In this document: piece by piece, positions 1-64,000 of the stretch | How positions within the stretch are numbered: position 1 is the first letter of the stretch | Layout of the letters: every line of letters starts with the position of its first letter | Assembly (NCBI GenBank): GCA_010093605.1 | Contig: MU004199.1 | Location: forward strand, 992,001-1,056,000 | DNA: 64,000 nucleotides | Direction: 5' to 3' | Origin: Lophium mytilinum | Taxonomy: Eukaryota | Made by a program: the position numbers and the translations under genes | Notes under the pieces: model-generated | Database searches by the model: none | Told to the model about the DNA's origin: nothing | The model's input: the letters and a program-made list of their open reading frames with translations, nothing else

Positions 1-908
1 CGATCCATTTTGGTTCGAAAACGAGCCAAACGCGCATGCTAGACTTGCGGCCCAGTTGCCAACCCACCACGGCCGCTTTGGCTTTGCGTCGCCATCATGA
101 AGACGCTGGAAAATTGTTGAGTGGCACTGATGTGCCTGAGCTGTTGCCTACCTGGCCAAGATTACGCATGCTGCAGAAGGCAGATCAAGCTATGCACGGA
201 CGGTCCGCCGCAATATTGCGAACCGTGAACGCCCCTCGTGACGTCCCAGGCTCCACGCGGCCATCCGGCGAGACCACAGGGTTCCAGCTAGAAATATACG
301 AAGTTGTTCCCTTCCTAAGCTCGTTCCTCTGCTATGCGGTTCCAGCGAGCGAGTAGAGTGGTAAGGACCCAGTCCCGGCCCCCTTCTGTGTATGGAATTT
401 CGGTATTGGCGGAAATGTAGCAGTAGTTCTGCATTAAGACTCTCGCATTTGAATATCTCCTGATAGTTGAACGTGGGGCATGATGGTATTTATCTTGAGA
501 GCGTTGACGTCCGCTTTGAATTAGGGTTGCATGTACCCTTGTATAGGGGTTGATGGCGTTGTACGCATCCAAAGATCTCATTGGCTGCCTCGCTTTTCCA
601 GTCTCGTCAACTGAAACCTGCGCCTAGCCAAGGCAAACATTTAAAATCAAATAATCGAAAGGGGTATTAGATTCCAAACTCAAAGATACCAAGTACAGGG
701 AAACGTGACATCGCCTTCTTAACCTCTACTCCTCCCCATAGGTCTGCTTGGAATGTTTCCCTCAGCCTACCGGCCATCAAGTTATGATGCCTGCTGGAGC
801 TGTGGAACCGCCCATCCTCCTAGCTATAGTGGTCATGGTAGTCGACCGAGATTTTGCGGTGCCACAACCAGCCATTACAAACCTATGGCAACAACTTTGT
901 CCCTTGCA

Positions 909-2234
909 CTACGCCAATTCATTCTTGTATCCCCCACTCTGCTGTCCATACTGCGCTGGCATCTCATACGCATACGTCGGCGGCACAGCCGGATACGCCT
1001 GTTGCGGACTCGTGGCCTGTCCTCCAATCTCCGCCACCTGCGGAAAATTCTTCTCACTCCGGTACCCAGACGCTGGTGTTGGGGCTGGATAGGCTTTCCG
1101 ATGCACACTATCTGCTCCAAGCTCCATGGTGTTGACGTAAGGCTCAACATACTGACTCTTCTCCCTCGGCACCATTTCGATTCCCTGTCCGCCCATGCGC
1201 CCATTGGTTGCCAGAGTTTGCGGTGTTGACCCTGTGGGCTTCGTGCCGGGGCGTGAAGTGTCAGAGATAGCCTGGAAATTCTCCGCCGACTTTCGCCGCT
1301 TGTGGAGGAATATCAGGATCATGGCGAGGCCCGCGATGAAGGCTACGAACATGCTTACGCCGACGGCGATGGCTGTGGTATGAGTGGTGGACTTGTGCGT
1401 TTTGGCTGGGATAGCGGTGCCTGATGCGCTTAAGGTGGCAGAGGAGGTAGAGCCCGAAGCTGATCCTGAATGCTGAACCTTGAAGGTGACTGCGGCTTGG
1501 GTTTGGACAACAATAGAGCCGCCTGCTGCGGTAACTGTGACGACTCTAGGAGTAGCTGAGCTGACGTTAGGAGATGAGGTTGGCTGGCCTGCAACTGAAG
1601 TTGTAGATGAAGTGGGAGCTGCTGCGCTCGACTTTGCGGCTGCGCTCGAGGCTGGCTGAGCAGTGCTCGCGGCTGCTGTTGCGCTCGCTGCAGGCCCAAC
1701 CTCAGTAGAAGCGCTCCATATGTTCGAGGAAGATGCTGATGTGGGCATGTATTGCCAGTAGTCGTCATTACCGGCTGATGCGCCGGGAAAGGCAAAATGG
1801 AATGCAGGCGCTTGCCCGTTCTTAAGGCTGGCAGTTTCTATAAGATGCCAGAACAGTGGAGACCCGTTGGAGTTTCGAGTCGCAATTTGGAAGGCTTCGT
1901 GGGGTTAGTGATTGGTGTGAGGCGCGGTAGGATGCTGCCAGTACTGACCTCCCTTGCCGTCGTTCCAGTCACAATACAGGTTAATCTGGCGCGTCTGGTC
2001 CTCCGGAGTGTACTCTATTATGATCACATCTTCCGGATATGCAGGACCAAACCCGGCAGCAACATCGCTCGTATCGTCTGTGGTGCCGGGCGGAAAGATC
2101 CATTGGAGGTTGTCTGCGTCGTCCCTCTTCTTGAGGTCTGTGGAATCTGCGAGTGTGAGGTTGTCCTCCTCGGGAAATGATCTGACCTCTATGAACTTGT
2201 TGTGGTTCAACCGTTTCGTCTTTGCTCCCAGCAT
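909..2234 (-). CDS. Ser/Thr/Ala-rich single-pass membrane protein (Mid2/Wsc-like architecture), 2 exons; start codon uncertain
   Basis: ORF 1905-2234 joins ORF 909-1748 through an intron at about 1896-1949 (GTCAGT donor, CTAAC branch, AG). Long S/T/A tract, TM helix AIAVGVSMFVAFIAGLAMILIFL followed by HKRRK, and a Y/P/Q-rich tail. No clear signal peptide at the first ATG. Confidence 0.65.
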
Positions 2235-3162
2235 CTTGAGTGAAAATGAGTGTTAAAGCCTTCTGTAAAGCTGCGGTGCTACGCTGGTAGGGAACGAGAA
2301 TAACGACGATAATAAAGAGGGTTGGAGCGACAGTATGAAGCGACAGTAAGGATTGACAGAAACTTGCGTTCTTCAGCAAGGCTCCGATGGGGATGTTATG
2401 AATATGTACGCAGTGGACCGACTGACCCCCTTACTAGCATATAAAAATTGTGGCGCCCAGGGGAAGTCAAAACATCTAAGAACGGACACTCGCTCATGCA
2501 ATGCTCGTGTTGCGATATCTTCACCCTTGCATTTGGACATCTCGCGCTTCGGATGTCACAACCGAGCTGCTGCTTCTGCGATTTTCTTTGGTCCAATCTT
2601 CAACTTGGGGCCTCTCGGACGAGGCTTAGCTACGATTTACGCAGAGTATACCGGGGGGCCAAGACGAAGGCCTATCAAAAGCATATGTGGAGAGAAACTT
2701 GCTAGGGTACCCGTAGGAAGAAAGTAAGGATGTGTTCACCGGAAAACACACCAGTGACTTTCTTTACGGGGTATTGCTGCCGCATTCGGAGAGGTGATGG
2801 GGAAATCTTCTTCTAGAGGGGGCTGAGGAGGCAGAGTAAATCTCAAGCGGACTGGTGAAAGCAGCCAAGCAGCCCAGGTAAGGTGCACCAAAGGTTGAAA
2901 GGGAAAGTCTGCCATCAAGACTACCTACGTCCGATTTGAGAGTCCGGTAGATCGATCGGGAAAGCTCCCAGCAGGCGCTTTCGAGGTTTTCTCCCTCCCA
3001 ATTTCCACCAAGCGCCGTTAGTCGGTGCGCTACAAGGATCACATACTAGCCCGAGCTGATCTGTCCAAGTTTTTTTCAGCCTTGCGACCCTTGCAGCGCC
3101 TCTTGAGCACGCGGGAGATTATCCGGATGGCAGCAAGCACCGAGAATAGGCGAGGCTTAATC

Positions 3163-3380
3163 TGGCATAATTCTTGGTGCTGGTGTGCAATCCTCGATCT
3201 TAGGTTGACATCGTGTAACGTTACGGGATGTATTAATCTACTGTAGGAACGCTTTCCTACAATTGAGTCTAGTGAATATTAGGCCCGCACGGGCCCTTCC
3301 TCCGCGTATATAGCCTTGCTAGATTCCTACCTGAAATCGAGTCCTCCAAATTTTTACATCACGTGATCGAAACCATCCCA
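3163..3380 (+). mobile_element. Solo-LTR-like relic related to the Gypsy LTRs at 53517-53721 and 63345-63549
   Basis: Reverse complement aligns colinearly with the LTR: cgatcacgtgatgtaaaaatttggaggac vs cgatcacgtgatgtaagaatttggaggac; gtaggaatctagcaaggctatatacgcg vs gtagaaatctagctagtctatatacacg; aggaaagcgttcctacagtagat vs agaaaggtgtttctatagtagat. Starts TG, ends CA, 218 bp. No TSD visible. Confidence 0.75.
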
Positions 3381-3581
3381 CCTTGGCCCGGATCGCCGCG
3401 CACTTGGCCTCAGATACGCCTCTTCGGCATCGCGCAATGCTTTGCTCTTATGGAGACGCATCAGTGCTGATCGCTGGACGGATACTCTGAACAGAAAATC
3501 GAGTTGCTGTGCTCACCTCTTGAGCTGAGCTACCGCATCACTATCCTTGCCGCATGTGCCGGTCAGAGCTCGACGCATACG

Positions 3582-6500
3582 ATGCGCCTTTTGCAATGCA
3601 ACAATCAGGGCGGCTTCAATATCACTAAAGACTTGGACGGCAGTCATGCGATCCCCTCTTATGCGGTACTGTCGCATACCTGGGGAACGGATACCGACGA
3701 GGTCACATTTGAGGACTTGACGAATGGCACCGGCAGCGAGAAGCCCGGCTATGCTAAAATACGGTTCTGTGGAGAGCAGGCCAAGCAAGACGGCTTGCAA
3801 TACTTTTGGGTCGACACTGCGTGCATTGACAAGACCAACAAGGCTGAACTTTCGCACGCCATCAACTCCATGTTCCGCTGGTACCATAACGCAACACGAT
3901 GTTACGTTTACATGTCAGACGTTTCTAGCTCCACACGTGAGCCAAGTAAGGAAGAGGCTAGTACCCCGAAGTGGGAGCCACAGTTCCGGCAAAGCAGATG
4001 GTTCACCCGGGGTTGGACGCTCCAAGAGCTCCTAGCACCAGATTTGGTCGAGTTCTTCTCTCAAGAAGGAACAAGGCTTGGTAATAAAGCATCGCTAGAA
4101 CAGCATATCCGCGCATCAACTAGTATACCCGTTGCAGCTCTTCGAGGTTCTCCCCTTACCCAATTCAGCGTTAACGAGCGACTGTCGTGGATCCAACACC
4201 GCCACACTAAACACGAGGAAGATAAAGCGTATTCGTTGTTGGGCATTTTTGGCGTCTACATATCCCCTGTCTATGGAGAAGGAACTAGCGGAGCGTTCAA
4301 ACGGCTTATGGACGAGATCGACAGGCTGAGCAGATGCATCCAAGACTTGCGCCTCACTGATCCTCGCGATGACAAGAAACGTATCGAAGACACCAAGGGC
4401 GGCCTGCTAAAAGACTCATACCGCTGGATACTTAGCAACGCCGACTTTCAACAATGGCGAGACGGTGAGCAGAGCCGACTGCTCTGGATCAAGGGCGATC
4501 CTGGCAAGGGCAAAACGATGCTTCTCTGCGGCATCATCGACGAGTTGCAGAGTTTCAAAGCTAAGCCGGATCTTCTTGCCTTCTTTTTCTGCCAGGCCAC
4601 TGACTCGCGCATCAACAACGCCACAGCCGTGCTGCGAGGCTTGCTGTACATGCTTGTCGAGCAGCAGCCGTCGCTCGTCGCCCACATCCAGAAGAAGCAC
4701 GATCACGCAGGCAAAGCACTCTTCGAGGACGCAAACGCCTGGGTTGCCTTGACTGATGTCTTCACAAACGTCTTGCAAGACCCAAATCTAAGCAATACGT
4801 GGCTCATAGTCGATGGACTTGATGAATGCATTGATGGCATGTCAAAATTGCTAGAATTCGTCACGCAACAAGCTGTGTCGTCTCGAGTCAAGTGGGTTCT
4901 CTCCAGCCGCAACTGGCCAGACATCGAGGAGCAATTAGAGGGGGTGGGCCATAAGGTGAGACTAAGCCTCGAGCTCAACGCACAGTCCGTCTCAACGGCC
5001 GTCAACGTCTTCATCGAGCAAAGGGTGTCTCGGCTAGCACGGGAGAAGCGATACAATGACAAGATACGGGCCGACGTGCAAGCGCATCTTGCGGCAAATT
5101 CGAACGACACTTTTCTCTGGGTCGCCTTGGTATGCCAAAATCTTGAAAAGGTCCCACAGCGGAATGTCATGAAGAAGCTAAGCGCCTTCCCACCCGGACT
5201 TGACTCACTATACGAGCGCATGATGCAGCAGCTAAACAGTCTCGACGATGCTGATCTCTGTAAGCAGATCTTGGCTTCGGTCGCGATCGTATATCGACCC
5301 ATCACGCTGGATGAGCTAGCCGTTCTCGTTCGCATGCCTGAGGATGTGGCTGACCCAGAGACGATACGGGAGATTGTTGGTCTTTGTGGTTCGTACCTTA
5401 CCGTGCGAAATGACACGGTCTACTTCGTGCATCAGTCGGCAAAGGACTTTCTATTCGCAAAAGCATTTTATCAGGTCTTTCCCTGTGGAAGTCAAGCCGT
5501 TCACCACAGTCTCTTCTTAACGTCTCTCCAAATCCTGTCAAAGACGTTGCGACGCGATATGTACAGCTTGAAGGTGTTGGGGTGTCCTATAGAGCAGGTC
5601 GAGCAACCAAGTCCTGACCCGTTGGCAGCGTCGCGCTACTCTTGTGCCTACTGGGCAGATCACCTCTGTACCTCCTCGGCAAGCCACGCAGCTTGTCTGC
5701 TTGATGGGGGCGCAGTTGAAATGTTTTTAAGAACGAAGTTTCTCTACTGGCTGGAAGCTCTTAGTCTTTGCAAGGACATGTCTAAAGGTTTAGTCTCCAT
5801 AGCAAAGCTGAACAAACTAGCCAAGGCAAGTTCGAAGCGGGCAACACAGTCCCATGTCACCCGAGTTAACGTCAGATAGGAGACAGCAGGTGCAGTTGCA
5901 CTAGGTCAACTGGTGCAAGATGCCCATCGATTCATAGCATTTCACAAGAGCGCGATTGAAAACAGCCCGCTGCAGGCGTATGCGTCTGCTCTGCTTTTCA
6001 GCCCATCAGGAAGCCTGATCCGACGTCTGTTCAAAGATGAGGAACCTACTTGGATCACGATAAAACCGGCAATGTTGGACGGATGGAGTGCTTGCCTGCA
6101 GACTCTCGAGGGCCATGAGAGCAGCGTCGCCTCTGTGGTCTTCTCACACGATTCAACCTGGCTGGCATCGGCCTCGAGAGACAGCACCATCAAGATCTGG
6201 GATGTGAGCAGCGGCACGTGCAAACAAACGCTCAAAGGCCATGACGATGAAGTCGCAACCGCGGTGTTCTCGCACGATTCGACTCAGCTGGCGTCGGTAT
6301 CGATCGACGCGGTCAAAGTATGGGATCTCAACAGCGGCGCATGCTTGCAGACAAAAGACCCTGGTGACAGGGCCCATTCGGTGGCCTTCTCACACGACTC
6401 AACTAGGCTTGCGGCAGCGTGTACGGATACGGTCAGGATCTGGGGTCTAACCAGCGGCACAAGCAACCAGACGCTTAAGGCCTATGCGTACACGGTGGCC

Positions 6501-7967
6501 TTCTCGCACGACTCGACCCGGCTGGTAACAGCCGGGGGAAGCCAGATCTACGTCTGGGATCTTAGCAGCGGCGCATGCATCCAGACACTGGGCACAGACG
6601 GTTGGACCTACATGGTGGCCTTGTCACACGACTCAACCCAGCTAGCAGCACCGAGTGACGAAACGGTGAAGATTTGGGATCTAAGCAGCGGCGCATGCAA
6701 GCACACGCTCGAGGGCCATGACAACCGTGTTACCTCAGTGGCCTTTTCGCACGACTCGACCCGGCTAGCATCCGCCTCATGGGACAACACTATCAAGGTG
6801 TGGAATCCCAGCAGTGGCGGCGGCGCGTGCGAACAGACGCTTCAGGGTCATAGCGATGATGTCTACTCTGTGGCCTTTTCCCACGACTCAACCCGGCTGG
6901 CATCAGCATCTAGGGACAACACCATTAAGATCTGGGATCTCGGCAGCGGTGTGCACAAACAGCCAATCAAGGGTCATATCAAGTCTATTAGAGCCCTAGC
7001 CTTCTCACACGACTCGATCTGGCTAGCGTCAGCATCGGACGACAACACTATCAAGATCTGGAACCTCTCTAGCGGCGCGTGCGAACAGACGCTAAAAGGT
7101 CATAGCAAAGAAGTTAGCGGCGTGGACTTCTCATACGGTTCAAACCAGCTAGCGTCGGCATCCTCCGATGGCGTGATCAAAATCTGGGATCTCAGCAGTG
7201 GTGCGTGTGAACTGTCGCTCGAGGGGTATAAATTTTCTGACACATATGTCTGGCTCGTGAGATTCTCGCACGACTCGTCCCGGGTAGCGACAGCATCGCC
7301 CGATCGCAACGTTAAGATCTGGAACCTCAGCAGCGGCGCATGCGAGCATACTCTTAACCATGGGGAATATGTTTGGACCGCATGTTTCTCGCACGACTCA
7401 ACCCAGCTGGCGTCGGCGGGGACGCACAATAACAACACCGTCAAAGTCTGGAACCTCAACAGTGGCAAATGCGAGCTAACGCTGCATGCCCATACCAATT
7501 GGAACGGTACCAAACTCAGCGCCGTGGCCTTCTCGTGCGATTCAACTCGGCTGGCGTCGGCATCGAGCGACGGCATGGTCAATGTCTGGGATCTGGGCAG
7601 CGGTGCGTGCGTACATACAGTTGATACTGGCCTGTGCAGCGGTGCGTGCGTACATACAATTGATACTGGCCAAGACGTTGGTAAGATCTGGTTTGATATT
7701 ACTGGGTTACATCTCCGTACCGACATTGGTACCATTGCTCTCGCTACGCTCCCAGTCTCTTCGCCATCAGCGATCTCAGGTTCGCAGCATGTTCGTTATC
7801 TAGGGGGAGGCGTCAGCACTGACGGGACATGGATAACATACGAAAACAAGAACGTGCTCTGGTTACCCTCGGAGTATCGGCCATGTTGCTCAGCTGTGTC
7901 AGGGAACACGGTTGGCATTGCTGTTGGCTTTGGAAGGGTGTGGATCTGTGAGTTCCACCCTGACTAA
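3582..7967 (+). CDS. Fungal NLR, HET-NACHT-WD40 (HNWD / HET-E-like); exons 3582-5825 and 5880-7967
   Basis: HET motifs YAVLSHTWG, FWVDTACIDK, SMFRWY, WFTRGWTLQELLAP. NACHT Walker A GDPGKGKT and Walker B LIVDGLDEC. Twelve WD40 repeats with an FSHDST-type core. A 54-nt GC-AG intron joins the two long ORFs in frame. Confidence 0.95.
6088..7620 (+). repeat. Intragenic WD40 tandem repeat block (12 units of about 120-135 bp)
   Basis: Recurrent ttctcRcacgaYtcRac and aagatctgggatctcagcagcggc DNA motifs. Protein repeats of the form xxSVAFSHDSTxLASASxDxTIKIWDLSSGAC. Confidence 0.9.
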
Positions 7968-8837
7968 TCTAGATATCGATTCAGCGAGTCTTGCCAAAGT
8001 ATTGTACGTAGCACGCCTGCCAATATAAGCTATCATATTTCATTTTATCTTACTTCGCATAATCTCTTTCACCGCTCTGATAGTCTTCGCTCATCCCAAT
8101 CTCTTAATCCAAGGAACGCGCCGGTCGGGTATGCCTATCTATGCAGTATTCCCGACATCCGTGCAGTAGGTAGTGACGTGTAGGAGTAGAAAGATGTAGG
8201 TTTCAGGGAAGCTTTGACGGGAGGAGTATTCTGATTGGAAACCTCAGGTGCAAAGTGATTTGTTGCAGTATTCATGTCGGAATTTAATATGCAGAATGCA
8301 TATTGTATGTTGGAACGATGAAGCAAGTGTTGGCCCTCGTAGGCGCAGATTTGTCGAACAGATGAGCTTTTCGTAATACTCGCTGTGCTAGTTCCGTGGT
8401 GAAAAGGGAAGTCAATGTGTAACATCTGTCTCTACGGGAGGAATGACAGCAGAGTGCCACAGAGATCTATCAGAGCTATTCACTCCTGTGAAATGGGAAG
8501 GCTTTCAAGAAGGCAGTGGAGGTTGGTGAGCACCGTTCAATCTAAGCGTAGCCGAACAGCCAATCAATCTATGTATTGCGATTACCTACGAACAGCGAGG
8601 TTTCTATCAGGCCAAAGCAGTTAACTGACTAAACTCACTTGCTTCAAACATAATAAGGGGTGACAGTAGAGGGAAACAAAAGTGAAACCTACGGTCGATT
8701 TAAGCTTACACACAGCTCCGGTACCGAATCACGCTACCCGTTGTCCGGCCCCGATCTGACTCGCGTTACGCTACCCCTGTTTCCACAACATCAACACCAC
8801 GCGCCCCCATCATGAAGGCATAAACATTACAGCCACA

Positions 8838-10279
8838 ATGGCAGACATATCCTTTGCAGATTTGACCCCCTCGAGCCCCGCCGGATCTAACGCGCGACCG
8901 TCCCATCGATCCTCCCTCCCTCTTACCTCCGATGCCGTCAGACCTCCAGCGCGATACATCATGTCTTCACGATCCTTCGAGCTGCAGCAATACATTGGCG
9001 CGCATTTCAGCCAGTTGAAGGGGGCAGACCGGAAGAAGGCGAAGGAGATTATTCGACGCGGGAACTTTGGGGAAGAGAGGAAGCTGGATCTGGGGCAGCT
9101 GCCGGCGGAGCACTTGGAAGAGTTGTTCAGGCATGTGCTCCAGGTTATCAAGCGGGGCACTGCGCCTTCGCATACTGGAGGGTCGAAGCACCTTGTTCAA
9201 CCCAAGAAAGAGACTAGGGAAGACTCCCGGACACCAGACCAGACACAGCTGGACCGAGAACGGCGGTTGCAAGAAGACCGGGCGAGAAAGGGGTGGCAGG
9301 AACAAGAGCAGCAACGCATTATACGTGAACGGTTGCGAGAAATGCGCGTTAGCGGTCTACAGCAGTCTCAAGGAACCAACAGCCAACGTCAACAGCCCTC
9401 TACGAATGTCTATGTCCCTCGGCCAAGTCAACAGCATGCTCAGATCCCGAACAATCCTCTCCAGCAATCCTCAGTGAGCCTTCCCGTCCCCCAAACAGAG
9501 CAGTTGCGCAACGTTATCATGACCGCCGACGTCCTGGCCATCCGCGACGTCTTCCTCAACCTATGCTACTCTTCTCCATCCCTCGCCCGAGCAGCCGTTC
9601 GCTGTCTAGCACCGCACTCGACCTTCGCGCAATCAACACTACGGCAAGCTAGGGCGGCTGCGGTGACACGGCAGCCTCCCAAACCTGCATCGCAACCACA
9701 GATCAAGCCCGAGTTTCAATTGCCGAAAGAGAAGTCACCTAGGAACAGACCCAGCTTCAGAATTCCCGAAATGCCACAGATCAATCCGGTCAAGCAGGAA
9801 GGGGGTGCGGAAGCACTGAAGTTAATGCCGAAGAGGAGTACGCCGCATCCTTCGGCGCTCGTGAAGTACGAGCATGCAACTTCGCCATCTCCGGAACAGC
9901 AACGTAGCGTTCGCCAGCCACTAGGCTTAAAGTCAGCGAATATCCCGTCTCGGCTCAGTCTAGAAGCGTCTACTCTATCGTCCAGCCAAAAGAGGAAAGT
10001 CGAATACGAAAACTTCCACATAGGTCAGTAAATGAACGCGGCCATTTATCGATGAGCACTTGCTAACCTCTCTCAGGTAATCTAGTACCAGATTGGAACC
10101 ACGACTTCTGGCTGGACGAACAGAACGACGCGGACCGTGTCAATCCCGACGAAGGAGACAACCGCCGATACTTCAAATACGATTGCTGCAACGAACCGGG
10201 AATGAGTCGGATATGCGGGAGAGTCGCGGGCGCTAAGAAACCACGGTGGTCGACAGGCGGAATTCAGGAGGCCAGATAA
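8838..10279 (+). CDS. Hypothetical protein, Q/P-rich, with a C-terminal H..DFW..CC..C putative metal-binding motif; intron 10024-10076
   Basis: 397-aa ORF plus an intron (GTCAGT donor, GCTAAC branch, CAG). Exon 2 reads GNLVPDWNHDFWLDE...FKYDCCNEPGMSRICG...EAR*. Confidence 0.7.
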
Positions 10280-10893
10280 AGAGCAGTGCTTTTTGAAGAT
10301 GGGATATAGGCGTTTGGATACCTCCCTTGTTGGTCATCAAGAGGAACTGTCCAGGAATTCGGGACTGATGGTTATTGCATCTAAGGGCGCATTTGGAAGC
10401 CCCTACTTGGGCATCTCAGCTACTGGGTACTTCGTGAAGATTAGGGTATGCCATCATGATGGAGACTATTATTCATGAAGCATCATCATTTATGGTGCCC
10501 TCTATTCATAACAGCATGTATACTAGGGGTTTAGTGACGGATGCACTGGAGCTATTAGAGTATAGCTAGCCAGCGCGCAGCTAGAAGAATCCACAGTTTG
10601 AGTGGGAACCGGTATTGTTCACAGTTTCTCCACAGCCCTTAGAGCCTCCTCCTCGAAAGACTATTCGCTGTTTGCGTGCGGTCGTCAAAGCACATCCAGT
10701 CCTGCTACTGGGTACCAATAGGATTTCCTGGTGTTGCTTACCGTATCGCATCGAACTCACGCATTGAGGGCTAAAAGAGACGACCAAGTCTGCCACTGCT
10801 TCTGCAACCTTTCAGCAGCTACTACTTCAGTAGCGGACAGAAAATATTGACTCACTTTTCTAAGCGATATCACGGTCGAGGAGGAACTAGGTA

Positions 10894-12879
10894 CTATACA
10901 AGTGTGAAGGTCCTCAAGTTGACGCCCCGAGAAAGTAAAGCCTCTTTGCCGATCCTTGGATCACATTCAGTGCCCTCGTCACTGTCGTCATGCCAAAACC
11001 ATGGTAGGCCGAATTCATCGAGTTCTTTGCTCCATCCAGGCGGCAAAGCTGTGGAGCTCAACCTCGGATCCTCCGCTGTAATCGTGGCAGTTCTCCGATC
11101 AAGAAAAGTTGGAGATAGCAGCCCATCCTTATCCCGTTTCCAAATGAGTTCGACACCCTTGTCAAGAGCCCCTAGGAGCAGTTCACCATTCATGACACCG
11201 TGGACGTAGGCTTCTCCCACGACTTGGTATGTTTCATCGATGCTCGGTCTCAGCACTATAGGCGCTGAGCATCCGAGCAGCACAGCAATAATGTCGCCTT
11301 GCGCTGCGCATGACGGACCGAGTCCCAAAAGAAGATTGGGGTCTCCAACGGGGGCCTCGATTTCAATCAGAGCTCGGCCAGGAAGGCATAGCCGCATACA
11401 GTTAATTAAAGCTGATACCGATGGTTTCTGTGGCGAAGTCCCTACATGATTCTTTCCGACACCAAGGAGATCAGGTAGAGCTTCTACACTTTCTCCAAGT
11501 CGTGGCCGACCTTTCATAACAGGATGATAGCAATCGGCGAAGTCGCCTGCGCAAAGCGCACTACACAAAAGCTCAGACTGCTTTGGGTTCGTCCGCCAAA
11601 ACCCTGGAGGCGTAAGACCTTGCACAAGCCTCCTTAGATTGAGGCTAATATCGTGGTCATCCGAGTCAGCCTGAATATTGCTAATCGAGATTTGTTTGAC
11701 AGATGACAAGAATACGCCGGTCACCGTCATCATCTTTTGTCCTAAGGATACAACGTCTGCTTTCGTGTGTGAGGCCGCTAAACCCGCGCTTAACAAGAAA
11801 CTTCTTCTCGGCTTTGACCAGTCAGGAACCCACGACGGCAGTTCATACTCTCTCTTGTAAGCTTCGCAATCTCTGAGCAATATCAACCGTTCGGTTCTTC
11901 GAACCTCTTCGGCGAAGAAGTCCCGGTATGTCTCAGGAACTGTTTTAGTATAATCTGGCTGAAATTGGGAGTTTCCATCGAGGGATATGGACAGCAGGGC
12001 ATAAATGCGATCTCTAGGATCTGTGCATTTAGCTACTCTAGTATCCTGTACAGCATGTATGAAGTCTATCGTCCGACTGTCGCATAAATCGTCTATATGG
12101 GCCCTGCGAGAGTAGTATCCACGATCCTGGAGGTAGAGCGGATATGTTTTCGCGCTGAGACAGGCCAGAGATTTCTTGAGAGCTTCCCACGAAATCTGAT
12201 GATAGCCACAACTGAGGATTGCCTTTTGAGCGAGGCGAACCTCCTGCCAAATCCAAAGTCTTTCAAACCAGGAGCGAAACATCAAAGCACAAATCGACAC
12301 CCATTGTTGTTTTGAGAATGGCAGGGCTATCTGGGGATCTGCCCAGTGTTCCTCAGAGGGATGGTCCCGTGCACACTTCACGGTCTGCGTTTCGAACTCA
12401 ACTTCAATCTTGGAGCTAAGCATTTCAAGCGTCTGAAGCGCCAGAGAGCTATCATCTGCCTCAGGTCCCAACCAGACCAGTACTTGACGCGCACCGGAAT
12501 AGATTGCAGCCATATATTTCACTTGTGTGCTGCGCTCCACCAAGTCTTCCTGGTTGATGCATATTTGGTCGATCCAGAGAACTCGATTACAGTCCTCGTG
12601 TCGAAGGTAACGCAAAGCTTCAGCCAGATTCCGGGTGACTGATAAATGAGAGTCTTCTTCTCCCCATGTCTTAACTACGACATTCTCGGCAAGATCGGCG
12701 GAGCCCCAGACATATGAGAGAGCCTCGAACTGATGTGTAGCTTTGTCTTCTATCTTCGTAGTATGAAGGAGGATGCAGATTTCTGCAGGAAAAGATCCAC
12801 GGCAAAGCGTCAGCAATCGAATCGAAGTGTCGTTATCCGGCAAGCTAGAGTACTTGTATTTACGGAGGGTTTGAGCCAT
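10894..12879 (-). CDS. Stand-alone HET-domain protein (HET-6-like), intronless
   Basis: FEALSYVWG, LWIDQICINQED, ERSTQVKYMAAIY, WFERLWIWQEV, DPRDRIYAL, LPSWVPDWS, VVGEAYVHGVMNGE. Confidence 0.93.
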   Translation of the reverse strand: MAQTLRKYKYSSLPDNDTSIRLLTLCRGSFPAEICILLHTTKIEDKATHQFEALSYVWGSADLAENVVVKTWGEEDSHLSVTRNLAEALRYLRHEDCNRVLWIDQICINQEDLVERSTQVKYMAAIYSGARQVLVWLGPEADDSSLALQTLEMLSSKIEVEFETQTVKCARDHPSEEHWADPQIALPFSKQQWVSICALMFRSWFERLWIWQEVRLAQKAILSCGYHQISWEALKKSLACLSAKTYPLYLQDRGYYSRRAHIDDLCDSRTIDFIHAVQDTRVAKCTDPRDRIYALLSISLDGNSQFQPDYTKTVPETYRDFFAEEVRRTERLILLRDCEAYKREYELPSWVPDWSKPRRSFLLSAGLAASHTKADVVSLGQKMMTVTGVFLSSVKQISISNIQADSDDHDISLNLRRLVQGLTPPGFWRTNPKQSELLCSALCAGDFADCYHPVMKGRPRLGESVEALPDLLGVGKNHVGTSPQKPSVSALINCMRLCLPGRALIEIEAPVGDPNLLLGLGPSCAAQGDIIAVLLGCSAPIVLRPSIDETYQVVGEAYVHGVMNGELLLGALDKGVELIWKRDKDGLLSPTFLDRRTATITAEDPRLSSTALPPGWSKELDEFGLPWFWHDDSDEGTECDPRIGKEALLSRGVNLRTFTLV

Positions 12880-13660
12880 TTATTCGATAAGTTAGTAGGA
12901 TGCGATGGCCGAGACAGTGTTGATAGAGGGGGGGAAAAGGCCAGAGTCACCGGTGAGGTGGCGGGAAAAAACAAGTGGGAGCTGTCAACACCGGGATAGC
13001 CGTATTGGTCAGACTCCCAGCCCTGGCGCTACCTATACATATAGCCGCGGTACCGCCCATAGATAGTTCGCCATGCAATCAATCATTATCACTCACGTCG
13101 TACCTGTGTCACGCGACCATTTTCATGAAGAAGGATAGGGACGAGTACGGCGAGGGGCTAAGCAGGGATGGTCTGAGGAGAGGCTTCGTCTAACGATGGA
13201 TATCAGGAGCTGTATACCAAGACCACAGAGCCTTTGTAGAAGACTGGGACGTGTAGCTCGTGGAAAGGTATTTCGACCTTGCGGAGTTCTAATCGACGAT
13301 TTGCATGGCTTTCAAAAATCATGTGGCGCAGTCGTCAATCCCAGCCTCAAACCCAGCATTCGGCCCCCATTCATTTTCCCCATGGAGCCCACGACGCGAG
13401 TTTCCGGTCATCTTTTCAGTCGCGCTTGTGAACGCGTCCACGCTCCCAGCCTTCTTATCCACAAAGACTGCATAATAAACCCTGTAGAAGCAGCCCACGT
13501 GCGCGATTGATTGAGTGGGAGCTTCACCTTAAACATCACTGCGCCGAGTATATAGCCGTGCGCCAGCCCCATCTCAAATCCCACCCCATCCCATCCCAAT
13601 CCTTTTCAGTATCAACATCATCAAACAAGCCTCGATAATCGGGTCCTTCAGTCCTCTGCC

Positions 13661-14335
13661 ATGCTCAATAAGAACATGGCGACAGCACGCACATCCTCCT
13701 TTCCCAAAACCCCTGGCGAAATGTCAAAAACCCCCAGGAAGCGGACGGAGACGAAAGAGAAACTGGACGGCCAGCCGACCAACTCAGGGCCTAAGGAGGA
13801 TGACGACCGCCCCCCGAGCCCGCCCTCTATCATCTGGACCGCCGGCTTCATCGCACTCAGCTATAACGATAGCCCCCTGCCTACTATCTGCACTCTCGTC
13901 CTAGCTGTTAGCGCTTTCTTCAGCTGGGTGGTTCTGATAGCACCACACGTTGCCCCCGCCCCCTCCTTCAGGAAGAGAGTAATGTCTGCAAATATGAGAT
14001 TCGCGTTGCCGATGTGGCTGCTGTTAGCGTTTTGCGTTGTGTTGGGAGGGGATCGTTACTTTGCAACGCATACTGAAGAAGGGGGAGAGGAGGGGGAGCA
14101 GCGTCGGTGGGCGTGGTCTTGGGAGGGGCCGCGTTGGTGGGCTTGGTTTTGGGTGGCGGCGGAGCTGGTGGCGAATATAGTGTGGTGTGTTGAGATTTGG
14201 ACGTGGTCGTGGTTTGGGAAGGGGAAGGGGGAGACGAAAGAAGAGATGAAGGATAACCTTCCCACGCCCGAAAGCTATGGCGAGAAGATATCGAACACCT
14301 ATGAGCCGCCCGCTGGCCTGCGAATGAACACATAG
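13661..14335 (+). CDS. Hypothetical small membrane protein
   Basis: 224-aa ATG ORF with 3-4 hydrophobic, Trp-rich segments and a TATA-like tatatag about 110 bp upstream. No recognisable family. Confidence 0.45.
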   Translation: MLNKNMATARTSSFPKTPGEMSKTPRKRTETKEKLDGQPTNSGPKEDDDRPPSPPSIIWTAGFIALSYNDSPLPTICTLVLAVSAFFSWVVLIAPHVAPAPSFRKRVMSANMRFALPMWLLLAFCVVLGGDRYFATHTEEGGEEGEQRRWAWSWEGPRWWAWFWVAAELVANIVWCVEIWTWSWFGKGKGETKEEMKDNLPTPESYGEKISNTYEPPAGLRMNT

Positions 14336-16135
14336 AAAGACGCATACGGCGAGGACCGCCCTATAAGTACCTTTTCCATCATCGGAGCCTTTTAAACCTA
14401 TTACTTATCATACTTCGTATCATAGGGCTATGCAGATTGTGGATGGTGAAGCTAAGAAAAATAAACACGTTCAACGTTTCATTTGCTGGAGAAACGCGCG
14501 GGAGCGCACCTTATTAGCTATAATAGACTTCCGCTACGCGGTAGGTAACATTGGTATAAACAACCCTAAGCAGGGCTGAGCGTTTGCCACATATATAATT
14601 CAAAAATCCCCTCAGCTTCCTCAAGTCACAGCGGCACGAGATGTGCTCTAGTGAAGCCAACTAGCAATCGGCTATCTAACCGGAGCCTCCTTGCCTTGCC
14701 ACCACCGGGGTGAATGTAACTTTTTGCCTTTTTTCTGCTGGCTGGAGTCCGAATCTCGCATGTGCCGACCTGCCTTTCCCATTGTTTGGAATGTTTTACT
14801 TTTTTTAGTCGTCGGCTCTTTTGTAATTCTATACCGCCTAGTACAATTTCTTCTTTTTAATCTCTTGCTACGTCGCCGTGGTGAGCATTCCAGCTGATAC
14901 CGCGAGAGAGAGGATATCGGAAGTAGGGACGTTGTGATTGGTTCAAGATCTGTGGATAGAATGAGTGATGTGTTCAAGCATACATGTTCAGTCTGACCGC
15001 TATCCGAGAAGATTGCTTGGGCTGGAAGGAGACATGTGCCAGTGCGAGAGCTGTTGGGGTTATTCCTCATGCCAAAGTCTCGTTGAGATCGATCCTATGG
15101 GTGGACTGGTGGTGACGGCGCGGAGAACTTCGGGCTAGTATGGGAGATGTCTATCATCTGGCTCGCGGTACCTCTGTGCTGTTTAGTGGTTTAAAGCTTA
15201 GGGATGGTAGTTGGTTTAAAGTTGAACGTCCTAGTGACACGTGACCTTGAGACGTCAACCCATCGAAATTAGCTCGGTCATCATCCAGCTGGAAGCACTC
15301 TAGCTCCGAAGTTCAGATGGGATGACATCATCCCATATAAGCAGAGACAATGAAGCAATAAAGGTAGGGGAAAGGTACCTTGTAAAGTCGACAGATATCA
15401 AACTGAAGTGCGCACAACACCAATAAGAGCAGCGATCCCATAGTATGAGTACACACCGATGCATTTTTATACCTAACCATCGGCTAGCCACCATCTCTCG
15501 TCTAAACAACATCCATAACCCTCGCCGCATGAAAATGCCACCTTCCGCAAAAGGAAAAGAAAGCCCGCTGCATCAAGCCAAAACCCAAAGCCCAAAGCCG
15601 AAGAGCCAAAAGGAGCCAACGCAAAAAGAAGCCAAAGCCGCAGCAAAGTGGTAGAGTTCCGCCAAAAGGGGAGTGGTGCTCAGGGGTTTGCTGAGGTGTC
15701 CCATTTTCAATAATGCATACGCAAAAACAGCGCCTCCTGCCCCTCCCCGCCTGGTAGCCCCCAGATGCGTTCCTGATGTTGGTAGCGCCCCGATGATACG
15801 CCCTAGCGAGACGAGATGATTGACGAAAAGAAAGATGGAAGGGTGGGTGGTCATTGCTGGTCTAGTCGTTTGTAATGACGGAAACGAGATGGATTTGATA
15901 TGGATCTGAGACTTAAGCGGGACACATGAGGTATACTGCCACAATGCAGATGTGGCCATGGAAAAAGCGCGTAGAAACGAATTGGGGTCGCTTTGGCTTG
16001 TGGTATGGAATGGTATGCTCAATGGTTCGTGATCGTGACGTGGGTCGTGAAACATCCAAGGTCGTTTTGTAAATCCTGGCAACGGCGTACGGGCTGAACT
16101 GGATAAGACGCGGGGAAACGTCGAAGGAACTGCAA

Positions 16136-18103
16136 TTAAAGATCTTTCTGGAGGTCCTTGACGTGCTGCCACAGCTCCTGGGCCCGTTCAGTTCTCATCT
16201 GCAACCTCGATTAGCTTCTGTCCATATTGAATGCATGTTAAGCATACATACCTTAAGGGAAATCGTTTCAATCAGGTCAGATCCAACTAACTTGCCGAAG
16301 AAGAACACTTGCATCCCAGTCGGTTTATCGCCCGCTGTTGTGCCGAATTTGTCGACAGTCCTGAGAGGCCAGTTGAGTATGAGGCGCTTAGAACCTTCCG
16401 CACGCATGATCAGCCTGCCAATCTTCTTCGGGCGGCCGTCATCATCGTCATTGGGCGTCGCCTTTCGTTTTGGCACGTTGAGCTTGAGGTCTCCCACTCC
16501 GCGCTCCTTCCACCCACGCACTCCGGCTTCTTCATCTTTCGAGAAGCTGTAAACCTTGGCGCGATTAGAGAAGACAGTATCTTCATCTTCTTCGCCGGTG
16601 GAAACTGTACACTAGATGAGCATAGGTCAGGTAGGAGAGGCATATTGGGCAATTCACCTTCTTGAACATAGAATCGCTTGTCTCTACCACCTTCCTCCAA
16701 GTGATAGGTCTTTGACTCCGCGTCCTCTTGGTCGTCGTCATCTCCAGACAACGAATCTTCGTCGTCGTCTTCCTGAGCACCGAATGGTTTAGCCGGCTTG
16801 TCGCTAAGTCCTGTGATCTCCGACGTTCCTGGAGCAGCGAAGCTCGATCCGGCAGGTTTCGAAAAGCCTCCAAAGCCGCCTCCAAATCCGCCACCGAAAC
16901 CGCTCCGTAGCGCTCCGCCGAACGCAGAAGGTGCATCGCCACCAAACGCAGACTTCCCGGACGAAGCAAGGGCGGCAAAGCCGCTTTCAGACGAAGTGGG
17001 CGACTTTGTCGGGGCTCCAAAGCCGATGCTGGGTTTGCTAGTAGTTGCGGCCGCACCAAAAGGAGACGCCGACCCCGTGCTCTCAAGAGAGGCAAATGGA
17101 GAGCTTGCCGATGCGAACGATGCAAGACCAGACTTCTGAAATGCAGAAGTAGAGGATGGAGACTTAGAACCAGCAGCTGTGGTGTTCTCGTCGCTGGTCT
17201 TGGCACCGAAAGAGCCAAACCCGGACAAGGGCTTGCTGCCAATCGAAGCAAAGGGAGAGGCTGTGGAAACGTTCGCAAAACCAGATCCGGGGGGGATCTG
17301 CTATAGAGTTAGCAGAAGCACGTTTGGACTAAACGTAGTCGACGTACCTTGACCTGATTTGGCTTCTCATCTTCTGTGGACGACCTCGGGCTATTGCTGT
17401 CGCGATGACGCTTCGACTGACGCTCTTCAGGAACATCAGTCTTCGACTCTGCAGCTTGAACAATGCTAGCGGGTAGCTTCTCTGCTTCGGGCACGTCCTT
17501 ATCGGATTGCTGGTATTCTTCCCGACTGCGCTTGTTCTTGGGGCTGATCATGCCTTCGACCTTGCTTGCAGTATCCGACGGGGTGGTGGGGCGTGACTCC
17601 GTTGACTTCATGGGCTCGTCTCCATCCTGCTCGTTGATCCTAGACACGGAACTTTCTCCAGACGACTTCCTGTACTGCTCCAACTCGCCAGCCTTGATGT
17701 CTCGTGACTTCTTGCGGGTGTGCCGCTCTGGTTTCTCGGGGGTCCTGTCGGGCCCTTGATCTCCATCGATATCATCAAAACTTCTCTTGCGCCGTAATCT
17801 CCCTCTATCGCTGTCAGAGCCAGAATGAGCGTCGTCTCTTCCAATTTTCTTCTCGACGGCTGGTGGTGCGTCGTCCTCGGCGTCCCCCATAGCGACCCCA
17901 GGACTTCCTGCGTCTTCCGGCTGCCCATCAATCGTGGTAGCCTTCAGCTTCTCCCTCACTGGTTTCTCGCCGCCTTCGTTATCGCTGTTGGTGGCGGAGT
18001 TGGCGTTCAGAGACGCCGAGGAGGCGACCCGGGGGTGGACAGCCTGATCGTTCATCTTCGCGAATGGCTGCGGGGATTCGTGGCGCGGCGTCGAACGCGC
18101 CAT
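16136..18103 (-). CDS. RanBP1-domain / FG-repeat nuclear transport protein (Yrb2/Nup2-like), 4 exons
   Basis: Exons about 18103-17348, 17300-16658, 16604-16252 and 16198-16136 with canonical GT-AG sites. FG/FA repeats. RanBD motifs [44 protein letters not shown]. Confidence 0.88.
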
Positions 18104-19124
18104 CCAGGTTGTCGCCTATGAGCTGGATATAGATGGGCGCCGAAGCAAATCGACGAGCGGCAATATATCCAAGAGTGAAGAGCAGAACGGCGGCCCAGGA
18201 AACGAGCCGGGTATGGGTAGTGCTGTTGTGCGAGTGTTGGTGGTCGGCAGTCAAGTCGACGAGCCGCGAAAGGTTTCTGCAGGTCAGATACGTTAGCACC
18301 AGCAGATATTTCGAGATGATAAGACAGCATTGCGGGCATCGAGGTCCTTACTGGGAGCGCAGAGGAGGAAGTGGCCGTCACAGGACTGCGATAAGAGTTG
18401 CCCACCAGCGGCGGCGCACTCGAGGCTTGAAATTGACACGAAGGGCGCGGTCCGAGGCGGGGAATCGGTGAATGCAGGTCTGCTCGCTGGAGAAGGAAAT
18501 ATCGGCGTGCAGCAGTCGGAGAGGTGTTGTTGGCGGTCCAAGCGGGCGTCTTTGCTGGCTTTGTTGGCGTTGGCACGGGAAACCCTGCAGGCCTTGAGCC
18601 TCCGCGGTTCAATGCGGTCAACGGCAGCCTCGAAATCCAAGTGGTGGCACACAGACGCGATGGCGGGTGCCCGGAGCAGACGATTTGCGCATAGGGCGGT
18701 GCTGAGTGGTTCGTGGTGGGCCTGGGAAGATGAGGGGACGAGGCGATGATGGCGTGGTGGCCGTGCTATGGCTGGTGGGGGACTTTCCGCGCCGGCGAGC
18801 GACAGAATTGACGTATTCACCCGTCAGAGACTGGACGCTTATTGGCCTTCTCAAGTCAAAACGGGTGTGCTATAGTCTAGGTCTGGTGTTTTGAGCAGTG
18901 CCGACCACGTGTGGCTCCCTCTGTGGTTTCACCAGTTTCTGTCACCGCTAAAAGCGAAATTACCAATTGGTTCATCTGTTAATTGCGCCAAGCATTCAGC
19001 TGGATATTCTACAGCCTCCGCCAAAACGCCCTCCAAACGCCTGCTATGAATACGCGCTCATAAGCGATGGGTATCCCAGAGCCTGCGCTGATGAAGTCTA
19101 ATAGTACAGGTAGGAAAGATACGA

Positions 19125-20192
19125 CTAGCTTATGAAACATAAGCATCCCAGCGCGATGTAGAAAACAAACAGCGGGTATACAGCAATTCCAACACGGTTT
19201 CTGACCACCCCGGAACCGCCCAATATGCTTACACCCGCCCCCAGTGACCAAGCGACGAGGATCAAATAGATGGGTATTCTCGGAATGGGGTGCAGACCGA
19301 CGGCACTCAGCAGCGACGCGATGACGAGGGGGAACAGGGTATAGCCGATGATGGAGACAGACTGGAAGAAAGATCTGAAGGGTGATTAGTTTTGTGAGCG
19401 ATTGCATGGCAGAGCGTAGACGTACATGTTCCCTCCAAGAAGCTTGATCTGCATCGTCACCACAGCCTCTCCTATCCAGACAAGGGCAAAAACGCCGGAG
19501 AAGACCAGCGGCTTCTGCTTCTCTTTTGCTCCTCTTGACAAGAAGAAGCTGAGGAGCAGGCAAAATAGTAGTGGGCCCCTACCAACATAATCAGCAGTCT
19601 GTCCAACAGCGCGACGGTGTAAAACCTACCATAGGTCCCAGTCTCGCAGCCCGTCACTCATGCCCGACTGTAGAATGACATCGGCATCCGGCCATCGCCC
19701 TACCAGCCCCCTAATGCCGTCCACGCCGAATCCCTCAGCTTCGCCTCGCTCGGCCGCTGCGATCCCTCCACCTCTGTTCATCATACCACCAAGCAGATAT
19801 TTCGGGTAGAGCACCTGCTTCATCTTCTCCCAGATGGCGAACAGGTCTCGCGACAGCGTCTCCCATACTGTCTCGTCCAAGGTGTTTGTGGGCGCACGAC
19901 GGTCCTCGCCGCCGATGGAGGAAGTCAGGTAGGATTGCGCATTGGCATTGCCGCGCGACTGGATGTTGCCGGTAAGAGGAGCACGGTCGGATGTAGATTG
20001 CAGCGGGTCATCGAGGTCATCTAGTGTAGCTGTTGGAAATAAAAGCGTTAGTCTGGCATCAACCAAGCTATTGTCGCTAGGCAGCTCCTTACCATCATCG
20101 GGGTCGATGAGATCTCGCTCCACGGCATCGGTGTCATATGAGTCGTATGGATTTTGCGAAGAAGTCGACGAGCTAGGCATCATGGCCGCCAT
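19125..20192 (-). CDS. YIP4: Yip1-domain Golgi/ER membrane protein (YIP4/YIPF6-like), spliced
   Basis: NTLDETVWETLSRDL, DWDLWGPLLFCLLLS, IKLLGGNISFFQSVSIIGYTLFPL, AVYPLFVFY. Confidence 0.85.
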
Positions 20193-20515
20193 GGCTGCGG
20201 AAGAGTGGCGAGGGTGGTGGAGACGTCGTGATATCAGGCGTTTGATGGAGCTCTGTTCTGCAACGTGGAGACCGGGGCGATAGAGTAGCAGCACGTGATC
20301 AGCGGATACGATGCTCCAAGTAGCAGTGGGAGCGCCAGTTCCAACCTCACGCCCTCGAGAAAGCTTGTCACTTTAGCGGCCGAGTGTTTGCGCCTCCGTC
20401 ACTCCACGGCCCGTCTGCGCCGCCGTCGTTTCTGCAATCTTTCCAATTCCTGTCCTATAAATTTCCGACTGCTTCCTATTCGCGAGACTCCTACGTTCAC
20501 TTCGACCATCTAACT

Positions 20516-21877
<1,362 letters not shown>

Positions 21878-22081
21878 CATAGCATAGAATAGATTCACTT
21901 CAATATCCAATTAATAGAGGATCCCCTTTTGCATGATATACAATTCAACCAGTACATGTGCCTATGTGCCACCCTCCCACCAAAATACATCTCTATGGTA
22001 CAGAACCCCTCCGACATAAACACAACCTCTTGCCCCTGCCCAGACACAACAACTTCTCTAACCATCCTCCCTCCCCACCGC

Positions 22082-22604
22082 TTAAGCCTTCACATAAAAC
22101 CCCCACTGCACCCACATCCACACCAAACTCGTACTACTAACCACCACCGGACTCCCCAACCCGGGCCCCCATCTCGCCGAGCCATACACCCACCACTCGA
22201 GCATAAAATGCCCCCACGCAATCGCATACGTCGCGAACGCGAGCTCGTACACCCTGGGATCGCTCGTATAATACGCCGCATATAATCTAATCACGCTGCT
22301 CAGGAACGTCCAGGTGCCGAACGTGCGGGAGGAGAGCGGCGTGACGGGGGATGTTGAAGTTTTGGGGTTTTTGGAGGCGGAGCGGGTTTTGGGGGTTGGT
22401 GGGGTAGAGGCGGTGGGGGAGCCGTTGTAGACGCGTGCGGTGAAGGTGGTGGTGAGGTAGCATTGGATGCTGTTGGCGACGGAGACGGCGGAGACCTGGG
22501 GTTGTTAGATGGGGGTTTTAGGGAGGGAGGGGGAGGCGGACTAGGAGGAGCCATTTTGGGAGGAGGCCTGGGTGGGATGGGAGGTAGGCGGAAAGGGCGT
22601 CCAT
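22082..22604 (-). CDS. ERG28: Ergosterol biosynthesis scaffold Erg28, 1 intron
   Basis: GLLPKWLLL / VSAVSVANSIQCY, VTPLSSRTFGTWT, IRLYAAY, AWGHFMLEWWVY. Confidence 0.9.
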
Positions 22605-22951
22605 TGTGGCGTTAGGCGGTTTTTTGAGGGGAGGTGGGTGCGATTGGGAGTTTAAGAGTGATTGGGATGGTGGTGATGTTGATGGACCCTGAGTGGAGTG
22701 AGGAAGCCGAGCCGGGATTCGGGATGGCGAGGGCAGTTTTTGCCGAGGGGTTTGATAGGGGGCCGTCTGGAGTATAGAGTCTCCCCTCACTTCTACAATC
22801 ATAGGTATATAAAGCCATAAGTTACACATCATCTTCGTAAACACATGCAAGTTGCTGTGTGAGATCTTTTTACCGAAGTCTAACTAAATGAACATTGCCC
22901 CGCAAATCATGTGTTTGTCAATAACAATATGCTATACTCCATATGACACAA

Positions 22952-23820
22952 GGCGCAATGCTCGGACTTTCTGTTGAACACACTGTGTACCTTTGAGGGA
23001 CAGTCTGACACCGTTTGAGGTGGCCCACAAAGCTTTGAGTCTTGTTAAATCTGTCCTTTTCCGATCTCTTCTAACCTACTACAGCACCCCAGGCGGTGCT
23101 AGGCTAGTGCACGAAAAGCCTTCAAGGGCATGTGTTGCTCAAGTATTTCGCTACAGCTCTCATCACTCGACGCACCAAGCTTGGGAGAATCTGAGATCGA
23201 TTCTTTTTTTACTAATTGAAACTTCCGGGCTGGAATAAAATTGGATCTCTGTGTGGCGTCGACGGCTGGAAGAAACGTTGGCATCGTGTCTGCCAACACT
23301 TATCATCTCTGCCAGAGACTTGTCCAAGGCTGAAAAAGGGGATAAGGCGAAGAGACGGCTAAGAAACCTTTGCAGAGGAAATGGCCTGAAGGCAGAACTC
23401 TTCAACGGTGCTGGCTGCAAGGATTTCGGAACCGAGATCACTTCAGACCCAAAGGCTTCCGCAAGATATTTGCCCGTGAAAGCGGTTGGCGACCGTATGC
23501 AGATGGGATGTTCCATCGCGCCCGATGAGCCGCTGGGGGCTGGAACTGGTGGCGGCGTCGTTGTCTTGAGCGACGACCAGGGCAAAGACATAACACCAAG
23601 ATAGCCCTTAGCCCGTTGTGGCGCAACCCTCGGACTTTCTATTGAACAAACTGTGTGGGAGGAGGGTCTGACACCGTTTGAGATGGCTCACATAGCTTTT
23701 GATCTTGTTATAATTGTCCTTTTCCAATCTCTTATACGGTACTGCAGGACCCCAGGCGGTGCTAGGCTAGTGTACGAAAGGCCTAGAGGGTATCGCTACA
23801 GCTCTTATCACCCGAAGCTT
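22952..23820 (+). repeat. Degenerate direct repeat pair of about 200 bp (22952-23172 and 23620-23818), probable pseudogenic duplication
   Basis: Shared ctcggactttctRttgaaca, gtctgacaccgtttgag, accccaggcggtgctaggctagtg and tcgctacagctct. Translations LTPFEVAH...TPGGARLVHEKP and LTPFEMAH...TPGGARLVYERP, with frameshift and stops. Confidence 0.8.
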
Positions 23821-24129
23821 CCTATTAGTTGTATTCTTATTGATATCGTAGGGCCAAATGCGACGGGCCACGGGATGCAGACGTCGGAGTGTCCGACCAG
23901 GTGCAATTTCTTCACCATAATTTTTACATCTTTCTTTCGACGTGTAACGGGATTGAAACGTTTGAATGTGAAATACGCCAACAACGAGGGTGGCCTGTGG
24001 GCGAATGTTTAATTCTAGACTACTCGGGATCTTGTGGAGATCACTTACTGGTGGGTTAACTAACATCTTCATGTTCCCATACGTGTCCGGCGTCGGTGGG
24101 GATGGGGTATAAGACCCATGGTTCACCTT

Positions 24130-24570
24130 AAGACTAGGTCACTTAAGCACTACATTTCCAAAGTTCATCTAATTCGCTCTTATTAAACTCCCACGCATAT
24201 ATTCTCTAAATTTACGATCCCTCTCTTGTCACAGCTCTTTCACCTCTAAGTCATAACTCTCAACATACTACATGCAACTGCCGGCTGCCGGCTACCTCTC
24301 TAGACTGCACCAAGAATCCTAGTTTTAGGGAACTATTAGGACAGCCGCTAGCTAAGATCTCTAAATAGAGGAGGTCATTGCGCTCTTTAGATAATACAAT
24401 TCTAGTATCTATAGATAATTAAGTGCCATTTAGGGTGGGTTAGCTAAGACTGGAAGACCTACAACTAATAACTAAGTTCGCCCTTAGGGAGTTCCGCAAA
24501 GTATCCACTTAATTAAGGGCGCCGATGGTCGGGCTTCTAGAGTTAGCAACATTCTTTAGCAATATAGGGT
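24130..24570. repeat. Possible RIP-mutated repeat relic
   Basis: Local excess of TpA (many TAG/TAA), no ORF of 60 aa or more in any frame. Family not recognisable. Confidence 0.35.
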
Positions 24571-25150
24571 GCTGATTAACACCGTCCATGTTGTACACAG
24601 AGTCAACTCGACGAAAGAAGACTCGTCCAACCTCACCTTGACTATTGATACCCCAAGTCAAGGCGGACTGAATTGGTCAGTGGCGGTGATGTGATTGTCC
24701 AGATCCGCGAAAGACTGTTTCATGCGCTTCATCGTCTACCCATGTTTCCAGTGTACGGCTCTTAGAGCTGACTCTGAAAACAACCATGTCTTGCTTAAAA
24801 GACCGTCTGCTAGCACATTGATTAGCTTTTGTGAAATGTGTATTGCTCACTCGTATCTGACTTGTCAAAGCTTGCAATGAACGCAAATGTTCAGGAAGTG
24901 ATAGTTGTCGAACCTTGGAATATTCTAGAGAATGATAACAGAGGAAAGACAGGAGGACACATGTACTCTACAGACCCTGCACTTCCCTTGACGTACACAG
25001 TTACCAGCGAATTGACTTCCCCTCTTTTTTGTTGCAGATACGAAGTGTGTTTTCCTGCTCTGGCATTGAGGAGGTCCGAGCTTCCTAGAAAGTCAGCAAG
25101 CAACACGATCGCCCACCGTCGCCGACGTCCCAACAAGCCCACAACACGCC

Positions 25151-26235
25151 ATGGATTTCTTATCACAGGTCACCGACTCGCTCGGCGTCCACATTGATGC
25201 TGAGTCCATTCTCGGCAAAATTGTACTCTCCACACTTTTGTGCGCGGGGCTCTACACCATCAGCAAGCCTGTACTCAGCTTCGTCCGCGTCTTGTTGAGC
25301 TTGTTCGTCCTTCCCGGTATCCCTGTAGGTATTAGCACTCCAGAACTAGCTGTCGTTCTCTAAACAAGTCATAGCTCTCCAAGTTCGGCCCCAAAGGCTC
25401 TTGGGCCCTCATCACCGGCGCTTCCGACGGCATTGGCAAAGAATACAGCCTCCAACTCGCGAAGAAGGGCTTCAACGTCATCCTAGTCTCACGTACAGAA
25501 TCCAAACTCAATGCCCTCGCAACCGAAATCTCCTCCAAGTATGCTGGCATCCAGACTAAGGTTCTAGCCATGGACTTTGTCCGCAACGACGACATCGATT
25601 ACGGCCGCCTCAAGCATCTAATCAAGGGCCTCGACATCTCCGTACTCATAAATAACGTTGGGCTGAGCCATTCCATTCCGGTCCCTTTCCTGGAGACACC
25701 ACACAAGGAGATGACAGACATCATCATGATCAATTGCTTGGGAACACTACGGGTCACGCAGCTCATTGCTCCAGGCATGGTCCAGCGCAAGAGGGGGCTT
25801 ATTTTGACAATGGCTTCGTTCGCTGGAGTGCTGCCTACACCGCTGCTCGCTACCTACTCCGGCAGCAAAGCATTTTTGCAGCACTGGTCGACAGCCTTAG
25901 GCTCAGAGCTTGCCCCGTCAGGCGTAAGGGTCCAGCTTGTTACCTCATACCTCGTTGCCACGGCAATGTCGAAGATCAGGCGCACATCAGCCACCATTCC
26001 CAGCCCGAAGCAGTTCGTTGCTGCGGCTCTGGGCAAGATTGGCCGTAGCGGCGGATCCCAAGGCATTGGCTTCACAAGCACTCCGTACTGGAGCCATGGT
26101 CTCATGCAATGGGCACTCGCTACATTTGTTGGGACTCTGAATAAGTTCGCTGTGGACCAGAATCGAGGCATGCACGTGGCAATAAGGAAGAGAGCATTGA
26201 AGAAGGCGGAGAGAAACGCCAAGAAGGGGCAGTAA
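25151..26235 (+). CDS. IFA38: Very-long-chain 3-oxoacyl-CoA reductase (SDR); intron 25325-25374
   Basis: [33 protein letters not shown] (YxxxK), [12 protein letters not shown]-terminal KKGQ ER-retrieval-like end. Confidence 0.92.
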
Positions 26236-26656
26236 AAGCAAGCATGCCCGTATGGGGCGGACGAGTCCCATTGCAATACCCCGACATATGAGTACAGAAA
26301 GCACATCATGGCTTCATGTAAAAACTGTAGGGCTAAGGAACGCTTTGCTTTAGTCTTCAGCTTCGAAGCAGGCAGCAAGGTGGAGTCGTGGGGCTGCTAG
26401 CATGCCGAATAATGCTAATCAGAATTACCTTCCAACGTGTTCCTGTCACATGTGCAAAGCTGCCAGGGATCTGCATAGCCGGTTGGTGTTGAGTTTCGGC
26501 CTTCTCACACCGCCCAGGCAGTATTATCGAGGTCTCATGTCATTCGTCAGGCGCACACCTCCGTCACACGAGCTCTCCACTTCCCCCTCTCCTTCGGCAC
26601 TACTCTACTTTCTATAACAACACGCATCTTTCAAATTCCCATGAAATACGGTCAAG

Positions 26657-27779
26657 ATGCCCAGTATTATACGCCCCCGTGTGTTTCTTGAATTTAGTGC
26701 AGGCACGGAGCCGATTGGGCGTCTTGTGGTGGAGCTGTTTGTCGACCAGACACCTAGGACTTGCGAGAAGTAAGCCTCCCACGGTATTTCAGCCCAGATA
26801 ATGGCTGACGGCATCTTCTTTTCCAGCTTCCGTGTTCTATGTACTGGAACCAAGCCTCCCTTAAGCTATAGACAGAGTCCAATTGCCCGAGTAATAGAGA
26901 ACTTCGTGATTCAAGCCGGTGACACAAGCAAAAGCGATGGAACCGGAGGCGTGTCGATATATGGCGATACCTTTGAGGAAGAAAACCTTCTGTGGAAGGA
27001 GATTGATGCTCCAGGCCTTTTTATCATGGCAAATTGGGGCAAGGACACGAACGGCAGTCGGTAAGCAGTGCCTCTATACCAACTTCCTCATTTCCCCCAC
27101 ACACTAAGCAGCCCTCAGATTCTTGATAACACTCGCCCCCTGTCTTCATCTCACCGGCAAGCACACCGTCTTCGGCCATCTGATCTCCGGACAAACCACC
27201 CTCGACCGCATCCTCGAAGTTCCGCGGGAAAAGAACGGTCAACCGACCATTCCCATCCTCATCAGCCATTGCGGAGAGCTTCAACCCCCTCAAGCTCAAA
27301 CTCTAGCCAGCGCCTCCGCAACCACCTCTGAAGACCGCGGCCGCCGTAAACGCCGCCGCTCCACCTCAAGCTCCCCCGCCCGCTCCGAATCCCCATCTCG
27401 GGGCCACCACCGCAGATCTGCGTCCCGCCACCGCCAGCACCACCGCAAGCACCGCCACATCTCCTCTTCGCCGTCTCCTTCGCCTCCCAAACTACGTGAT
27501 CGCCGCCGCAGTGACGCGGAGCTTGACCACAACCTCCGCGGCCGCCCGCGCCAGCGCTCCCGCCATCGCACCCGCTCGCCAATTCTCGAAAGCGCGAGTC
27601 CGAGTCCGGGTCGGTATCGCCGCAAGAGAAGTCAACCGCCGAGTCGACGGAGAGGGAGTAGGGAGGGGAGGAGCCCGGGCCAGAGGCGGCAGCGGAGCTT
27701 GCCGAATATTTACTATGACGAGAGTGGGACGCCGCGGAAGAGGTCGGAGTCGGGTTTTAGAGATGTGATGAAGACTTGA
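26657..27779 (+). CDS. Cyclophilin-type PPIase with Arg/Ser-rich C-terminal tail, 2 introns
   Basis: RPRVFLEF, GRLVVELFVDQTPRTCENF, GTGGVSIYG, MANWGKDTNGS, GKHTVFGH, followed by an RS/SP-rich tail. Confidence 0.88.
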
Positions 27780-28338
27780 GAAGAGGAAGTGTTAAGGAGA
27801 TGGAGGCGTTCTTGTTATCGGAAGGGCGACTTTTGTGCTTTTGGTAGTTCAGATACCCAGATTTTATTATGTCGGTTTACTGGCATACGCACGTGCGAAA
27901 TGTAATGCTGTCGGGGGTGCCTCGGTGACTTCTGAGTGGTCGACTTGTGATGAGTTTTTGAAGTCCTGGTGGAATCCAGGCGCTGGAAACGCGTTCGCGA
28001 TCTGCGTCTGGTTCGCGCTCTTCAATCCACGACATTCCTACTAACTTCTTATGAACATACAGGGTCCTCCCACCGACGACGAATACCTGTCAAAATTTTC
28101 TAGCTTGTTGTCTGATAGCCGTTATGGAGCCTCAAACATAGCCTTTGACCTTTCTAGGATAGGTGGAGCCAGTCATACTGCGTCAAGCGCCTAGAAAAGA
28201 TGGCAGTAGAGACACGCTTTTTGGACGTTCAGGGATGTCGACGCTTTCCGTGTAAAGAAGAGTGTTGGAAGTAAGCGCCTATTTACGTACCGAATGTTTT
28301 ATACTTGCTTTCAATCGGGAGTAACAAGGGCTTAATGA

Positions 28339-28470
28339 GGAGTAATGGGAGTAATGGGAGTAATGGGAGTAATGGGAGTAATGGGAGTAATGGGAGTAAT
28401 GGGAGTAATGGGAGTAATGGGAGTAATGGGAGTAATGGGAGTAATGGGAGTAATGGGAGTAATGGGAGTA
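28339..28470 (+). repeat. Perfect 9-bp minisatellite (GGAGTAATG), about 14.5 copies
   Basis: Directly visible tandem array just 3' of the LrgB-like gene. Confidence 0.98.
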
Positions 28471-28539
28471 GGCGTAACTGAGAGGTGTGTAAAAGAGATC
28501 TATTCTGCTACGCATCTTAGACCTCCAGCCAGACATAAC

Positions 28540-30484
28540 TTATCCCTCCACCCCGGCCAGCCTCGCCACAACTCTAACGACTACAGGCACGGATGTCAAC
28601 GCTACAGTGACCGTCCCGAACAAGCTCATTGACAGGCTCGAGAACGCTGCCGCGCGTGGATCGGACGCGAGAAGTAGCGCGGTCGCCATGGCGGACGAGT
28701 TCGCACCGAGCGTCACGCCTCTCGTGATGTAATCATCTACCCACATACGTATTAGCTCTTCTCCTGTCCTTTCGACACGACCAATGCTCATCATTTACCA
28801 TCAGGTATCCTCATGATCCTCAGCATTGCCGGCCCAAGCAAGACACCTAGGATGCCCGATACTATACACAGCACCGCGACTAAGCTGAGGTCTCCGCCTA
28901 GGTTTGCGGTTGCGGGTTGTGCGAGGGCGAGGGTGAGGCTGCGCGAGGCGAAGGAGAGAGAGCGGGTGGGGGCAATGCCGAGGGCATGGCAGAGGGGTGG
29001 GTAGCTGAAGAGGGAGGCGAGGGCGAGGAGGGTATTAGGAAGGAGGATGGGGAGGAACTGTATTCGGGGCGTTAGGACAGGTTCTGCTCACAATGGAAGA
29101 AAGAAGATAATTAAGATTTGAAGAGCGAAGGACTGAAAAAAGTCTCACGTGTCTGCGAAGTTCGTGCCGGTATTGGAACATTGGTAGCGCGAGTGCAACA
29201 ATACTGACATCGAGTATCGTGCCGAAGAGATCACCAGCGCCAGGGCGCGGAAGATTAGCCTTGCCCTGCCATAGTTGCGTGTACTTCGTGCCTGTTTTGT
29301 AGGCATGCAGCGCGTGCGTCAAACTATCGCCACGGATAAGCGCGAAGATCCAAATACCGAGGACAGTAATAAGAGATGAGACTAAGACGGGATGGAGGAA
29401 ACGGCGCCATTTAGCTGGTAGCTTCAAGGCGATGAAGTAGGCGATGATATTGAAGGAGAGCTGAATTGGCATCGCGTAGCTGGTACTATAATAGATTGGA
29501 ACGCCTATAAAGACAAAGATGGCGATATAGGATAGGGTGTCTAGATGTACATTGATGAAGGCGGCCCATTTTTGGGCGCGTGTTAGTGGGACTGGATCCT
29601 GACGAATTGCAGTGCTAGACTCCTGGGGTAGCATTGGAGTTGCTTCCGGAGGCCCTCCTGTTCCTGTGATCTGACTAGGGTCTTGAGCTCGAAGAGGCGC
29701 CTGGAGTCCTTCGATCGGTGATGACAGGGATAGTACAGATGGAGCTACCGAAGGAGGCTCCGTGGAAGGCTCTGAGGGGCTCCGGCTATGTGTAAGTGGT
29801 ATGTCCTCTCCGCGTGTACCTAGTTCTTCAGCTCTTTCTGTCATTGCTCGTTTCGAAGTCCCGAGAATGTATTGGAGGCCTCGAACTAAGTAGGCTGTGA
29901 ACGCTGTCATGGCGAAGTAGCCGATCACTGGAGAAAGACTCAGTATTTGTTGAACTCCCGGGTTAGGGATACTGACCAAACACTCCTATGATCTTCGCTA
30001 TCTCAATGCCTCCAATTGGGGAACTTAAAGGCAACAATATGAATGAAGGAGAGAAAAGAATATTAATGTAGCGGAGAGCGAAACCTCCCTAAGACGAATA
30101 AGCAAGCATAACGCAGTCACTATATGAGAGGAAGCATACTGGCACATCTACTAAATTCACGACGCGTTTGATCTTTCTATCCCCCAACAGTGACTCGCAG
30201 ATAATCAAGGCAAAGAAGAGTATTATCATACACGCGACTGATGCGGGAAAGGAGACGGAACTTAGACCGATAAGGGATTCTACTCCAAAACATGCAAGAA
30301 GAACAATAAGAACACCAGCTGGCACGTAGATCCAGGCTGCGATCATTCGATGCCCTGATGAACGAGCAACCTGTTGACCAATAGGAAATTAGATTCTACT
30401 TATGAATGAAAGAAGGCATTACGGTACCAGCAGGGCTGCTGTCGCAGCATCTTTAACTACACTTGGTTGTCTAGTAGCTGGCAT
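28540..30484 (-). CDS. LrgA/LrgB-like (PLGG1-type) multi-pass membrane protein, multi-exon
   Basis: N-terminal LrgA-like SFPASVACMIILFFAL and INILFSPSFILLP. LrgB-like VALALPMFQYR, LAFASRSLTLALA, RGVTLGANSSAMATALL. Confidence 0.8.
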
Positions 30485-30707
30485 TTGATTAGGTCAACTT
30501 ATGTATTGTTGGAGTCATGGTGCAAGCATATTGCAGAAGTGAAGAGGCCTTGGCCGAGGTCGGGCATCTCGTAAAGTAAGATGACTAAGGCGCGTATCTA
30601 ACCTGAACAAAGCGGGAGAGGCCAAGTATCTCCATCCAACATTCTACACCCCTGACTTCCTCCCCTCCCTCACACCCTCTGTATATCGCTACAGCCTTCC
30701 GTCCACC

Positions 30708-32372
30708 ATGGCGCTCGCCACGAAGAACGAGTCGCAGAAAATCTTCGAGAAATTGAAGCTCAAGCCCGCAAACAAGGTCAGTTTGCCCCTCCACCGCCCA
30801 CCGCATCCCTTTCCGCACGCTGCTGATACCTTGGCTTCTAGATATGTTTCGACTGCGGCGCAAAGAACCCGACATGGTCGTCGGTGCCCTTCGGCATCTA
30901 CCTATGCCTCGACTGCTCGGCAAACCACAGGAACATGGGCGTGCACATCTCGTTTGTGCGGTCAACGAATCTCGACAGTACGTGGAGTGAGATCATACAC
31001 AGAGCAATGGCTTACTCGACCACACAGTCTGGCAATGGGATCAGCTACGGATAATGAAAGTTGGCGGCAATGAGTCGGCCACCAAATATTTCCAAACACA
31101 CGGCGGTTCCGCCGCGCTGAATAGCAAAGATCCCAAGACGAAATACACTTCCAACGCCGCTACCAAATACAAGGAGGAGCTGACGAGAAGATGTGCTGCT
31201 GATGCACGACAGTATGTCTCAGTCACTTTTGGCATATCAACTTCTAACATCCCCTAGATTCCCTGACGAAGTTGTAATAACAGAAGCCACCGACACCCCT
31301 AGCGGTACCAACACCCCCGCGGACAACGAAGATGACTTCTTTTCTTCTTGGGATAAGCCCGCCATCAAACGACCCTCCAACCCGCCCTCACGCACCGGTA
31401 CGCCCCTGAGCGGCTCTCGCACTGGCACTCCCTTCCTCAACGCCCCCGCGAACGGAAACGGCACCGCGCGCCCCAAATCTCCCCTCACCGCCTCATCGGA
31501 TGCCACCCCACGCGCCATTCCCGCCTCCGCGGTCCGCAAAACAACCGCAGGCGCCGCCCCCCGTAAAGCCAATATCCTAGGTGCCAAGAAGACAAAGCTG
31601 GGTGCTAAGAAGCTGACACCCGCGGATGGGGCGCTGGATTTCGAGGCTGCGGAGCGCAAAGCACGCGAAGAGGCCGAACGCATCGAGAAACTGGGATACG
31701 ACCCGGAAGCCGAGAAAGCAGAAGAAGCGGCTAAAGCTGCTAAAGGGAAAGCAGCGGCCGAGAAGGAACTACCTGGCATCGTGAGCCCGACCCCGGTCGC
31801 GCCCGCACGTGGAGGCTTTGGCTCGACGGGCAAGCCGGAGCGCAGCAGTGCTGAGATGGAACGGTTGGGGATGGGTATGGGACGGTTGGGCTTCGGGCAG
31901 GTTGGTGGCGCGAAGCCAGCGCCAGCAGCGGCGAAGAAGATGGGTGGGTTTGGGAGCACGAGCCGTTCTGCTGAGGGTACGATATGACTTTTTCACTTGG
32001 CTGTCTTTAAGAGTATGCTAACAAACTGCAGATGACGCCGAGAAATACGCCCGTCAAAAATTTGGCACGCAGAAATCTATCTCCTCGGACGAGTTCTTCG
32101 GCCGTGCCGCGTACGACCCCTCTACTCAAGCCGCCGCCAAGGCACACCTCTCGAACTTCGAAGGCGCCACCGCCATCTCCTCGAACGCTTACTTCGGCCG
32201 TCCAGAAGACGATGTACCGGAAGACGATTATGGTGATCTGGAGGGCGCGGCCAAGGATTTCGTAAGGAAGTTTGGTGTTACGGCAGGTGATGATTTGGAG
32301 AATCTGACGAGTTTGCTCGGCGAGGGGGCAACGAGGCTGCAAGGGGCTGTCCGGAATTATCTGAATAGTTAG
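30708..32372 (+). CDS. GLO3: ADP-ribosylation factor GAP (Glo3/ArfGAP2-3), multi-exon
   Basis: [59 protein letters not shown], Glo3 motif [11 protein letters not shown]...AISSNAYFG. Confidence 0.95.
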
Positions 32373-32739
32373 GTGGCGAGGCGGTGAAAACTTGTGGCAA
32401 ATGAATAGTAAGCTTAGGAATAAGAAGTCGGTAGACGAAGTCTGGAGGCTTGAGGTCGACCAGAGGGGTTAGGCATGGCATACATGGCGCTCGGGTGCGA
32501 AGGTCATGGATGACGAGCAATGAATGGCTAGTAATTGGTGAAATAGGTATTTATTGTATTAGAGGCTCGGGAAAGCATGCAGCACACGGCAATTCAAAAT
32601 CTACAAACTATCTCTTACTCTCTTTCAAGCTTTCAATTTTTTTATAAGGTGCCCCGGTGTCTTTGGTATCCAGTATATCACGAGCACGCCCCTGCACTCC
32701 TCTTTCCATCATCATCGCACTCCAGCAGTCTGCTTACGT

Positions 32740-35700
32740 CAGTCTGGTCACATGCCCATACCTGACCTTCCTTTCCGACGAGTACAAAAACCTCGCTCGC
32801 TCTTTTTCTAGTCTTCCTTTCTTCATGGTCTCGCAAGGAGACGGGGGTGGATCAGAAGGATAATTTCTGCTGGTTCATGGAGTTGGATCAACTGCAGATG
32901 TGCATATCATCATGTCCTGGTTCTGGGAAGATTAGATTTCAAAATTAGGCACTCATGCCTGCTATGGGAGTGTAGGTGGTGTTAGAACCAGGGATACGAC
33001 ATGTCTCATGGAGTTGGGGTCGTGCTTTGGGCTGAAGTGGGTGTTTCTGGGCCGCGAAGGATTGGCTTGGTGATCAGCATCATTTGTCCGCGATTGTGAA
33101 GGTCGTGATGAAGGGACGATACGTGAATTCAATACACGAATGACTCGCTAACCGCTTTGAGATCAGTCAGTGGGCTAGCACGTGCACCACGTGCCCCCTG
33201 CTGGGAGGTAGGTATAAAATATCCCGCTCAGTTCTCTCTGTCTTCCTTTCTTCGTGGTCTTGCAAGGGGACGGGGTGGGATCAAAAGTATCAAAGGTTCA
33301 ACTTCATGGAATCGGATCAACACTTCGAGTTATTGGCTCACTCCATGGAGTCGGACCCCCCGGATTGATGAGCTTGATTACGTCACAGTGGTGGGAAGAT
33401 GGTAGTCCAAATACCCCATGGTGAGCCTTTATGCTGGGTCTGGAGTTGGCCTGAAGTTGGTGTCGTGGTTAACCTGAATGAGTTTCGAGGATTAGCATCA
33501 TCTATGCTCACTTATGAGGGTCGTGGTGAAGAGACTAGGGGTGAACCTGGCTTAAGAACGAATTAATAGCCGTTTCTAGGATTCATCATGTGGTAAGCAC
33601 GTGCAACACGTGGCCCCTGCTGGAGGGTAGGTATAAAATCTCTCGCCTACTCCTGTCCATCTTTCTTTTTTCATGGTCTTGCAAGGAGACAGAGGTGGAT
33701 AAGAAACGCCCGGGAGAAAATTCCATGTTGTGGAGGTTGGGAACAGTGTTTGTTCCATTCAAAACAAAACGATTCCAAGAGCAATAGAGATGGATTGGGC
33801 GGTGTGCTGAGGGGTATATAACGATTGATGCTCGCCATCATTTCTTTGCGATATCGCAGATTAGCGAAAGAAGGGGGAAGGATGAGACTTGTTTTGTCTA
33901 TCAGAGGAATCGCCACCGCTGTGCGTTCGAAGGCTGATTTCGTGGTCAGCACGTGCACCACGTGCCCCTTACCGAGGACGAGGTATAAAATCTCCCGCTC
34001 ACTCCTCAAGAACCGGCTTTCCTTCTTCACAGTCTTGCAAGGAGACGGGGGTGGGATTAAAACCGACACAATAGCATACTATGGGCGAGAGCTACAAAAC
34101 CATGGCTAACCCGAGTCAAATGTGCTGGAGGGCGGGATTCTTTCTCTCATGGAGGGCTAGAGAGTAGAATCAAAAAGTGGATCGTGATGAAGTGATGAGC
34201 GAGAGCTGCAAAACGGATCTACGACACCGCTCATGCGGTGGGGACTGGGACGATCAATCGGAGTCGAAATTCGGAGCGATAGGAGTGGTCGAGGTGTGAA
34301 AAACGGGGTTCAGAAAGCACGATGGAGGTGGATTGGTCGGTGTTCCGGGGGCTTGGTGGTGGTTGATGCTTACCATCATTCTTAGACAGTTCCGAAGAAC
34401 GAAGGAGAAGAAAGAGTGAGTGCGGCCTTACCGCCTAGGAAATTAAGCCGAGAAAACCTCCCTCTGACCTTGGATTTAGGTGCGTCCACGTGTTTCACGT
34501 GGCCCATAACTCGGTCCAGGTATAAAATCTTCCGCTCGGTCCTCGAAACTTAGTTTTCTTCATCAAGGTTTCGCAAGGAGACGGGGATGGATCAAAAATC
34601 ACTAGGGATGTTGGAGGGCGGAGATCAAAGAGTTAAGAAGTCTGAAATCATGGGAGAGTGTGAGTGTGTTCAAAATATCTATGGAACTCGATGTATGGGA
34701 GAGAGCGTGGTGTACAAACTCTTTCTCCATTCTGGCCGATGGAGTCGTGTCCGGCGGAGAGAGGGGGTCTATTCGAGTGCGGTGATGATAGAAACCTTGC
34801 CGGTGTGTTGATTGTGTTTAAGAATGGGATGGGTTCAAGACAGCGTTGCGGAAGGATGGTGATGTGCGATAGAATAGATGGTGGAGATTTAGAAACTCAA
34901 TAATATAAGTAGTGCATGTTTACTTCTAGGGAGGTAGCTTCTGGAGCTCTATAAGATGAATGCTGTATGCTCTATAGCTACCTCCTTTCCTCTTCCCACT
35001 CAATCTCCAGCCTCTATCCTCCTAACAACCTCATCACGCACGAACCACGTGAACACCCCTAAACTAACATATAAAAACATCCCCTATCTCCCTTTCTCTT
35101 CCTTTCTTCAGTCTAGTCTCACACAGAGAAAGCGACGGAGCAAACCCCCCAGGGCCTTCCGGTCATGAATTGCGTGCATTAACCCTACATTCCGCATTAC
35201 GAATGGCGGTGCCAGGAACTCGGGAGCGCAACTCTTCTTCCTCCTCGACCTATGGACCGTGGGTGGTATTACCTGTGGAAATATAACGACGGCATGAGGT
35301 CGGTCGGTGGCTGGTACTCTAGTGTACTTGAATTAGGTTGATTTTCATCGAGTTTGGTTGGTGGTGGAGTGCACTGTCATAGATAAGTGGCTATTGATAG
35401 GATGGGGGTAGAGTAGTGTTGAGTATGGATCGGGCGGTGACAATGTTGGACATTTCAATAGGGGTTCAATTGGAATAGCTTTATGCCGTCGCGTTAGAGC
35501 GAACCTTCGAGGTCTCTCGGGATCATACCTTGCTAGAAGATCTTCCTTCAGGCTTGTCAACACGCAGTCCAGCTTACCATGTACAATCTTCCCTTCTCTC
35601 ACCGCCCTCTCTAATCACGTTATACACACGTGCCCGACGTGCTCCCCCTCCCACATCTTCTATATAAACCCCCCTCCCCACCCCTCAATCTTCCTTCCTC

Positions 35701-36310
35701 AAGTTCTCGCAAGAAGGCAGGGGAGGAGTCAACACACGCGGATCCCTTCCCATGGGGATCAACACCAAAAGCCAATTCTCCCCATGCTGCGGTTGGAGCT
35801 CCGGGGTTTCAAAGTATCCAAAGAAGCCTTGAATGGGAGCGGAGGGGGACTGCAAAAGCTTACTCCGCCGCCCGAAATGGAGTTGGTGGTGTGGGGTTGC
35901 CTGGGCTGGCTGGTGCTCGCCGTCGATGGTTGATGGTGGAGTCTGTCAAAGCCGTGGAGTTGTGGCGTGTGTTAGGTGGAGGTGTTGTTGTGGATCTATA
36001 GGGTGGGAGAGAGGGAGTTAGTATCGGTTGCGCGGTGAAGACGTTGACGCTTCGATGATCGTAGGGTCTTCCCATCCCACTCCTATCAACACACCTCATC
36101 CCTCCCAGTAGCGTCTGGTGACTTTCCACCCCTTATCTCCGTTCCCCCATCCCCTGTCTCCCCATCAGCAGCCAAGCCATGAGCCAGCGCCTGATTACAC
36201 GTGACGCCCCCCCTCCGTCGAGTATAAAACATCCCATCCATCTTCCTCCTCTTCTTCTTTCATTCCATCAAGGCCTCGAATGGAGATAGGAGCGGTTCAA
36301 AAATTGGCAC
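32740..36310 (+). other. Array of eight diverged promoter-plus-hairpin units (candidate ncRNA gene cluster)
   Basis: TATA-type boxes at 32783 (TACAAAA), 33213, 33632, 33984, 34521, 35070, 35661 and 36223. Each is preceded by CACGTG-type box(es) and followed by a pyrimidine tract and a GTCTYGCAAGGRGAC-type hairpin. The repetition is directly visible; function is inferred. Confidence 0.8.
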
Positions 36311-37017
36311 ACTCTCACATAATGGGGTATATACCTTCCAACATCATAATCGATGCTGTCTGGGAGGACTTGGGGGTCGGCGAAATCGGCCGGCGAGACC
36401 CGCGATGGGAGTGTCTGGGTGGAAATTGAACATGGCAGAAAGAGAAAGTATGGGGTTTCGGCGGCGTTCAAACTGCGCCAGAGAGCTCGGTGATGGATTT
36501 GAATTTGCAGGGCGAGACGCTAGCTTGTTGTTCATCGTTTATGGTTGGTGGTGGTGGCGGCTGTAGATCAAGCTTGATGCTTGCTAGTATAAGGTAAAGG
36601 AGACAGTGAAGAAACTTAGAGTGAGGGAATGACAGTTAGCTTTGCTTGAAAGCGTTGAAGATCATGACTGAGACAATATTTAGACGTGATCCAGCAATGA
36701 GTAGACAAATGCAAGATCCAATCCATTTTAAGATGTCTCTAGATGCAAATACGCGTTTCAACCCACCCCAAATGGTTTCCAGAGCTTTTTCTGTCCCTCT
36801 TGTTTTGATAAGAAAGGTGATAAGAAGTCTTCGTCAATACATGCTCAACGCCCAAGCCGAAATCGATACCTAACATGTGAACAGAGACGCCAAACGCCAC
36901 ATATCCCCTGCTTACAAGTCCTTTTTGTGCCAGGTTTTCAAAATTGCAGCCCGCGCTAGTATGTACGAGTTAGGGAGCTCGACTGCACGCTCCACTGCTC
37001 TGTGATAGTGAAATCGC

Positions 37018-38576
37018 CTACGATGCTGCAGAAGTCTCGGCGCTCTTGCTTGAGCTTGCCACGGTCTCTTCGGACTCGGATGGCGTGCCGGCGTTGATCG
37101 CACGGAAGCCGTTGGGGAAGATGTTTACCGCGCCTGCTTGGACGAGCTATCATATACATCAGTCCCCAGGTGTCTCAAAGCTAGAGTATGACTAAACTTA
37201 CCGCACGACTCAAATCATCCAGCAAGTCCTCAACATCCTCAATGCCAACACACAGCCGGATAATATCCTCAGGCAGCGCCCTCTCGGCCCTCGTCTTCGC
37301 ATCAATGCTGGCATGGCTCATGCGGCACGGCATGCTGATCAAGCTGTTCACACATCCGAAACTCACACTAATCGCCCACAGCTTCGCGCTCTCCACAATT
37401 CGCTCGCTGACATTGACGTCGCCGGTCTCGAAAGACAAGACTGCGCCCGCGCCCCGCGCCATGCTCCAGTGCAAGTCGTACTGGGGGTGTGACCGCAGGC
37501 CGGGATAGCGTACTTTGAAGCCGTGGGACTCGAGGAAGACTGCAATGCGCTGCGCGTTCGATTGTTGCTTCTCCATACGTACGCCGAGGGTCTTTACTCC
37601 GCGCAGAAGCAGCCAGGAGTCGAATGGGGAGAGCCCGACGCCGGACGCGTTGATAGTGAAGTAGAGTTTCTCGCCCAATGCAGGATCGTTCACGGCGAGC
37701 ACACCGGCCATCAGGTCGTGGTGGCCAGAGAGGTACTTGGTGCCGCTCTCGTAGACGATATCCGCGCCTAGATCAAGAGGGTTCTGTAGGAGTGGCGAGA
37801 GCATAGTATTGTCCACGGCCACTATGGCTGAAGGATTGGCGGCGTGTGTTATGCTTGATACTCGAGGGATATCGGCGATTTTGATGAGAGGGTTTGTGGG
37901 GCTTTCGAGGAGGACCATGGCGGTCTTGGGCGAGAGGACTTTGCGGACGGCCTCTGGATCGGTGGTGTCGACATGGTGGACAATGATGCCACCATTGGTC
38001 GCGAGGTACTTCAGAAGACGGTTTGTGCCGCCGTAGAGATCATCTCCAGTCACGACCTCATCGCCCGGGCGAAGTAGGCGGGTTATCACGTCTAGAGCGC
38101 CCATTCCGGAGGAGACGACGAGAGCGCGCGAGGCGTTCATGATCTTGGCCAGGTGCCGTTCGAGATGGGTGCGTGTGGGATTGCCGGAGCGTGTGTAGTC
38201 ATACTCTCCGCCGCCGCCAGTTGCTGATTCTTGCTTGAAGGTTGCGGACTGTGGTGTTGAGTTAGCATCGTTCATTGCGACAGAACGTCCTCGGCTTCTA
38301 CGGAGAGCTTCCGCGTGTGACCAAGGCCTCTAAACGGCCTTCGAGTTGAGTATGTACCTGGTATATGGGCACGCTGGACGCATTGTACTGGTCGGTGCTC
38401 TCGGTGTAGACCAATTCGGTCGCCAGAGCGTATTTCCTGCCATTTCGAGGACTCGAAGGCGCTGGGCTGGGCGGTAGGTCGTGTCCGTCGAGATCCAGGC
38501 CGCGGAAGGCCTTCCCTACGCCAGTGACCTTGTCCTTGAAGCTCTCCGGGGGTGGAGACGAGGATCCGGATGACAT
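37018..38576 (-). CDS. STR3: Cystathionine beta-lyase, 3 exons
   Basis: SSVPIYQSATFKQ, YDYTRSGNPTR, DDLYGGT, ESPTNP, VDNT, PLP-lysine motif ESGTKYLSGHHD, IRLCVGIED. Confidence 0.93.
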
Positions 38577-39470
38577 GGCGGGCGAAGGTATGGGGTATCG
38601 TTAGGGGACGGATGGAGGGGCAATTTCTTTGTGAGGCGGCGGGAGAAGAGGTTTATGGAGGGCCGGCCGGGATTGCGGGCGGAAGGAGGAAGATATAGGA
38701 GTTTCTTGGGGAGTCCGGGGGAAGGATGGACAGGTCAGATGTGGGCTACGGATGCTGCAGGTACATGGCTAGAAGGCGTAACTTTAGTCGTGGTGAACTT
38801 GGCCTGGAGTCACCGCTCCGATGGCGCAATCGCTGCGCGAGCTGGCGGCACAAACTGAGGCCAACATCACCAAGAACACCCCGTGTGCCCCGAGCGTCAC
38901 CAGCTCCAAGTATCTTTCTTGCAAGCGAAACCATAGTTGAATTTACTGCGAGGAGCAAACACAGATACCCAACTTCATGAGTCTTATTTCTACTGACTGG
39001 TGTGTTTTGAGCCTCATCCAACTTGCGAATTACACACCCGTCTGGGACCGGCACTCGTAAAATTTTATATGCCGTCAGAAAAAGTAACAATTAAAAACAT
39101 CCGAATGTACAGGCGCCTACTGAAGCAAATTCGGAATCCTCAGTATGCTCATTCCAACATGGATTACATCACGGCACGATACCTCAAAGACTGAGAAAAA
39201 CCCCAAATAGAATTTTGCTACCTAGAGCCAGGGGTATTGCGAGCCAAAACCATCCACGAGCAGAGAATGCGTTCCTGCGTGCTCCCCGTGCTGTTTGTGC
39301 CCAAACGCCAGGCCGATGAACCCATAACCTCGTGAAGCTCCATGAGTATAGGACATAAACGAGAACCGGGACGGAAAAGGCAGACCCAAAGAAGAAGAAG
39401 AAGTAGAAGCGGCACCAATGTTACGCTCATCCCCATCCAATACGTCCTCATATGTGCAAAAAGAGACCCC

Positions 39471-41730
39471 CTATCGCGGCACAATAGCGGGGAATAGCTT
39501 GCGTTCCCGGAGGTTGATGTTGAATTCGAAGATGCCGTCTTCTGTGCCGGCATACAGCTTGCGTCCATCTTGGCTCATGGCGAGCCCGGCGGTCCTCACG
39601 CCGTTGTGTGGGTCACTGCGAGGATCGTGCGCGCCAGCCGTCTGCCGTCGTGGTCCCTGTCGCATCATAGCGATTTCATAATCGCTGCCTGGGTGGTCTC
39701 GCAGGCTTCTGATGCGATCCCGCGCGGCTTGCAGTTGGCGTATGCGGTGCGCTTGGCTTGGCTCCGCTGGTGCTCGTGGCGGCAGTGATTCGGGCAGTGC
39801 GCTTCGCGCCATGGCAGCCTCTATCGTCCGCCACGGGTCGCTTGATGACGACTCTGAGGATTCAGCGCGCCTTGCATGTGGCGGTATTGGGTTTGGTGAC
39901 CGTGATGTTGGTGTGCCAGTCAGGCTATCAGTGCTGCCGTTGTTGGCCGCGCTGGAACGACCACCCGAGAGAACAACCGACGCTTGTCGCCGTGGTTGAT
40001 ATGAGGCCCGTTCTGGATCTAGGGCTCGCTCGGCTCGCTCTCGCAGCAGACTACGCACGCGAACATAGTCTGTGAAGTCCCCTCTGCCGTGTGACGATGT
40101 ATTCTGGCCTGCGCTAGTTCGCTCGCTGCGCTCGCTGGAGGAATTGTTGAAGGCCGTCCTGAACAGTCCTAGATCGCTAGTATTCGGGTAGCGGATGCTG
40201 CGTGGTGTTCCAGTTTCGCGGGGTCCGTCCCTCTGTCGCGTCATGATCGCATCCAGAACTTGGCGTTCATCCGGGGTCAGTCCGTGAGGGTCATTGTCAG
40301 ATTCCACCACTCCAAGCTGGCGATGGAGCCTTCGTCGGTCCGCTGCTGCTTCGAGGTAGTCCGTCGCATAGTTCGATGCTGCCGTGTGGACTTCTGGGTC
40401 CAAAGCGCGGCGGTATCTACGAATGAAATCCGCCTCGTCACTTATATCACGTAGTTCCGATTGGGTCTGCTGTGCTTCTCGAGGCATCTCAATGTCGAAG
40501 TCTGCGATGTCGATTTTCTCCAAATCATCGTCCATTGGATCCAAGGCGAGTACCTGCTTGACGCTCAGTCCGCTGCGAATGTCCGCGACGCATACTCTGG
40601 CTTGATCCTCGCTCCATACCAGGAGATCCCAGGGTTGAGGGGAGAAGAGCATGGTTCGCACGGCACCGGGGCCAGCCGTGGAGTCGGGTCGGGACGACTT
40701 AACGACCTGAACGACTGCATCCTCGGCATAATCGCACTCTTTTAGTAACTCAGTATCGAAGACGGTTATGTACCCGCATTCAGACCCCACTGCGCAGAGA
40801 GCCCCAGAGGGTGACCAGGCTGTGGTGAAGTATCCTGCGACGACAGAGCCCGGTGGCACATATAACTGCGCCTCTGCAAAGTTGGACCATTGTACAGGCA
40901 GAGATTGGGGCCGACCTTCGGGTGTTTTCATCATGCTCGGTCGCGGTGTCTTCAAGCGTTCGAAAAAGAAGACCTGCTGATAGTCACCGACAGCAATCAG
41001 GAGCTGTCCATCCGGAGATATGGTTGCATGGTTCATCGCAAACGGCAGCTTCAACTCAGCGACCTCTACGCTTTGCGTTAAAGAGTAGATGCGCACCGTT
41101 TTGTCGTTGCTGGTGAGAACTGCAACCACTTCATCCTCCTCTTCTGCTTCCCCGTGCAGCTTGTGTATTGATATTGAATTGACAATCTCCGAACCAATCC
41201 TCTCGACCCGAACAGAACTCGCCGAGCGTAAAGTAGGCGGCGGCGGTATAGTGGTGCGATTAGGAAGATCCAGGGGCAACAGGGCATCGACGTCGGTGGG
41301 GTTGGGCGGAGGGTAGGCTTCTACCTTGATGGCGGCAAAACAGCCATCTTCGGCTCCTCCCACGCAGACCCAGCCATATCCGGCAGCGGTACACCTGGCA
41401 TCGAAGGTAAGTGTAGCTATAAGGGTTTGAGTCTTGGTGACGGTGTTGAGGCAGTAGACATATTGGCCGTTTGCGTAGTAGATGAGGTCCTGCTCCGGGG
41501 AGCTGATGAAGTGCCGCAGTTGGTAGTGTCTGGGCGCGGTCAGTACAATCGCGGGAGTGCAGGTGAGAGGCAAACTGACGAGAGGGGTATAGAAAGCGGA
41601 TAGAAGGTCTTGGAGGGCAGGACGAAGGTGTCAGTGTCGCGGCACCTGCAGAGGTTAGCATGCGTCATTTGAGCTATGTCCTCGGGCGCAGAGGCTGGGA
41701 TGCAACATACAGAAAGTCGTCAACGGCCAT
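39471..41730 (-). CDS. DUF2415-type WD40-like beta-propeller protein; two short 5' exons
   Basis: HYQLRHFIS, IGSEIVNSISI, SNDKTVRIYSL, FAMNHATISPDG, GAVRTMLFSPQPWDLLVWSED, YAGTEDGIFEF. ATG exon MAVDDFL followed by a GTATGT donor. Confidence 0.8.
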
Positions 41731-42266
41731 CCTGTGTATCAGTTCGGGGTGCACAGCATGGTCTGAAGGGCGCAGAGGATGGAGGGGCCTGGGGCAACAG
41801 TGGTATGCGCGCGGCGTCAAAGTACGTCACAGCGCTGAGGCACGGCGGAGAGTGAAATGGCAGAATCGAATTGCGCGGAGCAGCGTGCTCGACGGGAAGT
41901 AGCTATATCAGACGAGGACTGTAAGGCTTGTGTTTGGTGGTGGAGCGGGCTTTGTACGAGGTCGGCTTTGTGGACTGGAGGTGACTGCCCTCCGTCAGCC
42001 CTCTTGCGAGCTCTCCATTTGCTTCACGCCATATGCCGATCACGACTTCACTGCACGTGAGCAGAGGCAAGCTATACGAGAGCCGTAGCGCTGACCACGA
42101 TGGATGCCTCCGCGCAAACGCCGGCTTGACTGCAGCAAACACCCGGACGAGGGCATCACGAGCCGTGTTCGCAGCCGTGGTCCCTCTCTCCCGCACTTCG
42201 GTAGCTCTTCGACTTCGGCAACTCGGCCTGCACCTCTGCACGTGACCTCAATGCACAGACCACGCA

Positions 42267-42284
42267 TCTAGAAATTTCGTTTCC
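42267..42284 (+). promoter_or_regulatory. Heat-shock-element-like motif upstream of SSC1
   Basis: tctaGAAatTTCgtttcc (GAAnnTTC) about 150 bp before the Hsp70 ATG. Short motif, supported mainly by context. Confidence 0.35.
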
Positions 42285-42429
42285 ATCGCCATCCATCGCC
42301 TACATAGAGCTCTTCCGAGTCGCCATCCAAACTTCATCCACCACACTCCCCCATCAATTCTCCCCCTCCTGTCTCCCCCTGTTGCTCAGAGTCCACCCTC
42401 AGCGGCGTCTGCAATTTTCTACCCACATC

Positions 42430-44571
42430 ATGCTGTCGTCCAGGATATCAAGATCGGTGAGTTTCTTGCCCCTAGAGCTTGAGTGTATTTCTCTGACCTC
42501 ATGCCATCAGTTTTTGCCCCGGGCCACATCCGCAGCACGATGGACGCCTGCCGTCAGGAAGCCTTTCGGCTCAGCTTTCATCAGAGGATACGCTGATGGC
42601 GGTGAGGAGAAGGTCAAGGGCTCGGTCATTGGTATTGACTTGGGCACCACCAACTCCGCCGTTGCCGTAATGGAGGGCAAGGTGCCGCGCATCATCGAGA
42701 ACTCGGAAGGTAAAATTGCTTCATCACCAATTTTTAAACGGCCGTTGCTGACTTGATGCTTTGCAGGTACGCGCACAACACCATCCGTCGTCGGTTTCAC
42801 AAAGGAGGGCGAGCGTCTCGTTGGTATCGCTGCAAAGCGACAAGCTGTTGTGAACCCGGAGAACACCCTCTTCGCCACTAAGCGTCTCATCGGCCGGAAA
42901 TTCACCGATGCTGAGGTGCAGCGCGATATCAAGGAGGTCCCGTACAAGATTGTCCAGCACTCCAACGGTGACGCATGGCTCGAGGCACAGGGACAGAAGT
43001 ACTCGCCGTCTCAGATTGGCGGCTTCGTCTTGGGCAAAATGAAGGAGACCGCTGAAGCCTACCTGGGCAAGAACATCAAGAACGCCGTCGTCACTGTCCC
43101 CGCCTACTTCAACGACTCGCAGCGTCAAGCCACCAAGGATGCTGGTCAGATCTCAGGTCTGAACGTTCTCCGTGTGGTCAACGAGCCCACTGCGGCTGCG
43201 CTCGCCTACGGTCTTGATAAGTCCACCGACAGCGTCATTGCCGTCTACGATCTTGGAGGAGGTACTTTCGATATCTCCATCCTCGAGATTCAGAACGGCG
43301 TCTTCGAGGTCAAGTCCACCAACGGTGACACCCATCTCGGTGGTGAGGACTTCGACATCACCCTCGTCCGCCACCTCGTCCAGCAATTCAAGAAGGAGCA
43401 AGGCATCGATCTGTCCGGTGACCGCATGGCCATCCAGAGAATCCGTGAGGCTGCTGAGAAGGCGAAGATCGAGCTGTCCTCGTCGCTCCAGACCGACATC
43501 AACCTGCCTTTCATCACCGCCGATGCCTCCGGACCCAAGCACATCAACTCCAAGATGTCCCGGTCACAACTTGAGCAGCTAGTTGACCCCCTGATCTCCA
43601 AGACCGTCGAGCCAGTGCGCAAGGCTCTGAAGGATGCCAACCTCAAGGCTACTGATATCCAAGAGGTCATCCTCGTCGGCGGTATGACTCGTATGCCCAA
43701 GGTTACCGAGTCAGTGAAGAGCATTTTCGGCCGCGACCCCGCCAAGTCTGTCAACCCCGACGAGGCTGTTGCCATTGGTGCCGCTATCCAGGGTGCCGTC
43801 CTCTCCGGTGAGGTCACTGACCTCCTCCTTCTCGATGTCACCCCTCTCTCCCTGGGTATCGAGACTCTCGGAGGTGTCTTTACCCGCCTCATCAACCGCA
43901 ACACCACCATCCCCACCAAGAAGTCGCAAGTCTTCTCCACCGCCGCTGACTTCCAGAGCGCCGTCGAGATCAAGGTCTACCAGGGTGAGCGTGAGCTTGT
44001 CCGTGACAACAAGCTATTGGGCAACTTCCAGCTTGTTGGTATTCCCCCAGCGCACCGTGGTGTCCCCCAAATTGAGGTCACCTTCGACATCGATGCCGAC
44101 TCTATCGTGCACGTGCACGCCAAGGACAAGTCCACCGACAAGGACCAGTCCATCACCATTGCCTCTGGATCCGGTCTCTCCGAGTCTGAAATCGACAACA
44201 TGGTCAGCGACGCCGAGCGTTACCAGGAGTCCGACAAGGAGCGCAAGAACGCCATTGAGGCCGCCAACCGCGCTGACAGCGTTTTGAACGACACTGAGAA
44301 GGCCCTCAAGGAGTTCGAGGACCGCCTAGACAAGGCCGAGGCTGAGAAGATCCGTGAAAAGATTGCCAACCTCCGCGAGTTCGTAACCAAGAGCCAGTCT
44401 GGCGAGGGCTCTGCCACCGCCGCCGAGCTCAAGGAGAAGACCGATGAGGTCCAAACCGCCAGCTTGACCCTGTTTGACCAGATGCACAAGGCTCGCGCGT
44501 CAGACTCGAACAACAGCTCTGGCGAGCAAGGCCAGGCTGGTGAGAGCTCCGAGGGCGAGAAGAAGCCATAG
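42430..44571 (+). CDS. SSC1: Mitochondrial Hsp70 (DnaK-type), 2 introns near the 5' end
   Basis: Arg/Ser-rich presequence MLSSRISRS..., [51 protein letters not shown]. No EEVD or HDEL end. Confidence 0.97.
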
Positions 44572-45279
44572 ATCTTTTACTAGCTAAAGTTCGATGTCTA
44601 CCATCTCTCACATAATTGGGCTCTCTCACGGCACTCAAAAAGCGGTTCTGTCTTTTGCATCCTCTCGGTTCTTGGGATTTAGAAAGCGTCTTCCCTGTCC
44701 TTTTACTTGTACCTATAGCCTTGTTGTTTGATTCACCTCTCATGCTATGTCTACGACCTCAACACACCTTTCTCCGTTTATTGGCTCTGACGTTTTATCA
44801 TGGCGATTGGGAGAGTGTGGGGGAGTATCAGGAGGAAGCCGCGTGCTGCAATTTTGAACAAGGAAGATACCGCTGGGGCCAAGAGGCCAGCTGCTGGAAG
44901 TGTAAAATAGTAGTGTGGGCATGAGGCCTAATGTCATATTCTCCCCTCATGGCGAGTTGTTGTTATTTGTTTCTCATTCATGCTTGTTGAGTGTGACGCA
45001 CTCGCTTGATTCACTAAGCTGACTTTCTGTGTCTGATAGAGGCAGCTCTTAGACGGTACGTCGCCAACAGTGGCGGGTCCTGGTCTTTCTGCTGAATTTC
45101 CGATATGCTAGGGCTAGCTATCCCGAAACGACAGCGAAATCCTTCGATCAGCAGCAATTTACGCCGCTCTGATGGGCATGGCCTAGACTTAGACATCACA
45201 TATAGGCTTCTACAAGGCACCAAAGCAATCCTAGCAATATCAAGCACGCTCGCCCATTCTTTTCCTACGCTCACCATAC

Positions 45280-46268
45280 TCAACCACTGCCCCTCAACAT
45301 GTTCCGACAACTCTCCCTCAAAGCCTCAAGCGCCGCCGTAGTCGCCAGATCCTGATTCCTCGTGCTCTCCGGCCCTACACGAGTTGCAACCGTCACCCGC
45401 CCCGGCTCTCGCCCCACCGCCTCCTCCCTCAGCGTCCGGCCCATAAAATACGGCCCCAACAACCCCCTCAACTTCTCAACCTCAGCCTCGCTCAACCCTG
45501 CCACCCCTCCATTACCTGGGCTTAACGGGACATGCCGCATCATACTCACGATCGTGCGCTCTTGCTTACACCCCCCCATCCCGATGGGTAGGGAATGCCG
45601 GTGCGTTTCCTGGAAGCCGCGGCGCTGCCAGTACGCGCCGGATTCGGCTTGCGCGGCGTGGAGGCGGAGGCGGAAGGTTTTGCAGGGTGGGGAGGGGGAA
45701 GAGGTGCTTGGTGGTGAGCTGGGATGGGTGCTGGATGCGCTGGTTTGGAGGAGGGAGGAGATGGTGGAGGTGAGGAGGGTGCAGCAGTAGGTTGCGAGGC
45801 CGTGCGCGCGGTAGCGGGGAGAGGGGTGGGTGACGACGGCGCGGAGTTCGAATTCGAGGGGCTGGGGGTGGGTTAGGGGTGTTGTGAGGAGGTGGAGGAT
45901 TGGTTGGTTGTGAGAAGAAGAGAACTTACTAAGTTCCCTTCGTCCCAGTATGATCCGACGAGCTCGGCGTTGTCGTTTGGGATGATGCTGGCTGTGGCTA
46001 CGGGGACTTCGGTCCCGTTGATGGAGTCGAAGATTACGGCGCATAGACCGGCCTGTCCGAGCATGGTGGTTAGGCTGGAAGGGGAGGGGAAACGGGGGCG
46101 GATTTGGGATGGGTCCCATAGGCTGGGATTCGCGGCTTTGGCTTGGTGGAAGGTTGAGTTTATGAGGTCTGTTAAGGCGGCGTTTATAGCTGGGTGGGCT
46201 TTGAGGTCGGAGCTAGAAAATATCGAGGATCGGAGACTCGAAGGGAGTTTTGCTAGTGAGGAGTCCAT
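45280..46268 (-). CDS. Putative GNAT-family acetyltransferase; intron 45862-45929
   Basis: FELRAVVTHPSPRYRAHGLA resembles acetyl-CoA-binding motif A; GAYWQRRGF resembles motif B. Confidence 0.65.
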
Positions 46269-47004
46269 TGAGATGCTTGATTGGATGGTCGTCTTGCTTT
46301 TTAGCCTAGAAAGTAGTTTGGGGCTTTTGCTACAAAGCACAGTTTTCAAGCTGTATCTCTGAAAGGGTTCGAGAATGTTGGACTTAGCATCTTGAGAGCA
46401 AAAGGCATTTAAATGGCTAGTTGAAGTGTTCATATATTACATGAGGACGTCACAAGTCAGCTGGTGGTTTAAGGGAAGCCTAGCGTGGACACCTTACCGT
46501 CTCTGGCATAGTGTATTGTATAATTAGTTTATCACTTTCCGGTCTGCTCGTCAAAACCATCAACTCTACATCCTTAATGTGATGAAGCTCATCCATACCC
46601 CACAGCGACGACTGCCAGCCCATCATCTCATGGCTTGGGTGACAGGCTTGTTTGTTATCACGATCAGCGTAAATGCGGGGATGTCACGGTTCGAACCTGG
46701 GCCGTATTTTATATCCACTTCGTCCTTCTACGGAGGACCTTTTGCCAACAACCTTCCCTCGAAACGGCCATTTTGAAACCAAAATAAATTGCGAATTAGC
46801 AAATACCTAACTTTGAGTGAGTGCTCCTCTAAACTGGGATTCTTTGGGCCTAGCATGCCGGTCTGAAAAAAAAGAGGTTCTAGAACCGGGCGATCGCAAA
46901 GCCATTCGAGTGAAAGTCAGGGATTGCGCTGTATCACACTGCAATAGCATTCACTTTTCGACATTCATGATAGCATATGACTTAACTTGGCAAATGGACA
47001 GGAT

Positions 47005-48634
47005 TTACAAGAGGCCCGAAGTAAGCATCACTAAGGTTCCGAATCCATCTACTCCCGCGAACCATTTCTCCCAGGAAGCTGAACTTTTCTTCAATCCATC
47101 ATATCCTTCTCTTAAAACCATCAGCTCCCCAGTTTCGGTTAGCCCGAAAATCTCCCGCTCTTGAACACTGCGGTCTATCTCTACGCGCCACTCGTGCGAT
47201 GTCCTACACTCCCATAATGCCTTTTTACAAGGTAAGGGCGCGAGCATGAATTCTGGTACTGGAGATGGCCTTGGGCAGTGCAATCCGCCTTCGATATCTA
47301 TAAGCATCATGATTATTTTGAAGAGCACATGAGTGCTATGACTTGTCAGCGTTTCTATATCCGACAATGTGGCTGGAATACGAACCGTCGTTTTGACTCT
47401 TCAAATAGCCAATCTTGCCAAATTTGCTCTTCATCGACCGAAGGTGAGGGAGCTGACTGTGCAATATTTGCTGCTGGGTTGTCGTATGTTACATCTCCGA
47501 ATGCCTGTGCTCCTATTGCGTCGGAGATGGCCTACACAGGTTGGTCATGAGCGCTTCGATGCACCTGGGAGCAGAACTATTTACCTTGAATGCTGGAAGA
47601 AGCGGTACGTGTATACTCCATTTCTCCAATTCACCATCAATCTCCATCATGATTGTGTATATTAGAAATACCTGTATCCCAGCCCAAAGCTCACGGTCAT
47701 CGAATTGATGGAGCTGTGTACCAATCAGCAGGTCTCTATTAGTCTAGGAATTGCATCACTTACATTCGTCAAAACCCGGTCTCGTTCCATCTGGATAGCT
47801 CTCCACATGAAATTTTTGGATTCTTTTGTTCTTGTAGTGAACATTTGCGCTACGCTCATGCAGTTCGCTAAAGTCTCCGGAATATCACCACTGGAGGTTC
47901 GATATTGCGGATGAATGAATGGTGGGAAAGTCTCCCTACGAAGCATCATCTCAGGATACGAGCGAATGATCCGGATCAAAAACTGAGAAGACATCTCGGA
48001 ACCAGACCTGGCCATCTTTCGTCGCACAATCGGTCTGAAGGGGAGTGATTCTGGATCTGCAAGATAGATGCACCCTTCCGGAGGGATACAATCATTCACG
48101 CTGGGCTGAAATATTTCGGAGATGTTTGGAAAAGTCATATCGATAGAGAACCCTGGGTCAATCTGCGGAGCCCACTTGGCAAGGTCTATCGACATGCCGT
48201 CATCTTCTAATTGCATAAACCCGTCCAACATTTCCTCTTTGTTTACTAGGAGGGCTTGTGGGCTTTTTGATGCTTGCGAAGTAGCAATCGAGTCGCTATT
48301 GCTTCTTGTTGAAAGTATGTCCGAGTCACTTGCAGGTGAACCCCGCTTCGTAACCTTATCGTATCGACATTTAATACCGCTGTGCTCGCATTTCGAGCAT
48401 CGTGGTACTTGGGCATCGCAGCGCGTTTTCGCACGTACACAGGAAGTGCAAGACCGTTTCCTAGAGTTTGGATTCCCGGTCTGCTTTGATCGGCAGTAGT
48501 AGCCATGACGCTTATAGCTAGATTCTATCTTCGTTAGCGAGGCTTCCTACGATGGAGATGACAGTACCCTTTTCAAACCCTTTGCCGCAAAGAGCGCATG
48601 CTAATCCACCTATTTTAGAGCTAACGGAGTCCAT
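47005..48634 (-). CDS. Zn(II)2Cys6 transcription factor with an N-terminal C2HC finger, multi-exon
   Basis: Spliced N-terminus CALCGKGFEKESSYKRHGYYC (C-x2-C-x12-H-x3-C), then SCTSCVRAKTRCDAQVPRCSKCEHSGIKC. Also YPEMMLRRETFPPFIHP and LAPLPCKKALWE. Confidence 0.88.
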
Positions 48635-48750
48635 GGTTTGTGCAATCTTCGACTGCTTTTTCAATCTTGTAGGCATCCGCAACTTTTGAACTCTAGCAGG
48701 TACCCCGTGCTCCGGGACAGTAAGCCTCAACACGGGACGTTGAAAGAATA

Positions 48751-48802
48751 CACGGAATTCCGTGAAAAAACCCTGGGTTGGTCAGCTTTTCGGCATTACT
48801 AA
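48751..48802. promoter_or_regulatory. Candidate TF sites in the divergent TF/MFS promoter
   Basis: Perfect 14-bp palindrome CACGGAATTCCGTG (CGG-N4-CCG) at 48751-48764, and Yap1-type TTACTAA at 48796-48802. Confidence 0.45.
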
Positions 48803-49018
48803 TTAGGCTTCCCGCATTTGACGGGCCCTGATTGGCTCTTTTGCATTACCCTATGTGTACCTATCTAGACCCATTCACGGGGTTTCAATGTGGTGGTGAG
48901 TAACCATCAGTGAGATGGATTCCTCGTACGTTAAAGAGTACGACCTCCGATCAAATCTTTCATCTATTCATCCCAAGTCTGTGCTGGTCTTTCACATACT
49001 CACCTCATACAGCCGAAT

Positions 49019-51113
49019 ATGACTATCCTACGAGACGCTAGCCTAGGCCAATTCATCCATCATGCGAGTAGAGGCAAGTTCTTGAAGTATCCGGAAGAGG
49101 AGCCCAATTTCGACACAACTTTTCTCCAGGCGCCCCCCGATTCAGATTCTGCGAAAAATGCGGCTATTGATAGTCGATCAATGTCGCGAGATCGTGATGG
49201 TTCTGCTTCTGCTATCGATGTGGACTTGGAGAAAGCAAATACAGCGAATCGAACAGTGACGAGATCGAAAGATGGCACTCTATTAGTCGGATGGTATTCA
49301 GAGGGTACGGAAATCGCTCTGAGTCACTTGCGTTCGAGTTGTAAAAACTGACATATTTTAGATGATGCAGAAAATCCACTGAATTGGAGCCCGGTCAAGA
49401 AGTACAGTGTCGCACTTATTATTTGGTACGCTCAAAACCTGGTCTAACTCTTGAACTTGACTCTAACTCTTTCTCTTGTCAGTTTTTATACGCTCTCGGT
49501 ATATCTAGGCGCGGCTATCTTCTCATCCAGCCAGGAGGGTGTGATGGAAGACTTTGGAGTTGGTCTGACTGCCTCATCGTTAGGAATGGCTCTTTACGTA
49601 CTTGCTTGTGGGTTTCCTGTAATTTTCAACCTCGCAAAGAGATGCTAACCTATTGATCAGATGGAATTGGTCCCATGATATTCTCACCTTTGAGCGAGTC
49701 AGTATTCTGCGTGTACTTTCAATGGGCTATACTAACAAAGCGCTTAGAATCCCCGCCATTGGCCGCACTACACCATACATCATCACTTTCTTCATCTTCG
49801 TTATCCTCCTTATTCCGACATCTCTAGTCGAGAACTTTGCCGGGCTGCTAGTCTTGAGATTTCTCCTCGGGTTCTTTGGTACGACATTTCCAGCGGTGAA
49901 GCATGAAGATCACATCTGACTGTCACCAGGTTCGCCGTGCTTAGCAACGGCAGGAGCATCTTTCCAAGATATCGTAAGCACCCAAACACTAACATTTGAA
50001 TATCTACCTGTACTCATTCACTTCAGTTCCCCGGCGAGCAAATGACCTACATCATCGGAATCTGGTCGGCTATAGGTCAGACCGCTGCATGTCTTACTCT
50101 AATCTACCCATCTGACTGTTCTCTAGCCTCTTGTGGTCCATCCCTCGGCCCCGTCCTCGCCACTTTCAGCATCGAGCACTTCGATTGGCACTGGAGCCAA
50201 TGGGAGTTGTTGATGCTCGCCGGCCCCGTCCTCATCCTCATGGTCGTTGCTCTCCCCGAAACATCCGCATCAACCATCCTCCTCCGCCGCGCCCGACGCC
50301 TGCGAGCCGCGACCGGCAATCCTGCCATAAAATCGCAGTCCGAGATCGACCAATCACACCTTTCCATCTCTTCCATTGCATTCGATGCTCTAGTCAAGCC
50401 GTGGGAGATCAACATTCTAGATCCGGCAATGCTATTCACGACCTTCTATACCGGCCTCTTATACGGCATCTTCTACACCTTCTTCGAAGCGTTTCCCTTG
50501 GTGTATATAGGCGTCTATCACTTCAGCGCCGGCGCGATGGCGCTAGCGTTTATGTCCGTCTTAATCGGGCAGATTATCATCGCGCCAGCATACCTCCTGC
50601 ACTGGAAGTACGTGATCCACCCCGGCATCAAGAAGAACGGCATCAAGCAGCTGGAAGACTTCTTGAAGCCGGCGCTGGTATCGTGCTTTGCGCTACCCAT
50701 CGGGCTCTTCATCTTCGGTACGTCTCTTCCTTCCACAACACAATTCAAGCTTGCTTGCCGCTAACTCGTCGCCCGCAGCTTGGACCTCCCGCTCTTCCGT
50801 ACACTGGGTCGTTTCGATGCTTGGCGTTTCTATTGTTAGCTGTGGCATGTATGTGACGTTGCAAGTCATCTTTATCTACGTGCCGTTGTCGTACCCGAAG
50901 TACGCGGCTTCGCTTTTTGCAGCGAATTCGCTCGCTCGCAGCTTGTTCGCGTTCGCAGCGATCTTGTATGCGCCGCCGATGTTTACGAGTCTGGGGATCG
51001 ATGGCGGTGTGAGTCTGCTGGCGGGATGTACGGTGCTGTGCTGTGTTGGGATGTGGGTGCTATACTATTGTGGGCCGTGGTTGAGGGCGCGATCGAAGTT
51101 CGCGATTGGTTGA
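49019..51113 (+). CDS. MFS drug:H+ antiporter, DHA1 family (Flr1/Mdr1/Caf5-like), many introns
   Basis: LVGWYSE-DDAENPLNWS, IPAIGRTTPY, LLVLRFLLGFF-GSPCLATAGAS, LPETS, FFEAFPLVY, YPKYAASLFAANSLARS. Confidence 0.92.
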
Positions 51114-53516
51114 GTGCGAGTGATATTGAGAGTGTGAGTGGGAAGACTTTGTGGTTCAGATCTTTCTCTTCATGAGACCGATGCGTTGCTCCTCTTGAGT
51201 ACCATGATACTGTTCCCACTAATGTTTCTTTTGTAGCTAGTTGGGGCGCATTGGCATGAAGACTCGAGGATCCGGTAGATTGTTATCCTGGGATAGATGG
51301 CGTAGCCGGAAGAGCTGGTCCATCGATTTGATAAATTGCTCGAAATAATAGAGCTATGCTTCATTTATACCTTCGAGACCATGTTGACGTTGTACCTGGA
51401 TGTATGATCGACCTCAAGCATCTCGAGCGGGATAACCCTCTAATCTACTCGGCATTCAACTTACTATCTGCGAGAAGAGGCCTATATGTAGACGAGAAGA
51501 TCTCACCCGTCTACACATAACACCGTCAAGGCTGCAGGCATAGCCCAGACGTCTATGCACACCCGTTTACCGCTGCTTGGGTTCTGCCAATAGGCTTTCA
51601 AACATCGAGGAGCGCGATGCCGACTCCGAAGCAGTGCGAACCTGACTGCTGCTCGACTCTCAGCCCACTAACGAGCTTGGCTACACCTTACAGTGGTATC
51701 AAGCAAGCAAAGTTATTGCCGAACAGCAACGAATCCTATTGTCCAGACTTATAGAGTATTTTCAAACCCACATTGTCAGGTTTGTATCAGCCTCCTTCAA
51801 CTCATCACAGGCTGCGGTGGCGACGTCTAACTGTCGATCCGGGATTGAAAGTACAGTTCATGAACGTGGATGTTGTCAGCTCGATATGGGCGAATCCATA
51901 GCCAGCTGCTAATTCACATCTAGTTCATCCCTACTTTGGTCGGAAAACTCCATTCTTGTGTCCCATGAACGATTTCGACAGACTCCACGTGGAATTGCAC
52001 CCTCTGGGTTTAGTTTCGTTGGTCTGGACGCTAGTCTCTTTTCCTGTTCTCAATGTCGAGAGCAGGATACCCCCGATCATATCAATAACTAGGTAATACG
52101 TATTAATTTCCCGGGCCATCAAAAATGGTATCGGGCAGTGATGTCCAGCTCAGCCTAGCTGGAAGATAATAATCGTTTTCTCCGTGGGGTGCTCTATGTG
52201 GCTACGCCCATGTGTGGGTTGTGAACGATTGATTTGATCGATTATCTCGAAGGAGCCGTTCAGCGCTGCTTCTGCGAGATTTTGCCCGATTCATCGAGTG
52301 ATGGATATTCGAGTTTCGAGAACCATTAAGGACATATCGAGGTAACGAAAGGTAGGATGTCACGACTCCTCGTATGAGCAGATCTATCAAGTTGAACTTG
52401 TTTGGGTCTATGTTGACACATGAGGTCGTTGAGTCACCGGTTCTAGCTTGACAGAGCCCGTAGGCGGATGTAGAAATGGTCTTTGGAAGATTCTCCAAAA
52501 TTGCTGACACCGGTACCATCATGAAAGAGTAGTCTCATTTCTAGCGAGGACAATTACTATTCCAGGAAGCTCTCTTTCAGGATCAACCATCAAATACTTT
52601 GTTGTCGAGGGACGAGCCTTTTTTTCTCTGATGGGCTCTCCACCCCCTCACCATTAATAATCGTAGGCTTTAGATCAGCTAAGTCTCGTAGATTATGACA
52701 TCCTTGTGATCTGTAGGTCTGTCTAGTGGCGATTCCATAACAGGTTGAGAGAAGTAAGCTATAGAAATAGATCTCAACAAACTCCATAAGCGGCCCGTAC
52801 AGGATATTTTAGTGCAGCTATGTTGAGCCTTTCAGTGCTGACACCAAGAACCAGGCTGGAGTACATACGGGCTGGTGTGTTCGATTTTGATATGATCACC
52901 GAGCCACCATGTCAACGATATGAAGGAAATTTGAACAGCGACCAAGCTATGCAGCTGAAACACTTGATACATTTAAAGAATGTGACGATTTTCAATCCTC
53001 GCAAGAGCCATTTGCACTTCCCGACGAAGATTTCCAGACGGTTTGCAGCAGTAGACGAGGTCCTTTGGTCAGTCGTCGGTCCTGCCGATGGTCCTCCGAC
53101 ATGGGCCGTCATAGTTATCGTGATGATACGTCGAGCATGGCACACTTTTGCCTTTCCGTAGAATAATAATCTTTAAGAGCTGCGATACTAGCGCGGCCAA
53201 ATCTGGAGCCATCATGATCCGCTCGCTGAGATCATAATGACTTCGCCCAAGGTATACGTCAGCCTAAACTTGCCATAATGTCTTGCATTAGCCGCGACAT
53301 GAACTCGCCGCAATCAGCCCCTCGGTTGCTGAGTTTGCCGATTGTGACTCTAGAAGGCTGAATCATTGGGTGAAGCCAGGACATTGCTGTTGTAGCCTTC
53401 GGCTCTCTCCCACCGACGAACATGGGGTTCTAGAGTGACGAGCCAGGCCCCACATCACGGAGGGGTTTCTCCTCGACGGGCTCCATGCAGGACATCAGGG
53501 TTCATGGGATCCGGCT

Positions 53517-53721
53517 TGTGATATTTCCGATCACGTGATGTAAGAATTTGGAGGACAATAGATGTCAATTCTATGTAGAAATCTAGCTAGTCTATATACA
53601 CGTTAGAGAGGCCTATGCAGGCCTTAATTATACTAGATCTATATAGAAAGGTGTTTCTATAGTAGATCTATATATTATATATATAATATCTAAATATTAA
53701 CTATATATTAAGAATTCTATA
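53517..53721 (-). repeat. 3' LTR (left copy)
   Basis: tgtgatatttccgatcacgtga...aagaattctata, adjacent to the PPT. Confidence 0.92.
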
Positions 53722-56700
53722 TCCTCTTCTTTTAGATCTAATTTACTATTAAATTATATTTATAATAGTACGTTGCGCTTACTACTTTATACTATGCGCT
53801 ATTAGTATATTAGGCTATTAGCTTCTTTAGAAGCTTTAAAGCTTCTAGAGGCATATAATACTATAAAAGGTGCATTAGTAGGTAGTAATATTATAGTAAT
53901 ATACCTAAGAGGGGTTTAGAATTCTTTAGAGGCCTGCTACTATATTAGTAGGGGGGATAATAAAGGCATTAGAATATTTAATAGCTTAATAGTAAGGAAG
54001 AATTAAAAGAGATTATAAAGTATTTATAATAGAGGGAATTATAAGGTAATATAAATATTAGTATACTAGCGCGCATTAGGTTCTAATATATAATTAGAGC
54101 TATAATAGCTAATAATAGGCTTATTAGAGATCTTATAAAGTCCCTTATAATCTAGTAAAAAGCTTATAATCTTATATAGGTTTAAGAAGCTATTAGTATA
54201 TTATAGAGCAGTAAGTAGTAATCTAAAAGTAATAGATTTAAGAATCTAGAGTATATATAAGGCCTTCTTAATGCTCTTATACTTTTTCTTCTATACTTAA
54301 CTTTCTTCTTTAAGGTTTAAGCTTTTTTTAGCTTTAAAGGTTTATTAAAGACTCTTATAGCTTCTCTTTTTATTACTATTATCTTTCTTTATTAATTTCT
54401 TTATTAGAACTCTCTCTCTCTTAGCTTCTAGGCTGCTTCTTCTTACTCTAAGTTAGTATTATAATATTACTTAATACCTAGCTAGGTTCTATAGCCTCTA
54501 GCTTACTCTATAGAAGAGGTAGAGATAATAAAGGTAATAATTCTTTAGACCCTAGCTATAGTTATAAGGTTCTACGCTTTTATAAGTACTTAGGTATCTT
54601 AGCTTATAAAGCCTTATAGGCCTATAGTAAGTTTCTAATAATAGTTTAGCTTTTTCTCTTAATAAAGCTAATAAGATCTAGTTACTATTATACTTATATT
54701 AATTATTAACCTTCTAATAGTCTAGAGGTTCTATAATNNNNNNNNNNTATTAAATTAGCTAGGTATATATATAGGTAGATAGGTAGGTAGAAAAAAGTAC
54801 TTCTAGAAACTTCTAGAAGCTAGAAGGGTAGCTACTTTATATTATAGTATAATAGTAGATTGTAAGAGAAGACCTAATATTAGTATATATAGATAAAGTA
54901 GCTATAAGAGAGAGAGAAGGGCGCGGAGCGCCGGCTAAAAGGTAGGCAAGGCTAGCGCTAAGCCTAGTTATATAATAGTAATTATATACTAGAGGGCATA
55001 TAACGCTGTTATATATATTAGAAATATATTATAATAGAAGTTACATTATAGCTATAATAATAGCTTTTAATAATTCTATTTTAATTTCTTAAGCCTTCTA
55101 ATACTATACTATATCTTTTAATTATTTAAACTATACTAAATACCCTCTAAAGTTTAAAGGTAGTAGTAGAGCTTAGAGAAATATACTACTTTAAGAGTTT
55201 CTTAGTAATATTAGAAATAATAAACTAATTTTAAATAAGAACTATAGCTATACTTTATGCTTTATAGGGCTTCTTAAATAGTATTTAGGCTTAAGGGTAG
55301 ATTATAGTAAGAATTCTAGGGCTTCTTCTACCTTTAGGGCTTGCAACTACTACCTAAGAATATTCTTAGAAGGCTGTTAGTTTAGTAAATATATTTAAGC
55401 TTATAATCTAGATAGTTCTTCTCTCTACTAAGAATTCTATATAGAATATTATTAGTAGGGTAGTAAGAGGACTTATTTATTCTAAGGTAAGTTTAGCTTT
55501 ACTTTTAGAGTATTTTAGAACTTAGCTAATACCTATTATAGAAGAATAGACTTTAATAGCTTATTAAAAGACTACTAGGGCTTATATTTAATAAGGTTGC
55601 TATAATATTACTAAGTTTATATCTTCTCTTTATAACTAAGAATCCCTTAAAAACCTAGCTAAGAATGTAGTATACTTAGCCTTAGCTATATAGCTACTAA
55701 TAGAATTAATTTAAAGAAAGACTACTATACTACTATATAATCTAGGTATTTCTTATACTTTTAAATCTCTAATAGCTTAACGTTATCTATAGAGCTCTAG
55801 TAGTGCTTCTACTTAGGCTTCTAGTTTAAGATCTAGCTTCTAGTAATTATCTATAGCTGTATTAGATTTAGAAAATATAGCTACTTTAGGTTCTAGTACT
55901 TAAGGTCTAAGGTAATACTCTCTAACCTCTTCTACTTAGCCTTTAACTTCTTTAACTTCTTTAACCTCTTATTATTCTTCTTTAGGTTCTCTATAGCGCT
56001 CTTAAGAGCCTACTTCTAATATACTATTAAGCCGCCGCTTATTCTAGTTATCTATTAGTAATAATAATAACTCTACTAAAGAGACCCCTTTAAACTCTAC
56101 TTAGTATTAGATAGGCTTTCTAAATACTATTCTCTAGAAGAATAGGGCTAGTAAGTATAGCTAAAATATATTAACTTAGAGCGCGCCTTTAAAATAGCCT
56201 TAGAAGAATAATAATAGCTATTCTAGTAGTAGTAGTAGCTATAGGAGTTCTAGTAGAAGAAGTTCTAGTAGTAGAATAGCTACCTAGAAGGACTAAGAGT
56301 GTATTAGCTTAGCTAGTATTAATAGAAAAGTATTAATTTTCCCTCCCCTTCTAGATATAAGAAGGGTTAAGTATAATAGAAGTATAAGCTTAGCTTAGTT
56401 AATCTCTAATATAGGTTCTTAAATTTATTATCTTTTTAATTCTCTAAAGATAAAATATAGCTAAATAAGTAATAATAAAGAATTAAACGCTTAAATCTAA
56501 ATTAATAAAGGAAATCTAGGTAATAAATATATAGAGTTCTTCTAATACTCTATTAGCTTAAAATAGAAGCGCTATTTAAGCTCTCTTGCGCTTTCTTCTG
56601 CGCAACTCTATATTAAGAGCTTAGGTGGGTTATATTATAGGTATATTAAAATTACTATCTAAATCTAACTTATAATTACTACTAGTATTCTTATTATCTT

Positions 56701-59700
56701 TAATATCTATTATGCTAGTATTACTGCTAGAGAAGCTCTCTAATTAAATATTAGAGTTAGCATTCTTATCTAAGGACTTATTATTTATGCGCATTTTAGT
56801 ATTCTTAGCTCTTAAGTTAATTTCTTTATTCTATAGCTCTATAGTATTATTAGTTTAAATAATAGTATTACCCCTTAGCCGCATAATAATAGTATCCCTA
56901 TTATACTTATTATTATCTTAGTATATAGCATTAGGTAATTAGGTAGTAGTATTTATACTCTTAGGTGTTCTATTACTATCTTAAGCTATTTCTAATAGTT
57001 TTCTATTATTAGTATCTATAGCTAGTACTAATGCATTATTAGGTTATTCTATAGGTGCTGCGTAATTACTAGTTCCCTGCGGAATATTAAGCTTATCTTA
57101 ACTTATTTTTAGCTTATATATATAAACTTTCTAATAGGTATTTATAGTAGTCTTACCTGTATCTTTATATTATATAACTATAAAGCTAGTAACCTATGCT
57201 AGTATAATAGTTAATTAACCCTTCTTAGGTCTCTTTTTCTTAGTAGCCTGTTAGTCTCTCTTAAAAACTCTCTCTTTAAAATCTCTTAGTATTTAATGTA
57301 GCTTTAGTTTAGGCAGTTTCTAAGTATTCTTCTTCTCTTTCTAGAAGAGCTCCGCGCCCTTATGCTGCTATTTTAATTAATACTTAGTAATCTTCTAATT
57401 CTATTCTACTTTAGAAATTATAGTAAACTTAAACTATAGCTTTCTATTAGTATTATCTATATCTAATATATCCGCAATAGTATTATTACTAGGTTTAACT
57501 TCTTCTTAATATACAGCACGCTCTTTATTAGTATTATTAAAATCCTTTTAGTTTTAAAGTACTTAGTTATCTTCTAATATATTATTAGAATATTCTAAGC
57601 TATATTTAGGGTCTTTTTAGTTCTAAAACTTTATATAAGCATTAATGCGTGTATTTACTAACCTATTACTATAAATAAGGTTCTTTAATACTTAATTAGT
57701 AGGCGTTTAAAGCGTATAAGTACTAAGAGAATAAGTAGTAATAATCTTAAATAGACTAAACTATTTTACTCTAAATTTTCTCTTAACCTTATTTTAAAGG
57801 AGTACCTAGGAACTAATCTTCTATTAAGTAACTAGATACTTCTTAGATAGAGGTTGTAGATTCTATAGGCCTGCTATAATTACTTTCTTTAGTAGCTAAT
57901 CTTCTACTAGTACATGCATATATTAAACTTTCCTAATGCAGGCTAAATAATACTCTAATTTAGCTTCTTTATCTATAGTCTTATTAAGAGCTAGTACTAA
58001 AGTATTATTAGGTACTTAAGGATGTCTACTATATATAAGGTAGTAGGAAGTATAGCTATAGAAGGTATTCTAAGTATATATTATATATACTATAGCCGGC
58101 AACTAGATATTTTATATAGCTATATCTTAATTAATTATTAGCTTTATAAGAATATTTTCTAAGACTCTATTAAGCCTCTCTACCTTACTATTTACCTAAG
58201 AGTAATATAGCGTTATAATATTATAGTAAGTCTTAATAAGCTTTTATAGTACTATAATAACTTTAGAAAGAAAGTTTAAACTATTATTAAAAGTAAACGC
58301 TGCTAGGGGTCTATACTAGTAGTAGATTCTTTTATAGATAAATATTACTATAGTCTTAGCTTAAGTATTAGAAAGCGCTATAGCTTTAGGCTAACCTATA
58401 GCGTAATTAATAGTAGTAATAATCTAGTAATTCCTATAGATTAATTATAGCAATCTGCTAATTAAATTAATGCCCTATTTATTAAATAGATCTTAATCTT
58501 TAACCTAATAAAATATTAGTTTATAAATAATCTTTTCCTTCTATACTAGCTAGCATAAGGTATACTTATAAGCGTATTTATTAGTATTATAACTTATTAT
58601 TAGCTACTAGCTATATACTTATAGGGCCTTCTGCATACTATAGTATATAAAGTAGCCTAGCTAGTAGGTTCTATTAAGAACCTATTAATAATAGGAAGGT
58701 GCAATATATAGTATAGTATTCTTAAGAGTATATAGATCTAAATTACTATTAGGTTTATAAAAGTAATAGTATAGTTCTTCTTTTAGAATTATAAAGTTCT
58801 AATATAGGGATAGATAGATTCTTTAGTAGTAAAGCTAGTGTTATTTTAATTTAGCCTTTAATAGCTATTTAGAGAGAGTAGGCTTAAGGCCTATTATAAG
58901 GAACTTTTTTAAATCTTTAATATACTCTATATTAGAATCTTTATACTTAAAGAGGGCTATAAGGCGTTCTTAGGTAAAATTAGGGCGCCTACTAATTATA
59001 TTTAGTACTATTATAAGGGCTTCTAAGTAATACTATATTATAGGGTTATACTACTAGAAATCCTTAATCTATTAAGTAAGCCTTAGTAAGGCTTTCTTAG
59101 TAGTTTATAGGTATTATAATAAGTAGTAATTAATTATAATTATTAATTCTTTCTCTTAGATATAGTATTACTAAATTCTAAGTACTTTCTTAATTACTAG
59201 AAGTTCTTTTTTATAAACTAGGTAGTTTAATTTAGCTTTATTAAGCTTCTAACTATTAAACGCAATAGGGTGCTACTTACCGTCTTCTTTTTATTAGAGA
59301 AGAACTATTCTAATAGTAAAATTAGAAGCGTCTATTTTAATCTAAAAGAGCTTTAACTAGTTAATAAGAGTAAGTATAGGGCGTTTAATAAGCTTTTACT
59401 TAAGAAAGTTAAAAGTAATTTAATAGCTAATATTCTATATAATAGCTTAGTACTTTTTCTTTTATATTATAGTGTTGCTTTCCTTTAGAAGCTTATAGAG
59501 AGGTGCTAATATATAGGTAAAGTTTTTAATAAACTTTTAATAGTATATTACTAGTCTAATAAACTATTAGACCTTATAGATATTAGTAGAAATAGGCTAA
59601 TACTAAATAGCGTCTAGTTTATTAGTTATTAGTTTTACGGTTCCGTAAGAAACTATATAGCTATAGAACTTAATAGTTTCTTAAGTAATTAAGTACTTAT

Positions 59701-62700
59701 TAGTTTTAGTAAATAGTTATTTCTTTCTAAAAGCTTTAAATAATAATTAGAGGTAGTTAAGATACTCTTTTAATATTTCTAAAAACACTATAATATTATC
59801 TATATAGATAAGCATAAATTAATATAGATATAGTTGTAAGGTGTTATTTATAATAGCTTAAAAGGTAGTAGGAGCGTTATAGAGGCTAAAAGGTATAACT
59901 AGAAATTTAAATTTCCCTTTAATTATATTAAAAGTAGTCTTATAGATGTCTAATTAATAAACGCGCAGCTAGTAATATCTAGAGGTTAGATTAATTTTAG
60001 TAAAGAATCTAGCCTTCCTAAATAACTATAAGTAGTTATTAATGCGTAGTAGGGGGTAGGTATTTTTCTAGGTTACTAGATTAAGTGCTCTATAGTTAAT
60101 ATATATTTACTACTTACTATTTAGCTTTAGAATAAAAAGAACTAGAGATTTCTAGGTACTAATAGACTCTTAGATAAGGCCCTATTCTAGTAGCTTATAG
60201 ATCTATTAGGTCTATTCTTCTATTTAATAATATAAGAGGCAGTATATAGTATTATTTACTAGCTTTATATTTCTAGTATTAATTAGATAGTTATATCTAT
60301 GCTTAGGCGGTAGAATATTAGGAAGGATATTATAGAAATAAGGTCTATACTCTTTAAGAAGCTCTTAGAACTTCTCTTGCATAGAAGTAGTAATATAATT
60401 AATTAGAAGTAATAAATTCTTATCTTCTAATAGTAGATTAGTGCCGGGTTATAGTATCTAATCTAGTATTAGTTTATTAGAAGCTTTTATAATATAAAGG
60501 TAAGTAGAATTAAGCTTATCTACTAAGAGCCTCTTATACTCCTAATAGGATATTATATTAATAAAACCCTAGTATTCTAGTTTAGGGAGACTAAGGTCTA
60601 TAATAGGGCTTAATATATTAAGCTAATAAGCTACTAGTTTAATCTTTAGGTTGCGGCTAACCTGCGTTTACAAGGTAACGGAATTAGTAAAGAAGTTAAT
60701 AATAGCTTAGTATTACTATAGCTAGGTTATACTAAGAATATATTAATACCCTTTAAGGTCTAGAATATATGCGGTTAGAGTACCTAATAGCGTATAGATC
60801 TTAAATAGAATCTTTAAGGCTTTTATACTAATTATAGTAGTACCTAAGGAGAGTTTAACTACCTTAGGGGCTATTATTTTAATGTTTCTTAGCTAATATT
60901 AAGTATGCTTTAATAATATATAGATAGAATTAGCGCTATAGTTAATTAAAAAGGTAGTTCTTTTCTAATAGTTAGATAGTTCTAAAGTTTTCTTATATTC
61001 TAAAAGATATTTATCTAGAGAGTTAAGGTAGTAGATTCTTTCTTCTATTAATTTAATAATAATTTAGTTAGAAGAATTATTAAAGGGCGGCTAATTCTTC
61101 TCTATTATAAGTTTATAAAAAGTAGAAGTTTTATCTTTTAGGTTAGTTAGTTGCTCTAAGGCTACTAACCCTTCTAGTTTTCTAATAGCTTTTTAGCTAG
61201 CTAAGTATAGTTATATTTAATATAGCCCTTCTTACTATAATTATAGTACTTACGCGTATTAGTATTCTATTAAGTATTACCTTTACTACGTCCGCTATAG
61301 CCTTAACCGCGTTCTTAAAATCTAGTAGTATTTCTACCTTTAAAGGCGTTAAGTTTAGCGTTATTTTTAGCGTCTAGATATTTATATTTATTAGGATTAA
61401 TATTAGTTACTTAGAAGTAATTATTATTTAATTCTTTATTAGCCCTAGAGATAGTATTAAGGCGGCCCTAATAGTTTCTTATTCTCTTATACTAGAAGAT
61501 CTAATACTTATTAGCTGTAGCAACCTACGCTATCTATTTATTAAAATTAGGAGGGGCCTACGCTTAGGCGTTAATATAAAACTTAAGGCTAGGTTTTAAA
61601 CCTACACGGGCACGTTAATATACTTTAAGATTAGATAAAGCTATATTAAGAGGGTATATATAAGCAGCCCTAATAAGCTTATTAAAGAACTACTAAGTAC
61701 TAGTTATCTATACTATCTTATTAAAGTAATATTAGCGTTGCTTTAGTATATCCGCGCTTTTATAGTAGCGGCTAAAGGTAGTAAAAAACTAATCTAATAT
61801 AGTAAACTTAGTATTACCTTAGTAGTACTATTAAATATCTTAATTCTATTAAACGGCTACAGTTCTAGCTATATAGCTACCGGCTAGCTAAATCTTTTAA
61901 GTTTCTAGCATCTACTAGTAAACCTATTAATAGGCGTCTACTTATATAGTAATAAAGTTGCGCATCTAAACTATCTAGATAGAGTATATATTATTATTAA
62001 CTTTACCTAACTATATAGCGGAAGTCCTTATAAGGACTTTAGGTAGTACTATTAAATAAGGTTCTCTTATAGCTAATATTTTCTTAAAGGCTTATTAGAG
62101 CTCTTATATAGTTTATTCTAATAGACCTTTATTATAGTCTAGTATTAGATAATCTAAGGAAGCGTTAGATAATAGACCCTAAGAGTAGATAGTACTCTAA
62201 GAAGTAGGCTACTACTAGGGGTTATCTAATATATTCTTAACGCGGGTATAGTAATTAGAAACTATAGCTTATAGCTATCTTAGTATAGTAGCCTACTACT
62301 ACTATATAGAAGAAGCTAATATAAAACTAAAGAGTTCTAGTTTCTAGTAATCTATTATATACTCTATTATAGAGGCTTAAAAGCATTAATAGCTATCTAA
62401 AGAAGGCGCAAATAATAGCCCTTAATAGGTAAGCTCTAGATTATAGGCCGGGGCACTACTATAAATAATTAGAGGACCTTAAACTAGTAGCTTAATAGGT
62501 TCTAGGGCAGCGGCCTGCTTAGCCTATAAGGCTAATATTAGATTAGATAGATTATAAAATATAGTGCTAAACTAAGAGAGCCTTTAGAAGAGTTCTTAAA
62601 GGTTAAAGAATAATCTATTAAAATAATAATATCTATTACTAAATATAAAAGAAAGCTAAGAGTTATAGAATATTTAAGGATAAGAAAGAGTAGAAAAGAG

Positions 62701-63344
62701 TTAATAACTATAATATAATTAAATTAAAGAGTAAGAAAAGGGTGCTAAAATAGTAGTATTAAGTTTCTTTCTTAAATACTTTTTAATATCCTATTAGAGA
62801 GGAAGAATCCTTAAAAGGACTTCTCCGCCTTCTTCTTATAATTAACTTATAAGAATTTCTAATTACTATATAATTATTAGGCTCTATTAAGCTATAATAT
62901 TATTCTTCTTACTATTCTACTATTAATCTTACTTTAGTAGCTAATAGAACGCGTAGTTAGTTACATAGAAGTATTAAAAGGAATAGAAAAATCCTATAGT
63001 AATATTCTAGCTAAGAGCTCTTTAGACCTATACTATTTAATTTTTATAAGAATATTTATAATAGGCGGTTATACTATAATACTAGCCTAATGCTAATTAG
63101 GGGCTATTATTAATAGTTATTATTAATTACTAATTAGGTTAATTTTTAGAAACTATTAATACGGCTTAGTATTATTATAATAATCTAAAAATTCTACTAA
63201 TTATAGAAGCTAATATCTTCTATTATTACTAAGGGTTAATTATAAGAATATAGCCTTAGCTAGCTCTATACTATTAAGTTTAAGAACCTAATAGCTCTCT
63301 AAGAAGGCCTTAAAGGCGGCTAGAACTATAACTAAGCTACTAGA

Positions 63345-63549
63345 TATAATATTTCTAATTACATAATATAAGAATTTAGAGAATAATAGATATTAATTCT
63401 ATATAGAAATCTAGCTAGTCTATATATATATTAGAGAGGCCTATATAGGCCTTAATTATACTAGATCTATATAGAAAGGTATTTCTATAGTAGATCTATA
63501 TATTATATATATAATATCTAAATATTAACTATATATTAAGAATTCTATA
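63345..63549 (-). repeat. 5' LTR (right copy)
   Basis: tataatatttctaattacataa...aagaattctata, same length as the left copy and differing only by transitions. Confidence 0.92.
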
Positions 63550-64000
63550 GGCTTAAAAGACTAATTCCCTCTCTATATAAGCGGACCGATATAAGCTGCT
63601 AAATATACAAGCTAATGAGCTTAGGTAATTAAAGGGTATTAGCGTGGATCTCGATCTGAAGAAAGTGGCCTTTCTTTCGTAATTTTTGAAACATTGATTC
63701 CGTCGGCGATCACCAGGTAATGCGCAACCACAACCACGGAAACCCGTAGAGATGTTTATCTCCTACAACGACCATGACACCACTTCGGAGAGGTTTTGCT
63801 TTTATCATGAAGGAGAAGCAGGCGGACTGTAGGTAGATTGACACTCGCCGCGACTGGACAGAAGCCGAACCCATATCTCTTCAGTGTTCTGGTGTTGGTG
63901 CTGATGAGCGTCTTAGCAGCAACTGGACCCAACACTAGTCCATTGAGCACCGTCCTTCAGATTTTCGACAGGCTTATACTTCCCGGACTCATCGAATTCA

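Follow-up and report, generated by a model that had tools for sequence, protein, structure and literature searches.

What fills the gap between two convergent genes of Lophium mytilinum, a wood-inhabiting fungus, in which promoter-like sequences follow one another on a single strand? Within the 64-kb stretch of DNA that we analysed (the window), an array of eight such units occupies the ~4-4.4 kb that separate an ArfGAP-domain gene from a cystathionine beta-lyase gene, both of them housekeeping genes. The beta-lyase product matched a protein named for Lophium mytilinum at 100% identity and 99% query cover; the label 'GLO3-type' for the ArfGAP-domain gene is taken from an initial annotation of this DNA. 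The features of the interval, read 5' to 3', are as follows.

30656..32711, + strand: left neighbour, ArfGAP-domain gene; its three GT..AG introns are absent from transcript contigs
32749..33178, + strand: unit 1, degenerate boxes with CACATG at 32749; TACAAAA at 32783; leader 32811-32857
33179..33597, + strand: unit 2, CACGTG at 33179 and 33188; TATAAAAT at 33213; leader 33240-33286, then body
33598..33949, + strand: unit 3, CACGTG at 33598 and 33607; TATAAAAT at 33632; leader 33659-33705
33950..34486, + strand: unit 4, CACGTG at 33950 and 33959; TATAAAAT at 33984; leader 34015-34061
34416..34479, + strand: intron at the 3' end of unit 4, GT..AG, 64 nt, spliced out in one contig
34487..35045, + strand: unit 5, CACGTG at 34487 and 34496; TATAAAAT at 34521; leader 34551-34597, then body
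35046..35626, + strand: unit 6, single CACGTG at 35046; TATAAAAA at 35070, 24 nt on
35627..36197, + strand: unit 7, CACGTG at 35627 and GACGTG at 35636; TATATAAA at 35661; leader 35695-35733
36198..36650, + strand: unit 8, CACGTG at 36198; TATAAAAC at 36223; leader 36264-36302, then body; the end coordinate 36650 is approximate, the 3' end being undefined
37181..38329, - strand: right neighbour, main exon of the cystathionine beta-lyase gene (Cys_Met_Meta_PP, E 1.4e-134)

Promoter geometry of the eight units

The eight copies lie head to tail, all on the + strand, at a repeat distance of 352-591 bp (TATA-to-TATA spacings from unit 1 to unit 8 of 430, 419, 352, 537, 549, 591 and 562 bp), in agreement with the 350-590 bp of the initial annotation, whose box and TATA coordinates were all reproduced. 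The offset from box to TATA is 25 nt in six units, five of them with CACGTG (33188/33213, 33607/33632, 33959/33984, 34496/34521 and 36198/36223) and one, unit 7, with GACGTG (35636/35661); it is 24 nt in unit 6 (35046/35070) and degenerate in unit 1. An extra CACGTG found exactly 9 nt upstream of the proximal box in units 2, 3, 4, 5 and 7 likewise matches the earlier description, as does the degenerate state of unit 1. When the window was searched for CACGTG-N19-TATAAAA with at most one mismatch allowed, five matches were recovered, every one of them within the array and in + orientation, compared to an expected count of 0.11, and five were reached in 0 of 100 shuffles. Outside the array, neither strand of the window has a [CG]ACGTG lying 15-30 nt from a TATA[AT]A, and 11 of the window's 28 CACGTG sites fall within 33179-36198. 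Searching the array found no ninth core 3' of unit 8, and no further copies of the units were found elsewhere in the 64 kb.

Downstream of each TATA, pyrimidines make up 68-87% of positions +8 to +45 in all eight units, versus 50% across the window. The pyrimidine tract reported earlier is thus present in each unit, and it terminates in TTCA or TTCG at ~+40 to +45 after the TATA rather than at the 35-40 nt first given. In a transcription start site map of Aspergillus nidulans (PMC4046813), promoters generally place CACGTG near -70 and TATA near -45, peaks drawn from 4637 tight start sites, and are pyrimidine-rich from -50 to +25. The array resembles this description in having CACGTG ~25 nt before the TATA and a sense strand that is pyrimidine-rich around the start. 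The comparison supports the view, already put forward in the initial annotation for TATA plus CT-tract, that the units carry the ordinary TATA-type Pol II promoter layout of filamentous ascomycetes. Because this is the common promoter architecture, the fixed geometry is less special than the initial annotation implied. What sets the array apart from A. nidulans promoters is that it repeats the promoter eight times head to tail, doubles the box at 9-nt spacing in five units, and places these promoters before short ORF-less RNAs instead of protein genes. In metagenomes, CACGTG-N3-CACGTG-N19-TATAAAA occurred at three loci, two of them identical; none has the leader or an array, and we rejected them as unrelated to the family.

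The array shares its RIP index with its flanks (TpA/ApT 0.66, versus 1.76 in the AT-rich block of the window), which speaks against RIP as the driver of unit divergence, and a transition-degenerate search found no RIP-mutated leaders in the AT-rich block. Since the indices equal those of the flanks and no copy occurs elsewhere in the window, the array does not appear to be a recently active repeat. The unit family could be dispersed in the genome, as a mobile element would be, or missing from relatives.

Conservation and coding potential of leaders and bodies

Conservation within the array is concentrated in the promoter and leader. Over the 28 unit pairs, identity in five 25-column bins running from the boxes through the TATA into the leader was 0.55, 0.51, 0.45, 0.71 and 0.58, compared to 0.28-0.41 in the well-occupied bins of the bodies, which is the level of unrelated sequence. 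A constant leader joined to a variable body had been proposed before, and these values (core 45-71%, body 28-41%) agree with that proposal. BLASTN between units matched only the cores and one 34-nt motif. Taking the unit-1 copy as reference, a 39-nt stretch of the leader recurs as seven copies with 69-100% identity (repeat family D1); the unit-1 leader (32811-32857) is the best preserved among the units, and that of unit 6 is the most diverged of the eight, still alignable and with a TCTC/GAGA hairpin around a different loop. The architecture and its unequal conservation are direct observations on the DNA. The latter probably reflects selection (or gene conversion) on promoter and leader, and gene conversion instead of selection could account for the conserved cores.

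The leader can fold as a 5-bp hairpin (GTCTY / GCAAG / GAGAC). None of ten pairs was altered on both sides, as compensatory change would require, and excess RNA folding relative to shuffles was not seen in the units (+ strand z from -2.3 to +1.5, seven of eight within 1.6 sd). Only unit 1 gave a z below -1 on the + strand, and z was near 0 on both strands. With neither compensatory pairs nor excess folding, nothing in these results positively indicates that the RNAs have a functional structure.

The bodies are G-rich and keep a few short islands, among them motifs of the ATGGRR type at about +93, +177 and +220, counted from the TATA; AUGGRR and UCAA-type motifs are 3- to 6-fold enriched on the + strand. 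In units 1-4 the body also has a purine run close to its 3' end; in unit 3 this is a terminal run of 17 nt and in unit 4 a 16-nt run directly 5' of the intron. That intron has a branch-like CTGAC 16 nt upstream of its acceptor, and the 3' end of the unit-1 body is also intron-like (GTGAAT...CTAAC...AG, 33123-33178).

As the initial annotation had stated, no reading frame is conserved across the units. Shifts or stops interrupt the frames of units 1, 4, 5 and 8, variable columns have no codon 3-periodicity (phase counts [11,7,6] and [7,11,8]), and even the closest pair, units 1 and 2, differs by many indels that are not multiples of three. The array has 27 ATG-ORFs with a length of 35 aa or more; an exact look-up of 20 of them, 35-93 aa long, found 0 of 20 in the protein collection, although coding models spliced into other frames could escape such searches. 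The 93-aa ORF spanning a core had 0 matches among 1.84 billion representatives, and for a 123-aa ORF a word-based search gave 44 candidates with common words, none of which scored. Several apparent coding signals were rejected. The seven C-x-x-x-stop ends in six frames that might have marked lipopeptide (a-factor-like) pheromone precursors do not recur across units, and the only one with an upstream Met is CPRL, which is not aliphatic. By eye, units 1-4 also have similar-looking minus-strand ORFs that start MM(A/V/L)SI, and a + frame crossing the leader looks similar between units. Both were dropped because the likeness tracks nucleotide identity and because stops or shifts interrupt these frames in the remaining units.

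A search of Rfam over 30000-39000, on both strands, returned 0 matches at E <= 1, in line with the earlier remark that this is not a described RNA family. A spliced-leader RNA reading was set aside since no GT is conserved downstream of the leader, as was a C/D snoRNA reading, in which GTGATGA-like motifs in units 1, 2 and 4 (repeat family D8) have, by eye, no consistent CTGA partner. snRNA and spliced-leader RNA arrays are individually promoted small RNA genes in tandem, and they are normally homogeneous. The L. mytilinum array is like them in its head-to-tail order, in the fixed-geometry promoter of each unit and in its conserved 5' segment; it differs in having unit bodies of 300-500 nt that are unstructured and mutually unrelated, with no Rfam match and no conserved splice donor after the leader. 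The snoRNA host-gene clusters of Aspergillus and Neurospora, as described in PMC4046813, are non-coding, and their conserved parts are intronic snoRNAs detected by Rfam. They share with the array a spliced transcript without a reconstructable ORF in a fungal intergenic region, whereas the array is conserved in promoter and leader, is Rfam-negative and has one observed intron. Literature searches on fungal tandem ncRNA or promoter arrays, on Dothideomycetes lncRNAs and on the species name, judged mostly from search results, found no such array.

Transcripts across the array

Transcript evidence came from one public run (X1), taken as 'RNA?' by guess and used as contigs, which are uninformative on strand, true starts, ends and levels, whose depth cannot rank the units, and whose gaps in cover carry no information. 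The contigs skip 14 canonical introns of 46-109 nt in the neighbouring genes and are therefore derived from spliced RNA. Depth was present in 30 of 30 bins of the stretch examined, 79% of sampled words from 32600-36600 occur in the run, and the high-depth bins of the ArfGAP-domain gene stop at 32711, immediately 5' of unit 1. Over units 1-6 bin depths were low (2.5-22), a cover that genomic DNA could explain.

Two contigs are informative about individual units. From one, at depth 3.4, the + strand GT..AG intron at the end of unit 4 has been removed, and the contig extends at least 88 nt past the acceptor, over the unit-5 boxes and TATA. Because it crosses a promoter, some of the signal, if not more, must come from read-through instead of initiation at each unit. 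The other, of 2905 nt, has its first base at 35690, which is the unit-7 TATA +29, runs unspliced to 37146 (1457 nt), spans units 7-8 and enters the convergent cystathionine beta-lyase gene from its 3' end. Promoters of the TATA type would start transcripts some 30-45 nt beyond the TATA; contig ends are poor evidence of starts, and this start hint is confined to unit 7.

The array is transcribed, being covered by contigs derived from spliced RNA and containing one + strand intron. We infer that each promoter fires, and does so by Pol II. The initial annotation had proposed short non-coding transcripts, individually promoted. Transcripts without a conserved ORF or protein relative agree with the first part, and the contig start behind the unit-7 TATA speaks for the second, against which, in its strict form, stands the passage from unit 4 to unit 5. 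The observation underlying that annotation is thus confirmed, and its interpretation is partly supported.

Origin and possible function of the array

The reading we favour, with a probability of roughly 0.55, is that the array is a family of eight short Pol II units on the + strand that arose by tandem duplication and is probably restricted to this lineage; the units are likely non-coding (with at most unconserved micro-ORFs), and their promoter and leader would be constrained. Each unit of ~350-590 bp would have its own core promoter, consisting of one or two CACGTG boxes, a TATA 25 nt on and a pyrimidine-rich start region. The transcription start that we infer lies most likely 27-30 nt after the TATA, at a conserved (A/G)TCTTCCTTTCTTC, and the RNA would begin with a conserved leader of ~45 nt able to form the 5-bp hairpin, followed by a G-rich body that has probably diverged almost to saturation, with few short islands left. 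Termination would be leaky, some transcripts entering the next unit and those of units 7-8 approaching the convergent beta-lyase gene from its 3' side. These RNAs are most likely non-coding because they have neither a conserved frame nor a detectable global structure. Our guess is that the functional part is transcription itself or the 5' leader, under a CACGTG-binding factor. A more specific version, which we consider quite unlikely, makes the array a battery of co-regulated lncRNA genes under one CACGTG-binding bHLH factor, acting as a protein sponge or factor sink, or through the beta-lyase gene. The promoter and 5' leader hairpin would then be the working module, the bodies would carry the short repeated AUGGRR and UCAA-type motifs, and convergent transcription into the cystathionine beta-lyase 3' end would couple an E-box signal to sulfur amino-acid metabolism.

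Two other readings keep the promoters and change what they are for, and we hold both to be rather unlikely. If the units were small-peptide genes, the leader would be a 5' UTR and an ATG at ~+93 would start a fast-evolving peptide of 5-67 aa. In each of the eight units an ATG does lie between +87 and +99, counted from the TATA (a rough chance of 1.4e-5 for an 11-nt window, the window having been picked post hoc), in a YCATGG or YCATGR context in five of the eight, and 3-nt indels in the leader preserve the frame. The eight peptides are mutually dissimilar, however, one is merely 5 aa long, an earlier ATG lies in the leader of units 1, 3, 5 and 8, no peptide begins, judged by eye, like a signal peptide, and CAAX ends are not consistent among them. 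None of the 20 ORFs looked up is in the protein collection, and the two ORFs searched further have no relatives. The ATGGRR motif also appears again at ~+177 and ~+220 in different frames, which suggests a nucleotide motif instead of a start codon. Alternatively, the units could be transcribed relics of an old tandem amplification of a promoter and 5' region, functionless, with cores kept by gene conversion or lower mutability. Bodies at background divergence, the already decayed unit-1 promoter, the low bin depths over units 1-6 and the failure to detect structure or coding signal all suit such relics. Yet boxes, TATA, 25-nt spacing and leader outlast the bodies in 28 of 28 pairs, where neutral decay would remove both the TATA boxes (six or seven of them) and their spacing at the pace of the bodies, and a 4.4-kb convergent gap is large against the compact gene spacing in the rest of the window.

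Readings in which the cores are not promoters of separate genes fare worse. It is improbable that the array consists of TRIM-like non-autonomous LTR retroelements, with the core as a terminal repeat of ~130-150 bp (TGA...boxes...TATA...TTCA), the leader as the region where a primer binds, and the purine run ahead of TGA as polypurine tract. TRIMs, according to PMC6934838, are shorter than 1 kb, have terminal repeats of 100-250 bp and an inner domain running from primer-binding site (PBS) to polypurine tract, and often form tandem arrays. Like them, the array has units below 1 kb, a promoter-bearing repeat of that size, purine-rich inner-domain ends in some units, no ORF and transcription. Units 3 and 4 have their purine runs of 16-17 nt directly before TGAG, ~65 nt ahead of the boxes, units 1 and 2 have interrupted runs at the same place, and in units 1 and 3 the pyrimidine tract closes with CA and TGG comes next. 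But TGG, with which a tRNA-type PBS has to begin, stands after the tract in just three of eight units and the adjacent GTCTYGCAAGGAGAC is conserved instead, R plus U5 would measure merely ~17 nt, and the purine-run/TG junction is absent from units 5-7. The window contains no tRNA genes for PBS comparison. The last element is a body without a closing terminal repeat, and the array therefore does not fit the TDRx_I(x-1) pattern given in PMC6934838. It also differs from the tandem TRIMs described there in lacking a RIP signature, although repeats 20 kb away show RIP, and a second locus in the 64 kb, transition-degenerate matching included; and the purine run/GTGAGT junction serves as a real 5' splice site. 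Very improbable, finally, is that a single long gene with many exons, coding or of the host-gene kind, is transcribed from upstream of unit 1 and includes the 'promoters' as internal exons. A 3' splice site does lie directly 5' of the boxes in units 1-4, one of them used, two + frames are open across the unit-2 core, and CACGTG-N3-CACGTG would encode C-x-x-C or H-V-x-H-V. Against this, frames are broken in four of eight cores, codon periodicity is absent, the core-spanning 93-aa ORF is without relatives among the representatives searched, the interval has no Rfam snoRNAs, and the contig over units 7-8 begins after a TATA and is unspliced over 1457 nt.

A tandem family of short, probably non-coding Pol II units with a constrained promoter and leader is thus the reading we carry forward. 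To our knowledge, functional lncRNA loci are poorly known in filamentous fungi. The array provides a single promoter and leader in eight natural replicates, each joined to an unrelated body. Should it turn out to be a retroelement with dispersed copies, or a duplication in decay, it would be ordinary genome history. It is also a compact example of a CACGTG/TATA core promoter, usable to dissect that architecture, and if it is conserved in relatives it can tell whether selection acts on the act of transcription, on the first ~45 nt or on the body.

Promoter architecture of the array

The interval of 4.4 kb separating two convergent genes contains a single tandem array:

32749-36650, + strand: eight head-to-tail units (units 1-8), each with one or two CACGTG-type boxes, a TATA, a conserved leader of ~40-45 nt and a body; promoter and leader together form a ~110-bp core

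The left neighbour contains an ArfGAP domain (GLO3 is the label given to this gene in the initial annotation). The right neighbour encodes a cystathionine beta-lyase (Pfam Cys_Met_Meta_PP, E 1.4e-134), whose main exon is 100% identical to an NCBI-named Lophium mytilinum protein over 99% of the query and 99% identical to a Mytilinidion resinicola protein. The sequence therefore comes from this Dothideomycete, L. mytilinum, or from a fungus very closely related to it. All comparisons reported here extend to the 64-kb window, the protein databases, a single sequencing run and published work.

The initial annotation described eight mini-promoters with fixed geometry, and every coordinate was correct on re-checking. 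The start of a CACGTG-type box lies exactly 25 nt before the TATA in six units (GACGTG in one of them) and 24 nt before it in unit 6, while the motifs of unit 1 are degenerate. An additional CACGTG precedes this box by 9 nt in units 2-5 and 7, successive TATAs are 352-591 bp apart, and pyrimidines make up 68-87% of the 38 nt after each TATA. CACGTG-N19-TATAAAA, allowing at most one mismatch, matched five times in the window, always on the + strand of the array, compared to an expected count of 0.11, and five matches were reached by none of 100 shuffles. No further box/TATA pair spaced at 15-30 nt was found elsewhere in the window on either strand. The feature is real and far above chance.

According to an Aspergillus nidulans start map (PMC4046813), CACGTG peaks near -70 and TATA near -45 across 4637 tight start sites, and the sense strand is pyrimidine-rich from -50 to +25. 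The array cores have the same, ordinary geometry as filamentous-ascomycete promoters; the 25-nt offset is expected rather than exotic because the A. nidulans peaks differ likewise, and for the same reason the box taken alone is no sign of control by phosphate or sulfur. The promoter reading stands as a standard CACGTG/TATA layout with a pyrimidine-rich tract, and the fixed geometry is genuine but loses its special character.

A scan for the twin-box pattern also returned two metagenome contigs, L001 (1173-1213, minus strand) and L003 (598-638, minus strand), that contain an identical stretch, CACGTGACTCACGTGAGG...TATAAAA. Its geometry matches the units, as imposed by the search pattern; neither contig showed a leader or an array, and the stretch is probably the promoter of an unrelated eukaryote.

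Evidence of transcription in the array

Run X1, a single public sequencing run available as contigs and labelled 'RNA?' as a guess, contains 79% of sampled words from 32600-36600. Over 28600-44000 its contigs skip 14 introns (46-109 nt, GT..AG or CT..AC) in four neighbouring genes, indicating that they derive from spliced RNA. Depth was present in 30 of 30 bins, at 2.5-22 in those of units 1-6; these values are contig means and allow no ranking of expression, and the low-depth pieces may come from genomic DNA. Three features bear on transcription:

34416-34479, + strand: 64-nt GT..AG intron, spliced out in one X1 contig (depth 3.4)
35690-38248: one X1 contig of 2905 nt linking + strand units 7-8 to the minus-sense beta-lyase gene
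32198-32749: end of the ArfGAP gene, with high-depth bins to 32711, ~40 nt short of the decayed unit-1 boxes

Removal of the intron shows that the + strand is transcribed and spliced at the array. The spliced contig continues for at least 88 nt past the intron, over the unit-5 boxes and TATA, so at least some of the RNA is read-through from unit 4. An intron-like end (GTGAAT...CTAAC...AG) just before the unit 2 boxes resembles this intron.

The 2905-nt contig opens at 35690, a position 29 nt beyond the first T of the TATA in unit 7 and coinciding exactly with the conserved CTTCCTTCC. This fits a transcription start at the predicted place in unit 7, a contig end being weak evidence of an RNA end. 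The contig is unspliced across units 7-8 as far as 37146, then enters the beta-lyase gene with the introns removed in the minus sense, a course that also fits read-through of units 7-8 toward that gene. Since a single contig links the two, the convergent transcripts overlap or abut near 36700-37180, and could form a natural antisense at the beta-lyase 3' end. At the other edge, unit 1, with the best-preserved leader, could be transcribed by read-through from the ArfGAP gene.

Constant leader and variable body

The proposal of a constant leader followed by a variable body was borne out. When the eight units were aligned with MAFFT (28 pairs), the five 25-column bins spanning boxes, TATA, tract and leader had mean identities of 0.55, 0.51, 0.45, 0.71 and 0.58, versus 0.28-0.41 in well-occupied body bins, about the level of unrelated sequence. 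BLASTN matched the cores of units 1-5 at 74-87% identity over 38-116 nt; beyond cores, the sole match between units was one 34-nt motif common to units 6 and 8, and nothing matched outside the array in the 64-kb window. Together these results make the leader the best-kept part, even in unit 1 with its decayed boxes and TATA. Seven copies of the 39-nt leader after the tract are 69-100% identical to the unit-1 copy, and that of unit 6 is more diverged, still alignable. The closest pair is units 1 and 2 (70% identity over 386 aligned nt).

A common 3' module, consisting of a CATCAT motif, a purine run and an end that resembles an intron, occurs in units 1-4, whereas units 6-8 have ~100 nt of pyrimidine-rich sequence before the boxes in its place, which defines two sub-types. 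A TGGTTGGTGGTGGAGT-type motif shared by the bodies of units 6-8, at similar positions (~+265 to +320 from the TATA), likewise sets them apart from units 1-5:

35334-35367: motif in unit 6
35927-35942: motif in unit 7
36521-36557: motif in unit 8

A few short islands persist in bodies, with ATGGRR-type motifs near +93, +177 and +220 relative to the TATA in several units. ATGGGAG occurs five times on the array + strand (units 1, 7 and 8, and twice in unit 5). The same heptamer lies within a perfect 9-nt microsatellite, TAATGGGAG x 15.2 (99% matches), at 28333-28470 in a gap between two genes; counting both strands, the window has just five further occurrences outside array and microsatellite. 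The recurrence could be coincidental or reflect a common binding motif.

The claim that the array belongs to no known RNA family held in an Rfam search, with no match at E <= 1. RNAalifold predicted a 5-bp leader hairpin, in which none of 10 pairs showed compensatory change; changes were one-sided, mostly to G-U. On neither strand did the eight predicted transcripts reach lower minimum free energies than shuffled versions (25 each), except for unit 1 on the + strand (z -2.3; all others -1.0 to +1.9).

Coding potential and competing readings

Of the three + frames translated per unit, two stay open across the cores in units 2 and 3, where they give similar peptides; in units 1, 4, 5 and 8 both are interrupted by shifts or stops. 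No codon phase had an excess of variable columns ([11,7,6] and [7,11,8]), and many indels between units 1 and 2 are not multiples of three. We conclude, in agreement with the initial annotation, that the units lack a conserved protein. An ATG lies at +87 to +99 from the TATA in all eight units; the resulting peptides (5-67 aa) are unrelated to one another, and four of the eight units have an earlier ATG. Of 27 listed ATG-ORFs with 35 aa or more, 20 were checked by exact look-up and none was present in a 15-billion-protein collection, a 93-aa ORF (unit 3 end and unit-4 core) had no match at E <= 0.001 among 1.84 billion representatives, the search with the 123-aa ORF of unit 7 returned no protein relatives, and no consistent CAAX end occurred across units. 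Unconserved micro-peptides may exist; micro-peptide genes are an unlikely reading, and we give similarly little weight to transcribed relics whose likeness is maintained by gene conversion. That the units are exons of one long gene is very improbable.

Extending the core ~65 nt upstream gives a putative 130-150-bp terminal repeat that starts with TGA and ends with TCA, preceded immediately by a 16-17-nt purine run in units 3 and 4 and followed by TGG in units 1-3. This recalls TRIM elements, described in PMC6934838 as <1 kb, with 100-250-bp repeats, a PBS and a PPT, and often in tandem TDRx_I(x-1) arrays. However, TGG is present in only three of eight units and the conserved bases are the adjoining ones, units 5-7 have no purine/TG junction, no closing repeat follows unit 8, and the purine/GTGAGT junction serves as a splice donor in the X1 contig. 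The window holds no second copy, even with transition-degenerate matching, and RIP indices of the array equal those of its flanks, in contrast to the strongly RIP-like AT-rich block at 54-64 kb (TpA/ApT 1.76, GC 27%). A TRIM-like array is improbable. Within that block (54000-64000) GC is 25-31% and (CpA+TpG)/(ApC+GpT) is 0.21; the rest of the window, array included, has ratios of ~0.7 for TpA/ApT and ~1.2 for the second index.

We favor, at a probability of roughly 55%, the reading that the units are eight short Pol II genes which arose by tandem duplication and form a lineage-restricted family, each with an ordinary CACGTG/TATA promoter and a conserved leader at its 5' end; on this reading they are transcribed on the + strand with leaky termination, no ORF or fold is conserved, and constancy is confined to promoter and leader. 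This retains the initial annotation's promoter, constant leader, variable body and absence from known RNA families, drops the claim of a special geometry, and leaves separate firing of each unit, co-regulation and function as proposals, so that the earlier interpretation is upheld in part. A limited literature search found no description of such an array; in kind it is akin to known tandem arrays of non-coding RNA genes with individual promoters. The finding would be of less interest if the core proved to be a dispersed repeat, and of greater interest if the array were conserved in related species; our guess is that the functional part of the units is transcription itself or the leader.

Follow-up and report, generated by a model that had tools for sequence, protein, structure and literature searches.

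The stretch of DNA analysed here (the window) comprises 64,000 nucleotides of Lophium mytilinum, a Dothideomycete according to PMC2816966, and corresponds to positions 992001-1056000 of contig C19 in an assembly of 43.4 Mb and 49 contigs. It contains on the + strand a tandem cluster of eight non-coding spacer-array genes (32750..36600), delineated by promoter scans, module scans and RNA, which is one member of a genome-wide family. The cluster sits between two spliced genes that are well covered in RNA run X1, both outside the array system. The left neighbour (30708..32372, + strand) is a protein gene with RNA cover, which we take to be ArfGAP-like from its N-terminus. The right neighbour (37181..38576, - strand) encodes a Cys/Met PLP enzyme similar to cystathionine beta-lyase (PF01053, E 1e-134); it is convergent with the array, and an RNA contig links 35690-37146 to it.

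All units follow one plan: a promoter with CACGTG and TATAAAA precedes 1-16 modules of about 50 nt, and each module consists of a G-rich handle ending in GWTCAAAA, a unique 19-nt spacer and the tetranucleotide ATGG. Unit 1 has a variant promoter (CACATG and TACAAAA, 32750..32789). Its first handle (32825..32857) is composed of ATGG, the hairpin GTCTC-GCAAG-GAGAC (32828-32842), a G-run and GATCAGAA; spacer 1 (32858..32876, 19 nt) follows, again bordered by ATGG, and the profile scan places the further modules at 32888, 32939, 32983 and 33074. Scans located CACGTG twice, TATAAAA (33213), the hairpin (33257) and a module (33281) in unit 2 (33179..33590); TATAAAA (33632), hairpin (33676) and module (33700) in unit 3 (33598..33945); TATAAAA (33984), hairpin (34032) and modules at 34057, 34208, 34254 and 34298 in unit 4 (33950..34486); and TATAAAA (34521), hairpin (34568) and modules at 34625, 34670 and 34714 in unit 5 (34487..35035). 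The hairpin is degenerate in the last three units. Unit 6 (35037..35620; TATAAAA 35070, hairpin 35116) has no module above the score cut-off, unit 7 (35627..36190; TATAAA 35663, hairpin 35704) has modules at 35808 and 35852, and unit 8 (36198..36600; TATAAAA 36223, hairpin 36273) has modules at 36297 (spacer 36303-36321), 36380 and 36468. At a lower score cut-off the profile scan assigns 19 modules to the array.

The array is transcribed. Between 32.7 and 35.3 kb the depth of RNA cover is 2.5-22, compared with 470-1400 in the flanking genes; these values stem from the contigs of one run (X1) and one condition, which makes the comparison of abundance weak. The tail of unit 4 harbours an intron (34416..34479, GTGAGT...CTGAC...TAG), which is spliced out in one RNA contig (depth 3.4) that links 34415 directly to 34480. 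Because this intron has GT..AG ends and is spliced, unit 4 is a + strand Pol II transcript.

The promoter allows the units to be followed through the genome. The pattern CACGTG-N14-30-TATAAAA-N4-6-CC has 79 genomic matches versus 2 in the control and marks 64 distinct sites; with one mismatch, the numbers are 391 and 78. Among 36 boxes, CACGTG lies 23-25 bp before TATA in 10 cases and 33-37 bp in 15, with a thin spread up to 66 bp, and the two main peaks differ by one helical turn. About 40 bp past TATA, a CT-rich tract gives way to purines at a C|A step (41 units; the scoring used favours this step). The first handle begins at this likely start site, and the leader has a median length of 27 nt compared with 25 nt for internal linkers. 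A sense module was found at 22 of 26 promoter-picked sites and an antisense module at none, with a module profile trained partly on the same loci. Outside the window, adjacent units are inverted in 24 of 29 pairs (12 convergent, 12 divergent). The tails of the units are rich in GGTGATG and GATG...CATC.

The initial annotation of the locus had centred on the 5' hairpin, said to occur in every unit and to accept only substitutions that keep pairing. All eight motifs it assigned to units 1-8 exist at the coordinates given there; GTYTYGCAAGGRGAC has five exact matches in the window, all on the + strand, and six with up to two mismatches versus 0.68 expected. Within units 1-5, each difference from GTCTC-GCAAG-GAGAC is indeed G-U-compatible. 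The title of that annotation was overstated for the remaining units: in the 5-bp register one pair is broken in unit 6, two in unit 7, which the annotation had called weaker, and one in unit 8. For unit 7, a shifted 4-bp stem can be drawn. These broken pairs, together with a C-C mismatch in the copy at C5:1919316, also contradict the statement that substitutions always keep pairing. Among ten aligned copies, 49 of 50 stem cells are paired; no pair is altered on both sides, as the annotation had itself cautioned, and 436 shuffles out of 500 reached the covariation score of this alignment. A G-U pair results from half of all stem transitions that are possible, and 5 of the 7 observed transition types produced one (p = 0.23). 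As the handles contain 7-10% C and about 50% G, and as the commonest stem change falls at a CpG, C>T and A>G exchanges are favoured anyway. Changes confined to G-U are thus what chance and base composition lead one to expect.

Dispersed copies of the hairpin were found at C1:650737, C1:652123, C1:843466 and C8:1230402, two of them with an altered loop base; position 4 of the loop varies among copies. The strict hairpin is present in 7 of 62 TATA-anchored units, a set from which loci L063 and L077 were left out, each having a mis-called TATA. The remaining 55 leaders have a mean folding z of -0.14, and no consensus base pair was detected in 36 aligned leaders; on both grounds a general leader hairpin was rejected. 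The hairpins are stable by only -2.6 to -5.8 kcal/mol. Among six paralogues, identity is 90% in the hairpin, a value inflated in part because two of them were chosen by the hairpin itself, 73-75% in its flanks and 27% in the spacer. The hairpin is the mark of one leader subfamily, that is, one version of the first handle, within which its conservation suggests that it may be functional. Most members of the family have an unstructured G-rich leader of equal length, and the hairpin is not their common handle. The proposal of an RNA-level 5' handle holds in so far as these are + strand transcripts whose conserved 5' handle stands ahead of sequences unrelated to one another; it fails for the hairpin as the shared element. 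The likely start, a pyrimidine-to-purine switch, lies just 5' of the hairpin, as that proposal needs, and the GGATCAA/GGTTCAA motif, which had been mentioned in passing, turns out to be the important part. The signals common to the family are linear motifs at fixed spacing, with 25 nt from TCAA to ATGG: in 55 units whose selection did not involve the module motif, this distance occurs 30 times and any other at most 8 times.

The object behind the hairpin is a genome-wide family of Pol II non-coding repeat-spacer genes. In 258 kb of the fungus's own DNA, the profile scan found 236 modules, versus 7 in the reversed DNA; their period is close to 50. Linked together, they form 85 arrays with 1-16 modules each, and a TATA lies upstream of 69 of these arrays; 15 of 76 array clusters lie on C5. 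Spacers are 19 nt long in 133 of 182 modules and otherwise 18 or 20 nt (the scan was restricted to 18-20), the period is mostly 36-56, and linkers measure 11-40 nt; conservation is confined to short motifs and G-richness. A strict module pattern has 212 genomic matches versus 53 in the control and fits 42 of the 236 profile modules. Extrapolation from these counts and this sensitivity gives about 900 modules genome-wide, and the size of the family is extrapolated to roughly 150-250 genes.

Several simpler explanations of the modules were discarded. Small peptides were rejected, since no shared frame exists and the period of about 50 is not divisible by 3; introns as the unit were rejected, as linkers inspected by eye lack GT..AG ends; and spacer-linker hairpins were rejected, own flanks giving -12.46 and permuted flanks -12.53. 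A recurrent neighbour gene was sought in 79 of 139 listed neighbouring frames, which belong to unrelated housekeeping families, none of them recurrent. Rfam gave no match at gathering score for the window and 20 loci (one chance match had E 6.5), and a tRNA scan of 47 loci gave none. DNA searches with whole arrays returned only two paralogues or the query itself, although the first search stage may miss 19-nt matches. A metagenome scan used an overly loose pattern; nothing array-like was among the matches listed, which has no bearing on absence. Scanning viral contigs yielded two matches, both chance matches in tandem repeats. The scan of prokaryote genomes gave one match.

The spacers are unique and unpaired with their own linkers, and position 18 is a pyrimidine in 137 of 176. 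They are saturated (the 27% identity given above) while leaders stay at 73-90%. In a codon model, 234 spacers score +0.28, compared with +0.60 for held-out coding sequence, -0.44 for intergenic DNA and -0.05 for dinucleotide shuffles; three false modules inside coding frames were excluded from the codon and peptide sets. The stop triplets TAA and TAG are depleted in the same spacers (26 versus 58 and 29 versus 50 expected). The strand gap of the codon score, sense minus antisense, is 0.46 and falls to 0.28 after dinucleotide shuffling, so that part of it survives. Statistically, the spacers as a class thus resemble partly drifted sense coding sequence.

Individual targets were found for one array among 85. 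Eight of nine single spacers searched genome-wide gave matches at chance level, and no excess of near-matches was seen for 236 spacers in the 258 kb of own DNA; the window's own spacers accordingly yielded no target. Unit 1 spacer 1 is single-copy, its other genomic matches all having three mismatches; one of these is a sense site just beyond the stop codon of a C1 Argonaute, for which chance suffices. No spacer copies the Argonaute YADRLCE codons, and reading all spacers as peptides by eye revealed no second motif family. Two further spacers have 13 and 14 3'-anchored bases in common with an Argonaute and a QIP-like gene; such matches number 2 in 5.8 kb versus 0.2 expected (p = 0.02) and zero in 36 kb of control genes, in a post hoc test with three self-hits removed from the controls.

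The one clear case is the array at C5:346.6-347.4k, which has 14 modules and five related spacers. A genome search with one of these led to two sites on C15 inside tandem PF21762 DEDDh genes. The sole PDB match of such a gene is the QDE-2-interacting protein 4WBQ (E 9e-18), aligned through HNAGND, the catalytic motif of the active site. The five spacers translate as QHNAGND, SHNSGND, HHNAGND, LHNAGND and QHNAGND, the last codon using the AT of ATGG. The HN(A/S)GND codon pattern has ten matches in the genome versus one in the control, namely the five spacers and five DEDDh genes. Without its first three positions it has one extra exact match (C16:1471303), and with one mismatch it has 35 matches, most of them chance, among which are four more paralogues; the genome holds ten full-length DEDDh_C loci. 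Six columns vary within spacer positions 4-19, and five of these fall on third codon positions (p = 0.0014), the five spacers not being independent of one another. The best spacer-gene pairs differ by 1-2 bases and others by 3-6; none is identical.

These spacers are sense to the mRNA; an mRNA-cutting guide must therefore be their antisense copy, and this copy starts with a U opposite the invariant A of ATGG, which matches the QIP-like target too. One antisense guide pairs with its target along 24 nt if G-U pairs are counted together with Watson-Crick pairs; shortened to 21 nt, it reaches -36.6 kcal/mol versus -39.4 kcal/mol for a perfect duplex. Across spacer-gene mismatches, judged partly by eye, G-U compatibility in the guide direction is inconsistent. 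QIP converts duplex siRNA to single strands (PMC6106068). Spacers copying the fungus's own RNA-silencing genes would probably serve to make guide RNAs against them.

Within the RNAi machinery of the genome, Argonautes are expanded: 16 Piwi matches in about ten genes correspond to three Argonautes of the conserved kind and to about seven divergent loci on C1, of which three are in tandem and one is full of stops. The end of the tandem cluster (C1:829-840k) is 3.0 kb away from arrays, and the gene on C15 (440k) is 4.0 kb from one; two of eight Argonaute positions within 4 kb of an array correspond to p = 0.01, a value that rises to 0.08 should the true number of arrays be three times the known one. 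The array-side Argonaute has kept the three catalytic aspartate motifs. In a tree of 37 of 137 proteins, it sits on a long branch in a fast-evolving Dothideomycete clade, and the paralogue beside it groups with Mytilinidion. No expansion is seen for Dicers (2), RdRPs (4) or Nop proteins (3); three RdRP loci share a contig with arrays, each at a distance of more than 180 kb from them, and none of the three Nop loci is near a known array.

Based on these findings, we propose that the units are Pol II genes for a trans-acting library of small guide RNAs, their transcripts giving rise to antisense 5'-U guides of 21-25 nt that would silence mRNAs; we give this reading a probability of about 0.55. 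Transcription would be started about 40 nt past TATA by a putative bHLH factor on CACGTG and TBP on TATAAAA, in keeping with the observed promoter anatomy. The RNA strings together G-rich handles and unique spacers of 19 nt, each spacer being bounded by GWUCAAAA on one side and AUGG on the other. If the spacers are sense copies of mRNA stretches, as observed for one family and suggested statistically for the class, the working guide would be the antisense copy, presumably made by an RdRP or by convergent transcription; the inverted neighbouring units (24 of 29 pairs) may offer a second route to antisense RNA. Cleavage or initiation at the invariant A of AUGG would give the guide the form 5'-U, 19 variable bases and UUUU(G), 21-25 nt in all. 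An Argonaute, probably an extra fast-evolving one, would then silence mRNAs, tolerating mismatches and G-U pairs. One array would direct five variants against the HNAGND codons of the expanded QIP-like exonucleases, and because it aims at these, the system would regulate RNAi genes themselves. In N. crassa, masiRNAs of meiosis have 25 nt and a 5' U (PMC4592977); 24-nt 5'-U small RNAs occur in F. graminearum (PMC5310905).

A more far-reaching version, whose chances we put slightly below even, sees here a CRISPR-like eukaryotic guide library: hundreds of Pol II arrays with some 900 predicted spacers, captured from or tracking host mRNAs and read as antisense Argonaute guides in a register set by the motifs. 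Its tasks would include keeping expanded RNAi genes in check, QIP-like nucleases and perhaps also Argonautes, in an arms race inside the fungus.

The best-surviving alternative, which we judge unlikely, is that the sense strand itself guides a non-canonical RNP. Array RNA would be cut like pre-crRNA into handle plus spacer of about 50 nt or into a 25-nt UCAAAA-N19, and the spacer would pair with template DNA or with antisense transcripts of the target, causing chromatin silencing or RIP-like marking. RNA is indeed documented for the sense strand only, the first handle, equal in length to the internal linkers, lies at the likely start site, and the segment that opens with the T of TCAAAA and runs up to ATGG measures exactly 25 nt and is U-initial. 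A 4-bp stem closing the loop of each spacer gave a weak hint (pooled p = 0.001), but this signal is gone within arrays (p = 0.17) and the stem was rejected. Moreover, a sense 25-mer would carry a constant seed, and neither an extra Nop protein in the genome nor a recurrent gene among the neighbouring frames scanned was found.

Quite improbable is a function as decoys or target mimics, in which the sense copies of mRNA sites would soak up gene-derived antisense siRNAs and so protect the mRNAs. The orientation of the spacers, their imperfect matches and the G-U compatibility of some mismatches in the decoy direction fit a mimic. However, a sponge requires abundance, and the cover of the array is far below that of the flanking genes, a weak comparison from one run and condition; furthermore, fixed handles would be superfluous in a decoy, and siRNAs derived from genes would not be expected in one common register. 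Slightly more improbable still, neutral spacers would separate parts of protein-binding scaffold RNAs or DNA elements; the 25 nt would then be a ruler between two sites, and the QIP match would stem from one captured fragment. Saturation at 27% identity and the lack of a clear target for most tested spacers would suit this explanation; the third-position variation among the five copies, the codon-like composition of the class and the strict strand relative to the promoter argue against it. That a structure-kept hairpin is the common handle of otherwise unrelated transcripts is very improbable, since the paired stems, variable loop position and subfamily identity are countered by its occurrence in 7 of 62 units, the broken pairs in units 6-8 and on C5, the absent covariation and the low stability.

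Guide arrays of repeats and spacers are a feature of prokaryotes and of the viruses that infect them, and to our knowledge fungi are held to lack dedicated guide genes of the piRNA kind. If our preferred reading of antisense guides is true, the fungus would possess a polycistronic guide library measured out by motifs, at once a new route to small RNAs and a natural multiplex silencing cassette, and one would have to ask by what process spacers are acquired; a ready test is at hand in the QIP-like case, with five spacers, known target codons and a single array. The likeness to CRISPR lies in a leader or promoter, in n unique spacers of fixed length between n+1 repeat-like parts, and in an 8-nt purine-rich handle before the spacer. 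In contrast to CRISPR, the fungal repeats are degenerate, variable in length and devoid of a palindrome, transcription is by Pol II with an intron, and the spacers have matches in host mRNA, their number seeming to increase through duplication and drift; near-identical direct repeats and adjacent cas or cas-like genes are absent (79 of 139 listed frames scanned).

TIGR-Tas systems (PMC12045711) likewise have tandem guides, short poorly conserved repeats and short fixed motifs flanking the spacers. Each 36-nt unit of theirs holds two short spacers of together 16-18 nt, box C/D motifs are present and a Nop protein is encoded next to the array, whereas a fungal module has one spacer of 19 nt and the genome no more than three Nop loci, all away from the known arrays. 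Nematode 21U piRNAs resemble the arrays in their many Pol II loci with a common upstream motif, unique sequences and clustering on some chromosomes; each 28-nt transcript yields one Piwi-loaded piRNA, whereas the fungal arrays are polycistronic, with 1-16 modules and internal handles (PMC6436959). Fungal masiRNAs, ex-siRNAs, milRNAs and disiRNAs are 24-25 nt long with a 5' U and depend on Dicer, RdRP and Argonaute, as we propose for the arrays, and antisense small RNAs reduce mRNA levels in fungi; their sources are unpaired DNA, target genes, hairpins and convergent loci, not dedicated trans-acting repeat-spacer genes (PMC4592977, PMC5310905, PMC7763443).

The nearest functional parallel is plant miR482/2118 acting on NBS-LRR genes, where guides also aim at conserved-motif codons of an expanded gene family and diversify at third codon positions, as one array does against QIP-like genes; there, a fold-back precursor holds the antisense guide, whereas the arrays lack a fold-back and hold sense copies in tandem between handles (PMC5026261). 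Titles and abstract openings of the open literature searched contain no description of such arrays. The family is a real class of repeat-spacer RNA genes and apparently an undescribed one: in its proposed action the system resembles miR482, in its architecture CRISPR or TIGR, and it is a member of none of them.

The clusters of arrays, which are candidate guide-RNA genes, are unevenly distributed across the contigs of the fungal assembly: C5 carries 15 of the 76 known clusters, C6 and C7 one each. C13, C15 and C4 are named together with C5 in this uneven distribution. On C13, the array L095/L096 (G000:C13:200.1-201.0k) is with 16 modules the longest among the arrays examined; it contains two near-duplicate spacers, for which a target search found none. 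On C5, a spacer of array L072 (C5:257k) is complementary to the tail of array L063 (C5:1720k) with 1 mismatch in 19 positions, which may be a chance product of the GGTGATG-rich tails. An exact copy of the hairpin known from the first handle of one array subfamily occurs at G000:C7:480519 (L003) without TATA or module; it adjoins GGGTTCGACCCC, a T-arm-like stretch on the opposite strand, and a tRNA search at this locus called none.

The QIP-like DEDDh exonuclease family, whose HNAGND codons are copied by five spacers of the 14-module array at C5:347k, comprises 10 full-length loci in the genome. Genes of this family lie in tandem at G000:C15:697900-701300 (L219), where the one at C15 700k contains an in-frame TAA and may be either a pseudogene or dependent on stop-codon editing. 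Three divergent Argonaute genes form a tandem (locus L217, G000:C1:836600-841200; gene cluster C1:829-840k), with an array cluster 3 kb away; C1 has about seven divergent Argonaute loci in total, one of which is interrupted by stop codons throughout.

In the window, the GC content falls to 25-31% between 54000 and 64000, resembling RIP-mutated repeats, and a tandem repeat of short period (28339-28470) translates as (MGV)n or (SHY)n.

At G000:C5:345.9-348.9k (L050), which packs four arrays into 3 kb, the 14-module array and a 2-module one converge over some 250 nt and could thereby give rise to double-stranded RNA. In the window, the transcripts of array units 7-8 and of the convergent Cys/Met enzyme gene may overlap, because a single RNA contig, strandless like all these contigs, links the two (35690-37146).
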